NCBI GenBank assembly: GCA_036172245.1
Contig: JAYWIR010000005.1
Location: 310,001-374,000 of the forward strand
Direction of reading: 5' to 3'
Length of the DNA stretch: 64,000 nt
Origin: Raillietiella orientalis
Lineage: Eukaryota
Shown here: one piece after another, positions 1 through 64,000 of the stretch
How positions within the stretch are numbered: position 1 is the stretch's first letter
Layout of the letters: the number at the start of each line of letters is the position of its first letter
The notes under the pieces: generated by a model
Told to the model about the DNA's origin: nothing
The model's input: only the letters and a program-made list of their open reading frames with translations
The model's database searches: none
Translations under genes and position numbers: made by a program

Positions 1-577
1 TGGGAAATGGGCTGCCCTTCCTCTTCTTTCCCATCACCTCCGTTCAGCCCTCCTCGTTCTCCCAGAATTGTGTTTCCGTTAGGAGATGGCGCTGCATCCG
101 CTTCAGCGGTGGGACACCGCGTTGCCTTCTCAGCCGCTCGGGAACTGCTGCCGCGGCACACCTCGCTGGTGTTTCCCTTGCAGTTGTGAGACGCTGCGCG
201 TACACGTGCGGTAAGTAGCTGCGTCGCCTTCATCTTCGCGACAGTGGGCGGCTGAGCTGCCTTGGCTACGGTCAAAGAAGACAGTCTTGCGCACGGACAG
301 TATCGTAGGCGAGGAAGGCGACTGAGCCGCGATTATTGCCAATACCCCGCCAAGGCAGTAAGTAAAACCATTGCCGCGGCAATTTCTACGTGCCCCGAGT
401 GGGCAAATAAAATTGCCAAGAACAGTGTGAAGTGAATAATGAACAGTGTTTAGTGACTTGTAAAACTTGTAGTGTCAGTGCAGCGTAAGACTTCGACCAC
501 TTTCAAAGAACAGGAACAGCACGGCGGAAGGGATACGTCCCACCTCGACGGCAGAAGTCCAGCAGTTCGCCGCCACC

Positions 578-2055
578 ATGCAGGGACAGGCAGACAGGAC
601 GACATCGACCCAGACAGAGTCGGACGATCGTGTGGTGGTAGAGCTTCCGGCTATGTCTGCGACGACGACGGCAATGGCTCAGCCCCCGTGCCCCCACGTG
701 GCGGGGAGTTCGAAGGATGCGACGCCAGCCTGTGCAACCACGACAGCACGGACGTATGCAGCGGTAACGGCGGGCACCAATGCCCACCAAAACCGCAGTT
801 TTGGTAAGTCGGAAACTGGAAAAATCTACAACGAAGACGGACCAATTATACGGATAAGTCCAGACGTGAAACCGATCTCGTTTAAAACTGGACTTATCCG
901 TATAAACAACATCAAGGAAGTCTAATTAGCCCTCTTTAAGGCTAACGTCGACTTTGATCGCTTAACTGAAGAACTAATCCAGAAGGGAATTAACATCCAA
1001 GGACGGTGGGTGCGAGGCATCAGCGAGATGCCATACACCACAGTTTTCCTAGGTGGCGTTTGAATTACTACAAATAAGCAAGCCATCTGGAAGTTTTTGG
1101 CAAAATACGGTGAAGTGCTAGACGTGGAATTCAGGAACCATTCCGGCAAAGTATTTGCCGGCGATGTAAAAGCTATTAATAAAGTTACTGGAGGGAGCGC
1201 AAATTCCAGGTTGGCGCACATCGACGGCGACTCCCAGGAAGTCTACGTACGTCATAGGCAGCAAACGATCTCCTGCATGGGGTGCAAGCAGTTAGTCCAT
1301 AGGGTCAGTGCTTGTCCGAGATCTAGGTGTTTCCGGTGTGGTAAGCAAGGCCATCAGGTTAGGTCGTGTCAGCAGCCGGCGGTATGCGCCTTTTGCAAGG
1401 TTCCGAGTCATGCAAGGTGGAATTGCCCGGAGTACGCGAACTGGCGAACCATACGCGGAATTTCCCCCGTGAGGGAAAGAGTGGAAAAACCGGCCGAAGA
1501 GCCGAAAAAGGTAGTCGCGAAGAAGGCGCGGAAAAAGGGCGTAGCCCCGAGTGTGTCTGAGGACGGGTTTGTGGAAGTGAAGAAAGGGAAAAAGGGGTAC
1601 CCCCGAAGAAGCAGGAAGTCCCCGAGGAATTAAAGGAAGCAGTAGAGGAAAGCGTGATGGCGGAAAAGGCGGGAAAAAGTGTAGATGTTGAATGTGTCAC
1701 GGCACCTGAGGAAACTTTGCAGGTTGCCGAAGACTTGGAAAAGCTGGCACAGGATGTCCAGCGTGGAAAAATTGTGAAAGGAAAAGAGCAAGAACAATTA
1801 CTTCGATGTTTTCGCGAAGTCCAGGAGGACATCAATAGGACGGTGGAGGTGGCCCATCGTGAGAAGCTGGAGAACAAGCTTCTAAAAGTGGAGGCCGAAT
1901 ACTGTGCAAGGGTGAGCCTGGAGATGCTTCCACCCAGTGCCAGTGAGAAGTCGGAACAAGGGACAGAAACTACCGACCTCACTGGCACGGAAAGCGATGC
2001 AGGAAGCGAAAGGCCTTCTGCCTCTGGGAGAAAGAAGGTTCTTCTCAGCAGATGA
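578..2055 (+). pseudogene. LINE ORF1 (gag-like, three zinc knuckles), interrupted by stops/frameshifts
   Basis: CMGCKQLVHRVSAC, CFRCGKQGHQVRSC and CAFCKVPSHARWNC in ORF 1097-1633; 'LAKYGEVLDV' RRM-like segment; DGFVEVKK basic tail. Confidence 0.88.
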
Positions 2056-5000
2056 AGACTAGAAGAACCAGGAAATAAGACCATCCCTTATGGCCTCGTT
2101 CTTATCTACCACCAGGAGAATCAACATTGCCTCCTGGAACGTAAACGGACTGACGGACCAAGGAAAAAGGATTGCACTGACCATCGCACAAGATATTATC
2201 GCCGCGTGTGTTGTAGTTCTCTGCTGCATACGAGGAATATTGGACAAGTGGAACGCGTCAATAAGAGGCCACAGTAGCCGGAATGCCATCCACTGGGCGG
2301 TCATCTCCATGGAGAAGGCTTCCCGTTGGCGCCTGCTGAGAAAAATTCTGCCAGCACTTGTTAGCATCCGGAACCAGATGCAGAGGCTACCCCTCGGCGA
2401 ACAGTGATCCCTTCCCTTCTCTCCCCCCCCTCCATAAACAATGTCCCCCAAGCGTTGTTTTTCGTTTTTTGTATTTTTTTTCTTCCTTTTTCCCGTCCCC
2501 TTCGCGAGTGGAGTAGGCCTTACCGGCACTCAAGTCGGAAAACAAGTGCATCACAATACGAACAATGTGTTCCGACAGGAACACAAATGCAATTAAAAAA
2601 CAATCGACTACAATTACCAATTGTTAATACGTTTTTAAAAAAATAAAGGCCCCGGCTCACCCGGGTGAAAAAACAAGATATTTTATGCCTGCAAGAGACC
2701 CACTAGTTGAGATACCGGATCACCCTCTGGAACGCCGCTTGAACGGCCAATTGTTTGTTAGTGAAGGATAGAAAAAACCATAGATGTGGCGATCCTCATC
2801 AAAAATGAGCTCACCCACACCATTCTGGAAACCTTCTGTCCAATGCCGGGGCGAATTATTGGCATGCGGCTATCTTCGTCCTCCAACGTTCATCTGTTCC
2901 TAGTGAACGCTTACGGACCACACAAACTAAAACATCCGTGCGCGGAAGCTTTGCATGAAGCGCTCAGCAAACGAGTAGCACTGAAAGGTATTATTATTAT
3001 CACGGGTGATCTGAATATTCTGAATGAGATGACTCACTCAGGACGCCAGAGGAAGGACGGCGTATCGGCAGCTGTCCGATGATTTCGGACTTCAGTGGCG
3101 AAGAGCTATCCACAAGCCGATCGACCATGTCCTGCACAGTTCGGAAATCGAGAACCGCATACAAGGATTTCGTGACATGCGAACTTTGCTGTCCGATCAT
3201 CCGTTGGTACGGTTCTCCCTCCGAACAGAAAATCCTCGGCGGAATAAGGCTACCAGGGCGGCGCTCATCTGCATGCCCGCCTGGTTCGAGACGCTTCCCT
3301 ACTACCAGGAGGTCATCGAGGCGATTCTGAGAGATGTAACTATCTGCAGAGTCGCTGACTGGGACAGTGTGAAGCATAGGGTCCATTTGTTCTGCAATAT
3401 GCAGTTCGGAGATAAGAGAATGAGGCAGGAAGCGTATCGGGAGCTAAACACTCAAGATCGTTCACTCTCAAGATACTACGAAGAGTACGAGAGTCGACAC
3501 GTCTTCCGAAATGTAAAAGCGGAAGTCGGTACACTAGAAAAGAAGAATCTGGCAACGGATATCTTCTGTATCCAACCTGGCGGTTATAGTCGACATACAA
3601 CGGAAGACATTGTGGATGCCTTTCAAAGGAACTACACAGGACACTTCCAAAAACACTAATTGTGTTTTTCAAATCAGGTTTTTATGAGACCCTTAGGAAA
3701 GAAGACGGATGACTTCTAACGAAAGAAACTAGAGGAAGATTTCTCCGAAGAGGAATTGAAAGCTGCGTTTCGAGAACTACGCAAGGATATGGCGGCAGAC
3801 CCCGATAGTGTTGCCATTACGCAGTATCAGAGGTACCTGCATGTCTACCTGCGTTTATTCCACCAGCTGACCCTCTGCATCCGAGAAGAAGGACGATTAC
3901 CAGAATCCTTCTACGAAAGTACGATGAGATTGTTGCCAAAAGGAGGTGACCTAACCAAGGTTGCCCAATGGAGACCAATCTCAATCCTTAACTCAGATGC
4001 CAAGTGGTTGGCAAAGCTCTGGGTTAACCGCTTAGGCAAAGTAATGCCGAGGCTTATTTCTCCCGTCCAGATATGTGCGGTGCCTGGACGTCACATGTTA
4101 GACAACGTCAAGTGTACCCAGACCACTATAGGATTCAGCCGACTCATCGATGAGAATCTAGTGCTGGTATTCACTGACATGGAGAAAGCCTTCAACACTA
4201 TCGATCATCGGATGCTTCTGAAGATTCTGAAAAAGCTGGGCCTTCCGGAATACTTCAGCTACTTTGTGAGGATGATACTCCGGAAGAAGTAATTCCGAAT
4301 TTGTATTAACGGCGAAGAGACGGCAGCTATCAGGATGGAACGGGGAGTCCGTCAAGGCGACACACAAAGTCCAATGCTGTTTGTCATCTACATGGAGGCA
4401 TTCCTTCTTTCATTGAGAGAAGCGGACATCTGCACGGAATTACCATTGACTACCAGAAGCTCACACACTTGGCTTACGCAGATGACCTCCTGTTATTCAT
4501 TAAGGAGGAACGAGAGCCGAAAGCGCTCCTAAATGTGATTGAACTAATGGAAACGGGATTGGGCTTGAAAATCAATGCCCAGAAGAGCCAACTTTTGCCT
4601 GTCGGAATCCTGGACCTCTCCGTGCTCACGGAGAGAGGATTCCGAACAGTGGCCACCTCCTAGTACCTAGGAGTCCACATCGGCGACGACTCTGCGTGGA
4701 AGCTCCTGTGGACAGAAATCCTAGGGAAAACGGCAAAGGAAGCAGCAAATTACACACAATTGGACTTCGGAATGAAGAGGAAGGCCAACCTTTGGAATGG
4801 AGTGCTCCTTCCAAAGGTACTATTCGGAGCGGCCTTCCACAGAACGAATAAGGAGATTACGAGAGAGATCGAGAAGCTACAGCGCAAGACCCTATGGGGA
4901 ACTTATCGCCCTAGAGTTAGAGTGAAACCCTTGTGTCGTCCCAAGGAAGAAGGTGGAACTGGGATGAAGGAATCTGGCTGGAGGCTGAAGGAATCTGTTG

Positions 5001-5420
5001 GCACATGGGCGAAGTTAAACCAGTCAAGTGGACGCGAGGGAGAGTAAATCTTGTGTGTCAGGTGCGGGGGGTGGGAGTCCCTCCCTCACCTGATAGTTGA
5101 CTGTCCTGCCCTCCGGTCCCTGTGGGAAGTTTCGGGATGACCCTTGGGTTACCGGTTGGCGGCAACCCCAGAGACGTTTACCGCCTTCTCTTCGTGCGGG
5201 ACGCCCTGCAGCCAGCCGCAGCCCTGGCAGCACTTTGCTGCATCCGTGGGATTGTGGCGGCCCGGATGAAGCCGAAGATGAAGATGCCTACGAAAGGGAC
5301 GTCATCCTGTATGCTGTTCGCTTCCTGAAGAGAGCTACCGGATCGCCCCAGCTGGGTGGAATAAGAAAGGACCTCGAGGGCATTCTGCAAAGGATGGACC
5401 CTCCTATTAGTGGTCAGTGA
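2052..5420 (+). pseudogene. LINE ORF2 (APE endonuclease + reverse transcriptase + C-terminal zinc finger), frameshifted
   Basis: IASWNVNGL, DILCLQETH, TGDLN, SDH (APE); LLPKGGD..WRPISILNSD, DMEKAFNTIDH, GVRQGD..SPMLF, YADD, YLGV (RT); ESLPHL..DCP (ZnF). Confidence 0.92.
2198..2672 (+). mobile_element. 5'-truncated LINE 3' end nested in the APE domain
   Basis: Perfect 10-bp TSD ACAAGATATT at 2188-2197 and 2673-2682. Removing the insert restores TIAQDILCLQETH. Encodes the ORF2 tail (VLCCIRGI) and the terminal hairpin. Confidence 0.92.
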
Positions 5421-5639
5421 TCCCTTCCCGGCCCTCCAAACTCTTTTTTGTTTTGTTGGTTTTCTTTTTCTTTTTGTTTTTTTCCCATCCCCTTCCACTG
5501 CCGAGGAGAGTCACTCTGGTCTGCGTCCCGGCGTCCCGGCAGGTCCTGAGAAATGTTAGTCATTAGTAGGGCCTTGTACCACGTTTTGTAATGACCTTAA
5601 GGAGAGTTTTGAATAAACATCCCGGCGTATCCGGGTAGC

Positions 5640-6085
5640 AACTCCGAAACCGGGGGGCAGGCGTCCCAGGGGGAACTCCTCGCGGATCGAGTGCTTGAGG
5701 CGGTCCCGGTCTGCAAGACTCCGGAGCGTAACACCACTCAAGAATTGGCGGAGATGTTTCATCGCATCGGGGAGCTTTGTCCAGTCCCCCGGGGACGCCA
5801 CGCCTTGGAAGGAGTTCCCTTGTCGCGTGGCCATACGTCGAATACGAGCCGGTAATGGTCGGACAGCTTTGACGGAAGTCCCTCTCGTTTCCCGACCCGT
5901 GCAAACAGGTTGTGGTCGAGGAAGATATGGTCAATGCTGTCCTCCATTTCCGGGTCTCCCTCCATCAGGTTGCGCGAGCGCATGATGGCGCACAACTCTA
6001 TGGGCACGTTCTTTTGCATGCAGGACGCACCTGACAACAGGCAGGGGTTGAAGTCTCCGCCTGTCATTGGACCCTGTGCACTCCT
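5640..6085 (-). pseudogene. LINE APE endonuclease fragment
   Basis: GGDFNPCL, SIDHIFL, LSDHYRLV motifs on the minus strand. Confidence 0.85.
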
Positions 6086-6089
6086 GCAT

Positions 6090-6700
6090 CCTCGGTGAAG
6101 CAGCTAGCACCCGACAGGTATACACCGGTGTGACTTGCTTAACCCATGCCGCGCAAGTGGCGTCCGTTCAGCACGATGCCTTGCTCCAAGAGCATCTCCT
6201 GCAGCTCTTCATTTTGTGTCTATATGGTAAAGCCATTCGCACTTGGGATTATGGCTTTAGTTTCTTTAAAATCGATATTCTTCTCGTGTAGCATGACGTA
6301 AATATCGCGGACGTTGCTAATTCTCATGGTGCTTGCCTTGTGAAGGTCACCGTTTTCACCTCTTGATCCATCTTGCAAGCGGTTTCTTTGACCCTCTGAA
6401 TTTGAAAGATGGCGGACTCGTTCTCCTAGCCATTGTTAGAGACCGCGTGCGTTGTTGCTGGTAGCAAAGCCGTCACCGCTACATACGACAGGTGCGCCGG
6501 CGTTGCTCACGACGCTTGTGCGGTTACCTCGCTAGAGGGCACCAGAGAACACGCCTCCATTGTCTTTTCTTCCGTGCCTAGTGGCAACGAGCTCCTAGAG
6601 TCCTTCCATCTTTCAGCAGGAGCCTGTTGGAATCTCTGGGAAGGGAAGGACACACCAAGGGGTAACACCTTTTCTTTTTACTTGAGCTTTCTTTTCTTGA
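6090..6700 (-). pseudogene. LINE ORF1 N-terminal fragment
   Basis: Minus translation DIYVMLHEKNIDFKETKAIIP..QGIVLNGR aligns by eye with ORF1 at 14979 (DIYLAIHRNRIDFKFIKAIVP..NGPSISGR). Confidence 0.7.
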
Positions 6701-6765
6701 TGCAGGCCTTGTTGATCCCTATATAAATTCCGTGGGTCAGAAGGCAAGCTGCCGACTGCCTTCGA

Positions 6766-7880
6766 TTTTCCCCAAGTCCCCCAAGGAGTGGGGTAAATTT
6801 ATTTTTTTTTTACAACATTCATATTACAATTTTCATTCACACTATTTTACCAATACAGTGGTATTACCACTTTGAAGTCCTTTCAGGGTGTCACAAGTTC
6901 TGAACTCAGGGCGGGGTCCGCGTTGTTGTTTCCCGGGCGTCGTCCTCAATCCTCTCCAGGATGTATCGGTACGTCCAGGCCGGCACTCGTCCACAATTCG
7001 ATGCCGATCTCCTTTTGGATGAGTCTTTGCAGAATCTCCATCGGGGATGCGGCTCTCCTGGCTTTCCTTATCTTCCACCACCGCACAAGTGTGGCGGTGA
7101 TGAAGAGAGAGATGGCCGTTCTCACCATGGGATTGTAGGAGGGAACATTTCCAGTTCCCTGAAACATCCCGGCAAGTATTTCCATCACGGATCTGGTGGT
7201 CATTCCTATAATCCTTTTCAGGATTAGCCAGTCTCGGAGCAATGTGGGGCACGTCAAGATGTGTAGTCTTGTATCTGTGTCTCCACATGCTTTGCAGTCT
7301 TCGTCGTCTTGTCTTCTCGTGAAATACTTCAGTCTGGACCCGCTCAGGATTCCTCCGTGATAAAACATCAGGAGTGTGTGGGTGTCCGGCGGTAGGTCAC
7401 TCCTCCAGAGGGTTGTGCCGATCGCTAACAGGTTGATTCTGTCGCTCCCGTAGCGATCGGCGGCTTCCTGGAGGGCACTGATGTCTTGATCTTCTTTTAT
7501 TAAGCTGAGGAGGTTCTATTTGTTCACCCTGGACCACGCAAAGTCGTTGTGGTTTTTCCACACTTCGCACGTCCTGTGGGTGTATCGTCCTAACACCATC
7601 TCGATATACCGTAGTATGCGAGAATGGTGTTGGTACCCTCCTCTTCTCCATTCCTGGATGAGTTGCAGGGTAACTCTGGGCCGCTGGTAGGTCCAGCTCC
7701 TCGTGTCCGGGGGGACCGGAAGCATCCAAGGGATCACCAGGATGGATTCCTCCTGCCAAGTTCCCTGCTTCTTGGTACGATCTTGAGTTTGTGCTTTCGC
7801 ACCACTCGTTGTTTTCTTCTCCAGTTGGAGTCGATGATGATCCATTCCCCTGCTCAGCCTAGCAGCGCAGTCATCAGGCC
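6766..7880 (-). mobile_element. 5'-truncated LINE, second subfamily (ORF2 C-terminal zinc finger + 3'UTR)
   Basis: CKACGDTDTRLHILTCP; paralogous to 55088-55920 and 60430-60880; 3' end AATAAA..TACCCCACTCCTTGGGGGACTTGGGGAAAA. Confidence 0.85.
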
Positions 7881-7899
7881 TTTTGAGTTTAACAACATC

Positions 7900-8830
7900 G
7901 AGTAGGCCCTATGCGCCGCATACGGCCAGTCGCCCCAGTGAACAGCGATATCCAGGATGTGTCACGTATCCATGATTTCCAAGGAATGCGCTGGAGTTCG
8001 TGGGGCTGCATACCATTCAGCCGTTCTCCTTGGTCAGGGTGGCCATGCGTCCGAGGAGAAGGTCGCATCTTCTGATCTTCCGGCAGGGGCACAGAAGAAA
8101 AGACGCGAGTTCTTGCGTCCTGGATATACGTCTGGAGGGGAGGCGGGCTGGAACGCACCAAGGAGTGCTCCAGTACTTCGCCACGATGGTCAAGGTTCGC
8201 CATCGCAGCTGAATTTCCATCCGCTCCAGCGTCAGGAGGCCGAGACCGCCGTTCCGACGCGGAGCGCACAAGTCCTGCAGCTTCACTCGGGGCCCTCCGC
8301 TGCCCTACAGGGCGATGCACAGGAGGTCCTTGGTTCTCTTCTCCATCTCGCGGGGTACGGGCAAACAAAAAGCAGGGGGAGAAGGAGGGGGGCGCGAACG
8401 CATTCCACACTGCGACCCGTTCCGGCAAGTGAAACTTGTCTTCCAGGAACGGGCCGATCGCCGACTCCACTTTCTCGAGACGACCTGACCACCTGACTTC
8501 TGACGGAAAGAAGTTTCCCAACGGAACGCAAGGTACTTTAAGTACCTCTTCGTGGGGATCCTCAGGCGGATCCAGTCAGGTCGTCCTGCCCACGTTGCAC
8601 CAACCGCTAACACCGACGACTTTGCCTTGTTCACCTGCAGTCCCGTCCCGCGGCTCAGCAAAGACATCGTCGACGATGACATCGAAGTTAGGATCGAAGA
8701 CATCCTCGACTGCCGCTGCCAGGGAGGACATGGGACATGGACAACAAGAGCACAAGATCGTCGGCGTATGCTGCTACAGCAGGCGTGCCGGGGCACGAGC
8801 TCGTCAAAGCAGCCAAGGTCGCCCACTAGG
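7900..8830 (-). pseudogene. LINE RT C-terminal fragment (same subfamily as 10965-12846)
   Basis: GTPAVAAYADD, GLQVNKAKS, KYL, GGLGLLTLERME. Confidence 0.87.
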
Positions 8831-8854
8831 GATACATACGTTAGCCCACATACG

Positions 8855-10035
8855 TTTCAGTGCCACCGAGCACTGGCGGAGAGTTTTAATACGCGGCTAG
8901 GATTTTTTCGTCTTTTCTCCGTCTTTTTTTCAACTTTAAGCTTTTTTTTTTTCATTTTTGGCCTTGACAAGCTGCTAGCCCTTTTCTTCTCCCACGTCTT
9001 CGGAAGGTTTCTCCACTGACATCTGTTGGGGAGTTTCGGGCGCTGGCTGCTTCGGCCGGCCATTTTCCCAATACCATCGGGAAAATGGATTGGTGGATGG
9101 TTTCCAGATTCCCCGCGCGTTTCGTCTATGCCTTTTTAGCGGCCGGGAGAATCGGGATGGGATGCTTCGGGCACACACGACGGACGTGGCCCTTCTCTCC
9201 GCACATGTAGCATTCGATGTTCGGGCACCTCTTGTGGAGATGCCCTACTTCATCGCAGTAGCCACAATACTGGGGCTTCCCTACGTACCAGAGGTCGACC
9301 TACTCGTTTGTGACCTCCAGCTTGTGGGGGAGCCCACCCACGTGCACGCGCTGTGGCCATGCCCCCGAAAAGGCTACGTGAAAATCGTGGGCTTCGGCCA
9401 CAACGCGTGCACGTCTCTGTATTTTTTTAACTGATCACCAACCGCAGACCGCGTCATACGGTTAGTGATGCCGGTCAAATGGGCCACTACCGAGTGGTCC
9501 ATTGATACCGGGAAGATCTTACGGCCGTCCACGATCAACGGGGTGTTAATCAGGCGCCGAGCCAGGCTGATGTCTTTACACACCAGCTCAACGCGCTGTG
9601 CCCCGATGAGCACGGACAGACCGTCAAGATCTTCATGAACATTCATTTCTTGCAGCGCTCGCGTAAACGAGCGTGCTGTCTTGCCGTCAAACAAGGGACT
9701 TACCTTGTATACAAGCGAAGGCTTGTATCCCGTGGCCCTATAGGCGGCTTTCTCGGCCAAGGTTTCGGCGCTGGGCGCGGCCACCATGGTGCTCCAACTC
9801 CTCGCTGGCGGCGAAGAGGATCCTGGGGCAGATGCCCCCATCTCTGCAGGTCGTGAGGGGGGAGTTGCCTCCTCCACACCTACTTCCATCGCGGTGTCCT
9901 CAGGCATAGCTGCCATTGGACACCCACGATCTACACTTCACAATACCACACACACAAAAAAAAAAACCTTTCTGAGGCTCCGTTTACGGAGCGACAGAAA
10001 AACACGTCCGCCCAAACCAGGTTTCGGCGAAGGCC
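8855..10035 (-). mobile_element. ORF1-only (HAL1-like) retroelement, decayed
   Basis: 5' motif CGGACGTG-N9-CGCTCCG. ORF1 starts at 9916 (SWSTMVA; CGYCDEVGHLHKRC, CYMCGEKGHVRRVC) and runs directly into ATTAAA plus a CAGTGC/GCACTG terminal hairpin, with no ORF2. No TSD seen. Confidence 0.7.
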
Positions 10036-10286
10036 GATACACACTTTGGTATGTATTGAAGATCTAAGAGTGTTCTTGGATATATGTAAGCGTTTAAACC
10101 AACTTGTTGATAATACGCCCATTGCTCTCTCATTGATCCATCTCAATTTTTCACGAGTCGACGACAAAAGTAAGGACTGCTATTGCAACTGACTCCAATA
10201 TCCCGATATTAGGTAAAACCATAACGCGAAGAGGCACTAGTCGAAGAGCACCATCTGACCCTAATCCAGTACCTGGTAGTAGCAGG

Positions 10287-10964
10287 ATGTCTCAGAGCTT
10301 TGAGTGGAGGAACCCAAATGACACTCTAGTCCAAATACAGAATAATCTGAGTAGTGGGTCAGCTCGTCAGAATCTGATAGGTATTCATTTAAATCTCGGA
10401 CTCAGAAGGAACGATAGACGAACGAAGAATCTATTTCCTTACTTATTCTTGGCATCCAGAGGAGAATGTATACTCATTCGACATTCATCAAGGAGTGCCA
10501 TGACGAGTGTTATAGAGATAGCCAATGCTATAGCTCCGAATGTACAAAGAATAGGGTTACCTGAAAATCTTGCCAAGGACAGATTCCGAGCCGAAATCAT
10601 TTGCTTTTTATGTAATGAGGGATCTAACAATCCATGGGTTAATGATGCTATTTGGAGTGCAGATTAGCATCTGATGGGCCCTTGCATGAAATGGCATCCT
10701 TTGTACCGATATTAAGGTCTGGATGGAACCCACAAGAAATACCCAGGTTAATGGCACGAGAATCTCTAAGTGCCATAGCATTAAGTAACATCGTAGTATG
10801 GCTTATCGAATTGATTTTCTCATTGCCTCCTCTTCATAGTATTTGTGCGATATTGTATATACAAGCCTTTGTATCGTTTGCGAAGAGAGGTATCCTTACT
10901 ATGTAGAAAGCTGAAAAAATCAATACAAATCTTATTGAAAAGGGTAAACCCAACCCTAATCTTA
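10287..10964 (+). pseudogene. Endogenous chuvirus-like (Jingchuvirales) nucleoprotein, 5' half
   Basis: One frameshift (~10655) and one stop (10904). Contains YIQAFVSFAKRG and rejoins 12861 in frame after LINE removal. The frame is open upstream to ~10100. Confidence 0.75.
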
Positions 10965-12846
10965 GAGTTGGTGCTGAGAGCATACAGGGTAACTCTGGCA
11001 ACCCTGCCGAGCTCGTGTGCCGGCACGCCTGCCGTGTCGGCCTATGCAGACGATCTTCTGCTGCTGCTTCCCGGGTCCACCCCGGCGAGTGCGCTCGAGG
11101 ACTTCGAGTTGCTACGCCGCGAGACGGGCCTGGAGGTGAACAGGGCGAAGTCGTCCATCGTATATGTCGGCTCGGTGTGGGCTGGACGGTTGGACTGGAT
11201 CCTCCTGGGGATCCCCACGGGCAGGTGCTTCAAGTACCTTGGCGTTCCGTTTGGGGACTTCTGCGTGACAGAAGCCTGGTCCGACCGTCTCCAAAAGGCA
11301 TCGTTGGCGATCGGTCCGTTCCGCGAAGGCACGTTTCATTTGCAGGAACGGGCCGCGGTGTGGAACGCATTTGCGGCCCCCCTTCTTCGCCCCCTACTTT
11401 TTGTTTGCCCCGCCCCTCACTTTGTTAAGAAAAGAGCAGCGGACCTCCTAAGGACAGTCCTTTGGAGCAAAGGGAGGTCCCGTGTGCGTCCACGTAAGGA
11501 CGGTGGACTTGGCCTACTTACGCTGGAGCGCATGGAATTGCAACTACGATTTAGGACTCTCGTCCTTGCGGCAGACTTGTGGGACACGCCCTGGTGCGTT
11601 CCAGCATGCCTCCTGGCCCAACGAGCCTCCGGATATGGCGGACTTTCGTCGTTTTTCTGGGCGCGCGACCGCAGACAAGCACACTGCGGCTTTTACCTGC
11701 GTCGCATGGCCGTTGTGGTTCAGGAGAACGCTTGGATCTCCTGCCTCCCCGGGAACTACTCTGCATAGCTGCACGAGTCAGTCTCCACGTGGGAAAAGAT
11801 CCACGTTACGGCGGGCACAAAGAACACTTCTTTGTGCCTGAAAAGGCACGCCTGCTGGACACTGCAGGAGATCGTGCAGTCCCACGACCAGCTTCTGTGG
11901 ACTCTGATTGCTCCCCTTGCCCCAGTGCTGCCCTTTCTTGTGAACTCTAGGGACAGCAACGAGCAGGGGAAATGGACAGTGTCCTGCTCTATTGACGGCA
12001 GGACACAACTGATCAAGGCGTGGACATCTCGGCAGCTAGCGGATGCTGCGACGCCGAGTGTCCTGCCCAACGGCGTTCTACGCTGGGGCGAGCTACTCGG
12101 ACTATCTCCGGAGGAGATGAAGTGGCCCCCAGCGTCCTGGAACAGTGGCTCCCTCCCCTTAAAATGGAAGGAGGTGGCGTTGCTTGTCCTGTATTGGGGT
12201 TTATCCTGCAAAGCACGCCTCTCTCACTGGACACGGGGGGCTGTGGATTCCCAGTGCGACCGGTGAGGGGAAAAAGAGACATTCACCCACCTTCTTCTTG
12301 AATGCAGTGCCATCCGCCCTCTATGGAATCGTCTTACGGCGATTCTGGACATCCGCGGAGGCGCCCCTAAGGACGTTTTTAGGCGCCTCTTCTCTCGTGA
12401 CGCCTTGTCCCCGCCCGCTTGTGTAGCAGTTCTCTGTTGCATTCGAGGGATCGTGGCGGCTTGGAACGCGACCAGAAGGCATCAGGCCAGCGGCAACGCG
12501 TTATATTGGACTCGCCTTTTTGTGCGGAACATCTGCAGGTGGCGCCACTTGGGTGCACAAAGGACGCAGCTTGTGAGGATCCTGAACAGGATCTAGATGA
12601 CCTCTCCGCGCGCACTGTGATCCCTTCCCCGTCCTCCCATCCCCAAAACATTAGTGCCCTCCCACGTTTGAACTTTTTGTTTGTTTTGTTTCTTTATCCC
12701 AACCCCTGAGCGTCGGAAGGACCACGCCGGTTCAACACCGGCAAGCAGCAGGCTGCCTTGTTGTGGTGAACATTGGGTTCGCCACGCGAAAATTGATTGT
12801 ATTTTTATTTTTCAAAAATAAATGCTCCGGCATATCCGGGTGTAAA
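10965..12846 (+). mobile_element. 5'-truncated Tx1/L1-like LINE inserted into the viral N gene
   Basis: 14-bp TSD CAACCCTAATCTTA at 10951-10964 and 12847-12860; AYADD, KYLGV, GGLGL, C-terminal CKARL..CDR; terminal hairpin 12817-12840. Confidence 0.93.
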
Positions 12847-13332
12847 CAACCCTAATCTTACTTCCGATTTGGTGAGAATGATTAATGCACAGCTTGGTCA
12901 CCTTATTGATGAAACCAATGCTGAAATCATATTTACAACTTGGAGTACTGATACACGACCTAACTCATTACGCGCTAGCATTACGTTAGCACAAACTGTC
13001 GGATCAGGTTAAACAGCACTATTGTGTATTCGGAGAGCATTATTAGAGTTTCCAGATATTTCATGGGCGATTATCGGTAAACTACTCAAAACCGAAATAG
13101 ACTGTGTCACCCAAGCCTTAAGAACTGTTAATAACAACCCATATTATGGATTTGCAGCAGATTTAAGAGAAGTTAGATCTACACTATACAAAAATATAGC
13201 TACGTGGCCAAGGAGTTGTTGAGATTGTATGGAGACCCTACTTTTAGCAGCAGCATTAACGATTACAAAGGATGGACAAGCAATCCTAGACATGAGACCA
13301 AATTAAACTCACTTATCTCTCAATATCTTATG
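12847..13332 (+). pseudogene. Endogenous chuvirus-like nucleoprotein, 3' half
   Basis: ITLAQTVGSG, IRRALLEFPD, NNPYYGF..DL..VRSTLYKN, AKELL, YKGWTSNPRH match chuvirus N C-terminal motifs as I recall them. Confidence 0.78.
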
Positions 13333-13766
13333 CTACCAGCCGCAGCCTTGGCAGCACTTTGCTGCATGCGCGGGATTGTACCTGCCTGGAGCGGCGGCGA
13401 CACAGCAGAAAGCAACCAAAGGGACGTCGTCGAATACGCAGTTCGCTTCATGCGAATAGCCACCCGATTGCCTCACCTAAGGTTAGTCCGGAAGGACCTC
13501 TCCAGGATCCTGCGAAGGATAGACCCCGCCTCAAGCGGGCCTCGATTCCCTCGATTCCCTTCCCCTCTAGAGTGTTTTTTTCTATCCATTTTTATTTTAT
13601 TTTTGTTTTTTGTTCTCTTCCCATCCCCCTCCGCTGCCGAGGATAGTCTTGTCAGTCTGCGTACTGACGACCCGGCAGGTTCACTGACTTATTGGCCGTA
13701 CTGGGGCTTCGTACCAGGTTGTACCAGCTAGAATTTTTAAATAAATACCCCGGCTTGACCGGGTGT
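13333..13766 (+). mobile_element. 5'-truncated LINE 3' end fused directly to the viral N fragment
   Basis: PAAALAALCCMRGIV is near-identical to 5211-5255; CTGCGT hairpin 13651-13668; terminal hairpin 13740-13763; no local TSD. Confidence 0.88.
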
Positions 13767-14560
13767 CAACACCGAGGAGGTCGTGTGTGATTTCCTGTCT
13801 CAATACGGCGAAGTTCAGAAAGTGGCGTTCCGCCACATTATGGCGGACGTATTTGTGGGAGAGGCAATGGCCAAAATCAAATTGTTTAAAGACGCCAAGA
13901 TCACAGGAGAAGTGTCCACCGAGGTGCACTCTCAAAACGTTCAGCTCCATTACCGCCTCCAAGGCTGCAAGCAGTTCGGGCATCGGCTCGGCGCATCTCC
14001 GAAAGCTCTCTGCTTTAAATGTGGCCAGCAGGGTCACTTTATAAAAGCCTGCACCAGGCCCTTGCAGTTCCATCAGTCCGAGGTTCTCGAAATGGTTCGA
14101 GGCGCAGGGATTGTCCCCGCTCCCTGCAGTGCAAAGCAAGGAGCACGAAGGAAAAGTGGAGCTTCCCAGAGCTAGCGTGGGTTTCACGGAAGTCAAAAAG
14201 AAGAAGAGGAAGGCCGTGGGCGAAAGCTTCCTCCCTCCTCAGTAGCGCCGAAGGAATTGGGCGTAACGGAAGAGAAGCAACAGGAGCTGGGGTTGGCAGA
14301 GGAGGCAGTCACACTGGTTGAAACCATCCGCCCAGAGAACACGGAGGAGGAACAGAAGGAAGAGATGCGCCGCATCTTCTCCCTCCAATAAGAAATCCTC
14401 GCCACGGTTGTGAATGACCGCATGAGTCCAAATGGAAATCGCCCTCAACGTGGCGAAGGCCGAAATCGTGGCCTTGGAAAAAGAGGCGGAGCTCCCCACC
14501 AGGTCAACTAGGCGTGACGACCGAGGAGCACAGCTTTGCGCACGGACAATCTCATAACTG
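13767..14560 (+). pseudogene. LINE ORF1 fragment (knuckle region to C-terminus)
   Basis: FLSQYGEVQKV, CFKCGQQGHFIKAC, GFTEVKKK. Confidence 0.8.
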
Positions 14561-14579
14561 AAAACGGCAACGGAGGCGT

Positions 14580-15270
14580 GATTATTGCTTGATTTAGCTT
14601 TACCCAATACCCCGCATAGGCAGCGTCAAATACCGCTGGCGCGGTAATTTTTGTGTGCACTAATGGAGCAAGCGACCGTGAAAAGCGAGTGAGTGACCAG
14701 CGTGGTGCAAGATGGAGGCGCCGAAATCACCCGGATCGACATGCCACCGAGGTTCCAAGAGGGAGAAAGTACGACGGATGGAAGTGGAAGCAGGTCTATC
14801 GACAGAGCAAGCGACGACAACGGCTGCTGCAAAAGCAGGTCAGGCACCCGCAACGTCGTACGCGAGCGTGGCCGCATCCACCTCATCCTCAAAGCCCGTG
14901 TCTTTCACGGGAACAATGTTATCGTCAGAAGAGTAATCAAGGAAGAATTCAGGCCATTTCTGGAATTTTGGCTCCGAGATGACCGTAGTCACCTTTTCGA
15001 TGGGCCGATTAAAAAACAAAGCGGTGTGCGACATTTACCTCGCGATTCATCGCAATAGAATCGATTTCAAGTTCATCAAGGCAATCGTCCCATTAGTCGG
15101 AGGATTCTCCGTGTACATGGCCAACCAGGATGTTATCGACGATCTTGTTGAGAACGGGCCGTCCATCAGCGGGAGGACCCTCCAAGGAATTTAGGAGCAC
15201 ACGGCCACGATGGCCTACCTGTCAGGTCTGCATTCGATGACGGACGTGCAAGCCGTGTTCGCCCACTTCT
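14580..15270 (+). mobile_element. LINE 5'UTR and ORF1 N-terminal fragment
   Basis: 5'UTR similar to 331-395; ATSYASVAA and IDFKFIKAIVP segments. Confidence 0.72.
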
Positions 15271-15780
15271 GTCTCCGTGGACGCGCTCGTGGTCGGCTCC
15301 TGGGCGCCTAGTACCCGAATAACGATGTCGTACTCAACCATCTGGTACTTGGCAGACACACGATAAAGACAATTAAGCCCCGATTAGTCTGCTCGGCCAT
15401 CCAGGGCTCGAGGGACATCTACATTGACCATATCACTATGGAACCAGGCACCAGGGGGCACCACGAGCAACAAGTGTTGCCAGCCCCCCTCTCTCGTTGT
15501 ACTACAGGACGCCACATCGGGGCAGGATGTACTGATTGACTTCTGCTGACCACTCGGTCCCTTTACCACCACGTCGAACATCAGTGTGCCGCGCGGATTC
15601 TCGTTGTTGTTTGCAACCCTCTGAGAAGGACTCGTTTACAGCGTGGTCACAATAAAGTTATGACAATAAGTGAATTGGGTGATTAAGTGAAAAAAAAAAA
15701 AAATTGCCACTGATAGGTATATATTGTATGTGAATTGAATTAACATTTTATTTTCTATCTTTAATAGATAATAGTGCAAT

Positions 15781-15866
15781 ATGGCTGAAGAGAGACCAGA
15801 CCAATACATATACAACCTACCCACGCTTGATGGTGGTATAGAGATGGGCATAACAACGTGCAGCGA
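15781..15866 (+). pseudogene. Endogenous qinvirus-like nucleocapsid gene, N-terminus
   Basis: MAEERPDQYIYNLPTLDGGIEMGITTCSD continues in frame at 17994 (VALPESQRLPVL) after removal of the TSD-flanked insert. Confidence 0.6.
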
Positions 15867-17978
15867 CAACCGACCCCCTCCATTGTTCGGACGTGCATTC
15901 TTGCGCTCCGTCTTTGGAATTTTTTGCGGTTGTTCCTTTTGGGTGTGGTGTGTAATTTTCGTAAGAAGATGAAGCCAACACCTGCTTCCATGGAGGTGGA
16001 GGAATCCCCCTGCGTTGCAGGACCTTCTTCGGGAGGATTGGAAGCCTCCACCGATCGTCCCTCGCCTCCAGCGAGAAGTTTTGCCGCCGTTGCTAAGGCA
16101 GCGGCGGCTCACGGAGCCCCACTCGACGAGGCAGAGCTACGGGCGTACGCCGCAAACGGCTAAAATCCCCCTCTGGCCTACAAGTTCAGTGCCGCCTACC
16201 GGGATGGGACGGGAGACCAGCTCTGGAGCGAGCTGGAACGCGTCGGGGTCCGAGAGGACGATCTCCTGGCATTAATGCCGGTGAGCGCGGTAGGCTATTG
16301 GGAGGTGCACTGCAAGGATGCAGCCCTCGTCCAGCGCCTGCTGCGAACGCCCCTTAAAATCAGGGGTAAGGAGGTCGTCCCCTCGGCCCTGGACCATTCG
16401 TTCGTGGTCCAACTCTCGGGCATTCGCCCGAGAATCGCCGACAGCGACCTTATTGTTTCACTCGAGGCGTTCGCCACAGTGCACGCAATGTGGAGGCGCG
16501 CGAATCCGATCAATAAAGTCGCGCGCCTCTCTTGCGGACTCGCCACGGCGCGCGTCACCATGGACGACCGGAGGCTGATGCCTTCGCAGATCCTCCTCGG
16601 TGTATTTACCATCGTGTATTTACGGTTTGCCGGGCAAACCCCTGCATGCGGCAACTACGGTAAGGAGGGCCACCGTCCGCGGAAGTGCCCAACACGCAGT
16701 TGCCGATACTGCAAACTGCTCGGTCACTCGATTAACGAGTGCGCCGAGCTGAAACGCAAGAGGAGGGCGAGAAACCTACCCGCAACATCGCCGTCCGCTC
16801 CGATTCCTTCTGCCACATCGTCGGGCAAGAAATCCGGCGCGAACGAGGCTTCGCAGCGAAGCAGCCGAAAATCCCATTGCGCGGACGTGTCTGGGAGCAA
16901 AGCTCCACAAAAGTCCGCCAAAGAGGGTAAGACGCTGCTTCAAGCTGCCGAGAACAAGCCCCGAGCCACGCAGTCTACAAAAAACATCGGGCAGACTGCA
17001 AAACCGCCGCTTCCGTCCGCTCTCGCTCCGGAGCGAAATAGCGGTGGCACGCCCGGGAAGTCCACCGGAGCGTCCAAAAAAGGGGTCGCGCGCCCCTTTG
17101 CCCGTGAAAGGCAAGCCGGCGACGGCGAGCCCTCAGCGGCAAAGGCTGAAAAGCCTCGCGCGACCTCCAAGAATCCCGCCACTCTGCCCGCACCTTCCGA
17201 TAAGGAGGTGCAAAAGGCAGCAGTTGCGACGGACAAACTGGCCGCCATCGCCGCATCGGAGGCCTTGGAGAGGATGCGGAGGACCCTGGAAGCCCTCGCG
17301 CCGAACCGAGGCAAACCCGAGGGCGACGAGGTTGGCTGGACCTCCGTTGGGGGAAGGAAGAAGGAGCGCAAACCGCGCGATCCTTCCCACTTCCCCATTA
17401 TAAAGGTAGGGGGGGTCAAGAGGCAGCCCCGTGCGCCAAAGAAGGCGCAAGAAAAAGCCTCCGCTGCCGCCGCGCGCGCCGTCGCAAACATCCGCGGCGA
17501 GAGGGCAGCTGCCGACGCCGCGACTACGAAAGGGGGAACGGCGCCGAAGGCACCCTCCAAGAATGCTGGACCAGCTCCGAGCTGCCAGCAGAAGAAGAGG
17601 CAGGCGAAACGCCCGCCGCGCGCGCGGAATTCGGACTCCGAGGTGGAGTCCGAATGCAGCGCAAAGGCTCGCCAAGCCCCGGTCAAGGCCAGGGCTGCGC
17701 GCAAGCCAAAACTTGCCAGGAGAGAGATCGCCGGCATCCATCGCCGGTTCTGAAAGGAAGGAACGGCCGAACCAAAGACGCCTGTCCCCTGCCCTCCATA
17801 TTTTTATTTTTATTTTTTATAGTAGTGTATTTGTGGTCCCCTCCCTCCCGTTCCGGACTTTCGGCATACCGACCTGCGTGTCGGGGATCCCACCCCCTTC
17901 GTCTCTTGTTTTTCCCTTTGTCCAGGAACTCTGTTCCCGGATAGTTTTTAATAAACGCCTCGGCGCACCCGGGTGATA
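15867..17978 (+). mobile_element. Full-length ORF1-only non-autonomous LINE derivative (HAL1-like)
   Basis: 15-bp TSD AACAACG(T/G)GCAGCGA at 15852-15866 and 17979-17993; 5' CGGACGTG-N8-CGCTCCG; ORF1 only; 3'UTR CTGCGT hairpin and terminal AATAAA hairpin. Confidence 0.88.
15969..17753 (+). pseudogene. ORF1 of the ORF1-only element (two zinc knuckles, long K/A/R-rich tail)
   Basis: ATG 15969, SFAAVA, stop at 16161, frameshift before 16275; CGNYGKEGHRPRKC, CRYCKLLGHSINEC; GWTSVGGRKK. Confidence 0.85.
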
Positions 17979-18818
17979 AACAACGGGCAGCGATGTTGCC
18001 CTTCCAGAATCCCAGAGACTACCAGTGCTTATCACTCCCACTGCCATATACAACCAGTTCGTGCACGCATTGAACTGGTTTATAACCACACAGTCATACT
18101 CCAGTGATATCGAACCGGTGATCGTGAATGGCCTGTTTGCTGTTTGCATACGGGTCAGTGCATTTCCGTAATGTCAACGGCGTTAAAGTGCCTGATGGAG
18201 ACTATGTTGTGACTAGGATTATCGAGCCAGATAAAACCACTAAAGAGAGACTGCTCAAATTGCTCGATAAGACATTATGCCAACACATGTTAATACTGCT
18301 GCATTCAACTAAAGCCAGTTACTGTAGGTGTAACCACCAGGTTGGTACAGGAGAAAGAGGCAGTCGTGGTGCTGGTTACCCATTAAAAGTGGCAAACACG
18401 TACTTTTCCCGATATGACACAAGCAGGATTATAGGCTTGGCACATCAGTTGGGCCATTACATCTCCACTTACTATGTCCTGGGGGCAGCTGGCATAGAAG
18501 GGATAGGGCAAACACAGGTCGTTCCACCTAACGAAAAGGAACATACCAGCTGGACATTTGGACCTGATGCAAGACGCGAATTCAAGTCAGCCCCTGCAGG
18601 CACACACCGCATGCAGCAGGGCTTAAGGTATTCAAGAGGATGCAAGATATTGTCCTCGCATCACCGAAATGATGGCCCTCAAACCTGCATGTGACAATAA
18701 TGGATGACCCAGTCAGACATCATAAAAGCATTCGTTATTTGACTGGTTAACCTAGGGCTAACTTCCTAGATACTGATGCAGACCGATATATGGGACGACT
18801 CGGGTCATACGTTAGACA
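17979..18818 (+). pseudogene. Endogenous qinvirus-like nucleocapsid gene, main body
   Basis: STKASY..NHQVGTG, GYPLKV, HQLGHYIST..VL, D.R..KSAPAGT, DPVRHH..IRYLTG*PR..D.D...MGRLGSY resemble Qinviridae segment-2 protein motifs (from memory); frameshifts near 18140 and 18630-18700. Confidence 0.62.
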
Positions 18819-19165
18819 TTTATATCTTGCTGCTCGAGGGGAGTGTATCCTTACAAGACATCTATCTAGAGCTACTATGACAGATGTGGTAGCGATAGCT
18901 AACACCATAACCCCTAACGTTCGTGCATTAGGATTGTCAACCGAAGCCGCACAAGCTCGTTTTGATTGCAAGTTTTGCATTTACTCTGCCATGAGGGGTC
19001 CAATAATCCATGGTTCATGGTAACAGATGAAAGGTGGACCAATGCTCTAAGTCCGGGAGGACCCTTACACAACATTCTAGGACACGTGCCCGAAAGATGG
19101 GCAGGATGGAATATAAATGATCTTCCAACCCAAATAGCTAGAACTGATATTTGGGATGATGGAAA
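18819..19165 (+). pseudogene. Second, divergent chuvirus-like N fragment (N-terminal region)
   Basis: LYLAARGECILTRH..CHEGSNNPW..GPLH..GWN aligns with LFLASRGECILIRH..CNEGSNNPW..GPLH..GWN at 10440-10735. Confidence 0.75.
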
Positions 19166-19229
19166 TCCTTTTGGGTTCTCTTCTGTCTTCGCTATTTTTT
19201 CCCTTCCAGCATTTTTTTTCCAGGTTTTT

Positions 19230-19598
19230 GAGGTTTTCTTTTTTTTGGTACGCTAAGTACCTCAAGTGCCGGTCGCGTGCCTCGCGGCGCACGTGGCTCT
19301 TTAACACTGTTCCACTTCACCCGCGGAGGGTGAGTGTTATTCTTCAAGATAGGGGACACCCCGGAAGGGGGGTTCCGCCCTATGAATCCAGGAAGGCTTG
19401 GAGTCCGTTCCTCTCACGCATCCCCCACCCTGGTTGTCTCCGAAGGGATCTCCTTCCTCATTCTCTCCGGAGGGAGCACCCCGGAAGGGGGTGGTCCTCT
19501 CCATTTCATCTTCTCCGAAGGGAACCCGCAAGGGAACCGCTCCTGTTCACTCTGAAGAGAACTCCGAAGGGACGCTTTCGAAATTCAGAAGGGCGCTC
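19230..19598 (-). repeat. Unclassified dispersed repeat, probable retroelement 3' end
   Basis: Highly similar to 43081-43590; related to 30310-30600 and 55985-56135; A-rich end and CGTGC/GCACG hairpin. Confidence 0.75.
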
Positions 19599-21804
19599 AC
19601 CGACCATTTACAAATCTTCGGACCAAAACACCCAAATCCATTCCGCAACTTACAAAAACTGCACTAACCAGAGCATATCTCGAGCCAGCCCGAGGTATAG
19701 GAGCTCAAAACATCGCATGCAGCAGCAAGCAAGACAAAAATGGACCATAAACCCACGATGTCTCTGACTACTAAATAAAGGTAATCTTTTAAGACTGCCA
19801 TGCCTTCCGTGAGGGGAAGTGTCGGCAACAAGTGCTGCCATATCCAGACTCTCCTTTTCATAAAATTAACACACATTAATCACACATGTATTCGTATGAA
19901 TTACAGACCGATTCCAGAAAATCTAACACGAAGATAAAATTCACTAACCAAACCAAATAGACTTGACCAATTTTTCTCATTTCAGACGCTCAACCCCATC
20001 AAAGTCGGAACAGTAAATAATGGACAATCACACCAAATTTTACGCTAGGAACCTACTTTTCAAAGAAAAAAAAAAGAAAAATAAAATAAAAAAGCCATCA
20101 CACTCACAGAAAGACAATTGTTTGCCACCCATTAGTCAATTAGACTCGTAAGGTGGCTACCCCAAATAACAGAAGTACCCAACCAGAGACATATGGATCC
20201 ATGACGAAATCTGAAACACAGGAAAGAAAAACCCTCGCAAAATACCTCTACTACTGCAAAGAAGCAACATACCTAAAACTTGCAAGAAATCATACGTAGT
20301 CCACCTTTATAATGGATACAAAAATCGTCTGCGTAAACTGGGTGACACAATATGGCTTTACTCAAGCCATTAAAAATGGCATAATCTTCGACCCAAACTA
20401 GAACGGATGCATAAAGTTCTACGAAGTAACACACGTAGTATGCTTCGCCAACATTTTGAGAAGATACATCGCCAACAGTTCTCTGGCAAATCAAAACTTT
20501 CAACTGACAGATGGAAAATCGAGGCTATCACAGACGAGAGAGGAAAATCATCCCTCGTCATGAAGAAAAACGAACTCACCCTACGATGACCAAAACAACG
20601 CCTACTGATGTATCTTCCAAAACAAAATGAAAAAAATGACAAAACTACCATCCTTCGAATTTATTTTTAAAAGCTGAAACGTCATATAACAACGGATTGT
20701 CCTCCGGAAATATTTTTTTTCCAGAAAACCTTGAGACCCACAATGATTCTCACGGTCAACATATGCAATCAACTACACCCAAAAATTGGTCAGTTACTTG
20801 GAAACGATGTTGAATAGTACTAACAGCCCTGGACACCCTGGAAAACATTCATACGGGCTCACATCCAAGGCTCACATTAACAACGCACTGCCTTCGATTC
20901 TCAGGATCAAGGTTACGTTGTAATGTATAGCATAGTACATTTCTCGGTCTTCTCAAACTGCCATTGCAACTACTCGTGGGTCCAACGAACAGATTGAAAA
21001 AGCACACCTCAAGAGAAACGAACAAGCAACGTGGATCTTTAGTGACGGCAGCTTTCAACTCAAGTATCGGGGCTTACCCTAAGATCCCACATTCCCTGCA
21101 GAAAGATGCCTGATGCAGAACACAACCTATTATAACAATAACCTAGGATTATTAATCTTTTAAATTATGATTTTATTTCAGGATGAATCATATAGCTGCC
21201 CTCTCACATGAGACATATGATGATTGTTCTTCATACACCAAACTAAGCTCTGTAGCAGTGTTCGTCCAACTAGCATCCAATGAGTACCTATGCAAAGACC
21301 TCAAACAGCAACTGACCAGCTTGCAATACCTTTACCTCTTCACAATCACGTAGATACCTCAACTTCTCGAATCATGTGCTCACTCCTCCCGATATTATGG
21401 GACTGCTCAGGCAGAAAAAGTAACTAACAGGATAGAATAACCTACCACCAATTTCAAACGTCATTAATTATGAGTCTGGTAATTATCATCTCATACTATA
21501 TGGACTACACAAAATCTTGAGACTGAGTGAACCCCTGCAGTTCTGTTCCACAATTCTAAGCAATACATCTGAAAAATGGATTGCGGAAATTCATTTCTGA
21601 ACCTCAGAAAAGAAAGGCTAGCCCTAAATTAGCGGAGCAAATAGCAAACACTTCCATAGTGTCTTGAAACCTTGATTCTGTTCCTCACTTAACAATGCTT
21701 CAAAGTTTATAAGAACAGTTTAGGGTTGGGCTGGATATCATGATTCTAGAGATCATAGATAGAAACATACTGTTGTATGTTTCGCCCGGGTGCTCTTATA
21801 GTGT

Positions 21805-22390
21805 GTGCTCTCCCACATCACTATTGATACATCCGAACGTTTGGTTGTTACACAACGTAGCTCGGAACAACCGACTACAATAACGGTACGAAAGACTCCT
21901 TCTGGGTCTCATCGAAGGCGATCGAGAAGACTCAGAGATACAACCACACTTCGTACTCCTGTGACTAGGTCCAGGGCTGGTGCGGATACTATAAAAGAAG
22001 CTGAACAGATAGAGATGACTGACGAGGACTACACATCTGCCATTGATCAACAAACTTCCGATCGGGATACACGTCGACCTCCTACCATGAATCAGAAGCA
22101 GAGCCCTGGTCCTTCTGCCGCTCCTGATAATAGAGCTTATGACTGGCGTAATCCTAACGATAACTGCACTCAAATTCAACAGCTCTTCAGCTCCAATTCG
22201 CCTTTAACCAGAATTATAGGTATAAATTTGAACCTCGGACGAGTTAAAAATGATAGAAATGGAATCAATTTGTATCTTTTTCTATATCTGGCCACTCGAG
22301 GTGAGAGCATTCTGATCAAATATCAGAATAGGAACAATATGACCCAGGTGGTTGCAATACTTAATCTTATAGTCCCCTCTCATAAAAGTG
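21805..22390 (+). pseudogene. Third chuvirus-like N fragment with a long low-complexity in-frame N-terminal extension
   Basis: YDWRNPNDN..QIQ..IGINLNLG..LYLATRGESIL matches FEWRNPNDT..QIQ..IGIHLNLG..LFLASRGECIL at 10287. Confidence 0.75.
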
Positions 22391-25300
22391 GACTTCGAAA
22401 CTTTAAGCAACTTTAAACTCTCTTGAGCTTCCAAGCTCCCATGTAGGAAACTTGCTATGGAGTCTGTCACACCCAACAAAAAATGATGGCCTTGCTTTTG
22501 AACAACTATGTAGACATACCATTCCACCATCCAAATAGCTGTAGTCAGCTATAGCTTCTAGTCCACCACAAAGGAAGCACTGAGGAAACTCCCAAGCAGT
22601 GGGATCCCAATCACCGAACACACATGTTAGACTCCGCCAAGGTTCCTCGAATAGCAGAATAAATAATTTCAACAGAACTGACACACTCACTCATCATCTT
22701 TCTGAGTCTGTTTGTCCCAGCTTCATGCACTAAAATAATTCTAGCTCCTCTGAGCTACAGTGCCAACCTAGGAACATCCTCACACTAAGATCATGCTGAA
22801 TTTCTTAAACCTGATGACAGAGAGAGAAATCTACTGGGATGACGAAGAATACAGGCAATGGCAGCTGCTTGAAAGAGTTGAGAGCTGAAAGTCATTTGGA
22901 GCTACATGCACATCAGTCCTAAATTAGCAGGCAGCTATTTGAGATCAGAGACTTTTGGAAACATAAAAAACAATTAAATTAGGATTGCCTTTTCATGAAA
23001 TACTCCTGGATCTACTGCCTTAACACAAAGTGAGAAATGACAAGAGAGTAGCATTTACCATCCAGTTTTCAACAAACTCTGTCACCTGTCACCTGTACAT
23101 AGTACAAGGTACAACAGTGTGTTAATAAAGATAGATGCATCTTGATGAGAGTATTAATGTCATTGAGATTTAAAGAGAAACAAATCAAAGAGTGACTTGT
23201 TGAGACAAAGGAATCTCAGCAGTATATCATGATAGAAAAGCATGCCATTTTGAGAATACGGTAATGTAGATGCCTGAAAAATGGGAACACTAAATGTACC
23301 ACTCTTGTCCCAAGAAAGGGCACAATCTGTATTTCAAAGCTACAGTCACTTGATCAGCAAGTTTAGAGACTAGAATTAGGGATGATATGACCAAGTCTTA
23401 CTATCATAACCTGATCCATCTATTGAAAAGCCAACTTAGAAATGTATGGAAGCATTGCAGTGCATCCTTGCTTCCCACTATTCGAGAGGTGCTTCTAATT
23501 CACTTCACATAGACTGATTTCCCTACTGCATGAAGTCCATCCTGACTTATTCAACTTTGCTTGATGCAAAGCTTACAAACAAAAGAGAGCAATGTTCTGC
23601 AACTTTTTTTTGGAGTGAAGAGGACCTCTGTTTTGCAGATAGTATTCACCTTACAGACAAAACTTCACGTTACTAAGTGAAGACAAATGTGCATAATGAT
23701 CCAAATTCTTATCCATTAAGTTGTTGTGTTTGCTGTTACGTACAGAATTGTGCCTCTCGAACTTTGCTATCAGAGAATATCTGGCTTTTGTTTTCCATAA
23801 ATTAAACAATTTGTTGAAATGTCCTTATAATAAAGAGATACTGCATTACTTCAAAAACTCAAGGACAAAAAAGAAAACTTTTTAAATAGTAAGGATTCGT
23901 TCTCCTCCAATGTTTAAGAAATATTCAAGCTTGAACATCCCTACATCCTTTCATGTGGAAGCATCCTCGAAAAGTGTAAAGAATTCAAAAGATAAAATTC
24001 ATTGATATCCAGGATGGATGATGGATGATGAGATGCAAACACAAATACCACGATATCCGGGAAACCAAACCTAGAAACTCTGGGACTTAAAAGAGGGTTA
24101 TCTAAATAAATCAAATCACTTCCAATGTATTCTTAAAGATAAAAAAGTAGTGCATCCTATACAATGGCACTAGTTCCAAATGACTAGTTCACCAGCCTCA
24201 AAAGAATACGTTCCATCTAACCTCACTTCATAGCACACACATCATGGGCTGACCATAACCGTTAATCTTGGTGCAACAAGTGCCATCTCAACTCTTTCGA
24301 AACTTGCAACCATTTCTTAATTTGAAATTCAATAGGAAAAACACCCTTATATAATAAACATCCTGATAAACTTAAAGTGGACTTTTGTTCACCACGTGAT
24401 CCTTACTTTCCAGCCCTCTCCAATAAACTTTGTCCACCATCACCATCCATTCAACTCGACAAGTTGGCCGAATTCAGGCTTTTCAGAACGTTCAATGGAG
24501 TATTTCTGTTCTTCACGTGATATACATCCAAATGGCATCAGGGCTGGCAAACTGCTCGCAAAGAAAAAAAAACTGGGATAACTAAGAAGGTCCACTCTTT
24601 TGAGTTAATGAAAAACCGGCTTCTAACATCACTTTCATTGCAAATATTTCCAAACTTGCGAACATCAACACAAAATCCCATAGCAGTATTTTTCTAATCG
24701 ACCAAGCAAAGAACTACAATCAATCGTGTGGAGATGCATTCTTTACGATGACGAGAAAAAAAATATAAACTTCCTTGATGATGACGGTGATGGGGATGAT
24801 TAGGAGGAGGAGGGTTGGAAGCTGATGTGGCGGAAGAAGCAAGGAAAGATCAGAAGTGGAATGGACTAGAAGGAGAAAAGGAGGCAGTCTCCTTTCTCCT
24901 TTTCCATCCCTCGAAGCAGTGGACCGAAGAGTGTAGAAGGGGAGGATGAGCACGGCCGGACTGATTTGAGGAGTATCCCCCTCTTAAAGAAGACTTTTCA
25001 AGAAGACTTCTTTGAAAGGTTTCAGATTTGTCTGTAACCTTTTGAAGAAGGTCACAGATGAACAAGGCGCATACCCGCAGTCACGCTGTGATGGGAAGTT
25101 CACGCATCGAAGTGGTGGTGGTGGTAGGCAAGGTTCCCGAAAATGTATCTCTCTGATCACAGCAGAATGCCTAAGGCTGTGTCGTTATCGTTATCGTTAA
25201 ATTGCTTGTACCATTCGTATCCTGCAGCAAAAGACTCTTTACCAGCTCAGTTTCACATGAGCTTTGTGTCACTCTCCTCCATCCCAAGGGGCAGTCACAA

Positions 25301-28300
25301 AGAAACAGCGTGGTCAAGGAAAGACGTGGTCAAGGGTCCAGGTGGCTTCTTGGAAGAACCAGTTCTTTTGGCTTGGAGCCTACGCAAATGACTCACATGG
25401 AGGCCTTCATCTGAAGAGGGCGAGGGCTGAAGGGAGCTATCGTGCTTCCAGGAGATCACACGCAGCTGCTGTCCAAGATTCGCATTCATTTGAATTGCTT
25501 GTGCCTCCATTATGGAAAAAGCTTTCCCGGGTCTCCAGGTGAACTGCGATCTGGCTAATCCGGCATTTGCTTCGCTCTCTATGCAACGATTAGGGATTCA
25601 CCAGGTGGGGCAGACGCCAAGTAGCACTCCTGGCACGCAAGCACCACCACACATTTCACCGCCTCCGTGTGCCTCGTGAGGGACGCGCGAGTCGCGCAAC
25701 GTTCAGCCTACATGCGGGCCAGCCTGCCAACAATGGAGCCACAGAATGGTTGCCACGCTACGTCGTTTGCTGGAGCGGGGGGGAGGGGGTGTAATTAATA
25801 AAAGGAGGTGCTGCACTTCATTGCACTCTTTTTGCTTCGTGGAGTTTTCAAAAGCAAACAGGTGGTTGCCTGGCAAGCAGGTTATCTTGACAAAGAGTGA
25901 ACGGGTCCTGATCACCGCAAGCTCGGATGGTGCTGCTGTATCAGGAGAGAACCACGTATGCGTACGCGCTTGAGCGTTCGGTGCCACCGACGGTGCGCGT
26001 GATGGCAAGACATCAGTGATAGAGGAAAAAGAGATCGACTGCGAGGTGAGGGAGGGTGCGGTCAGCACCGGAAAAGCTGGCTGTAGTCTGAAACGCGGCA
26101 TATGAATTCCTTCTTTCTTTTCCACTGCACTCATTTCCCCTTCTTCCTCTCTGTCTCCAATCGATCTTCTCCCTACAAAAAACGAGTTTTCGGATAAATA
26201 CCGAGCAGCACGCAGATGTCGCTGACATTCAAGTCGGAAAAGGGAAGGAGACAAGAAAAAAAAAAAACACACTGGAGATTCCTGCAAAAGAGAATGAGAG
26301 GAAAGCGGGTACTGGAAGGGGGTGGTCGTTTGGCCACGCGGAAGCAGAGTACAAAGGAAAGAAGGGGGGAGGGGGAGGGGGAGAGAAACAAGCAGCAGCA
26401 GTGCTATCTGCCAGGAGTGCACGTACTTCCGGGTTTCCTTCGCAGATGTCGCCCCTTCCGATTGCGCGTTCCTCTGTTGAGAAAGGGACGAGGATTGCAT
26501 TGAGGGGCGGAGGTTCTTTATGCTTGTGCCCCACCCGCCATTTCGAGTGAGCAGGTGGCCTCTGTCCCAGTTCGGGGTCCGGGGAGACTCACGTGACCGT
26601 TTTTCTCGAATGGGAGGAGGGTAACCGACCCGAGCCTGGGATGTGCCGGCGTCCCAGCTTTAGGGTCCATGGCCGGAGAAACCCCCGTTTTCCCGAGGTT
26701 CGGGTCCTTCGCAGCCCCTCGCGCCTGCACCCAACCGGTGGAGAAGGCGGAAGACCTCTGTCGCTGTTAGCAACCTCTCCTAGGGATAGCGGGGCGAGAT
26801 GGACCGGAGTTTAGGCACGCAGTTTCTGGGAGAGAGGGAGAGAGGGAGGAGGCGAGAGCTTCCGGAGGAGACGGGACGGCGAGACATCCCGCGCAACTCC
26901 TCCCGGCTCCAGACGGAAGAGGACCGCTGGAGGAGCATCCCGAAGCATCCTGAGCGACGGATTCTCCCTCGTGGTGCAGGATTCTCCCTCCCTTCCTCTC
27001 TTGCAGATCCGAGCGGGAGGGAGGGGGAGGCAGAACCGAGCTCTCCTGCTCAAAGTCCTTGAGCGCGAAGAGTGCCCGTCCTTGAACACAGGAAGGACGG
27101 GATAGGGACAGAGTGGGCGTTGGAAGGAAGGAGGGGAGCGGAAAGGACGAAGTCCGTTCGGAGCGAAGGCCCCACTGTTCGGACGCACCCCCTGAGGGAG
27201 GTGCTTCCATTGGCGAGTGGCACGACGAGACGACACGGTCGCGAGGACGACGGCGGCGATCGCGGTAGACGGACGATGACGTCCGAGGGGGAGAGCGAGC
27301 GAGAGGAGACTGCCGTCGGGATATGGCGGGATGGGGCCACGCGATCTTCCGGAAGGAGGAGAGGAACACAACGCCACTGCGCCAGGTGCACGCGAGTTTC
27401 CACGTGCTTCACGAGGAGGAGGAGCAAACGGCTGAGACCGGGTCCGCACATGCCATCGATCTCCTTCCAAGAGTCTGGCTGGCGAAGTTGCCGGGCAACC
27501 CTCCTCCGGAAGACTTGTGGCCATCAGCCTGACCTGCCGATCCACCAATCGGAGAGCGCGACAGGCATCTCGTGGCTGTGCCCAGCCCCCTTCCCACTCC
27601 TCGAGCAGACAGGACTCCGCGTCCGTTCAAGAAGGGAACCGGCTGTCACGAAATTCTTTTTTTTATTTTTTGTTCGCCGGATGGTGGCCGTCAGTCTGGT
27701 TTTTCCACATCTTTGGAACCCCGCTTCTTTCCTATCCATCGTTCCTGCTGTCGGAGAGGCCACCTTTAAAGTTCCTCGCACCTTCCTGCCACTGTGGGAG
27801 TGCCACCTATTGGGGACTTCGTACGTCCGCTCGCATCAGTCGCTCCCTCCATTAGCTGGAACGGTGCGAGTGCCCGCCCATCCAGCAGCAGCTTCCACCA
27901 GGATGACCATTGCCCGCCATCTGGGGTCTGGCAGCGGCTCGCCAAGGCGAGCTGCAGACGGACTGCGGCTTGCCAAGGCACAGAAGTGACCCAGGCCGAA
28001 TGAGATAGGGAGGGGGAGAGAAGGAAAATCTTCCGGCCTACCGAGTGCGCGAACGCCGAAAGCATGCCGCGGAACCAGGAGCAGGTGTGGTTTCAGCGCT
28101 GGTTTCCGACAGACGTCCAAGACACCACCTTCTCCGGAGAAGCTCCCCCCCCCCCCCCGATCAGACGGAGGAAAGAGATGCCCCCTCCAGACAAGCCGCG
28201 GCCCGTCTGCAGCGCCGCGCACCACGTGTGCGGCTCCAAATTCGCGCAAAGGCTCGATCGTTTTACGACCGCTTTCCTGTATTTTGTTATTTGCTATCAT

Positions 28301-30058
28301 CGCGTTTATCATCTCGTCATTATCAGCTCTCGAGAGGTTATTTCAGGTGTGCACTGCGGATGACATGTGCGGCGGCGTAGCCGAATGCAGTGGAAGCGGA
28401 AGGACGCAGCCAGCGTGCAACGCGGAACCCGGAGCGCAGCGCAACGCGTGCCATTCGACGCCGCAAGAAAAACGAGCTACCGCAATCAAATCGGGGAAGG
28501 AAAGATGAAGGGGGGAAAAAAAAGCAAAAAAAAAAAACAGAATCCAAAGGCAGCCGTGCCCGTCCCTGAGGCTGCTCACTGTATCTGCGCCCGTCAGAAG
28601 TTTGCCTAGTCGCTACTCTCAAATGCGTGGGAGGATGGTCTAATGGGAAGGGCCACCATAGCCCCTCCTGCTGAGCGAATGAGGATGCCGCCGCCACCCA
28701 CAAGTGGCACCCCGCGCCTTGCCGCTTACACGTCACCCGGAAACACCGTGGAAACGAGGAATCCGCCTTAATCAACCGCAGAGGTCGCCCCTCTGTCAGC
28801 GATGCTGGGGAATTGTGCATCCCCCGCATGTACACACTGTACTGGCCGTAGGATCTCAGAACGCCGGTTCTTTGTCCTTCGCTGCTTGCCAGCAGTCCAA
28901 CAGACTGAACGAAAGTTGCAGACGCATCGGCTTTCGGCGCGTCGTTTTTCTCCGCGCATGAGATTTGTCTCCGTCCCATTTTCACGCGGTGCCAAGAGCG
29001 GGATCCACTCCAGGGGCAGCGCCTTACGGGGATTGAACCATCTTGTTTTCATCGATGCTGGAAAGAGGGTTGAGGTCATCTTCCTCCCAGCCCCAGCCAA
29101 GGCAGTCAACCTACTCGAACCGAGGATACCGCCACGAGGCGGCGGAAGATGGCGGCCGGCAACCAGCGAACGTCTTCCGGGTGACCTTGTCAGGATGGCG
29201 GCTCTTCTGCTCCCGGTTTTCCACCAGTGCAACTGGAGGAGCGCTAGGCAACGCAGATCTGTCGGAACTGGTCTCCCCTCTCACCGGAGGAGTAACGACG
29301 TCGGCAAGGAGGCGCCTCCTGAGCTCCAAGGAAGCAAAAACGAGCTGCGCCCTCTCTCGAAACTTCTGGCAACGGGGAGGGAGCGCGAAGCCCGCCTCTT
29401 CGTATCCTGGATCACCCTGCTACCGGGCCCCGGACGCAGTGTTTTCCTGAGCATCCACGGCAGGGGGATCCTCCGTTCGATTCTCAGGAGGGGGGGGGGG
29501 AATCGCCCGCCGCGGCACCCGGCGTTGATTTCCCGTGCGAGCAGCACAAAGACCCGCGAAGCTCCTTGCGAGAGAGCCGTCGCTCCAGCAACTGGGCCGC
29601 CGACGTGGAAACGGCCGATGGCGGGACGCGACCCTCATTCGTGTTGCACGCCAGCAGCCGCCAGCTTCCCAGACAAGGCCGCCGAGCACACGAGCGAGCG
29701 GCTTCACCCTTCCGCTCAGATCATCCATGGATGAATGGTCCGAGAGACGGACACGTCCCCCTCCCAAGGGGTGAAACGACCTTTTCCCTACGTACTTTGA
29801 CGGGAGGGCGGATGTCGCTTGCTGGGAAGCGCACCCACGGATGGCGTGGGCTCACCTTGGACGCCCATCGCTCCGGCGTTTACTTTTCCCGGGATGGAAA
29901 GGCAGACCGAGGACGCTTTGCTGGAGCGGTGGAGCTCGCGTAAAGCCTCCCTCAGCTCCTCTCCGCAAAGGTCACCTCCAGAGAAGGGAGAAGCGTCCTG
30001 GAATCCTTTGGCGTTCTTTCCTGTTTCGCTGCTTTCGTTCCGGAATTTTTTCCATTTT

Positions 30059-30880
30059 TTAACTGTACAGTTCTTCAGTGCGGAGCGCTCTCTCCAAACG
30101 CAGCAACAACGCTGCTGTCTCCGAAGACTGCAGCAACCACCAGGCCCCAGGAACTATGCAGTTTTTTTTTTTTTTTTTCTTTCGGGTTTTCTGCTTTTTG
30201 GTTCTCAAGGAGTGCTGAAGAGCCTCTCGCCACCTTGCGGTAGGCCCACGAACCGCGCTTGAACGCTGTCCGCGCCATCCCAGGGTGCGCGTATCGCTCT
30301 TCCACTTATGGGTTGCTTCCCGTTAGGGGACGATCCTACGAATCTAGGAAGGCTCCGGAGGAAGGAGTCCATTCCTCTCTTACCCATGGGAGGTAATTCT
30401 CGCCCTGGTTGTCTCCTAAGGGAATCGCTAAGGGGAACCTCCTTCCTTGTCCTCTCCGGAGGGGTCCCCCGTAGGAGGCCACTCCTCGCTTCTTCTCTGG
30501 AGCGGAACTCGGAAAGAACCCGCTCCTGGTTCCCTCGACCTCTGACGAGATCCCTGAAGAGATGCTTTCCGAATTCTCTGAAGGTCGCCCTGAGAAGGGG
30601 TAGCGCGCTTCTGCACTCTCTAGAGAGGTGTCGATCCACCGACTCCATGGTACGGCTTCGTCTTCGCAGCCGGAGGGAAACCCCGATTTGGATTGCCTGG
30701 ATTCCCGGAAGTGGATCTTGGAGGGTCCACTCCCAATCCCGGCCAGTCGACGGGGGCATGGGCTTCCGCCATTGCCGCACCCGAATGGGCCAACCAGAAT
30801 GCAGCAACAACTCTGTTGTCTCCGAAGACTTGTTGTTGCGTTCGGAGAGCGCGCTCTGCACCGAAGAACTGTACGGTTAA
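30059..30880. mobile_element. piggyBac-like non-autonomous DNA transposon (MITE)
   Basis: 47-bp TIRs at 30063-30109 and 30830-30876 (41/47 match), each flanked by TTAA; subterminal direct repeat GCAGCAACAAC.CTG.TGTCTCCGAAGACT. Confidence 0.8.
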
Positions 30881-33800
30881 AGCAGACAGCAGTACAAGCT
30901 GATAACGAAAAACAAAAAATTAAAAATAAAATAAAGCAATCCTGTTTCCCAGAAATGGCTGCTGTGACATCCTGGATACCTCGCGGATCGGCACTGGGGT
31001 CTTTCTTTTACGCGTGCCGCTGAGCCAAGTAGCTGTCGCGGTCCTCGCTCCATCCGGCGCAAGAATTATCGGGACCCCAGGCGCGTGCTTGCGCGAGCAA
31101 TCCCTGGAAGCCTGGAAGAGCGGCGGGGGGTCCTCCCCGACGAAAGCTGTCCTGACCCTTGAAATGCGTTGACCGCGCCGGCAGCGCAACTTCAGAGAAA
31201 CGTACTCTAACTGGAGGCTGAGGTTCGGCCGTCAGGAGAATTCCCGATTTCCTTAACGCGCTCGTGGGCACATCGCGCCTTTCCGCAAACCCGCGGTCGG
31301 GGACACCTCGTGCGGCCGCTCGATGTCCCAGGCGTCCGGGAGCAGGCAGCCAGACCCTCGTGAACCTCCCTGGCGGAGTCGCAAGTGATTTGCCCGAGGC
31401 TGGCGCTCCCGTCCCATGTTCCCCAGGACGCAGCAAATTACGACCGCACGGAGTGTATACGCACGCGCGCGCACTTCATACGCGCTTGCTCGCAGCTAAT
31501 CGAAAGCAACCATCACGAGCACGCACTTAAACACGAATGAATTGAAGGCTCTCTGAGGCCCCGTCCCCATGCGCATCACCGGTCAGTTTCCTCGAGCCAG
31601 AGGCTGCAGGAATGCTGAAATCTTACCACGAAAACCACAATTTTCATCTCTGTGTTTTTTTTTTTTTTTGGGGCAGTTTATGTCGCGTTTCGGGAGGCAG
31701 CACTGCATTCGTCGGGAGAGACCCTCTCGAAGCATCACGCTGGACGCAGATCCGCAGCCACCTGAGAAAACGCAACGTGCCATGTAGCAGGGCGCTAAGC
31801 CAGCAACCGGTCCTAATCTTCCGGAAAACACGAGGCTGGGTTCCCTACACGAGATGTTGAGCCTTCCCAGGCAGTGGACCGAATACGTGCACGTGAATCA
31901 ATAATGCGTACTCCATAAGCAACTTATCTCTGCAATTAGGAAACGAAATGAGTTTTTTTTTTTTTTTTTTTTTTTTTAGACATTTTTATGTTAAACTGTT
32001 TTGATTCACCGGGATACAGCAAATACTGAAGCAAGAAAGCACCCTAGGACATGGTCAAGTGCTGCTGTTGGAATCGGAATACTTTCTCGGCGAGACGCAC
32101 CACTTCCTTATCGTTGGTACAGAGGCGAAGACCGGGCATGGGAAGCGCAATCTGCTCTGTTAACAGTGAGCCTCCAGCAGAAGAGCAACGATGGAGAACA
32201 CCCTCCAGATGCAACCCAGATTGAAACCGAACCCAGGCTGGTGTTTCTGAAGATTCCGGCTTTTGTGCTTTTGGGAACTCCGCGCGGAAGTCACATGGCA
32301 GACCATCTTCTGGAACACACAAGAAAGCGGATTGTGAAAGGTTCGAGCAAGCACCGAAAAGCATCCCCGCGTTAACAGACATACCTCATCTGTTGCCTCC
32401 TCAAAAGATTGAAAAAATCTTCAGGGGACTCGAGCGAACAGCAGCGAACGAACGGAACTGAAAAGCAAACACCAAAGCTGCATTGGCTCCGACGGCTTGA
32501 AAAGAAAAAAATTTCCACTGCCCACCCCACACAAATGGGACACGGATGGGGGGAGAAGCAAAAAGATGGGGAAAGAGGAAACCGAACACAAACGGAACAG
32601 GCGTCACTGCGCGAGACGGGCACGCGGGCAACACTTTGCTCCACCCTGCGCACACGGCCGCCCGTTCCCGACACAATGGCAGGCAATCTTCCTATTTAAA
32701 ACACGGGCAACCCCGTGCACGCGAAGGTACTGCGCAGATGCTCTCGCGATTTCGGACGAAAGGGTGCTGCTGCTGCGAGGCCTCTGGCGGAAGAAAGTTG
32801 TAGGCGTTGCTCCACTTCGGGATGCTCATCATCCGAGTCGAACTGCTGTGGGGCCACAGACGAACTATCGGATCCGAGGCGCGAGTGGACTCCCGCGGGA
32901 GCAAAACGACATCAGGGATGGACCGCAACTCTTTCCGATGCACAGGTGATGCAATCGTTGGTTACTAGGAGACGACTCGGAGAGGAGGATGGGGGGAGGG
33001 GGGGAGAGAGAACGAAACGCCCGCATTGGCAGAAACAATCGACTGTGTTACCGAAGACGGCCGCTTTTCTCTTTTTGGACTAAAAGGAAATTCCTCCTCC
33101 TCCTCCTCCGGTTTCCCTCTTTTCGGCATCGCAGCTCGGCACTTTCCACCAGTGGAGGAGTCGGGATCACTCGAATCGATCGGTGGAGAGGGGGCAAAAC
33201 GAAACAACAACAACAAAAAAAAAAAAAAAAAAAAGAAAGAAATCCCGCACTTTCGTGCAGCGCCGAGGAGAAAATTCCGTTCCTGGATGGGGATTACAGG
33301 AGCACCGAAGGTGACACCCGCGGAAGCGTGAAAGACACACCCCGAATGCGAGAGTTGGTGTCTGCTTTAAGCAGCGCGCGCGGGCGATTTACTTTTCCGT
33401 TTTCCGCGTATGCGAGAGCTCCTCCCGCGCGTGAACGCTTACGAAAGATTTACTCCAGCCTCAATTAATTGCGAATACGCCACAGCACGAGCAGGCGGCT
33501 TCAAGGCTGATTTGGACACCACCAGCCGGGGCGGAATCCGAGTTCTGCTTGCCGGAAAGATTTTTCCCAGCGGCAGTCCACAAGTGCCTCTCCCTCCATC
33601 TCTCTCTCTTTGTGCAGCTGCTGGGGGCGCCGGCAACACAAACCACGGAAAGGGAAGCGCGCTCCTTCCCCTCGTACTTTCGGGGAAACACCTCGTGCAA
33701 GAAGCGGGAAGTGAGCATCGCCACCGAGTGCACCACGAGCATTCGATCCGACACGAACCCCACCCCCCCCACCCCCTCACCTCGGAGCCACCCCACCAGC

Positions 33801-36800
33801 ACGCACTGCAACGGCGCATGCGCCCAACCACGGCCGCGGGCGCCCGGCATCGGACGGCCGCCCCCGTTCCCGTAGGCAGCAGCTCCGCGCGCAATCCTTG
33901 CAGTCTGGATGCCTCCCTCACACACATATATATGCATATATCCGTACCTGCGTGATTCGTTAGCTTCCAGGCTCGCCCCCCCCCCCTTTTTTTTTTTTTT
34001 TTTTCCCAATCGGGGAGCCCGCGCATCCGATCGTGATTCGTCACCGCTGGAATCGAAAGGGTGTTTCCCTCTCTCTCCCTCCCCCTCCACCTTCCCCCTC
34101 CTCCCGACCTTGTCGCAATAATTTGTGAAATCATAATGAGGGAAAAAAAGTTGCCTGGTTGTTTTCTTTTTTTCTTTTCTCTCTCCTTTCTTTGACGTCA
34201 CGGAAACCGTATCCATTCAAGGTCTTCGAGGATCCGCATGTCCGATATCTGCTCTTCCAGCTGCGTGCTAAATGCAGCCGATTGTCCTTGTACCGAGCCC
34301 GTAATGACTTTGAGATGTACAGCACGCTTCCACAAATGCGCACAACCGTGTTGCGAAGTACAAGGAACGCTCGCCCGCCTTTGTACGCGTGCGCGCAAGG
34401 CACGCGGACCCATTTCGTCGTCGGTTCTCTCTCCTCCCCTCCTCTCCGCGCTCCCACCCTTTGAGCCGCGGCAGGGACGCCGCCGGGAACGGGGAAAGGA
34501 AAAAAAAAAGAACTCGGAAAAGGGAGGGGAAGAGAGGGCGAAGCCGCCGTACGAACCTCCGGTAGCAAGCTTTCGTCCCGACGGGAAGAAGACGCGCTCC
34601 CCCGAAGCTGCGCGGCTCGCTCGGCCGGCCGCCGTTCCGTCCGCAGGCGTCCCTCTCGCGCGCGCGTGCGCAAATGGGGCGTGAAAACCGCGAGTCGACA
34701 GAAAGCCAGGAGACACAGTCGGTGGCGCACCCACAGAGCGGAAGCAGCAGCGCCGGGGGGAGGGGAGGAAGAGTCGTCCAAGGAATCCCACGTCTTCCCC
34801 TGTTGCCAGGTTTCCCCGATCCTCGCCGAGCACGCCGCGCCTCGGCGAGCCCGCGAACGACTGACCGTCCACGCTCGGAAACGCGAGAACCTTTTCGTGG
34901 CGGGGGCGGCGCGGCGCAAGTCCGAAGAAGCGCCTTGCCTGCAGGGATGCGAGCCGTCCATCCGCCGCCGCCGCCGCCGCCGCCGCTCTCGGAAGCCGCG
35001 GGCGATGATGTGCCACGTCGTGCCCTTGCGCGCCACCACCCCGCTCGTTAGGAGAAACCCTCCCCCTCCCCAAAAAAGTGCTGGTCCCGGTGATGGGGGG
35101 ATTCCAGCTGAGATGGGCGGACGCTCGTGGAAGAAAAGGACGGAGACTGCATCGCTTTCGAGAGCGGCTCGTCGGATCCCCCCATCCCCCTTCCTCTTGT
35201 CCTTCCTGCCGTCCTTGGAGGGGACCGAAGAGGGAGATGCGCTCGCGCTCCGTTCGGAAAGGCGTAGAGAGAAGATGAGGCGATCGAACGGGCCCTCCGG
35301 CCGTGCAAGTTTGCTGGGGAGCGCAGACGCGTCGGTGCATCCCCGTACGCCGCTTCTGCTTGGCTTCGCCCATCCCCCCCCCCCCCCCGAGCCCCTCGCT
35401 CACTTCCGCGAAGGTCAGCGTCCTGGTCCAAGTCCGGTTTCTCTCGCTCCCGGGGCGTTCCTCTCCGGGAAAGCAGACGCCGCCCCGTGAAGCGCGTACG
35501 GGACCGCCTGGAGCCAGCGAATCGGAAAAAGGAAACTGCCCCGCGACTCCCTGCGGTTGCCTAGGAAACTCTCTCCTCCCCTCTCCGCGAGCGGCGCGCC
35601 AGTACGACCACTCTGACCCGAAGCAGCTGCCGCATGCAGGCTTTCCTCCTGGCACCTCCGGCATTCCGAAGGGGATGGTGGCAGTGGGCGGGGATGGGGG
35701 GCTGCCGCCGCCAACTCAGCGAATCAGAGCGCGTGCGGGCCCCGGGAAGGAGGGGGGCCATATGTGTCCTGTCGCATAGCCCCGCCTCCCCTGGTGGGGA
35801 AGGGAGATCGCTTCCCTCTCCGCAGGAAGCGGCCTGACCACCTCAGCTACTGTGCGGACGACCCGACCTTTGCCTTCCGGAACGCCCTCCCGGGGACCCA
35901 CCAGGACCTACGAAGCAGCCGTGTCCCCTGCGAGCCCTGGTCCTTCGTCCCGTCCGTCCCAGCCTGCTTTCCGGCTTCCTCCCTGCAGCGCAGGGAAGCT
36001 GACCCTTAGCGAGACGGCGACCCTCGCCTCCCTGGATCGCAAGGGCCTCCGGGAGCGACTCCGCTCGCACCCACAGTGGCAGACTGCGAGGAGGGGAAGC
36101 GCGCGTTTGCGAGAGGAAGCCGAAAACTCCGGTCGAAAGGGAATCGGCATCACCGAAACCCCCAACGATCTCTCTTTGCACCCGTGGGGATCGTCCCTCC
36201 TTGGAGGGGGGGGGGCGGCTTTCCCACCAACCGAGCCCGAAGAAGATTCTGCACGCGCACGACGGAGGCGGGGAGGAGGGGGAAGGGAAGGAGGTGCGGA
36301 GGAGAAGGAAAGGGAGGGGGGGAGGGGATCGTCCGAGATTTCCTGGGCGCAGATTCCCGAACCCGGCGCGCCTCCTTTGCGCGAGGCTCACTTCCGCCGA
36401 CCCTGCACCGCGGCAGGCGCCGCCGACAAAAGGGGGGGGGGGGGATCCTCGGCGGATGGCGCAACAGCCGATGGCGCCTGACAGCGCGAGCTTCGAGCGG
36501 CGGCTTTTCCCGCGCCAGGGGTGGCCTCGGCCCTCCGCCAGCCGAATCAGCGTGGGATGGCGGCTGAGCGCGCCTCGCAGCGTTTGCGGCGCTGCTCCTA
36601 CGTGACCGAGAATACGCGGGAAGGGGGGGGGGGGAAGGGAGGGGGGAAAGAAAGCGTATTGGCAAAAAGCTTTCACCTTGACACACTAATGGATAAAAAA
36701 AAAAAAAAAAAAAACCGCACACAAAACAAAACAAAAAACAAAGGAAAAAAGCGCAACCGCTACCAACTTTCAAGCAGTGACGAAATGCAGCGGAAACGGT

Positions 36801-37964
36801 TGTCAAGCGTTTTATGTACACATTTCTTAATACACACATACATATATATACATATATGAATGGTTTCTTTGTTTTAATAAAATGCAGCAGCTTTCATGAT
36901 TTGTAAGTTGGAATTGTTTGGCGGGAGAACCGATCCCCTCTTCTCACCCTGCCCGCCGCTGCCAGGCCCCTTGCGAGATCGCACACACCTGGTGGCGGGA
37001 TTGAGAGGCGATTTGCCCGGGAACACGCAAGCTGCCCGAGCGGGCACGCTAGCCGGGACCCACAAGGCGCGCGCGTTCGAAGGACTCCGTCCCCCTCTCC
37101 TTTATCCGCCCCCCAACCCCACCCCACCCCAAAAGAAACGGATATTCTCGGTTTCCTGTGCCTCTGCCCCACGATTGCTAGGGGTGGAAGGCACGCCATT
37201 TGCAGACCGTGCATTGGCGTGGTTTCGTTGCCTCCTCCCCGCTGGCGCGCTGCGAGGCCTACTTCCTTCCACCTCCACCCCCTCGTCTCGTTTTGCGAGA
37301 GGAACTTTTCGGCTGTCCATTCATGCCGCCGAGCAAAAAGGGGTCTGGAGTCCGCGTGGCTTCGTGGTGGCAAGGCGAGGGTCCAGACTTTCCTCCGGCT
37401 GTGCGCTTTCAGTAGTACCACCCAGAGCAGGGGAAGTCTGCAAGCCGCGCACAACGCAAAGCACTGCAAGCAGAGGGTTGACGTCTTTTCCAGGTCAGCT
37501 CGCCAACATCCTCCCTCCCCGGAAGGAGAAAAAGCCCTCTTCCCAGCGATGAGGCCTTCCGGTGACGGGGGAGGAGATGCTCGCTGCCTGGAGCTCGCTT
37601 TCGGAAGCCTTCCCCACCTCGCCCCTGCCGCCCTCTCGTAGCAAGCGTGCGAACCAACCGAGGGTCCCCGATAAAATGATAGAAGAGGGCGCTTCCTCCA
37701 AACTCTGGTTGAAAAAAGCGGACGGTAAGCATCCTGGCATGACCTGGTTTCAAAAGTTTGCCTCCTAAGACTTTTTTTTTTTTTTTTTGTCGACTTTTCT
37801 TCATCCAGGAAGGACACACCAGCCCTGTGTGCTTTCCCAACTGCCTTCCCCTCTGCACCCTCTGGTTCGCTTGGGGCTTTTGTGGAGAGCGAAGACTCAA
37901 GTCATCTAGAAATGCGTTCTGAACCGTTCACCGGACGCAAGCGACATCGAAGAGCTGATTCTGC

Positions 37965-38560
37965 GGGGAATTCACCATAAAGATCAACGGCCCAGCATCA
38001 TCCGATGTTCGAGCGGGAAGAGAGGAGTCCGACAGGGAGACCCTCAGAAACCCCATGCTCTTCGTTCTGTACATGGACGCGGTGTCATCCTACGTGGGGA
38101 GGGAGAGTTTCACCTCAACCTGGAAAGAAAGAAAACCAACCGCATGGCCTGCGCGGACGAGCGGCTCTTCGTCTTGGCGGGAGAGCAGGACCAAAGGCGT
38201 TTCTGGTCATCGCCGAAGCCATGGAAACCGGACTGGGGCTAGGGTTTCATGACCGAAAATCACACCTCATCACGGTAGGCATCCCAAACGCCATGCTCCT
38301 GCAATGCCGCGGATTCGGGATAGAGGACGAAGCAACATACCTGGGAGTCCACATTGGAGACACCAAAACATCGCCGGCACTCCCATGGAAGAGCTGCAAA
38401 AGAAACACTGGACTACCAAGGGGCGAACTTTTTCCTGGAGAAGAAGGCCCACCTACGGAACGCGGCGCCCGCACTACAGTTCCTGTTCGGGACGGCCTTC
38501 TTCCACATGCCGGAGAAGGTAACCAAACAAACTGGTCAACGTCCAACGACAGATGACATG
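37965..38560 (+). pseudogene. Decayed LINE RT fragment
   Basis: GVRQGD, MLFVLYMDA, METGLGL, TYLGVHIGD parallel 4335-4850. Confidence 0.8.
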
Positions 38561-39119
38561 AAACGGAACGAATGCTGAGGGTCGCGCCGGATGCGCCAGG
38601 AGGAAGGCACAGGCATACGTGTGATGACGCAGTGCCACTCAACTCCATGACCTGCGGCAGACACTTCAGTGCCCCGTACGAACGACCGAGAGTGTTCCAC
38701 CGAGCCTACGCTAGGGACGACCTGACTCTTGCTCTGCCCGGACCAACAGGCCAGTGGCATCCGATATACCCCCACGTGGAGGAGGAAGCAGCGATTGGCA
38801 AAAACTGAAAAACCAAAAGAGTGTCCCCGGAATGGCCACGGTCCTTCCACAGTTTATCAGCGTGCCTTCGGCCACACAAAGCTGTCTCGAGAGCAGGAAG
38901 AAACTGTCCTTCGCAGGACGCGAGCGATTCGCCACCCGCGGAAGGCGGGTGTTGGTTCGACACCCGGTCACGCTGGGGCGTTTATTATAGAAAATAATAA
39001 ACATATGGGTGTACGGACATCGGTCCTACATTGTCCGAAAATGCTCGGAAGCTGTCGAGTAACCGGCATGAAGGCCGTCGAGGTTGGTCTCGGCAGCGGA
39101 GGGGGGAGGAGCAAACAAC

Positions 39120-40140
39120 GATAAAAATAAAATAAAAACCAAAAAAAAACAAAAACTCTAGGGATCACGGGAAGGGATCGCTGTCCGCTGGACGCTGTGC
39201 ATCCTTTCCAGAATGCAGGCAAGTTCTATCCGAGTATGTCCCATGTGGAGCCGTCTAGAGCAGTGCCGCGGCTAGGGAGGTCCTTTCTGCCCACGCACGT
39301 GTGAGGGGATGCTGCTTGATGACGTCCTGCAGAGAGCGGTTGCTGTAGAAGAAGTGCAGCAGTCGCTGCCGCATCTCCATGCTCGCTTCGTTGTTCTTGA
39401 CCCACGTGCTGACGGTTTCCTGCAACCAGACACTACCGTTCGCGGGCCAACAGAAGATCCAGTTGTTGGTCCTGGTCAGCTTGACCACTCGGCGAAGCTC
39501 CAGTCCGCAGCTGGACACGTCGCGTCTGCGCCTCCCTGCCAGGAATGAAGACAGCCCCGCGTAGTCAGTGTCTTGCTTGACCAGGTACTGTGCAAAAAGC
39601 TTTGCCACTAGGGCAAGTGTCCTCCACTGGAGCTGCCACTCCACATGCTCAAGCATCAGGAGGCCAAGGCCTCCGTCGCAGCGCAAAGCGCACAGGTCCT
39701 TCAGGCGGACTCGGGGCCTCCCGATGACCCACAGGGCGATTCTCAGGTCTTTCGTCCGCCTTTATTGCTACTCGGTGGGGGGTCAAACAAAAAGCAGGGA
39801 TCGGAAGAGGGGTGCCACGGACGCGTTGCACACCACGGTCCGTTCCGGCAAGAGAAACTCGCCATCCTGGAACGGGCCGATTGCTTTCATCCTAAGAACC
39901 GGTGGTGCCGCCTCTTTGCGCCTGAACACCTCGGTGTTCTCTTTGAACTGGAGGCACGAGGTGGGGCAGTTTCGCCGCTGGGATTTCCCATGGACTCAGA
40001 GCCGGACACTCGGTTCCCGGTTGCAAACTCGAGCATTGCAGCCGCACCTACTTTCGGACGGCAGTGCGCTCCAGGAACAGCGAAGGAAGCTGGTTCCAGC
40101 ACTCCTGCACTGGGACACCTCCGAGGATCTGTTGAGGCGA
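39120..40140 (-). mobile_element. Decayed LINE ORF2 C-terminal fragment with start of 3'UTR
   Basis: DGGLGLLMLEHVEWQLQWRTL parallels 11500-11570; GATCCCTTCCC followed by a T-rich 3'UTR. Confidence 0.78.
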
Positions 40141-40299
40141 TTCTTCGCTTCAGGCGGCACGCGCAGTGACGCGCAGTGAGATCTGTTGCATCCGCGGCGC
40201 CGCCACGGTCCGCCGTGTGCTGGGGTCTCGGGATTAGCGAAGGGGGGAGGGGTCGCCCGCATGGCAGCCGCTTACGTGAGGGACGACTGCTTGGCCGCC

Positions 40300-40553
40300 T
40301 CACCTGGAAGGACTCGTCAAGGCGATCGCCGGTATCATGTGCGGGTTTTGTCCGGGAAGGAAGGGGCGGTCGATACCGTGTGTGGTGCGACTCTCGCTTC
40401 CTTTTCTGTCCCTTTTCCCACCCGCTCCCGACTTCTTCGGCAACTGGCCTGCGTGCTCGGTGGACTTCTTTTTGTTTTCGTTTGGGAACTTCGGTCTCGA
40501 TGACTCGTGTTTATTTTTTTCCTTTTAAACTAACGCCCTGGCGCGACCGGGTG
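40300..40553 (+). mobile_element. Decayed 3' end resembling the ORF1-only element
   Basis: CTGCGT-loop hairpin (loop 40449-40454) and CCTGG-cgcga-CCGGGTG terminus; similar to 17830-17975. Confidence 0.6.
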
Positions 40554-41579
40554 AAGACGAGGACGCTGATCGAGTCCATCTCCTGATAGCATTCTTGCTG
40601 AATGCGTCGTACGAACCGGCGAAGCTGCAGAGGTCCTCCAGATTGTCGGTGACGATGACGCTGGTCCGAAAGAGCGCAAAGAAGTCTTTGGGGATGGCTT
40701 GCCGGAAAGCGAGCGGCCCATGGCGTCCGCATGAATCGCCCTTCCTCCGCGACCGAAACTGCCTCCCACGCGCATGCGAAAGTGCAGCTTGAAACTCGTG
40801 GACCGCGGAGGAGAGTCTCAGCGGTGAGAACCGCTCCTTCCCGAACCTGAAACTTGCCGAGGCGGAAGGGTTCGAATTTCCATTTCGACCAAGCGAAAGC
40901 CGCTGCAGTGTCCGGTTCCAGCGGAGTCCCAGAAACTTCATCGGGATTGCCGGGGGCGGCGACAAGGAAGTGGATACTCTCTCCGGGAGCACTAGGGCGC
41001 TTGGCAGGAGAACGAGTGCTCCTGGCGGAAGGACACCTTGTCACAACCTTGGAACCCTCATTGGAGGCTCCATGAGAGCGAAACAACTGGAAGCAAACAT
41101 GCGAGTCTGATAGCTGCCCTCGAGAAAAGAAAAACAGGGTTTGCGACATGATTCAGTGATTTCCTCGGTGTTTCCCCTCTGTGGACACTCGCGGGGCTGT
41201 CGAATGGGGCTGATTCCCCCCCCCCCTTTTCAAAGCTGGCCAGGAGAAACAAGAGAAAGGAGGAAAAGTTGGCCCGCGTCGGTGGACACGGTGTCTCCTC
41301 CGCAAGCGGCACCTAGCGTCATGTGTCCCAACACCCCACGAGGATCGACGCCGAGTTGGATGCGTCGCGGGTTTCGAATCCCCCCGCGAGATGACGCTGG
41401 GATGGATTCAGACTTCGGCTGTGCATCGGCAGGCTGCGCTCGGGTCGGCTGGGAAATAGGGAGTGGACCCTTCGAGGTCAGCCCTTCTTGCAGGGCGCCT
41501 CAAAGCCTTGTGAGCCTTTGTGTGGCGGTGTAGTCGAGTCGTCCCGAAATCCCCATATGGGGTGGAGCAACGCTTTTCA

Positions 41580-43075
41580 GCGAACCACTAGCTGAAACGG
41601 AGGAGACGCCAGGCAAACTTTCGTGTCTCGCCTTGAACTCACTAGGAAACGACAACTCATCTTGTGACCCACCATCAGGCCAGGCGGCGCGTCAGCTTCC
41701 CGGCGCAGCAACGCCCAACATTCCTCCGGAAGGGCCTCTTCGGCACCCGGCCTGAGGGGCCAGGGATGCCCCCTCGTGGTGGGGGCAGCCAGCTGTCCAG
41801 AGCGGGAGCGTTCGCAGAAGATCGGTATCGGTTCTCCCGATGAGAGCATCATGAAGGTCCAATCCTTCTTGTGAGCGGGATTCCGCCGCCCCCCGCTAAG
41901 TTCAGAAGCAACGACCGCCTACGAGGTGTCCGATCGTTCCACCGAACATGCAAGCCGCAGCGACAGGACTCCACCAGCTTCCGCCGTTCCGGAAAGCCAG
42001 ATTTTTCTTCCCCTTCGCCGCGGGACGGACTGCATTCGTGCCCCCTCTCGAACCCGCGTTCTCGAATCGCTCCGCAGTGGCAGGCGAGCGGCCCCACCTC
42101 ACCGCCAGGGCGGATCGAAGAGCGACTTCGAGAGGTTCGCCGCCTGCGCGCTGCGCCAGCGAGCAGCTGAAGCGCCAAGTATTCTCCGGCCTCGTCGCCA
42201 GCGCCGTGTTGGTCTCGTTTCCCACTCGGCGGGCGTTCAGTTGCTAGCAAAATAAACTTGCAGATGGGAAAACCGGTTTCCAAGGAAAACAAATAGAAGA
42301 CCGTGGGGAAGTTCGCCGACACGCATGCCAGTTAGAGCGGGTAGGAAGGGAACAATAAATAAATAAATAAAGGGGGGGGGGGCAGAGACAGGGTTTTTTT
42401 TTTTGGTGTCTCTCCTTCCTTCTTGGTACCGGCGCAGGATGGAGAAGATCGCACTGGCGACTCCCTTCTGCAAATGGGTTCTTTCCGTTGCAACCTCCAT
42501 CAAGGCGGCTGGCTGCGAGGAGGGCGACTTCCCATCGCTGCGAGAGTAGTTCTGGAGTCGGCCAGACCGCCGGAATGGCGCGCGTCCAGCTCCACTTCGC
42601 GATCGCCACGGCGCCGAAGACGGTTTTCCGCCACGGCTCTCCCCGGTGGTCCAGCAGGAGGAGTAGTTCGGGAATGGTGGTCCCCCCCTTCCCTCTCCCC
42701 AGGAAACGAGATGATGGCGGGCGCCCTGTGCACGGAAGCCCCGAAGAAGGAGGAGCTCCACCTGGTGTTTCCGCTCCAGAAACAGCACCCACGCGTCCCC
42801 GCAAAGGCAGGTATCACACTCGCTGTTCTTCGGAGGACGCTCTCGAAAGCTCTCTCCCCGCCGAGGCGGTCCGTTGGTCCAGCAACGTGGAGTGGCGCTA
42901 TGAAGCCTCGAAGTTCGGTGGCTCCTTGTGATGGCGCAGGAGAACTCTCACCCATCAGGCCGGGAGGCGCGTCAGCTTCCCGGGCGCAGCGACGCCCAAA
43001 ATTGCTCCGCAAGGGCCTCCCCTTCTCTTGGGCACGCGGTCTGAGAGGCCGGAGATGCCACCCCGTGAAGCTGGA
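41580..43075 (-). repeat. Two decayed related fragments, probable LINE ORF2 remnants
   Basis: 41670-41780 and 42950-43068 are clearly homologous (CCATCAGGCC.GG.GGCGCGTCAGCTTCCCGG). Confidence 0.5.
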
Positions 43076-43080
43076 GGAGA

Positions 43081-43590
43081 GTTTTCTTTTTTTCGGTTCG
43101 CTAAGTACCTCAGAGCCGGTCGCGTGCCTCGCGGCGCACGTGGCTCTTTTTAAACAGTAAACACACTGTTTTGTTTCCACGCCTCTCCACCCGCGGCAAC
43201 CCGCAGGGGGGCGTGTAATTCTTCAGTGTAATTCTTCAGGATAGGGGACACCCGGGATGGGGTCCGCCCTATGAATCCAGGAAGGGCTCGGAGTCCGTTC
43301 CTCTCACGCTTGGGGAGGGATCCTCCCCGGACAAGGGGGATCGCACCTCCCACCTTGGTTGTCTCCGAAGGGGAACCGCGAAGGGAATCTCCTTCCTCAT
43401 TCTCTCCGGAGGGACACCCCCCATTAGGGGGGTGGTCCTCTCCATTTCAACTTCTCCGAAGGAAACCTGGAAAGGATCCGCTTGTAGGAATTTCTTCTCC
43501 GGAGGGAATTCGCAAGGGAACCGCTCCTGCTCACTCCTCTGAAGAGAACCATGAAGGGACGCTTCGGAAACTCAGAAGGGGCGCTGCAGT
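43081..43590 (-). repeat. Copy of the unclassified repeat at 19230-19598
   Basis: Shared CGCTAAGTACCTCA..GCCGGTCGCGTGCCTCGCGGCGCACGTGGCTCTTT and downstream blocks. Confidence 0.8.
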
Positions 43591-46500
43591 TTCCCGCAGG
43601 GAATCGCTCTCGCTTGCTTCCTTCTGCACTCTGTGAAGAGCGACGACTCGGAGGGTCCCCCGCGCAACAGGGGGGGTCCGCTCCTTTGAACAACTGGAGA
43701 GGTGCCCGTGAGGGCTCCTGCTCCATCTTGAAACCGGAGGGGTTCCCCGGTGAGGGGGGTCCGCTCTCCGTTGTACGACCGGAGGGGGAACTCCCTACTC
43801 CTTTATTCCTGGGAAGACCCGAAGGTCATTTTCCATTGTTCCGACCTTCATCGGGGACCTATGGCTTAATCCACCGCCGGTGCCACGCCCGAATGATTAG
43901 GCCAACCAGTGCCATTGCAGGAGAAACTCGGAACCCGACGACGCAGTGGCGTCAGAGTTTCTGCCGAAGTATTCGAACCCGCGACGCTTGGTGCCACACG
44001 CGGAAGCCTTAACCACAAGGCCTCCGACGCGGACTCCGGGCCGGTCTTTACGGTGGCAGGCACGAGGTCATCTTGCCGCATGTGTGCGGCCGCCATCCAT
44101 CTGCAGTCACTTCGAGTGCGTGGAGCTCCAGTTCCAGGTGCTCCCGCGCCCCTCGGGGTCATTTTGGTCCGAGGGACACTCCTGCTCCTTCGGGTGTGAC
44201 CCTCCGGTTCAAAATGACGGAGAGCTCCTGACCCTGCAGGAGGAATTCGCTGCCACCCTCTCCCAGGTTCCCAGAGGCGTTCCCGGGCATCAGGTCGGCA
44301 CGGCGCCCGCAGGGGCGGCGGCGGCTCCACGCCGCAGAGTCGACAGGAGTTGACAGACAGCCACCCTGACCCGGGGTACGAAAATGGGAGGTGGGTGGAA
44401 GCGGCGGCGCCGCCGGAGATCCCAAAGGGAAGGGGCCAGCGGTCCGACTGAGGCTGGCCAGCCCGCGGAGCGCCGTCTCCCCGCCCTTGCACCGCGGGAG
44501 ACGTGTGGAGGTGGTCGTGCGCCCCGACTCCCGGTCCCCCACCCCTCTATTCGTCGCTCCCGTTCGCTCCGCTGTTCCCTGTGGCCAAATTCCGGCCCGG
44601 TCCGGAAACTCTCCGGGACCTCGAGCGAGGCACTACATTTTCCGAAGGCATTTCCTTCCCGTTCGCTTGCGTTGGTCGATGTCCTCGGCAATCCAGCCGC
44701 CGCCTAGCAACGCCTCGAAGGGTTGGGCGTTCAGTTGTGCCGGATGCTTGCCGGCCTCCCTTCGCTTCAGAAGCTCGCGGAATGTGGAGGGGAAGGTGGA
44801 GAACCCTCTTCCGCGCGCCCCTGAAGTTGTCGCCGAAGAACACGACCTGCACGACGACTTCCTTTTCGAGGAGGATAACGAGACGGCGACGGCTACTGCA
44901 TGAAAGAGAGGAAACTGCCAGCACTCTGCGCAGCCCGCGGGCGAACACCATCCAACATCCTTCGCTGGCCTCCCACCCACATGAAAAATCACGGCCTTTT
45001 TTTTTTTGACTTGGTACTCCCGAGGCGGTCCTCATTGCCGAGTCAGCTGACTCCTTCCCAGCACTATCTGCCCAACCCCGGTAGCAGACAGCCACCCCTT
45101 GTACATTCCTTCTTTATTTTCTCTCTCTTTTTTTGCTCTAATTTTAATCTGCCCTGGCGTGACCGCGTGCCACGGGGGTCGAGGGAGCCGACCAATGCGG
45201 TCCGCGTCTTTGGTGTGACAGGCAGCAGAAGGCGTTGGAAGATGCAACAGGAGGCCCAGCGAATCTCCATGGAGCCGCCTTCTCGAGGGGACGTCCGGAT
45301 CGCTTGTGAGACTTCCAGTTCTTCGGCATGAGGTCCGCAGCGTCGGGCACTTCCTTGGACGCGCGCGCAGAAGCCCTGGGTGTGGTCTCTTGGGTCGCAA
45401 GCTGTGGGTCCTCCCCTAGCGGCGATGGGCGAACGAGTGCCCCAGGACACCGAGGTCGGCTGCGACGCGGGCAGGGGGGGACTCCCATGGACTCGGCTCC
45501 TCCGCCCAAGGCGAGGTCGCGCCCAGACCCTTCCCTGCGCACTCGCCGGCCCCGAGGATGGACGCCGAGAAGGGCAGAAACGGTTCTGCCCCGGCGGCGG
45601 TCCAGCATGGGTGGACCTGCCCTAGAGAAGCTGCCCCTCTCCAGGGTCGCTTCGCCCCTGCCCAAGGTTTGTGGATACTCCTGCCGGATACCTCCGACTT
45701 CGACCCTGCGTGGTCTTCCACGCCACCGAGTGGACTCTCCGGTGGTCTTCCACGCCGGAGGCTCCCTCCGCCGCTTACCGGCCGGTCCGTTCTGAAGGGG
45801 TCGAATGCAGGGAGCGTGAGGGGGCGGTCGCTTTTCCGTCCCGGGAGCGTCTGCGCGGGAGACGTCGGACGCCGCGTGCCGCTCTCGGGGCGGCCCTCCG
45901 GGGGCTCCGTGCGAGCCACTGTCACCTCCGTTCAAGAGGCGCGACTGACGGAGCTTTCGGGTCCGCCGCCGGTTGCGCGCGCGCCACCACGGCGTGGCTC
46001 GCCTCGCGTCTGAGCAGCAAGGCCCGTCCGGAGACGCAACAGCAGCGAGGCCCTCGCTCCCAGACCTCGGGCTTCCCGACTTGCGCGCGCACGACCCGCA
46101 CGACTCTCTCCCGCCGCGCTGGGGAAAGGGGGCACCCAGGAAGTCGCCCGCCTTTTTCGAGGGACGCGTGCGCCGTGCGGCAGCAACCGCTCCCCGAAGT
46201 CCTAAGGGAGGGGCGTCGGTAGGCGCGGCGGATGGCGGCAACTCACGCCGCGCCGCGGACGGGGGCAGACGACGGCCGGTCAACCATCCCAGTAGAGCCC
46301 TATACAGCAGCATGAAATTCGGCTGATGGGCACACGATGTCGGCGACTGGCTATGGCGACCCTCCTCCCCTTCCCTTGAGGATGGAAGAGGACCGGTCCA
46401 CTGGCGCATCCCCGCGCGAAGGGCACCACCGACGTATCAACCCCTGGCGCTGCAGAGGCACGCCCGAAGACGGGTTGGGGACGCGGCCCGCTAAAACGGG

Positions 46501-48403
46501 GAGGCGCTCGTCCTGCGCCGAGATGAGAGGCAGGAGGAAAAATGGAGGCGCGGAAGACTCGCTGCGCCCACTTCAAAGCTCGCCGGGCGAGGTCACGACG
46601 GATCCTGGGCAACCAGCGGGAGAAGACCGAGAAAGGCCGAGTCGCCTGCTGGTGACCTGACGTTCCTCGCAGGAGGATGGCCTGAGGGGAAACTGCGCGC
46701 CCGCGCCCTCCGCATGCGCTGGAGGGCGCGGGCGAATCCGCAAGCTGGGACGATCCTTCCTCGAAGACCTCACCACGCCGCGTCGGGACAGGAGGCCCGC
46801 CTACGCGAGAGGGGCAGCCGTCGCAGGATACATCGGAGAATTTGCAGGGAGACCGGGGAGGGGCGTGTGGAACGAAGTCGCTCATCCGTGATCCGCGCCG
46901 GCATTCTCTGCCCCGCAGTGGGTCGCGCGCGCGAGGGGGCTCCTGGATAGAGGATGGGTGCTCTCTTCAGCGTTCCGGAGCGAGAGAGACCGGCCGTCTC
47001 CCGACTGGCGCAGCCTGGCCTCGCCCCAGGCGGGCAACGAGCGCGAGGCTTTCCTTCTCGGCAGCGGCATGTGGGCGGGCAGCTGGACCCCGGCGAGGCA
47101 CCCGCGATGACGTGGTGTGTCTTGGCCCTGAGTGCGCCCAGCTCCAGGCAGAAGGAGTTCCAGGGCCTCGGGGCAGACGACCACGCGTTGGTGGTATAGA
47201 GTGACCACCCAGGGGATCCTCTCCAAGAAAGGCACACTCTCCGAGTGTGAGAGTGAGGGAGCTTCAAGGCCACCCACCCGCGTGCGCGAATCCAGTCGCC
47301 AGGGCTGGCTCGCTTTCCGAAAAAAAAAAAACGCGCCGGAAGCCGCGGTGCGGATGCAGCTCATTGGCCCTACCGTATTCGTGCGCTCCGACTGGAAGCG
47401 AGAAGCCGTGGGGCAAATGAAAAGTCCGTCGATGGTGTGCCGTTGATGCGCGCTCCGCAGGCGTCCTCAGGTGCAGAGGTCACCTTTTCTTTCAAAGGAC
47501 TGCTGGTGAGCCAAACCCAAGTGTTATTCTTATGACTGGTGGAAAGAAAAGGCGATGCACCTGACGGTCTTGGGTTCACGTGACTCCTGCCACCCACCCA
47601 TCCCGACCAAAGCGAGAGACCACACGACGTGAGGGAGAAAAGACGCAAATGATGCCTCAACGGGGCGGTCCGCTAAAGATGCTGTTGAAAGCCTAACTCC
47701 GAAATGATGAGCAAGAAAGGCACGCAGCTCCGAATACCAACTTCGTCCACTTCGAGGACTCCCGAAGAAGGCTTCAGACACCTAAAGCTAGGACTGAGCA
47801 CTCGACGGTCTCGCCATGCAGACGGCACTTTTCCCAAAGAATCCTTCGTTGCTGAATCCCGGCCGCACGCGAGACGAAGTTTCGAGCCACAACTTGAGGG
47901 CACCAAGGCGCCTGCCGGTAAGGACAGGCGCAACCTTCATGCATACTGCATGAAATCCCACGACTACAGTGAAGCCCTTGTAACACGATTTTCGAACGAG
48001 CTGATGAAGAGTGCTTCACGTCCATACACAAAACACAAATAACGCAGGCAGGACAACTTTATGAAGGCACCAGCACAAACTTTAACATACAAAAGGAACT
48101 CGTCCCTGAATGTGTCTGAAACACAACAAAACCTGTAGAAAATACTTTTTATACACAAAAACTAAAAATAACGGTGTTCTTTGCTTGGGCTCAAAGTTGA
48201 GCAGGGCACAGGCTTCAGCTATGTACAAGTGAAAATTCCTTTCACACAGAATGGGAACATGAACTTCCATCTGTTCATATGACTATCATGACTGGTACCC
48301 TGGCTTTTCCTTGGAAGCTTCCGCAACACTTTGGTTAGTTGCTTGGTACCAGTTCGTACTTACAGCATGCTTAGAATAATCAGCAGTGCAAGTTGTTGAT
48401 TCA

Positions 48404-50363
48404 TTATCTGCAACGCAGTGATTGGTGTGCCAACAGCAAGGAGCTCACCTGCACAAGGTTGCATCAATCTGAACAAGTGGTGGAAGTGCGAGTTTCAGCT
48501 TATTTCGGTATTCTGGATCACAGCTTATAGGGTTATTTTCCAGATACACTGTCTTTAAACCTTTGGCATTAGCTAGTTTGTCTACATCATTCCAGTTGGA
48601 AACCTTGTTACCATTGAACTACATAAGAAAGAAGGGCCACATGAGGAGGGGACAAAAAAGGAAGGAGAGAGAGAAAAAGGTAACCAAAGTAATACAGAAA
48701 GGATGCACAATGACAGGTCTCACCCAAAATTCTTCCAAATTAATCAAATGCTCCACATTCTCAATGGCTGGTATAAGGTTGTCAGCTATGTCTAATGTTT
48801 GTAGCTTCAATGTACCACCCAGGTTTTCAATTTTCTTAATTCCATTATGAGACAAATAAAGCTGGGTCAGATTTTCAAGATTTTCAAGATTCGATATTTG
48901 CGTGATTCGGTTGCTCTATGAATGAAAAACACAAAACTTTCAATTTTCTTCTGGCATAAGAACTAGGGAAATGCACAATAAAAGTAAATGCTTTCTGTAA
49001 ATTTACTCTGCATAACATTCATCTCCAAATGAAATTCTACGACGATTCTGTAATGCTACATCACTGACTGAAGGATTCACTATTCCTTACCCATAACAAA
49101 TGCAATTAATTCACTTTGAAATGCAAAAACATGTATTTATTTACCTGAAGGCTCAGAATTTCCAACTGTTTCAAACTGTCCAAATTCTGCAGTTTTGTGA
49201 TTTTGTTCTTCCCCAGGTACAGTGCTTTCAAATTAACCAAACCATCTAAGTTTTCAATCACCTTCACATGAAAATTTGCATAAAAACTTGACCTCCTGCA
49301 ATTCTCCCATACCCTGATTTTGTTGTCACCAAGTTCAAGCAATTCCAAATTTGTCAGATGCGATACATTCTCAATTCTTGCAATTTTATTGCTGCACAGA
49401 TAAAGGCGTTTTAACTTCAATAAGTTACCGAGATTTTCTATCACAGTCACCATATTGAAAGACAAGTCTAAAATTCTTCCATATTAATTAGCATGGGAAT
49501 GCCTCTGTTAAACTTATCCTACTCCAGATTGACTAATGAATCCAAGTTTTCAATCTTCTTAATGTGATTGTCATAAAGTTCTAACTCCTGTAAGGTGACT
49601 AACATGTGTAAATTCTCAATCTTCTTTATAAAGTTCCATCGCAATCCCAAAAACCGGACTTTGGTCAGATGTTCAAAACCCTTCAATTCTTTAATCTGAT
49701 GATGATGCAATTCCACTTCCTAGAATGCACACATGCAGCAATTCATCTTTAAAGCACCCAATATGACAGAAATCCGATCAGTGTCCAGCTACTGACCACA
49801 ATCACACAAACTGAAACACAGATGCTAGGAACAATCACAAGTAAATCCATAACATTGAGACATGATTCACAGAAACAAGGAACTTACTGTAGCTTCTGAA
49901 TCTATTGAACTTAACACGTTTTCATTCTGTGTATCTGCACTTTGTTCTAAAACTATAAACTCTTGTTTAGTTTAAAAATAAAACTCATGGAAGCTGCAAA
50001 ACAAATTACTGTAGCTCAAACAAAATGTACACATATATACAGATTCTCTTCAAACAGTTTGTTTCAGACCAATTTGAGAAGTTTGAATAGATAAGCAGAC
50101 CAATTTTTATTCGAATTTAACCAGTTTTCATTTAACAAAATATTCTAATAAACTGCATTACCTTCTGATGATCCTTTCTCCTCCTCATCATCCTCTTTTG
50201 AAAATTCTGCACCTGTGATGCACATCGTTCGAAATGCTTAACATTATAATCTACCCTTACGTTTGTAGTCAGGATCAACTGACTTGTCTCCAGATACATT
50301 GAGCGAGAAAATTTTCAGACGCTTCTTGCTTTTAGTTTCAGGACAGGGATCTTCACCAGACAT
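48404..50363 (-). CDS. sds22: Protein phosphatase 1 regulatory subunit 7 (sds22), LRR protein, 351 aa. Exons 50363-50261, 50212-50162, 49946-49888, 49719-49523, 49475-49313, 49261-49145, 48915-48724, 48618-48449, 48407-48404.
   Basis: SDS22-type LRRs (LGLRWNFIKKIENL, LELYDNHIKKIENL, LDLSFN, LELGDNKIR, LYLSHNGI, LEEFW) and LRRcap TVYLENNP..YRNKLKLALP..QIDATLCR. All introns are GT-AG, phases are consistent, and exons total 1056 nt. Confidence 0.95.
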
Positions 50364-53300
50364 ACTTTTCAAATGTTTTTAAGTTTACTCAAAAAATCTC
50401 TGGAAAAAGAAAAATTCAAGTTAAAAGTACTGCATCTTCATGCACTTTATCCAGCTGAGAGTTTCCAGCATCAGCTCTCAAACCCTTCGCAAAAATTGAA
50501 CAGCAACTGTTGAAAACAGAAAGAGAAGCACCTGTACAACTTTCATAAAATGCAGACACACAAAATGAAAACACCAATCACTAAACTGGTTTAACTGATT
50601 TCCACACATGCAAACTGGCTGCTTTCAAACCATATATTTCTGCATTCTACACTTCAATCCTTAGTCGCTGAAAGCTTAGATTTTTACCAAATTAGGAAAC
50701 CCAGTACTCTAAAACAAAAAACAAATAAAGTGGACGTTTTGTTTTGAAAACTGACAAATGCAAGACTTTTACTTTATAAAAGGGGAGGCATATGACTCGC
50801 ATTTAAAGATGCAAGGGCAAATAATGCTCACTGGTTTAACAAATGATGACAACCAGCCTACACTCATCACCACAAATGATCTCTGAGAATTCCACCTGAG
50901 AAGGCGAAATGAAATTTGTGATCCTGCGACAACGCTGATCGGATAGGTTTGCTATGGAAATAATAATCACAAGTTATAAAGAATGCTAAACCGTTAAAAC
51001 TCACCTAAGTAACATGCAAACTATCAAAGAGGCCTGAATTACAAAAAAAAACTGGTTTTCCGAATGCTCACTTATCTATTATTTAAAAACACGGTCTGGA
51101 AACGGCAACATCAAAAAATCATGTACTCAATCAATCAACAACCTAAATAAACGGATTATCTCCAAGTTACACGAGAAAATGGAACGTGGCTTGACGCCGT
51201 TTTCCAAAGTGAATAATTTGACTTGGAATCATCCAAAGTGACCGCATTTTTTTTTTTTTTTTTTCTTTTTCATTAGATATCGGAATAAAACCTGTAGAGG
51301 GTTCTGGATCTATCGGCTGGAGTATTCCTGAAGCTTCCCACGGGCCAATTTAGGATTCAGGAGAGCTCCATTTGCGTACACGACAGAACGCGGGGCACCC
51401 TCCGACAGAACGAGTCCCGGGATGTGGGGGGGGAGGGGGGGGGCGTCGCCGCGCAACGCAAACGCTGCCTGGTTCGGCCCGTCCTTTCCAGTGGGGTGCG
51501 ACCTGCGAGGTGGATCGCGGAGGACCGTCCGCTTGCGGCGATCGCCAGCTCGCTCTTCCTGGCTCGGAAAAGCCGCGCCAGCGCTTGGTGACTGCGCCAA
51601 GTCAGAGGGCGGCGCTTCGCAAGTTGATGGCGGCGGCTTCCACAAGGTCGGAAAGCACGTAATGTACGGTTTCTGCTTCCGAGTTCGCAACCCACCCTTC
51701 CCCGCTCTCTTCCGTTTCCTGGGAAATTCGCGCCCTCTCTCCTCCTCCTCCTCCCCCCCCCCCCTTAACGATGGAAAAAATTTTTTTTTGCTTTGCCGCG
51801 CCTCGGATGGCTTCCTTTCGCGCCCAGGGTTTGGCGTCTTCCTCTTTAGAAATCGCACCCGACGACGAGGGCAGAGAGATGAGAAGGCCCATTGCGACCC
51901 CCTCTCCCCCCCCCGATCGAACGTCCCTCGTATGGGCAATGGCGTCTCTCGCGCCCGCCATGCGGTTTTCCCCTCACCGGCTGCGTGCGTCGCTCCTCCC
52001 GTCCCCCCGGAAGGAGGGCTTGCTGGGTGCTAAGCCTCGCCCCAGGCAGGAGAGGGAGGGAAGGGGAGACTTTTCGAGAGCGCCCGCCCACGCGCGAACC
52101 GGCCGAGCGATATTCGCCGATGGGACGGGACGTCGTCGACGACACCGACGCAGCCCCCGTCCGCTCCGCGTGCGTCCCTTCCCCGCAGGGGCTGCTGCCC
52201 CTTTGGATACCGGGACCTGGTTCCCGTGGTTTCGGCTTCCCTCCTCTCCGTGCTGCAAGAAACGGCCACCGCACGGCGCAACCCTCAACTCCTCACTTCA
52301 TTTCATTCCATGTCCCCTCCTCCCCCCTCCCTCCCTTTTTTTTTTTGAAAGAAAAAGGAAAAAAAAAAAAAGAGATGCATCTGAGACGACGACGCCTTGG
52401 TGAACCAGCTTGACCCACAGCATGTACTCTCGTTGCATTCGCGTGCCGGAACACCCTTTTCAGGACGCCCTGATCGTACAAGCGTGATGGTGCGCGTTTG
52501 CTGGACCCTTGGCCCTCCACAGGCCGGGCGCGAGCGGTCAAGGCGTCGCGTTTGTCCCCCCCCCCCCTCCCCCTTCCCTTCTCCTCGGGAGGCGTCTACC
52601 ATTCTCTTCGGAGGTACGAACCACTTCCGAAGAACGGCACTCCCGCAACGCGACCTACCCTCCGCACAGTTCCTGGAGCGTCCGAGAGAGGGCGAGCCGT
52701 GCGGCGGTGCCGCCGAGGTGCGCGCGCGCGCCTTGACGTCCTGGCGAGGCAGAAAGAATTAAAGAAGAAAAAAAAGATGATCTGAACTCCGAAGCGGAAG
52801 TCATCCGACCTGGACCGCGCGACCCTGAAACCGGAACCAAAAAAAAGGACCAGGATGCCAAGTCTCACCACAACAGGGAAGCACCTGGAGACCGACGCGG
52901 CGCACCGCAGACGCCGTGCACCTGGAAGTGGATCGAGACCGTCCACTCGCGACATGTCAGTCGGCCCTTCCCTTGCAGCCAACCGCCTTCACATGGACGG
53001 CAACAGAGGGCGTCACTTTCGCTGTGACGTAAGGCGTGTGTCCACAGGCAATGCCACCGTCACAAGCGGTAGCAGCAGCAGGTGAATGCAGCGACTTCCG
53101 GATGCTCTTGGAGAGGCTCCTGCACCGTCACCGACCACCAGATACGGAGTCGCGGCTGGTCGCCACCCTGAAGAAAGGGGGGAGGAGCTGCCCGGAGGAC
53201 TTCCCATCTGGGGGGCTCACGTTCCCGGGGGAAGCCAGCGAGTTCCCGTTGCGTCGGCACGATCCCGGCCCCGCGTCTTCTGCTGGCGCGCGCCGGTTGA

Positions 53301-53829
53301 GTGCTTGGGGCGGGGTAATCGACCAGGTCCGCGGCGTTTCTCTCGCGAGCACTCCCGCGTCACCTGCTGTGAGCTCCGGGAGGCGGCCGTGGACCGCACG
53401 CGCACCTCGGAGGACGTGCGGGGAGGCGACCTCACGTCGCGTTGCTGCTTCCCGCCGAGGGCGGGCACAGTGCCGCCGCCAGCCACCGAACGGAGGCGGG
53501 GTTCCCCACGAGACGACCGCCCCTTCCCGGATACCGGGTTTGGTGGCCCCTTCCCTGCCCGACCGCGTCTCCCAGAGGGACGCACCTGCGGTCTTCGGCA
53601 GACTCCTTCCTGGACCCGGAAGAGCACCCGGAAAAGGCGCCATCGCCCTGCTGCAAGTATCGTCCAGCTTCCCCCCCCCCCCTTACCACGGAAAAGCCGC
53701 GCGAACCCGGTGAAGAAGTGAGGGAGGGAGAGGAGGAGGACAGTTCCCGCCCCTCACTTCTCCACCCCTACCTCCCCAGTCCTTTCAGGGACGGTCCTAT
53801 GACCCCCCTCGATTTCGCTTGTTGATTCA

Positions 53830-55087
53830 CCGGCCACGGATGCAGCGAAAACAGCAGCCGGATGTCCATCCTTCGCTGGCAACGGTTGCTCCGGTTCCTT
53901 CGCCATCCCTTCGGGAGCAGAGCATAGCAGACGACGACTTCGCGGCGGAGTTTTGGACCACGCCTTGGTGCGCTCCCGCACGCCTCCTTGCCTAAAGAGC
54001 AATCGGCTGCGAAGGACTGACTCGGGTTCTCGTGGCCGACGACACCAGTTTGAGGTCACTGTGGCCTTCAACTGCGTTGGATGGTTGCCTTGGTACAGGA
54101 GAAGGACTGGAACTCCTGCCTCCCCACGAACTGCACTGCCTGCTTCAGGAGTGGGTCTCCCCATGGGAGAGGAAGGTCCACGGCTCGAGCGAGGCGGAGC
54201 GCGCCCGCCTCCGGAAAGGAAGACACGCTCGGCAGCCGCTGCAAGAGATCGCGTGCAGCCCACGTCAGCTGCGGGGGGCCTCGTTCACCCCCTTTGTCCC
54301 CAGTGCTGCCCTCCCGAAGGGAAGCATGGGACAGCGACCTCCCGGCAAGATGGGAAGCGGCGTCCTGCCGCATCCAAGGCAAGAAAAAACTTTGAAGTGC
54401 GTGGACAACTCGGCAGCTGGAGGAGGCATGACCTCGAACGTCCCGCCAAAAGGACTGCCACGCTGCTCGCGACACCTCCGGAGGAGATGGAGGCTCCCAG
54501 CGTGTTGGGACAGTGGCGCCCTCTCCCTCGAGTGGCGGGAGCCGGTGTTGCTGGTGTTGCATCGGGGAATCCCATGCAAAGCGCGCCTCCGTCACTGGAC
54601 ACTGGAGAGTGTCGATGCCCCTTGTGAAAGGTGCGGGAGAAGGACACTTTCTCGCACCTTCTGGAGGATTGTGCCGCCCTCTGACCCTCTGGGATCCTCC
54701 TCCAACGATCCTTGAAATCCCAATGGGCGGCCCCGGGGACATTTGGGGGCGCCTCATCGTGCGTGCCGCTCTGCCACCAGCCGCGCCCTTGGCAGTTGTC
54801 TGCGGAAACGCTACAGCCTGGAACTCGGGAAGACGCCAGAATGGCGGTGACGCCGTCCGCCGGGCGCGGATCTTTTTGAAGATCGCGCGTCGAGATGGCC
54901 CCTCCTGGGCAATGTGAGAGCACAAATTGCCAGCATCCCGGACGGGATGCAGAGGACGCCTCCCGGCATCTCGTGAACCCTTCCCCGCCTTCCTCTCCCC
55001 AAGAAACATTTCCCACCCACCCCCCTTCGCCGCGGAAACGGACCCCGCCGGTCTGCCTACCGGTGACCGACAAGTCGGACTGACTGC
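53830..55087 (+). mobile_element. Decayed 5'-truncated LINE (ORF2 C-terminus + 3'UTR)
   Basis: WDSGALSLEWREPVLLVLHRGIPCKARLRHWT..CERCG parallels 12120-12265; hairpin CCGGT-ctgcct-ACCGG at 55048-55063. Confidence 0.82.
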
Positions 55088-55920
55088 TTTTCCCAAAGTC
55101 CCACAAGGGGTGGGGTAAGTTTATTTTCTCTTTCATTCACACTACAATCTCATGTATACAGATTGCACAAAAATTGCACTTCCTATCGCTGAGGTTCACT
55201 TGAAGTCTGCTTCGTTGGGTCTCTGGAAAGTTCGCTGCATTAATCACCTGGGTGTCGTTTGGGCTTAGGTTCCTCCTCCAATCCTTCTCAGGATGTTTCG
55301 GTGTTTCCAGGCCTGCACTCGTCCGCAGTTTCTGATGCCAATCTCTCTCTGGATGAGCCCTTTCAGGATCCCCAGGAGAGATATGGTGGTCCTCGTGGTC
55401 TTCATCTTCCACCACCGCACAATAATGGCGGTGATGAAAAGGGCGATGGTCACTCTTACCATGGGGTTATAGCGGGGAACCGTTCCACTTCCCTGGAACA
55501 TCCCTGCCAAAACCTCCATCGTCGAGGCGTTGGACAGCCCGATGGCCCTTTTTCAGAGTAGTCCACTCGGCTTGCAGTGTGAGGCAAGTCGGGACATGAC
55601 GTCTTGTATCTATTCCACCACACGCCCTGCAGATTTCTTCCTCTCTTATTCCCGTAAAGTGCTTCATCCTGGAACCACTCATGATACCTCCATGGAAAAA
55701 CATCAGGAGGTTATCCTGTGTCTGGTGGTAAATCACTTCTCCAGAGCACCGTCCCAATCGCCAGTGGATTAAATCCACTACTAGCGTAGCGGTCGGCGGC
55801 ATCTTGGAGAGCGCTGGTGTCTTGTTCCTCTTCTAATAACTGGCGAATGTTCTTCTTCGTTACTCTGGACCATACGAAGTCGCGATGACTGACGTGGTGA
55901 ACCAGGTGTTCCACCATATG
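55088..55920 (-). mobile_element. 5'-truncated LINE of the 6766-7880 subfamily, nested in the 3'UTR of the preceding element
   Basis: FFHGGIMSGSRMKHF..CRACGGIDTRRH, AGMFQGSGTVPRYNPMVR. A plus-strand terminal hairpin resumes at 55951-55978. Confidence 0.85.
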
Positions 55921-55984
55921 ACAAAAATAATGTGCTTCTGTTATTTGTATAATGAATGCCCCCCGGCGTGTCCGGGTGGAAATC

Positions 55985-56135
55985 GGAGGCAACCAGGGCG
56001 AGGGTGTGTTCCCTTAGGGCATCCGTCCCCAAGCTTGAGAGGAACGGACTGGAGCCCTTACTGCTTTCATAGGGTGGTCTCCTGCCAGGGTACCCTCCCA
56101 TCTTGAAGAGTTCACCCTCACCCTCGGGTAGCGTG
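55985..56135 (+). repeat. Inverted partial copy of the unclassified repeat
   Basis: Reverse complement matches CCCTATGAA..AGTCCGTTCCTCTCA..CCCTGGTTG of 19378-19436. Confidence 0.6.
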
Positions 56136-58499
56136 GGCGGTGCTTCAAGAGCTTTGTGTGCCCCCCTTTCCCTCCCCAGGAGGCGAACGGTTCTTCAGCA
56201 CTTGTGGATGGTGCAGCTAGGAAGATGCTCATGGTCAAAGCGTGAGCAGTGGCTGCGATTCAAAGACTGGATCGGACAACTCGTTCCTGATAAAAACGCA
56301 TTTTTTACGATAACATTTTTTCTTTCTCCCCCTCCCCCCCCCGTTGACGACAGATGACCCTCATTCCGATATGATCAGCATTATTGTTTGCAATTCCTCA
56401 ATTTTTTTTTCATCCCGGATTCAGCCTTTTTTGGAGGAGTAAAAATCTCTTTGGTAAGTTCCTGACTCTTCGTATAATCAGTCTTCATACTCCCCTCAAA
56501 TGGTTGTGGGAGATTGGGCGGTTTATGCGTTGCTTTTTTTTTTTTCTGTCTATCCATTTGTCTTGCTGCCTATCGTGCGATGGCATACGGAGATGCATGA
56601 GGCACTAAACACACACATGAAAAGCACCGCCGCCAAGTGAAACACGAAAGCAAACAACAGCCACTGCAAGCCAAAACGGGTCACCGGGCAAACAGATGGT
56701 TCCCAATTACTCCTCCGACACCCAACGCTCGAGCCGGGCCGCACCTCCCCCAGCATGCAGTCCGAAGCAAGAGATGGCGGGAGGATCTCGGACTTCGAAG
56801 CGGTTAGGGCAGGGATCTTCGACCGGAGAAGAAAGGAGCCTCCCTCGGCGCATAGGAATCGGTCTGCCATCTTCCGTTGAGCACGCATTCGGAGCTTTTG
56901 GTTGCACTCGGGCCTCGATTTTGCACGGATGGCACCCAGGCGCGGGACCACGCAGCAACGGGGATTCTTCGTCAGGTGGACATGGTTTGTGCACGAGGGC
57001 AAGCCTGGTAAGCCTGTGAAAGCGGGGAATTCTCGAGTTGCACACGTCGTGCGACGTGTGCAGCTTGCGAACGAGAAGCTGTGTCGTCATCACTGGCCTG
57101 TAGCAACCGAACCCCCCCTCCCTCCCTCAAAGAAACAAACAAACAAACACGCACAGCACAAGCACCGGGGGGGCTCGGTGCTCCGTGGCACGGAGTGACA
57201 CCCACCCACCTCTCTCCAGAGTGATCGCTTCCGTCGGGAATCCACGTCGGCGACGCGGCAAGGCGTGTCGACAGCGACTAGCGGAAGCTGCGCGAGGCGA
57301 AGCGGCGGGCTGCCTGCGGCCGCACTCGCGAGATGGCGGCGGAGGGAAAGCGCCGCAGCTGGCGTGAGGCGGCTGCGTGCGACGACCCACATCGTTCTAC
57401 CGCCTCGCACTCCCCCCTCTTCCCTCCCCTTCCCCGGGAGTGCGTGTGCTTTTTGTGTTTGCCTTCCGCCAAGGCAGGAAAAAAAATTAAAAAAAAAAAG
57501 CGATGGCGGATCTGTCGAGATTTCGGGAGACTGCGGATCAGGTGACGTCCAGCTTCGCTGGGTTGTATGAGGATGCGATTAAATTCGATACGGATAAAAC
57601 ACGCTGCCCGCGCCCCATAAATCAGGAAAACTAGAAACGGGGAAGAATGTTCCCATTTTTTTTTTTTTTTTGCAATCGTGCAGACCGTGGACGCACGGAA
57701 AGAAGCGACGCCAACACCCGCGCATGCCCTTTGGGGCTCGGGACGGAGGAGCGGGGTGGAAGCCACTCCCCAGTTACAAAATGTATCAAGGGGCGTCTGC
57801 AGGATCGGATGCTGGAGTCGCTCACGAGGTGGAAGGAAACTCAATACGGCCGCAGCGACTGCATGCGCTGACACGATCCGTATCAGATGGTCCGCAATCA
57901 CTTCGGGGCAGCTCAGAAACGAAAAGGTACCACCGCTTCTGGTGCGCTCGGAGCGCACCGGTAGGTGATTGGCTGGGACGCAGTTCCCTCCCCCCTCCCT
58001 TTTGCGCGTTTTCCCTTTTCCCCTGAACTCGGGCCGCGCGACAGGCAGCGTTAAGATGGAGGCGATCGGGGTAACTGCGCCTCGCACCGGTGAGTCACCA
58101 TTTCGTGTCTCATCCGTGCCTGCCGTCGCGGGCGACTTGCGTGGCCGGAGGGCGAGGCCCGGAGCGGCAAGGAACGTCAGCGAACGACGTTCGGCGAACG
58201 AACGCCACGCGGCAGCTCCCCCCCCCCTCACCCTCCCCAAAGGGACACGCGAAGCGTTCCTCCGCAAACGGCGCGCCAGCTAGGGACCAGGTCGGGTTGA
58301 CCTCGCCGAGCATCCTACATTTCTCGCGCGGTTTCAGCTGGGTCGAGGGGCCACGTTCTACCGTCACGGAGGCTGCACGTGGCTTTCGGCCGATGAACTC
58401 GTGAGCTCCTTCGAGTGCTGGGGCTTGCGGGGGCGGAGAGCACCCGGGCCGAGCCGAACAAAAGTTCAGGCACCTCGTGCCACCGGAGGGGGGGGGGGG

Positions 58500-58900
58500 T
58501 TGCAACCCGGAAGGGGGAGGCAGACTCTCCATCGATCCGATGACCCTCAGAGCAGGAGCTACGCCAGGCGTGCCTGTATTTTTGCGTGCCAGGCAGCAAA
58601 GAGCTCGCAGGCGCGTGCGTTGGCGCACTAAGGCTCGGGCATTCTTAGCACGGCTGAGGGGCGCGCGAGCTGGACGCAGGGGTTCCTGGCTGGAAAAGAT
58701 GGGCGCGCAGCGGAATGCGGGCAGAACGAGAAAAGTTCGCGCGAGACGCGTGCCTCTTGGGATGACAGGGTGATCTTCCAGGTGGATCCGCCAGCGCATC
58801 GGAAGTGGAGCGATGCAGTCAGAAGGCGGTGCGGCGCCGGCTGCCAGCAGGCACCCGGTTGGCACACAGATCTCCTGGGAAGCGCGAGGGAAGGAAACGC
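58500..58900 (-). pseudogene. Highly decayed ORF1 remnant
   Basis: RIHLEDHPVIP...RTFLV weakly resembles ARVTMDDRRLMPSQILLGVFTIV; degenerate Cys/His spacing. Confidence 0.35.
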
Positions 58901-60429
58901 CGCCTTTTCGCCCACACCGCGCACAAGAGGGCGGGAAAACCCGACTGCGCCGCCGCCGCCGCCGCGCGCGAGCGTCCCGAAGCCACGGGAGATGCGCGCG
59001 CAGCGGGCGATGGTCTTCGAGGCTCTCGGGAGCGCCAACTCCCCCATCCAGTGTCTGCCTCTCCGCGCGATAAGGCACCTCGCTCCCCACGAAAACGGCA
59101 GGAAATGCCCTTCCCCCCGGTGGGAGGCAAAAAACCGAGACTTCTAGCCACTCGTAAACACAGAGATTTCGGCAGCAGCGCACGCCAGCTCTCTCCCCTC
59201 CCTCCCACGGGAGCTTTCGCGTTCGGCATCCTTCCATCAGGCAGTGGTAACACGCATCTGGTGGGAGCCTCTGTTTTCTTTTTCTTTTTCCTACGGAACC
59301 ATCCACGTTAGCGTGACATTTCTGTGTGAAGCACGTGCGTTCGTGCTTGCCATATGGTGAAGACTGGTGGTGGCGGCGATTTTTTTGTTGTTGTTCAAAA
59401 AAAGAAAGAAGCAGCAGCAGCAGCAAAAGACCCCTCGGAAAACGAACCAGAGGGAACCTCGGGTCTTCAACCAAAGAAGGAAATTCGTGGACAAAACACA
59501 AAGAAACCTTGCATTTTGAGAAACGATGCGCGCGCGTCGCCAGGCTCACGTCATGACGCACGCATCCACCAACCACCACCACCGGTTCTGCAAGGACGTT
59601 TCGGGTATGCACGCGGGCCCCTCGGAAGGGGCAGTTGATTGCAGGGTGGCGGTGGCGGTGTTGAGCGCCGCGCAAAAGATCTCGTGCTCGACCACACCAT
59701 GTCCACAGTGGACGGAATGACTTTTCTGTCGAGGCACACGCCGACGTTGTCGTCGTCCATCCTCCAACAACAGTTCCGCGGCGACGGCCAAGTCAGCCCC
59801 CCCCCCCCCCCCCCCCGTCTTGGCTGCAGCCCCCGTATGGGCCACGAGTTCCACCCGCGTTCGAAACAGACGGGAGGAAGACGAGTTGGTTCCGGGAATG
59901 GGCGTGGATGCTCCCCCTTCCCCGTCCCAAAGAAACGTACGAGCATGGTGCCACTCGGTCTCTAAGAGCTGGGGATGGAAATGGTGGCCGAGAAAGGCCA
60001 AAGTGTGACACGGTCAGCAAATGCCCATGTTACCAAAACAAGGACTCCTGAAGACAAGGGATGGAATCTTAAAACTCCAACGCACGCACGAAGGGTGGGA
60101 ACTGCTTTCGTGTTCATAGGTACCCATCCGAGAGATCGAAGTGCTGCAATAGGACGATGACCACCACTTTGAGGATTTTCTGCAAACCAGTAGATGAAGG
60201 GAGCGAGCCAAGTTGCGAGAACAGCAGCTGTTGCGAACGCATGCGCTGAAGAAGGGATGACTGGGCCATGTACCCTCGTAATCCCTTCTGGCGATTGATT
60301 CCTTTAGCGTAGGACCGACGGTGCCCTTTGCCGAAGAGATGTCAACAACGCGACAGCGGAAGTTTGCCCCAGTCCGACGAGCGGAGGGGTGAATTTATTT
60401 AAGCGAATTGTACACAAAAACAAGTGCAG

Positions 60430-60880
60430 AAAGCGCAACCACCTTTTTTCTTTTTTACTCCTAGTTCTTGAAGGCATCAATCTCGACTTTTTTTGGATCT
60501 GGATGGCAGGTGTTGTTACTCTTCCTGGTTTCCTTATGCCTTCTCATCGCAAAGCTTGTGATGGAGAGGTCAGTCGTTGTTCTTGTTATGGGGTTGTATC
60601 GGGAACGCTAAGACCATTCCCTTGAAGCAACCTCGCCATCCACGAACTCGCCTGCAGGCCTGTTACTTCCTTCGCCGTTGTCCAGTTCTGAAGCAGCTAA
60701 CTTTGGGCGAAGTTCATCTCGAATTCCGTCGGTCCCTATGCTGGACCCTCGAAGCACTCGGGATTCCCCCGTAGTGGAACAGCCTCAGGCAACCTGTAGG
60801 GAAGAAAATCCGTGGATCCTGGAACGGTGCGGCTTCGCGTGGCACATCGTCCGGCTGGAAAAAAATCCACCATGAAAAGT
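60430..60880 (-). pseudogene. Decayed third copy of the 6766-7880 LINE ORF2 C-terminus
   Basis: FHGGFFS and FKG..RYNPITRTT resemble FYHGGILS and FQG..SYNPMVRTA. Confidence 0.55.
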
Positions 60881-63603
60881 GGGGGAAAAATGAAAAAACC
60901 GTTTGCACGCGCGGAGACGGCGGCAGCGGCGAGGCAAGGAAGGGCAGGGGGGGGAGAGAGAGGAGAAGGAGGGTGAAAAACGGCTTTGGGAAGCGTTTCC
61001 GCAAGCATCGATTTTGTCCCTTTTCCCGGAAAAATCGCCGTTCGCGAAGGCGCCATTCGCCAGTTCAAAAATTTTCGTTGTCCTTCTTCGTCCAATCCGA
61101 TCGAACGGAACGAAAGGCGGGCCGGCGGGCGGGCGAAGCGGAAAAAGTTGCGCGCGCGCGGCGACCCCGCCGTATGTAGGCCGGCCGGCAAGACGCCCCC
61201 CCACTGCTGGGAGGGAATGCTAAGCAGCCAAGGCGTAAAGAAAGGTCCGTCTCGTGTTTGTCCGAAATCGAACCGCCATGAAGAGGTACGTCATGGCGAC
61301 GCGCGAGCGTGCCGCTTCTCACCTTTCAGTTCCGCGGGAACGACGCCGGGAAAAGAGAACCGCCCTTCCTCCTCCCACATCGCCGTCGCTTGGCGCGGCC
61401 TGCATCCCGCAGCAGCAGGAGCCAGCAGCACCACTAGGCAGAGAGTTGGCCGAACCCTGTGTATTCTTGGCCCCACGACGTCGGTCCTCACACACTTTGC
61501 CTCTCGGACGACATCAAAAAGGCGATATGCGTGCGCACTAGAAAGAGCCCCCCCCCTCAACACGCTCCACCGCAACTTCCTATTCGTTACAACCTTTTGG
61601 AACTGCGCCCCAGTTTTTTTTTTTTTTCCGGCATGATGAAAAACGCATGGGGCGCCACCGCCGATGATGGTGGCGATCCCTTCGAGAGAGGTCAGGGTAT
61701 TTCTAATGTTACAAGCAGAGAAGTTTCCTTCGCACGACCGGTGGTACCCAGCCCGGATCGAGGCAGCCTTCCGGGAGCGGGGAAACAAAAAAACTCATCA
61801 CCGCATCCATGGAGCACCTCGACCTGGTTCCCGTTTCTAGGGTTTCGCTGCCCTTCCGAGACGATTATGTCCCGCCTGCTGGATTCGTGCATACCTGTCT
61901 GTTTTACCGTTCGGTGATACCTTTTCTTTCCCGACTAACTGGACGGACTAACACGGAGGACTACCCTCACCACCTTTCCATCATTGCAACCCTTCCATCT
62001 TTGGCACAACCAGACCAATTTACCCGAGGCGAAGGAACGCAACTGCGGTGGGAGAAGATAGACACTACTGAAACCCACTGGCATGCAGTCGGAACTTTGG
62101 GATTTGGGCGGTGACTATTTTTCGTACATGCAAGAAGAAAAAAGCTTCATCAACGAAAAACGCCACGGTAGCGCCATCCCGATGCAGCGTCGCGTGAGAA
62201 ATCACAGCCTCGCTACTCGGACGTTTCCAGGCTATTAAACACCGTCGGATACATTGCCTGCTGAAGACATCGCAACCTCTACAGGCAAACGGACGCCGGT
62301 TCCATCGTCAGCGTTGTTCCGCAGAGGGGGAACAGAGTTTTCCCGAGGAAATAACTGAAAGCGACGCTCGAGCTGTCGATGGTCGCAAGGGAACAACAGT
62401 TGCTAGCAGTTGTTCTAGAGATTGCTTCTCTAGAATCACCACCACGTTTCGCAACACCGTGCTGGGAGACATCGATCGAGCCAACCAGACTTGGGAGCAT
62501 CCGAATCGGCATGGCCGGAATGATTCCTTTCGTTCTTATCTGGATTACCATACGCAAAGAAGGCAAAGGAAAAGTTGAGCGTGACGTCAAGGCGACCACA
62601 TCACGAGACCGGAGGAATCCGACGCTTGAGACGTTTTGCGGAGGACACGCGCGCTAACGATGGTCGAACCCGGCCTAACCTCTCGAACGGAACGGTTTGG
62701 GTTTCCCGGCACGATTTCCTCTCGCAGCAGCACCCTGATGATAAATTCTGGCTCGACTCCATGCCAGCGTGCCTAGGCAACAAGTGGAAAGCCAGAAGGG
62801 GGGGGGAGGGGGAACACGAAATTGGATATACCCACGAAAAGACTTCTTTACGGCATGTCCACACAACTGTGCACGGCACTTACTCTTAGCTGCTCCTAAG
62901 CATGAAGAAGCTGAACACGACCATCGATCGCATGCGACGGTGTCGACCGGGGAAAAAAAAAAAAAAAACACCTCCGCTCGAAGAAACTCATTTTGCCCAA
63001 TGGCTGCAAAGAAAAACGGGAAGGGGGGGGGGATCTGCCGAAATACGAATGGTTTCAGGAATGAAGAACCAAGAAGAGCTACACGTTGCCGACCGCTTTT
63101 ATATCGAGGAAGCACAGACCCGTACGTAATCTCCCAACTCGGATGTTTGCTTTGCTGACCCACACAGAAATGCTGCTGCTGCTGCACCAACACGCGGCGG
63201 CGGGGCAGTGGTCTTCGCCGGCGCTCCTACTTTGCGCGCGCGCGCTTGTCAGCGCATGGCCGCAACCGGTGGTGCTTGCCGTGTAACGTGAACTCCACGT
63301 TCTTTGCCACCGTCGCCATCATACCCAGCAATTCGTGTTGTGACCCTCCCTCGCGGTGCAGCTGATTTGTGTCTACCTATTTCAATTGCGCAGCGGGGAA
63401 GAAAAAAGAAAAAAAAAAAAAAACGGTCCGCGGAATCGCGTGGCACACGTCCCGGCCCACGGTTGGCGAAATTTTACTTGCCTGGTGCTGCTGCTGCGAA
63501 CCCAAAAGTAAACACTTCTCAAAGACGCGTGTGAAGTATCTCTCTCTGCTCGTGCTATAAACGTTTACGTCTTTTTCTGTGTGTGTGTCAAATCACAGAT
63601 TCT

Positions 63604-63623
63604 ACACACACACACACACACAC
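63604..63623. repeat. (CA)n microsatellite
   Basis: ACACACACACACACACACAC run. Confidence 0.9.
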
Positions 63624-64000
63624 CATCAGTTGGGCAGGGCGTGCGCATGGATGAGCAGCAGTAGCGGAATGGTTTGGTTACCATCGCACGCTTACTGCAA
63701 TGCAACACCATCAAATCAAAACAAAACAAAACAAAAAAAAAGGTCAGCGTAGTTTGCTGCTGATGGGAGAAAGAAAGCAGCAGCACTACTGCTACAGAGG
63801 CACACTCGGACAGAAAGAATGGATTCCACCTTACGCAGAAGACACCTCCCGCCTGGGTCCCAAGCCTAGCCACTGCACATTACGGCGTGGAGTGGTCAAG
63901 CAAACAACTTTCCTCTTGTTTACAAGGAAGCCTTGCAGAAAAGGAAGCCTCCCCACGTTAGCACACACGTTTGGTTTCAGCATCTCATGGAATCTTACGG

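Follow-up and report, generated by a model that had tools for sequence, protein, structure and literature searches.

Three chuvirus nucleoprotein-like relics on one strand of a LINE-rich 12-kb locus

How sequences resembling the nucleoprotein of RNA viruses came to lie close together, all on one strand and among fragments of LINE elements, is the question posed by a 12.3 kb interval within the 64 kb stretch of DNA analysed here (the window). We found three endogenous viral element (EVE) relics related to chuvirus nucleoprotein (N) within these approximately 12 kb, all on the plus strand, and refer to them as EVE-A, EVE-C and EVE-D. The sequence-only reading had listed four nucleoprotein-like fragments on this strand; three were recovered as chuvirus N by HMMER profile and tblastn, and the fourth, at 15781-18818, proved to be mostly LINE ORF1.

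A HMMER profile built from the three copies, representing 119 positions of the N-terminal part only, gave five matches at E<=1e-3 among 1,835,955,588 proteins. Among them are three annotated nucleocapsids of chuviruses or chu-related viruses, namely 'putative nucleocapsid [Wufeng shrew chuvirus 6]' (P0009, E 1e-8), 'nucleoprotein [Chuviridae sp.]' (P0011, E 1.6e-5) and 'nucleocapsid protein [dermapteran chu-related virus 142]' (P0012, E 3e-4); the fourth is an unnamed relative of 490 residues (P0008, E 1.7e-15), and the fifth (P0010), a repetitive 750-aa protein from a 281-kb contig, was judged spurious. Annotated chuvirus N was thus the only family to show similarity in this search. Reference N proteins used as tblastn queries placed EVE-A, EVE-C and EVE-D on the window, with 35-44% of residues in common with the closest named relative (P0009) over the matched stretches and up to 48% with the unnamed P0008, and they identified no further N-like piece at E<0.01 on either strand of the 64 kb. 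Coverage of N is colinear, and many of the invariant columns defined from an alignment of four chuvirus N proteins are retained (58 of the 74 covered by EVE-A, 6 of 9 in EVE-C and 13 of 18 in EVE-D). These matches support the derivation of the three fragments from viral N. The following features were annotated:

10137-10964, plus strand: EVE-A, 5′ part, chuvirus N-like relic corresponding to P0008 residues 76-298
10965-12846, plus strand: 5′-truncated LINE within EVE-A, with the C-terminal part of the reverse transcriptase (RT) and downstream ORF2
12847-13331, plus strand: EVE-A, 3′ part, corresponding to P0008 residues 294-452
13332-13775, plus strand: LINE 3′ tail of 444 bp from the same LINE group, 67% identical to 5212-5647
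13759-14172, plus strand: LINE ORF1 fragment with a CCHC zinc knuckle (zf-CCHC, E 3.2e-5), right after the LINE tail
16131-17985, plus strand: LINE ORF1-like element with a 529-codon open frame (16164-17750) and the family 3′ terminus
17986-18694, plus strand: orphan coding relic made up of two frames, one of 63 codons (17980-18171) and then one of 188 codons (18128-18694)
about 18751-19124, plus strand: EVE-C, internal N-like fragment corresponding to P0009 residues 196-299 and P0008 residues 136-184
21802-22413, plus strand: EVE-D, 204-codon frame without interruption, with N homology at 22141-22380 (P0008 residues 90-168)

Other searches added little to this assignment. Pfam gave no relevant family for the seven candidate pieces, and a word-index homology search of longer proteins with P0001 returned nothing among 620 candidates; the same type of search with the four-sequence N alignment among proteins of near length returned two proteins from 7998 scored candidates, both already in the query. 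A single 22-residue match to P0001 in an IMG/VR scan (L001) was treated as chance. One N-like fragment (L005) was found in a metagenome scan with the N alignment and was uninformative, being 41.5% identical to EVE-A (P0003) over 65 aa and 34-39% identical to the reference N proteins. Searched with three chuvirus-like contigs from IMG/VR, the window showed no L- or G-like match at E<=0.01, which fits capture of an N mRNA and not of a whole viral genome. In the assembly as it stands, the relics are endogenous, as opposed to exogenous or contaminant sequence, on the basis of their broken frames, the host mobile elements inserted in or joined to them, and the presence of a host-type PPP1R7-like gene in the same window.

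EVE-A, the most complete of the three copies, spans nearly the whole of N and is split by a LINE. Its 5′ part has a frame open from 10137, with a Met codon at 10287 and P0008 homology starting at 10266; the frame changes once between approximately 10650 and 10770, and a stop interrupts it at 10904-10906. In the 3′ part, a stop lies in frame at 13010-13012 and the frame changes near 13200; this part ends approximately 38 codons short of the end of the reference N. Together the tblastn matches (10266-10966 and 12848-13326) cover residues 76-452 of the 490 of P0008 in order and retain the FVSFAKRG, GSG, NNPYYGF and AKELL stretches of N, despite two stops, two frame changes and a 1.9-kb insertion. 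An AF2 model of 12848-13219 with seven references was all-helical with a mean pLDDT of 62.3, and none of the 85 matches from a Foldseek search of this model against BFVD reached E<=0.001, a fish chuvirus-like N being ranked second (E 0.83).

In the inserted LINE, the RT and downstream ORF2 sequence occupies a single frame interrupted by two stops (10968-11765, 11769-12263 and 12267-12593), the RVT_1 match (E 3.4e-4) falls below the Pfam cut-off, and in the ESM Atlas the RT matched RVT_1 clusters annotated 'commonest Chordata', a weak lead only. The element ends in the conserved family terminus AATAAA..CCGGC...CCGGGTG and is flanked by an exact 14-nt target-site duplication, CAACCCTAATCTTA, at 10951-10964 (the left copy, at which the 5′ part of EVE-A terminates) and 12847-12860. 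EVE-A was already in place when this LINE inserted by target-primed reverse transcription, leaving the 14-nt duplication. At 13331/13332 the truncated end of EVE-A directly adjoins the 444-bp LINE tail, which either forms a chimera with it through template switching or inserted there later as a nested element; no direct repeat was found around the whole of EVE-A in the span 9900-13900. The involvement of LINEs proposed from sequence alone receives support from the anatomy of the locus, in both the target-site duplication and the direct EVE-to-LINE-tail junction.

EVE-C, placed at 18814-19124 by tblastn with the references, changes frame near 18960, and a T-rich stretch lies downstream of it. 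EVE-D corresponds to the N-terminal third of N only; its Met codons are at 22015 and 22087, with the N-like part at about 22087-22380, and its frame length was reached in none of 2000 shuffles. Its surroundings are AT-rich and include no recognised neighbouring retroelement, and a candidate LINE terminus upstream was rejected as it gave no alignment to the four LINE ends of the window. Both EVE-C and EVE-D cover N residues 136-168, so they are not halves of one copy. Mammalian EBLNs resemble processed pseudogenes and carry poly(A) and flanking duplications. EVE-A, by contrast, breaks off within the ORF where it meets a LINE tail, and we found neither a poly(A) after EVE-A, EVE-C or EVE-D nor a direct repeat flanking a whole EVE, the flanks of EVE-C and EVE-D being inspected by eye. 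The EBLN-like combination of a 3′ poly(A) and a duplication around the whole viral insert was therefore not seen in these three copies, and LINE-mediated capture of EVE-C and EVE-D is assumed by analogy.

The interval 15781-18818 had been read as a qinvirus-like nucleoprotein and as evidence of a qinvirus-like lineage, neither of which found support. Most of it is the LINE ORF1-like element at 16131-17985, around which no direct repeat was found in the span 15500-18100; an 11-nt repeat, CATATACAACC (15807 and 18045), was rejected as a duplication around the 15.9-18.0 kb LINE because the LINE terminates at approximately 17985 and not at 18044, and because chance alone would yield one match of this kind. 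The remainder, at 17980-18694, has no relative in the databases searched. This orphan relic (GC 0.48) lies directly upstream of the EVE-C start in the same frame, and its 188-codon frame is longer than expected by chance (length reached in 4 of 2000 shuffles). It had no match in Pfam, PHROGs or IMG/VR; the orphan piece P0005 gave nothing below E 0.49 among PDB sequences, no usable match in the ESM Atlas and nothing among 297 candidates in a word-index search of longer proteins. Comparison with chuvirus N by hhalign and with three chuvirus contigs by tblastx gave no match either, and AF2 on P0005 alone was unusable (pLDDT 29.5).

Protein-level conservation alongside strong DNA divergence, as remarked on in the sequence-only reading, was evident among the three copies, with identities of 0.48-0.58 for amino acids, 0.50-0.61 for nucleotides and 0.28-0.45 for third positions. 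Identities at the three codon positions were 0.58/0.60/0.32 for A-D (84 codons, pN/pS 0.37), 0.54/0.67/0.28 for A-C (61 codons, pN/pS 0.36) and 0.67/0.70/0.45 for C-D (33 codons, pN/pS 0.40). As pairs were picked via protein similarity, pN is biased downward, but the codon-position contrast is independent of that bias; the overlap common to all three copies is only about 33 codons. Third positions are close to random and synonymous sites are saturated, which together with pN/pS of 0.36-0.40 shows, as judged from these alignments, divergence under protein-level constraint and not by recent tandem duplication. The latter had been named beforehand as grounds for abandoning the multiple-capture reading and is excluded by the saturated sites and by self-blastn of the window, in which 11 non-self matches at E<=1e-10 included no DNA common to the EVE copies or their flanks.

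In-window tblastn gave 44.7% over 103 aa for A-D, 52.5% over 61 aa for A-C and 52.8-59% over 32-36 aa for C-D; identity among the copies (44-59%) exceeds that to every reference N (26-43%). On a tree of ten rows, comprising the three copies and seven reference N proteins (262 of 358 columns kept), the copies form one group with support of 88/90, which is not at the starred level, and no exogenous virus nests among them. Given this grouping, an old duplication kept under selection is a conceivable, if improbable, origin. Repeated independent capture of chuvirus-like N nevertheless appears the most economical reading: separate captures, as originally suggested, are likely in view of the saturated sites and the lack of common flanks, although nothing in these searches supports the qinvirus-like lineage once counted among them.

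We consider the locus to consist, probably, of three pseudogenised EVEs derived from N mRNAs of different but related chuvirus-like viruses (Jingchuvirales) that were copied by a LINE RT in a region accumulating LINEs. N mRNAs from three such viruses would have been the source of EVE-A, EVE-C and EVE-D, and a LINE (non-LTR) reverse transcriptase would have copied each into germline DNA in what were probably separate integration events; the three copies are cut at different points of N. For EVE-A, the junction of its truncated end with the 444-bp LINE tail suggests that reverse transcription began on LINE RNA and then switched template to the viral mRNA, although this junction may instead reflect a later nested insertion of which the downstream half was lost. 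LINE fragments would have kept accumulating after capture. The LINE pieces of the locus (10965-12846, 13332-13775, 13759-14172 and 16131-17985) and the EVEs differ in GC content (0.53-0.61 and 0.38-0.45, respectively). In their current state the copies are, most likely, fossils without a coding role, judging from the stops, frame changes and insertion of EVE-A, the short and broken EVE-C, and the truncation of EVE-D to a third of the gene.

A possible but tentative alternative, raised in the sequence-only reading, is that the locus is a candidate one-strand piRNA cluster storing viral sequence as heritable antiviral memory. A putative long precursor across the co-oriented LINE and EVE pieces might then, no less tentatively, give rise to 24-32-nt small RNAs, although small RNAs complementary to viral N mRNA would need minus-strand transcription. 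The dense, nested and co-oriented TE and EVE fragments of a uni-strand piRNA cluster are present, with all seven recognised elements between 10 and 22.4 kb (four LINE pieces and three EVEs) on the plus strand, as are nine of the 11 LINE pieces in the whole window. Local EVE density is also far above any genome-wide average, the highest among 48 arthropods being given as 5.68 per 10^7 bp in a survey which also reports that 81.4% of EVEs inside piRNA clusters yielded primary piRNAs (10.1101/396382). The co-orientation of the EVEs, already pointed out from the sequence, is real, but it is statistically modest (two-sided binomial p ~0.016 for seven of seven; p = 0.25 for the three EVEs alone) and has ordinary explanations; the seven events also lack independence, since EVE-A may have brought the tail at 13332 with it and pieces that abut may stem from a single insertion. 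Moreover, the copies are only approximately 50% identical in DNA and have 26-48% protein identity to any known virus, making sequence-specific targeting of present-day viruses doubtful, a caveat that ter Horst et al. also raise. With a PPP1R7-like gene 26 kb away, the locus is also not obviously in deep heterochromatin. Any current activity would most plausibly be as part of a one-strand, TE-rich, piRNA-like precursor, which on the features of the locus we regard as conceivable, if doubtful.

Rather unlikely, in our estimation, is that clustering and co-orientation are by-products of LINE biology and not of selection, the family inserting beside sequence that resembles its own 3′ end so that LINEs and LINE-virus chimeras pile up head-to-tail. 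Four LINE 3′ ends in the window have one conserved terminus in common, of a hairpin type lacking poly(A) in this family. Just left of the insertion in EVE-A, the target GGGTAAACCCAAC (10942-10954) resembles the LINE terminus GGGTGTAAACAAC (12838-12850); the tail ending at 13775 is at once followed by another 5′-truncated LINE piece on the same strand, and similar bases follow the four conserved 3′ termini. However, only a single junction is informative, the common bases past the termini may belong to the element, and EVE-D has no adjoining LINE. The EVEs had been described as interleaved only with retroelement pieces, which holds for the four LINE pieces but not for 14.2-15.9 kb and 19.2-22.0 kb, where no family match was found; approximately 4.5 kb of the 10-22.4 kb interval is without annotation. 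A further candidate ORF1 at 14937-15191 was rejected for want of similarity to the ORF1s, and Rfam gave 0 matches in the window at the gathering threshold.

Synonymous saturation is very slow at host mutation rates but takes little time in an RNA virus. A single ancient integration that was co-opted as a host gene, duplicated head-to-tail under purifying selection and later decayed is very improbable: the copies are co-oriented, close together and grouped on the tree (88/90), pN/pS below 1 is equally expected under host-side selection, EVE-D still has its uninterrupted 204-codon frame (0 of 2000 shuffles) and expressed, translated EVEs have been described (PMC13643977), but saturation would have needed a very long time in the host, the copies keep different parts of N (P0008 residues 76-452, 136-about 240 and 90-168), no flanking DNA is held in common and every copy is truncated or broken.

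Viral fossil clusters of this type are already known, and the locus can be compared with the EVE/TE loci of Aedes and the chuvirus N EVEs of vertebrates. In the EVE piRNA clusters of Aedes aegypti and Ae. albopictus, as presented by Whitfield et al. (10.1101/127498) and Palatini et al. (PMC5497376), several non-retroviral EVEs likewise lie in one orientation among retroelement fragments (10.1101/127498), chuvirus-derived EVEs are included and TE-virus hybrids formed by template switching are the proposed route. The Aedes partners described there are LTR elements (Ty3/gypsy and Pao-Bel), whereas only non-LTR LINE pieces were recognised here, and small RNAs have been mapped in Aedes. Of 428 mosquito chuvirus EVEs counted in PMC7642597, 409 were glycoprotein and one was nucleoprotein, in contrast to the three N copies found here. 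Vertebrate chuvirus EVEs include 92 N-like elements reported in teleosts, amphibians, squamates and marsupials (PMC11521997); these are also N-derived, have low protein identity to known chuviruses (PMC11521997, PMC11089739) and occur as multiple integrations per genome that their authors interpret as recurrent integration or amplification, but they are described as dispersed loci and orthologous groups and not as a 12-kb same-strand cluster of three divergent copies. The short apparent intron (51 nt, in frame) of the PPP1R7-like gene in the window hints at a host other than a vertebrate. Capture of the N mRNA of a negative-strand RNA virus by non-LTR machinery also has a parallel in the mammalian EBLN elements, which were made by LINE-1, are located in mammalian piRNA clusters and have a proposed antiviral small-RNA role, according to PMC4574747 and PMC3205384.

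If the preferred reading of separate chuvirus-like captures is correct, the locus would be a compact record of at least three encounters of one host lineage with a poorly known clade of negative-strand RNA viruses, and one junction gives a direct view of how a viral copy and a non-LTR element became neighbours. Should it produce small RNAs, the locus would parallel the LTR-based EVE clusters of mosquitoes, with LINEs in place of LTR elements; if not, it would still be useful for dating the chuvirus-host association via orthologous loci. A viral gene that has yet to be sampled may have left the orphan frame at 17980-18694. A broader proposal, which we rate as unlikely, is that the locus may be a LINE-built, one-strand small-RNA source that repeatedly sampled N as successive viruses of one chuvirus clade infected the host lineage, with the orphan relic, joined in frame ahead of EVE-C, representing a viral gene or N-terminal domain from a lineage lacking sequenced relatives; if true, the Aedes-type architecture of heritable memory would extend to another retroelement class and probably another host group, and a dated series of one virus clade would be preserved at one address. 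Among minor features of the window, TRF reported one trivial array, and the apparent host gene resembling PPP1R7 looks to have a 51-nt in-frame intron.

Viral relics were located by combining stop-to-stop reading frames between 9 and 24 kb with tblastn searches within the window, which together identified three pieces:

10137-10664, + strand: first frame of EVE-A
18751-19020, + strand: frame of EVE-C
21802-22413, + strand: frame of EVE-D

In the tblastn comparisons these pieces shared 44.7% identity over 103 aa (A-D), 52.5% over 61 aa (A-C) and 52.8-59% over 32-36 aa (C-D), and none was recognised by Pfam. A HMMER profile built from the alignment of the pieces as they stand was searched against 1,835,955,588 representative proteins and returned five at E<=1e-3: an unnamed protein from a 4.4-kb assembled contig (P0008, E 1.7e-15), 'putative nucleocapsid [Wufeng shrew chuvirus 6]' (P0009, E 1e-8), 'nucleoprotein [Chuviridae sp.]' (P0011, E 1.6e-5), 'nucleocapsid protein [dermapteran chu-related virus 142]' (P0012, E 3e-4), and a repetitive protein from a 281-kb contig that was matched in four stretches and judged spurious (P0010). 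Placing the other four on the window as reference nucleoproteins (N) revealed that EVE-A extends far past its first frame: 10266-10966 corresponds to residues 76-298 of P0008, and a second part at 12848-13326 to residues 294-452 of its 490; in the C-terminal half, 48% of residues are identical across a stretch of 118. The same approach placed EVE-C at 18814-19124 and EVE-D at 22141-22380, and detected no further N-like stretch at E<0.01 anywhere in the 64 kb, both strands included. Columns invariant among the four references are kept at 58 of the 74 covered by EVE-A, 6 of 9 in EVE-C and 13 of 18 in EVE-D. From three IMG/VR chuvirus-like contigs (L002-L004) the N proteins alone matched the window, their L and G proteins giving no match at E<=0.01. 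The three relics are almost certainly of chuvirus N origin. We also noted, at 2501-2908 of a 3.5-kb metagenome contig (L005), a C-terminal piece resembling chuvirus N (34-39% identity to the references) that may represent a further EVE or part of a virus.

EVE-A is interrupted by a 1,882-bp 5′-truncated LINE (10965-12846) carrying the C-terminal part of a reverse transcriptase (a match to RVT_1 at E 3.4e-4, which does not reach the Pfam cut-off; in the ESM Atlas its neighbours are RVT_1 clusters). The LINE is bounded at 10951-10964 and 12847-12860 by an exact 14-nt duplication, CAACCCTAATCTTA, such that the codons for NPNL occur once before it and once after it, and the reference N is colinear across the insertion; EVE-A was therefore present before the LINE inserted by target-primed reverse transcription. 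The EVE-A reading frame ends at 13326-13331, about 38 codons before the end of the reference N, and adjoins a 444-bp 3′ tail (13332-13775) from a LINE belonging to the inserted element's group. This junction would be the expected trace of a reverse transcriptase switching template from LINE RNA to viral mRNA. It could also have arisen from a later nested insertion whose downstream portion was lost, and the next sequence is another 5′-truncated LINE piece (13759-14172, ORF1 with a CCHC knuckle). No poly(A) follows EVE-A, EVE-C or EVE-D, no direct repeat around a whole EVE was found by scanning 9900-13900 and 15500-18100 or by eye in the flanks of EVE-C and EVE-D, and EVE-D is surrounded by AT-rich DNA and adjoins no recognised element. 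On balance we lean towards LINE reverse transcriptase as the agent of integration.

The remaining ORF2 of the LINE within EVE-A (10968-12593, about 1.6 kb) occupies a single frame with only two stops, and the LINE copies in the window are mutually only 67-71% identical, which together indicate different sublineages that are not uniformly ancient. Four copies share a 3′ terminus without poly(A) (5620-5660, 12800-12850, 13730-13775 and 17940-17985), consisting of AATAAA, a CCGG...CCGG hairpin, GGGTG and a short AAC-rich end. Directly left of the LINE insertion, the target site in EVE-A is similar to this terminus, a hint of homology-guided priming.

All seven recognised elements between 10 and 22.4 kb (four LINE pieces and three EVEs) lie on the + strand, as do 9 of the 11 LINE pieces in the window (exceptions 7987-9937 and 39432-39884). 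The two-sided probability of seven on one strand is about 0.016 for independent events, which these are not fully; that for the three EVEs alone is 0.25. The sequence-only reading had described a same-strand EVE cluster interleaved only with retroelement pieces and proposed an antiviral memory locus; the shared strand and the LINE pieces were confirmed, while exclusive interleaving is not established, since the stretches 14.2-15.9 and 19.2-22.0 kb, about 4.5 kb in all, carry no annotation. With three EVEs in 12.3 kb, the local density exceeds by orders of magnitude the maximum genome-wide value in a survey of 48 arthropods, 5.68 per 10^7 bp (10.1101/396382). Alternatively, the strand bias could be an ordinary by-product of a LINE family that inserts beside sequence like its own 3′ end, as the terminus-like target in EVE-A and the head-to-tail abutment of LINE pieces would suggest. 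A present role as a putative source of piRNA-like RNAs is possible but less likely than not, and putative protection against a living virus is less likely still, since the copies are only about 50% identical to one another in DNA and have at most 48% of residues in common with any reference protein found.

Codon comparison of the relics (identity at codon positions 1/2/3; pN/pS)
A-D, 84 codons: 0.58/0.60/0.32; 0.37
A-C, 61 codons: 0.54/0.67/0.28; 0.36
C-D, 33 codons: 0.67/0.70/0.45; 0.40

In these alignments saturation affects synonymous but not replacement sites. A duplicate decaying neutrally would lose identity at all three codon positions alike, so selection on the protein was acting during most of the divergence. 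Synonymous sites saturate rapidly in RNA viruses but not in host genes, which makes separate integrations of related viruses the economical and probable reading. In a tree with seven reference N proteins the relics formed one group (support 88/90, short of the starred level; recovered in 89% of 200 bootstrap trees), and they are closer to one another (44-59%) than to any of the seven (26-43%). This grouping would accord with an old duplication retained under host selection, but the slow saturation of synonymous sites in host genes makes that improbable; it also leaves the repeated independent capture first proposed unproven, although favoured by the saturated sites. A recent tandem duplication, a possibility raised by the sequence-only reading, is excluded by the sequence comparisons: besides the saturation, self-blastn found no DNA similarity between the copies or their flanks (11 non-self hits, none joining these regions). 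The copies also differ in the N residues they retain, which in P0008 numbering are 76-452 in EVE-A, 136 to ~240 in EVE-C and 90-168 in EVE-D; the overlap of EVE-C with EVE-D rules these two out as halves of one copy.

A fourth fragment, 15781-18818, had been read as qinvirus-like nucleoprotein. While the other three are chuvirus N fossils close to where they were first drawn, and the original observation is to that extent largely borne out, this one is not a single viral gene and the qinvirus-like lineage is unsupported. Most of it (~16131-17985) is a LINE ORF1-like element whose 529-codon frame is homologous to two further ORF1 pieces within the window and which ends in the 3′ terminus common to the four LINE copies. 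The remainder (17980-18694) has a GC content of 0.48, unlike the LINEs, and contains a 63-codon frame followed by a 188-codon orphan frame (P0005), which is longer than expected by chance (when 17976-18750 was dinucleotide-shuffled 2000 times, 4 shuffles reached this length) and reads on without a change of frame to where EVE-C first becomes recognisable. P0005 had no relative in Pfam, PHROGs, PDB sequences, the ESM Atlas, IMG/VR or a word-index search of longer proteins; its alignment to chuvirus N had an hhalign probability of 0.1%, tblastx of its region against three chuvirus contigs found no relative, and its predicted fold had a pLDDT of 29.5. This lack of relatives is weak evidence, and 17980-18694 may, as far as the data allow, be a relic of some real coding sequence. 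A 65-codon frame at 15775-15972 had no support of any kind.

The relics differ in their decay. EVE-A has two in-frame stops (10904-10906 and 13010-13012) and two frame changes (~10650-10770 and ~13200) in addition to the LINE insertion and 3′ truncation, and EVE-C has a frame change near 18960 with stops directly upstream. EVE-D retains an uninterrupted 204-codon frame, a length reached by none of 2000 shuffles, but its N content is limited to the first third of that protein. The frame includes 95 codons ahead of the first N-homologous Met, and it may reflect either a young insertion or a putative expressed truncated protein.

The locus belongs to the known non-retroviral EVEs clustered with retroelement fragments and is no new class of system; it is well documented by its sequence and shows a clear insertion of a LINE into an EVE as well as a junction between EVE and LINE. 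The unidirectional EVE-bearing loci of Aedes have the same anatomy, with LTR elements as partners in place of the LINEs found here (10.1101/127498). Mosquito chuvirus EVEs are mostly glycoprotein (409 of 428, with one nucleoprotein; PMC7642597), whereas the N bias seen here resembles that of vertebrate chuvirus EVEs, of which 92 of 121 are N (PMC11521997). Comparable clusters might already be listed in the supplements of these papers.

The window as a whole looks eukaryotic, with GC-rich blocks (0.53-0.65) interspersed in an AT-rich background (~0.40). No viral Pfam family was matched by 137 frames of >=150 aa, by 130 frames of 70-149 aa at 1-26 kb, by 85 frames of 105-149 aa at 25.9-64 kb or by 107 short frames in AT-rich parts. 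Four adjacent frames among these 107 (48448-49719, - strand) are leucine-rich repeats (LRR_4 E 2.2e-17 for 49109-49483) whose best solved relatives are PPP1R7/SDS22 (E 3.4e-35), the alignment containing a 17-residue in-frame insert that resembles a short unspliced intron; they probably represent a host gene, which lies at a distance of 26 kb from the EVE cluster. An unclassified repeat occurs at 19233-19541, beginning just past a T-rich stretch 3′ of EVE-C, and at 43081-43482 (69% identity, both + strand). Long GC-rich stretches (0.55-0.65) at 26000-47500 and 51300-64000 contain many long frames on both strands with almost no family matches and only a few LINE reverse transcriptase-like pieces (38191-38635, 39432-39884 and 53939-54881), and are probably heavily decayed GC-rich retroelements.

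Follow-up and report, generated by a model that had tools for sequence, protein, structure and literature searches.

The window analysed here is a stretch of 64,000 nucleotides from Raillietiella orientalis (contig JAYWIR010000005.1, positions 310,001 to 374,000 of the forward strand), and all coordinates below count from its first letter. On its plus strand it carries what appears to be a broken copy of a chuvirus-type nucleoprotein (N) gene, which runs from a probable start codon at 10287 to position 13332 and which we call the N fossil (Table 1). A LINE (LINE1), flanked by an exact direct repeat, lies within the N fossil, and two more LINE copies (LINE2 and LINE3) follow it in tandem. Two shorter N fragments are found further downstream.

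Table 1. Features of the N fossil, its LINEs and the other N fragments in the window
Feature	Position	Strand	Description
N fossil piece 1	10287..10664	+	126 codons, begins with ATG; N-terminal lobe of chuvirus N
First frame change	10630..10667	+	frame 0 then closed by stop 10665-10667 (ORF list)
N fossil piece 2	10646..10963	+	frame 2; in-frame TAG at 10904-10906; contains YIQAFVSFAKRG
Target-site duplication, copy 1	10951..10964	+	exact repeat
LINE1	10965..12846	+	1882 bases; 5′-truncated non-LTR retrotransposon; end of reverse transcriptase (YADD), C-terminal domain, 3′ UTR
Target-site duplication, copy 2	12847..12860	+	exact repeat
N fossil piece 3	12861..13219	+	frame 2; in-frame TAA at 13010-13012; TVGSG and NNPYYGF
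Second frame change	13189..13201	+	frame 2 to frame 1
N fossil piece 4	13198..13332	+	frame 1; YVAKELL...GWTSNPRH...; end corresponds to P0009 aa 452 of 490
LINE2	13333..13769	+	437-base 3′-terminal LINE fragment with intact 3′ hairpin; abuts N fossil
LINE3	13770..17981	+	larger copy, apparently 5′-truncated in ORF1; same 3′ hairpin; extent inferred
Second N fragment	18751..19256	+	central part of N, in two frames; matched in tblastn by P0001 and P0002
Third N fragment	22129..22416	+	N-terminal block, inside open 204-codon frame 21802-22416

With LINE1 and one copy of the duplication set aside, the N fossil is 678 + 472 = 1150 bases long, or approximately 383 codons, and it contains two in-frame stops and two frame changes. 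This agrees well with the original prediction, made by reading the DNA, of about 380 codons with a few stops and frameshifts, and all of the peptides quoted in that prediction are present in the window's translations. The last ~40 residues of the protein are absent, and the LINE2 3′ fragment adjoins the break. With its two stops, its two frame changes, LINE1 inside it and its C-terminus lost, the N copy cannot encode a functional N protein and is a pseudogene. It is also chromosomal, as can be seen from the LINE and duplication inside it, the LINEs on its flanks, and its stops and frame changes.

The first piece, which carries the WRNPND...LASRGEC...EGSNNPW block, finds chuvirus nucleoproteins by itself. 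A phmmer search of 1.84 billion representative proteins gave six matches at E ≤ 1e-3, four of them N-like proteins of 408-555 aa: P0009 (E 1.7e-13, matched at aa 90-211), P0011 (2.5e-6), P0012 (1.4e-5) and P0014 (6.2e-5). Three of these (P0009, P0012 and P0014) are also matched by blastp. Source names are available for three of the four N-like proteins, and all are chuvirus nucleocapsid or ORF3 proteins: ‘putative nucleocapsid [Wufeng shrew chuvirus 6]’, ‘nucleocapsid protein [dermapteran chu-related virus 142]’ and ‘ORF3 [Chuviridae sp.]’. NCBI taxonomy places both Wufeng shrew chuvirus 6 and dermapteran chu-related virus 142 under Chuviridae. The original prediction had called this N-terminal block otherwise unrecognisable, which was too pessimistic, as it is missed by Pfam only. 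The remaining two phmmer matches, P0010 and P0013, are internally repetitive (matching in eight and four stretches, respectively, over query residues 29-85) and were dismissed as spurious on a reading of their sequences.

All four pieces fall in order along P0009, which is 490 aa long. In tblastn, window positions 10266-10661 correspond to P0009 aa 76-211, 10766-10966 to aa 226-298, 12848-13201 to aa 294-411 and 13198-13326 to aa 411-452. Using blastp, pieces 1 to 4 align to aa 91-211 (E 6e-18), 226-297 (6e-3), 294-411 (8e-29) and 408-452 (6e-7), and piece 3, with 48% identity over 118 aa, is the best-conserved stretch of the N fossil. The same searches bracket the frame changes. At the first, tblastn with P0012 and P0009 exits frame 3 at 10631-10661 and picks up frame 2 from 10646. 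At the second, P0009 stays in frame 2 to 13201 and enters frame 1 from 13198, while the corresponding positions for P0012 are 13198 and 13189.

A profile built from eight N proteins and run against all 1475 window ORFs (at least 25 aa) gave seven hits, all on the plus strand. Five of these are pieces of the N fossil, and they are ordered along the 454 profile positions as 45-158 (piece 1; E 4e-18, Z = 1e6), 208-249, 267-320 and 322-384 (both piece 3; E 1e-7 and 3e-18), and 382-426. Piece 2 is weak when searched alone with hmmsearch (E 0.71, Z = 1e6); hhalign of this piece against the eight-sequence N alignment gives a probability of 91.8% (E 7e-7) at P0009 aa 240-287. The profile search that had been proposed as a check therefore hits both halves in order, and colinearity over P0009 aa 76-452 supports the predicted assignment of the N-terminal block and the C-terminus to one chuvirus-type nucleoprotein gene.

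Other searches returned little. Pfam had zero family matches for the four N pieces, the other two N fragments and the ORF at 18128-18694; the pieces have no curated-family match because Pfam has no model for chuvirus-type N. A word-indexed protein search with piece 3, covering longer proteins, produced 161 candidates, none of which reached E ≤ 0.01, and similar searches with P0009 and with a four-sequence alignment found P0009 itself only. The ESM Atlas gave nothing usable for piece 1 or the ORF at 18128-18694. Sequence searches of the PDB had no match for piece 3 and chance-level rows only (E 0.49 or worse) for that ORF. When viral contigs were searched with piece 3 alone, there was one 20-residue match on a 176-kb contig, which we judged to be chance. 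In metagenome contigs, the four-sequence alignment gave 159 pattern matches and, from these, one confirmed locus: a C-terminal N fragment in low-complexity DNA.

In the 64,000-base window there are exactly two occurrences of CAACCCTAATCTTA, the repeat that flanks LINE1 (allowing up to one mismatch, both strands). Two matches were reached in 0 of 100 dinucleotide-preserving shuffles, and the repeat is the longest direct one detected in 9800-14300. A 14-bp target-site duplication around a 1.9-kb LINE had been predicted, and this holds up with one small qualification. Four LINE copies in the window (ending at 12846/7, 13769, ~5651 and 17981) have the 3′ end AATAAA..CCGG..CCGGGTnnAAC in common, so the first base of the repeat (C) is possibly part of the LINE, which would make the duplication 13 rather than 14 bases long. 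The two copies start 1896 bases apart, which is 3 × 632, so frame 2 of 10646-10963 resumes as frame 2 of 12861-13219, giving the in-frame junction that was expected after excision of the LINE.

LINE1 begins inside the reverse transcriptase, i.e., it is 5′-truncated, and its 3′ end is complete and typical of its family, with a terminal hairpin in the 3′ UTR (...CCGG..CCGGGTGTAAA(C)). Its coding sequence stays in a single frame from end to end, interrupted by in-frame stops at 11766-11768 and 12264-12266, and its GC content is ~55-69% vs 31-45% in the surrounding stretch. With only the end of the reverse transcriptase present, its match to the Pfam family RVT_1 (E 3.7e-4, 20.7 bits) is under the 29.6-bit cut-off, while a related copy at 3720-4660 is above it (49.8 and 30.9 bits). 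The LINE1 ORF matches 4472-4966 (E 1e-11); in all, it has relatives at six other sites in the window, one of which adjoins ORFs above the RVT_1 cut-off. DNA matches to other copies are at 67-71%. As classified by these similarities, LINE1 is a member of a repeated, reverse-transcriptase-bearing family that is abundant in the window.

Both sides of LINE1 match P0009 aa 294-298 with no gap, and these five residues are the ones encoded by the duplication. Since the duplicated bases code for N, and since each copy aligns to those same residues of the reference, LINE1 entered an N copy that was already integrated. As judged from these alignments, the order of events was N copy first and LINE1 second, as the original prediction had it.

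We therefore favour, with a probability of roughly 93%, a dead and near-full-length chuvirus N endogenous viral element which was later split by LINE1. An N copy, reaching from the probable start codon to ~40 residues short of the C-terminus, would have become a non-retroviral endogenous viral element, probably through LINE machinery. Later, the 5′-truncated LINE1 would have inserted at the codons for aa 294-298 via target-primed reverse transcription, and 13-14 bases of the N sequence would have been duplicated in the process. If the copy has a role today, it would act as RNA (e.g., as a small-RNA template) and not as a protein.

The flanks bear on how the N copy arrived. LINE2 has a 67% DNA match to 5212-5647, a protein match to the C-terminus of LINE1, and the family's 3′ end motif. 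No flanking duplication was found for it: the 17 bases before its junction with the N fossil have no second occurrence in the window at up to three mismatches. LINE3, which has a zf-CCHC match (E 3.2e-5) in the ORF at 13759-14172, starts exactly where the 3′ end of LINE2 stops, and there is no duplication there. On the other side, a minus-strand LINE takes up the 5′ flank of the N fossil with its 5′ end. An integration duplication and poly(A) belonging to the N fossil itself were not found at the locus.

It is possible, at rather less than even odds, that the N copy arrived through one LINE-driven event of template switching, a proposal which adds an arrival mode to the main explanation and does not compete with it. 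Reverse transcriptase would have copied LINE3 RNA (from 17981 back to 13770), switched to the 3′ end of a LINE2 RNA (13769 back to 13333), and then switched to a viral N mRNA at approximately codon 452, continuing to its 5′ end, in which case the missing N C-terminus never integrated. The intact 3′ hairpin of LINE2, its shared strand with the N fossil and their direct abutment all fit this, as do the lack of a duplication around LINE2 (unlike LINE1) and the duplication-free start of LINE3 at the LINE2 3′ end. There is also no downstream profile hit to N positions 427-454; however, conservation is poor over the last 28 profile positions and an N remnant there could be missed, which counts against template switching. 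The same picture would also be expected from nested independent insertions plus deletions. Moreover, no duplication was found around the whole proposed chimera: comparing 9900-10300 with the sequence after 13769 or 17981 gave scores of 13 and 14, equalled or beaten by 90% and 61% of 300 shuffles. This is a weak test because the 5′ flank is disrupted by the minus-strand LINE, which may have erased the evidence.

The arrangement is like U6/L1-type chimeric retrocopies in that a captured RNA copy (5′) is joined on the same strand to a LINE 3′ end (3′), with no duplication at the internal junction. Unlike in those retrocopies, a duplication flanking the whole chimera was sought and not found here, so the locus is at most a candidate member. 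A wider version of the proposal is more doubtful still: that viral N mRNA, a LINE 3′ end and a longer LINE were joined by serial template switching into one same-strand chain with the N copy at its 5′ end, and that, with two other independently acquired same-strand chuvirus N fragments within 12 kb, the region repeatedly traps viral RNA and may be a chuvirus defence locus that produces small RNAs.

Regarding the source virus, relatives of the P0009 type sit third in L-G-N contigs of 11-12 kb. In contigs L002, L004 and L005, a large 5′-open ORF is followed by one of G size and, after that, by the N relative; in L003, N comes after G. The Pfam scan covered L and G of L002, the G of L003 and the large ORF of L004. 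For the L fragment of L002 it gave Methyltrans_Mon_2nd (E 4e-6, above cut-off) and, with 18.3 bits under the 22.2-bit cut-off, Mononeg_mRNAcap (E 1.7e-3); the G of L002 matches Monjiviricetes_fusion (E 5e-176), as does the G of L003, and the large ORF of L004 was without a hit. The matched family is the third gene (N), after L and G, of chuvirus genomes. When three L, four G and four N proteins from the viral contigs were run against the window with tblastn, only N gave matches at E ≤ 1e-2.

A structure model of P0009 (i.e., of the relative and not of the fossil) has a mean pLDDT of 62.6, with core blocks mostly at 70-90 and dips of 49-69. It has 25 BFVD matches at E ≤ 1e-3 with chuvirus N models at the top: 16 are named nucleoprotein or nucleocapsid, two ORF3 or hypothetical protein 3, four are uncharacterised and three are unnamed. 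All of the named matches are from chu-like or related viruses. Against the PDB, the model has no match at E ≤ 1e-3, and the 25 rows listed are all paramyxovirus or pneumovirus N (E 0.016-0.45, TM 0.26-0.42).

The N fossil is 37-38% identical to its nearest N proteins (for the nearest exogenous-type relative, 38% across 199 aligned columns), so its source lineage is not closely represented among the N proteins retrieved. A phylogeny had been suggested and was built from nine rows, with the window row filling 200 of the 454 profile columns. The tree is an unresolved comb with strong support for one of its six inner branches, and its placement of the fossil is no finer than ‘nearest P0009 and P0012’.

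That comb, identities of only 16-38% to the eight references, a closest protein (P0009) without a source name, and a BFVD match at rank 20 (E 1e-7) labelled ‘qin-related’ could point to a source outside Chuviridae sensu stricto, in another Jingchuvirales family or a neighbouring Monjiviricetes lineage. We consider this improbable, as the two next-closest references are classed under Chuviridae, and Hubei myriapoda virus 8, megalopteran chu-related virus 119 and Beihai hermit crab virus 3 come 25th or further down among the BFVD matches of P0009. We take these three viruses to be outside Chuviridae, in part from the excerpted text of PMC11521997.

The other N fragments in the window are related to the N fossil and, by sequence, look like separate integrations. 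The second is matched in tblastn by P0012 aa 196-299 and lies at profile positions 94-147 (E 0.035, Z = 1e6). The third lies at profile positions 25-132 (E 3e-12), is matched in tblastn by P0009 aa 90-168, and is 49% identical (aa) to piece 1 across 84 codons. Elsewhere in the same 64-kb window are leucine-rich-repeat host exons, and Rfam and tRNA scans of the window gave nothing.

Such independent fragments lend some colour to the idea that the two halves of the N fossil are themselves separate integrations of different viruses, adjacent by chance and with a coincidental 14-base repeat. This is very improbable, because the repeat is exact (which is not expected by chance) and exactly borders a LINE whose 3′ terminus is typical of its family, and because both of its copies fall on the same five reference residues with no gap and with the frame kept. 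Least credible of all is a domesticated host gene still producing an N-like protein: the third N fragment does lie in an open frame, and exapted N-derived genes are known from other hosts (excerpted text of PMC4982594), but the N fossil is interrupted by a 1.9-kb LINE as well as by two stops and two frame changes, and it has no C-terminus.

A dead N element split by LINE1 can be compared with several known systems. Endogenous bornavirus-like N elements (EBLNs) have the poly(A) and the duplications that are typical of LINE-1. The N fossil is like them in being an N-gene copy from a negative-strand RNA virus associated with LINE activity. Unlike in EBLNs, the sole clear duplication here is that of the later LINE1 and not of the N fossil's own integration, and a LINE 3′ fragment stands in place of the N fossil's own 3′ end. 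Its layout is colinear with the exogenous N proteins of dermapteran chu-related virus 142 (YP_010839897.1) and Wufeng shrew chuvirus 6 (WPV62265.1), with which it has the blocks W-R-x-x-N-D, LxSRGE, FVSFxKRG, GSGLT, NNPYYGF, YVAKELL and TRNP in common; unlike them, it is broken, chromosomal and without the last ~40 residues.

Chuvirus N fossils are already known from ticks, vertebrates and mosquitoes. In their excerpted text, PMC10675110 describes several N/ORF3-derived chuvirus lineages in ixodid tick genomes, PMC11521997 gives 92 N-like chuvirus elements in teleosts, amphibians, squamates and marsupials, and PMC7642597 has N-derived chuvirus elements as rare in mosquitoes (1 of 428). Like the tick and vertebrate elements, the N fossil is an N/ORF3 fragment in animal DNA that has decayed by stops and frame changes; what sets it apart is its lineage, for which the nearest N proteins retrieved show no more than 37-38% identity.

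It is therefore a clean but ordinary further example, which leaves knowledge of viral fossils and their formation unchanged. What it adds is an N sequence that is fairly complete and stems from a chuvirus lineage this distant from its nearest retrieved relatives. It also has a relative time marker built in, since LINE1 arrived later than the N copy. If the N fragments are separate integrations, as they look, then at least three related but distinct chuvirus-like viruses have left N fragments within 12 kb, and the locus is raw material for the history of viruses and host in this animal.

The chuvirus-like nucleoprotein (N) copy integrated first and the LINE that splits it was inserted later: the duplication flanking the LINE is itself made of N coding sequence, and both of its copies align to identical reference residues, so the LINE must have landed in an N copy that was already chromosomal. 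The original prediction that the viral copy is the older of the two is therefore borne out.

The window contains the duplication, CAACCCTAATCTTA, in exactly two copies (10951-10964 and 12847-12860). Searching both strands with up to one mismatch found no others, two matches were reached in none of 100 dinucleotide-preserving shuffles, and no longer direct repeat exists within 9800-14300. All four LINE copies end in AAC, so the repeat's first C may be LINE sequence and the duplication may be 13 or 14 bases long. Of the predicted 14-bp target-site duplication around a 1.9-kb LINE, the exact repeat and the insert thus stand, and only the length may need trimming by one base. The repeat copies are separated by 1896 bases (3 x 632), and therefore left frame 2 runs on as right frame 2, i.e., the two halves join in frame after LINE excision, as had been proposed.

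The insert (LINE1) has a GC content of 55-69%, versus 31-45% in its flanks. One reading frame carries the terminal part of a reverse transcriptase (YADD), then a C-terminal domain, followed by a 250-base 3' UTR, with two in-frame stops (11766-11768 and 12264-12266). Its Pfam RVT_1 match (E 3.7e-4, 20.7 bits) is under the curated cut-off of 29.6 bits. The insert is nonetheless a 5'-truncated non-LTR retrotransposon, because its translation finds matches at six further sites in the window and its 3' end (AATAAA..CCGG..CCGGGTnnAAC) also terminates three other copies. One of the six sites adjoins ORFs that clear this cut-off, at 49.8 and 30.9 bits, in a scan covering 55 of the 240 window ORFs of at least 110 aa (the ones within the first 28 kb that lie outside the N copy).

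Features of the N copy, the adjoining LINEs and the other N fragments, with blastp matches to the 490-aa relative P0009
Feature	Position	Strand	P0009 aa	Details
Piece 1 of N copy	10287-10664	+	91-211	E 6e-18
Piece 2 of N copy	10646-10963	+	226-297	E 6e-3
Piece 3 of N copy	12861-13219	+	294-411	E 8e-29, 48% identity
Piece 4 of N copy	13198-13332	+	408-452	E 6e-7
In-frame stops in N copy	10904-10906; 13010-13012	+
Frame changes in N copy	about 10630-10667; 13189-13201	+
LINE1	10965-12846	+		1882 bases between repeat copies
LINE2	13333-13769	+		437-base 3'-terminal LINE fragment, same kind as LINE1, intact terminal hairpin
LINE3	13770-17981	+		starts within ORF1, zinc knuckle about 14010-14060; appears to run to the family 3' hairpin at 17981
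Second N fragment	18751-19256	+		middle of N, two frames; 18751-19020 at profile positions 94-147, E 0.035
Third N fragment	21802-22416	+		N-terminal block, uninterrupted 204-codon frame; 21802-22413 at profile positions 25-132, E 3e-12

None of the four pieces matches a Pfam family, and word-indexed protein searches came up empty. An exhaustive phmmer search of piece 1 against 1.84 billion representatives returned six proteins at E <= 1e-3. Four, of 408-555 residues, are N-like relatives: P0009 (E 1.7e-13), P0011 (2.5e-6), P0012 (1.4e-5) and P0014 (6.2e-5). We set the other two aside as internally repetitive, judging by their sequences (matched in 8 and 4 stretches). Source names are attached to three of the four: 'MAG: putative nucleocapsid [Wufeng shrew chuvirus 6]', 'nucleocapsid protein [dermapteran chu-related virus 142]' and 'ORF3 [Chuviridae sp.]'; NCBI taxonomy places both named viruses under Jingchuvirales, Chuviridae. 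These full-length proteins also share the C-terminal motifs seen in the right-hand flank. With tblastn, P0009 aa 226-298 fall on 10766-10966 and aa 294-411 on 12848-13201. Both duplication copies encode the five residues that are matched twice, so N is without a gap once the LINE and one repeat copy are removed. An 8-protein N profile, searched against all 1475 stop-to-stop window ORFs of at least 25 aa (Z = 1e6), gave seven matches, all on the plus strand, five of which are colinear parts of the N copy (positions 45-158, 208-249, 267-320, 322-384 and 382-426 of 454). The weakest piece, at E 0.71 in this search, has an hhalign probability of 91.8% (E 7e-7).

Genome context and predicted structure bear on the identity of the protein family. 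Scanning viral contigs with the N alignment gave 59 pattern matches, of which four were confirmed as relatives. Three of these contigs (11-12 kb) carry a large 5'-open ORF, then an approximately 680-aa ORF, then the N relative; the fourth carries the second and third of these. Pfam was run on the large and middle ORFs of L002, the middle ORF of L003 and the large ORF of L004. Both middle ORFs match Monjiviricetes_fusion (L002 E 5e-176, L003 E 6e-260), and the L002 large ORF has a Mononegavirales methyltransferase domain over the cut-off and a capping domain under it; the L004 large ORF has no Pfam match. The AlphaFold model of P0009, made on an 8-sequence alignment, is all-helical with a mean pLDDT of 62.6 (core blocks largely at 70-90, falling to 49-69 in a few spots; first 108 residues below 50). 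Its BFVD search produced 25 matches at E <= 1e-3, of which 16 bear the name nucleoprotein or nucleocapsid and 2 ORF3 or hypothetical protein 3; a further 4 are uncharacterised and 3 lack a name. The best come from Genoa virus, Canne point virus and Umea virus (~1e-17). The PDB gave nothing at E <= 1e-3, and all 25 PDB rows among the matches listed are paramyxovirus or pneumovirus nucleoproteins (E 0.016-0.45). The nearest identities of the N copy are 38.2% to P0009 and 37.2% to P0012 (199 columns), and a nine-row tree did not resolve the precise placement of the source virus.

The N copy spans 10287-10964 plus 12861-13332, about 383 codons with two in-frame stops and two frame changes, in line with the roughly 380 codons and few lesions anticipated. 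With these and the LINE, no N protein can be made from it. Its ATG lies six codons ahead of a conserved W that is residue 3 in P0014 and residue 14 in P0011; because these distances are comparable, the 5' coding end is probably complete. The copy ends at the equivalent of P0009 aa 452 of 490 and so is without the last helix predicted in the P0009 model.

At its 3' end, the N copy passes straight into LINE2 on the same strand. Unlike LINE1, LINE2 has no duplication around it (the 17 bases before the junction are unique in the window even at three mismatches), and LINE3 begins directly after it, again with no duplication between. Such a same-strand chain is the expected product of serial template switching, in which a LINE reverse transcriptase would have joined N mRNA, LINE2 and LINE3. 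We put this route at somewhat below even odds. Nested insertions with deletion account equally well for the arrangement. A search for a duplication flanking the whole chain turned up none: the best local alignments scored 13 and 14, values that 90% and 61% of 300 shuffles also attained. On its 5' side the N copy adjoins the 5' end of a minus-strand LINE of the same family, at 7981-10040 (RT region 7981-8819; ORF1-like frame 9374-9937, by eye only). That end reaches to within some 250 bases of the N start codon on its upstream side, and this LINE probably conceals the 5' junction that the fossil originally had.

The window holds two further N fragments; no viral G- or L-derived fragments were found in it. 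The second continues in another frame to about 19124. Amino acid identity to the main copy is 48-58% (33-84 aligned codons), with the second fragment at ~48%, its third codon positions near random, and the third at 49%. By codon position, identity is 54-70% at positions 1 and 2 and only 28-45% at position 3 (33-84 codons), in protein-level alignments that bias the comparison toward positions 1 and 2. This pattern points to divergence under protein-level selection, which would have occurred in viruses before integration, and it suggests three separate N integrations rather than genomic duplications. Just upstream of the second fragment, an AT-rich island holds a 188-codon open frame (18128-18694, plus strand) for which searches of Pfam, PDB sequences, the ESM Atlas and the viral contigs, and the N profile, gave no match; it may be an other-virus fragment or chance. 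At 48619-49719 (minus strand), a host leucine-rich-repeat gene contributes three exon-like frames (LRR_4, E 6e-11 to 2e-17) within a 35-39% GC island, marking the window as ordinary intron-bearing animal DNA.

Elsewhere, a 3.5-kb metagenome record (L006, 2570-3043) has a 157-codon C-terminal N fragment beside proline-/alanine-rich low-complexity DNA, probably another chromosomal chuvirus N fossil from some eukaryote. According to published accounts, ixodid tick genomes contain several chuvirus lineages derived from N/ORF3 (PMC10675110), vertebrates have 92 N-like chuvirus elements (PMC11521997), and of 428 mosquito chuvirus elements a single one stems from N (PMC7642597); further literature covers N-derived fossils and LINE involvement. 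Chuvirus N fossils are therefore already known, and the retrotransposon-interrupted copy here adds another of that kind.
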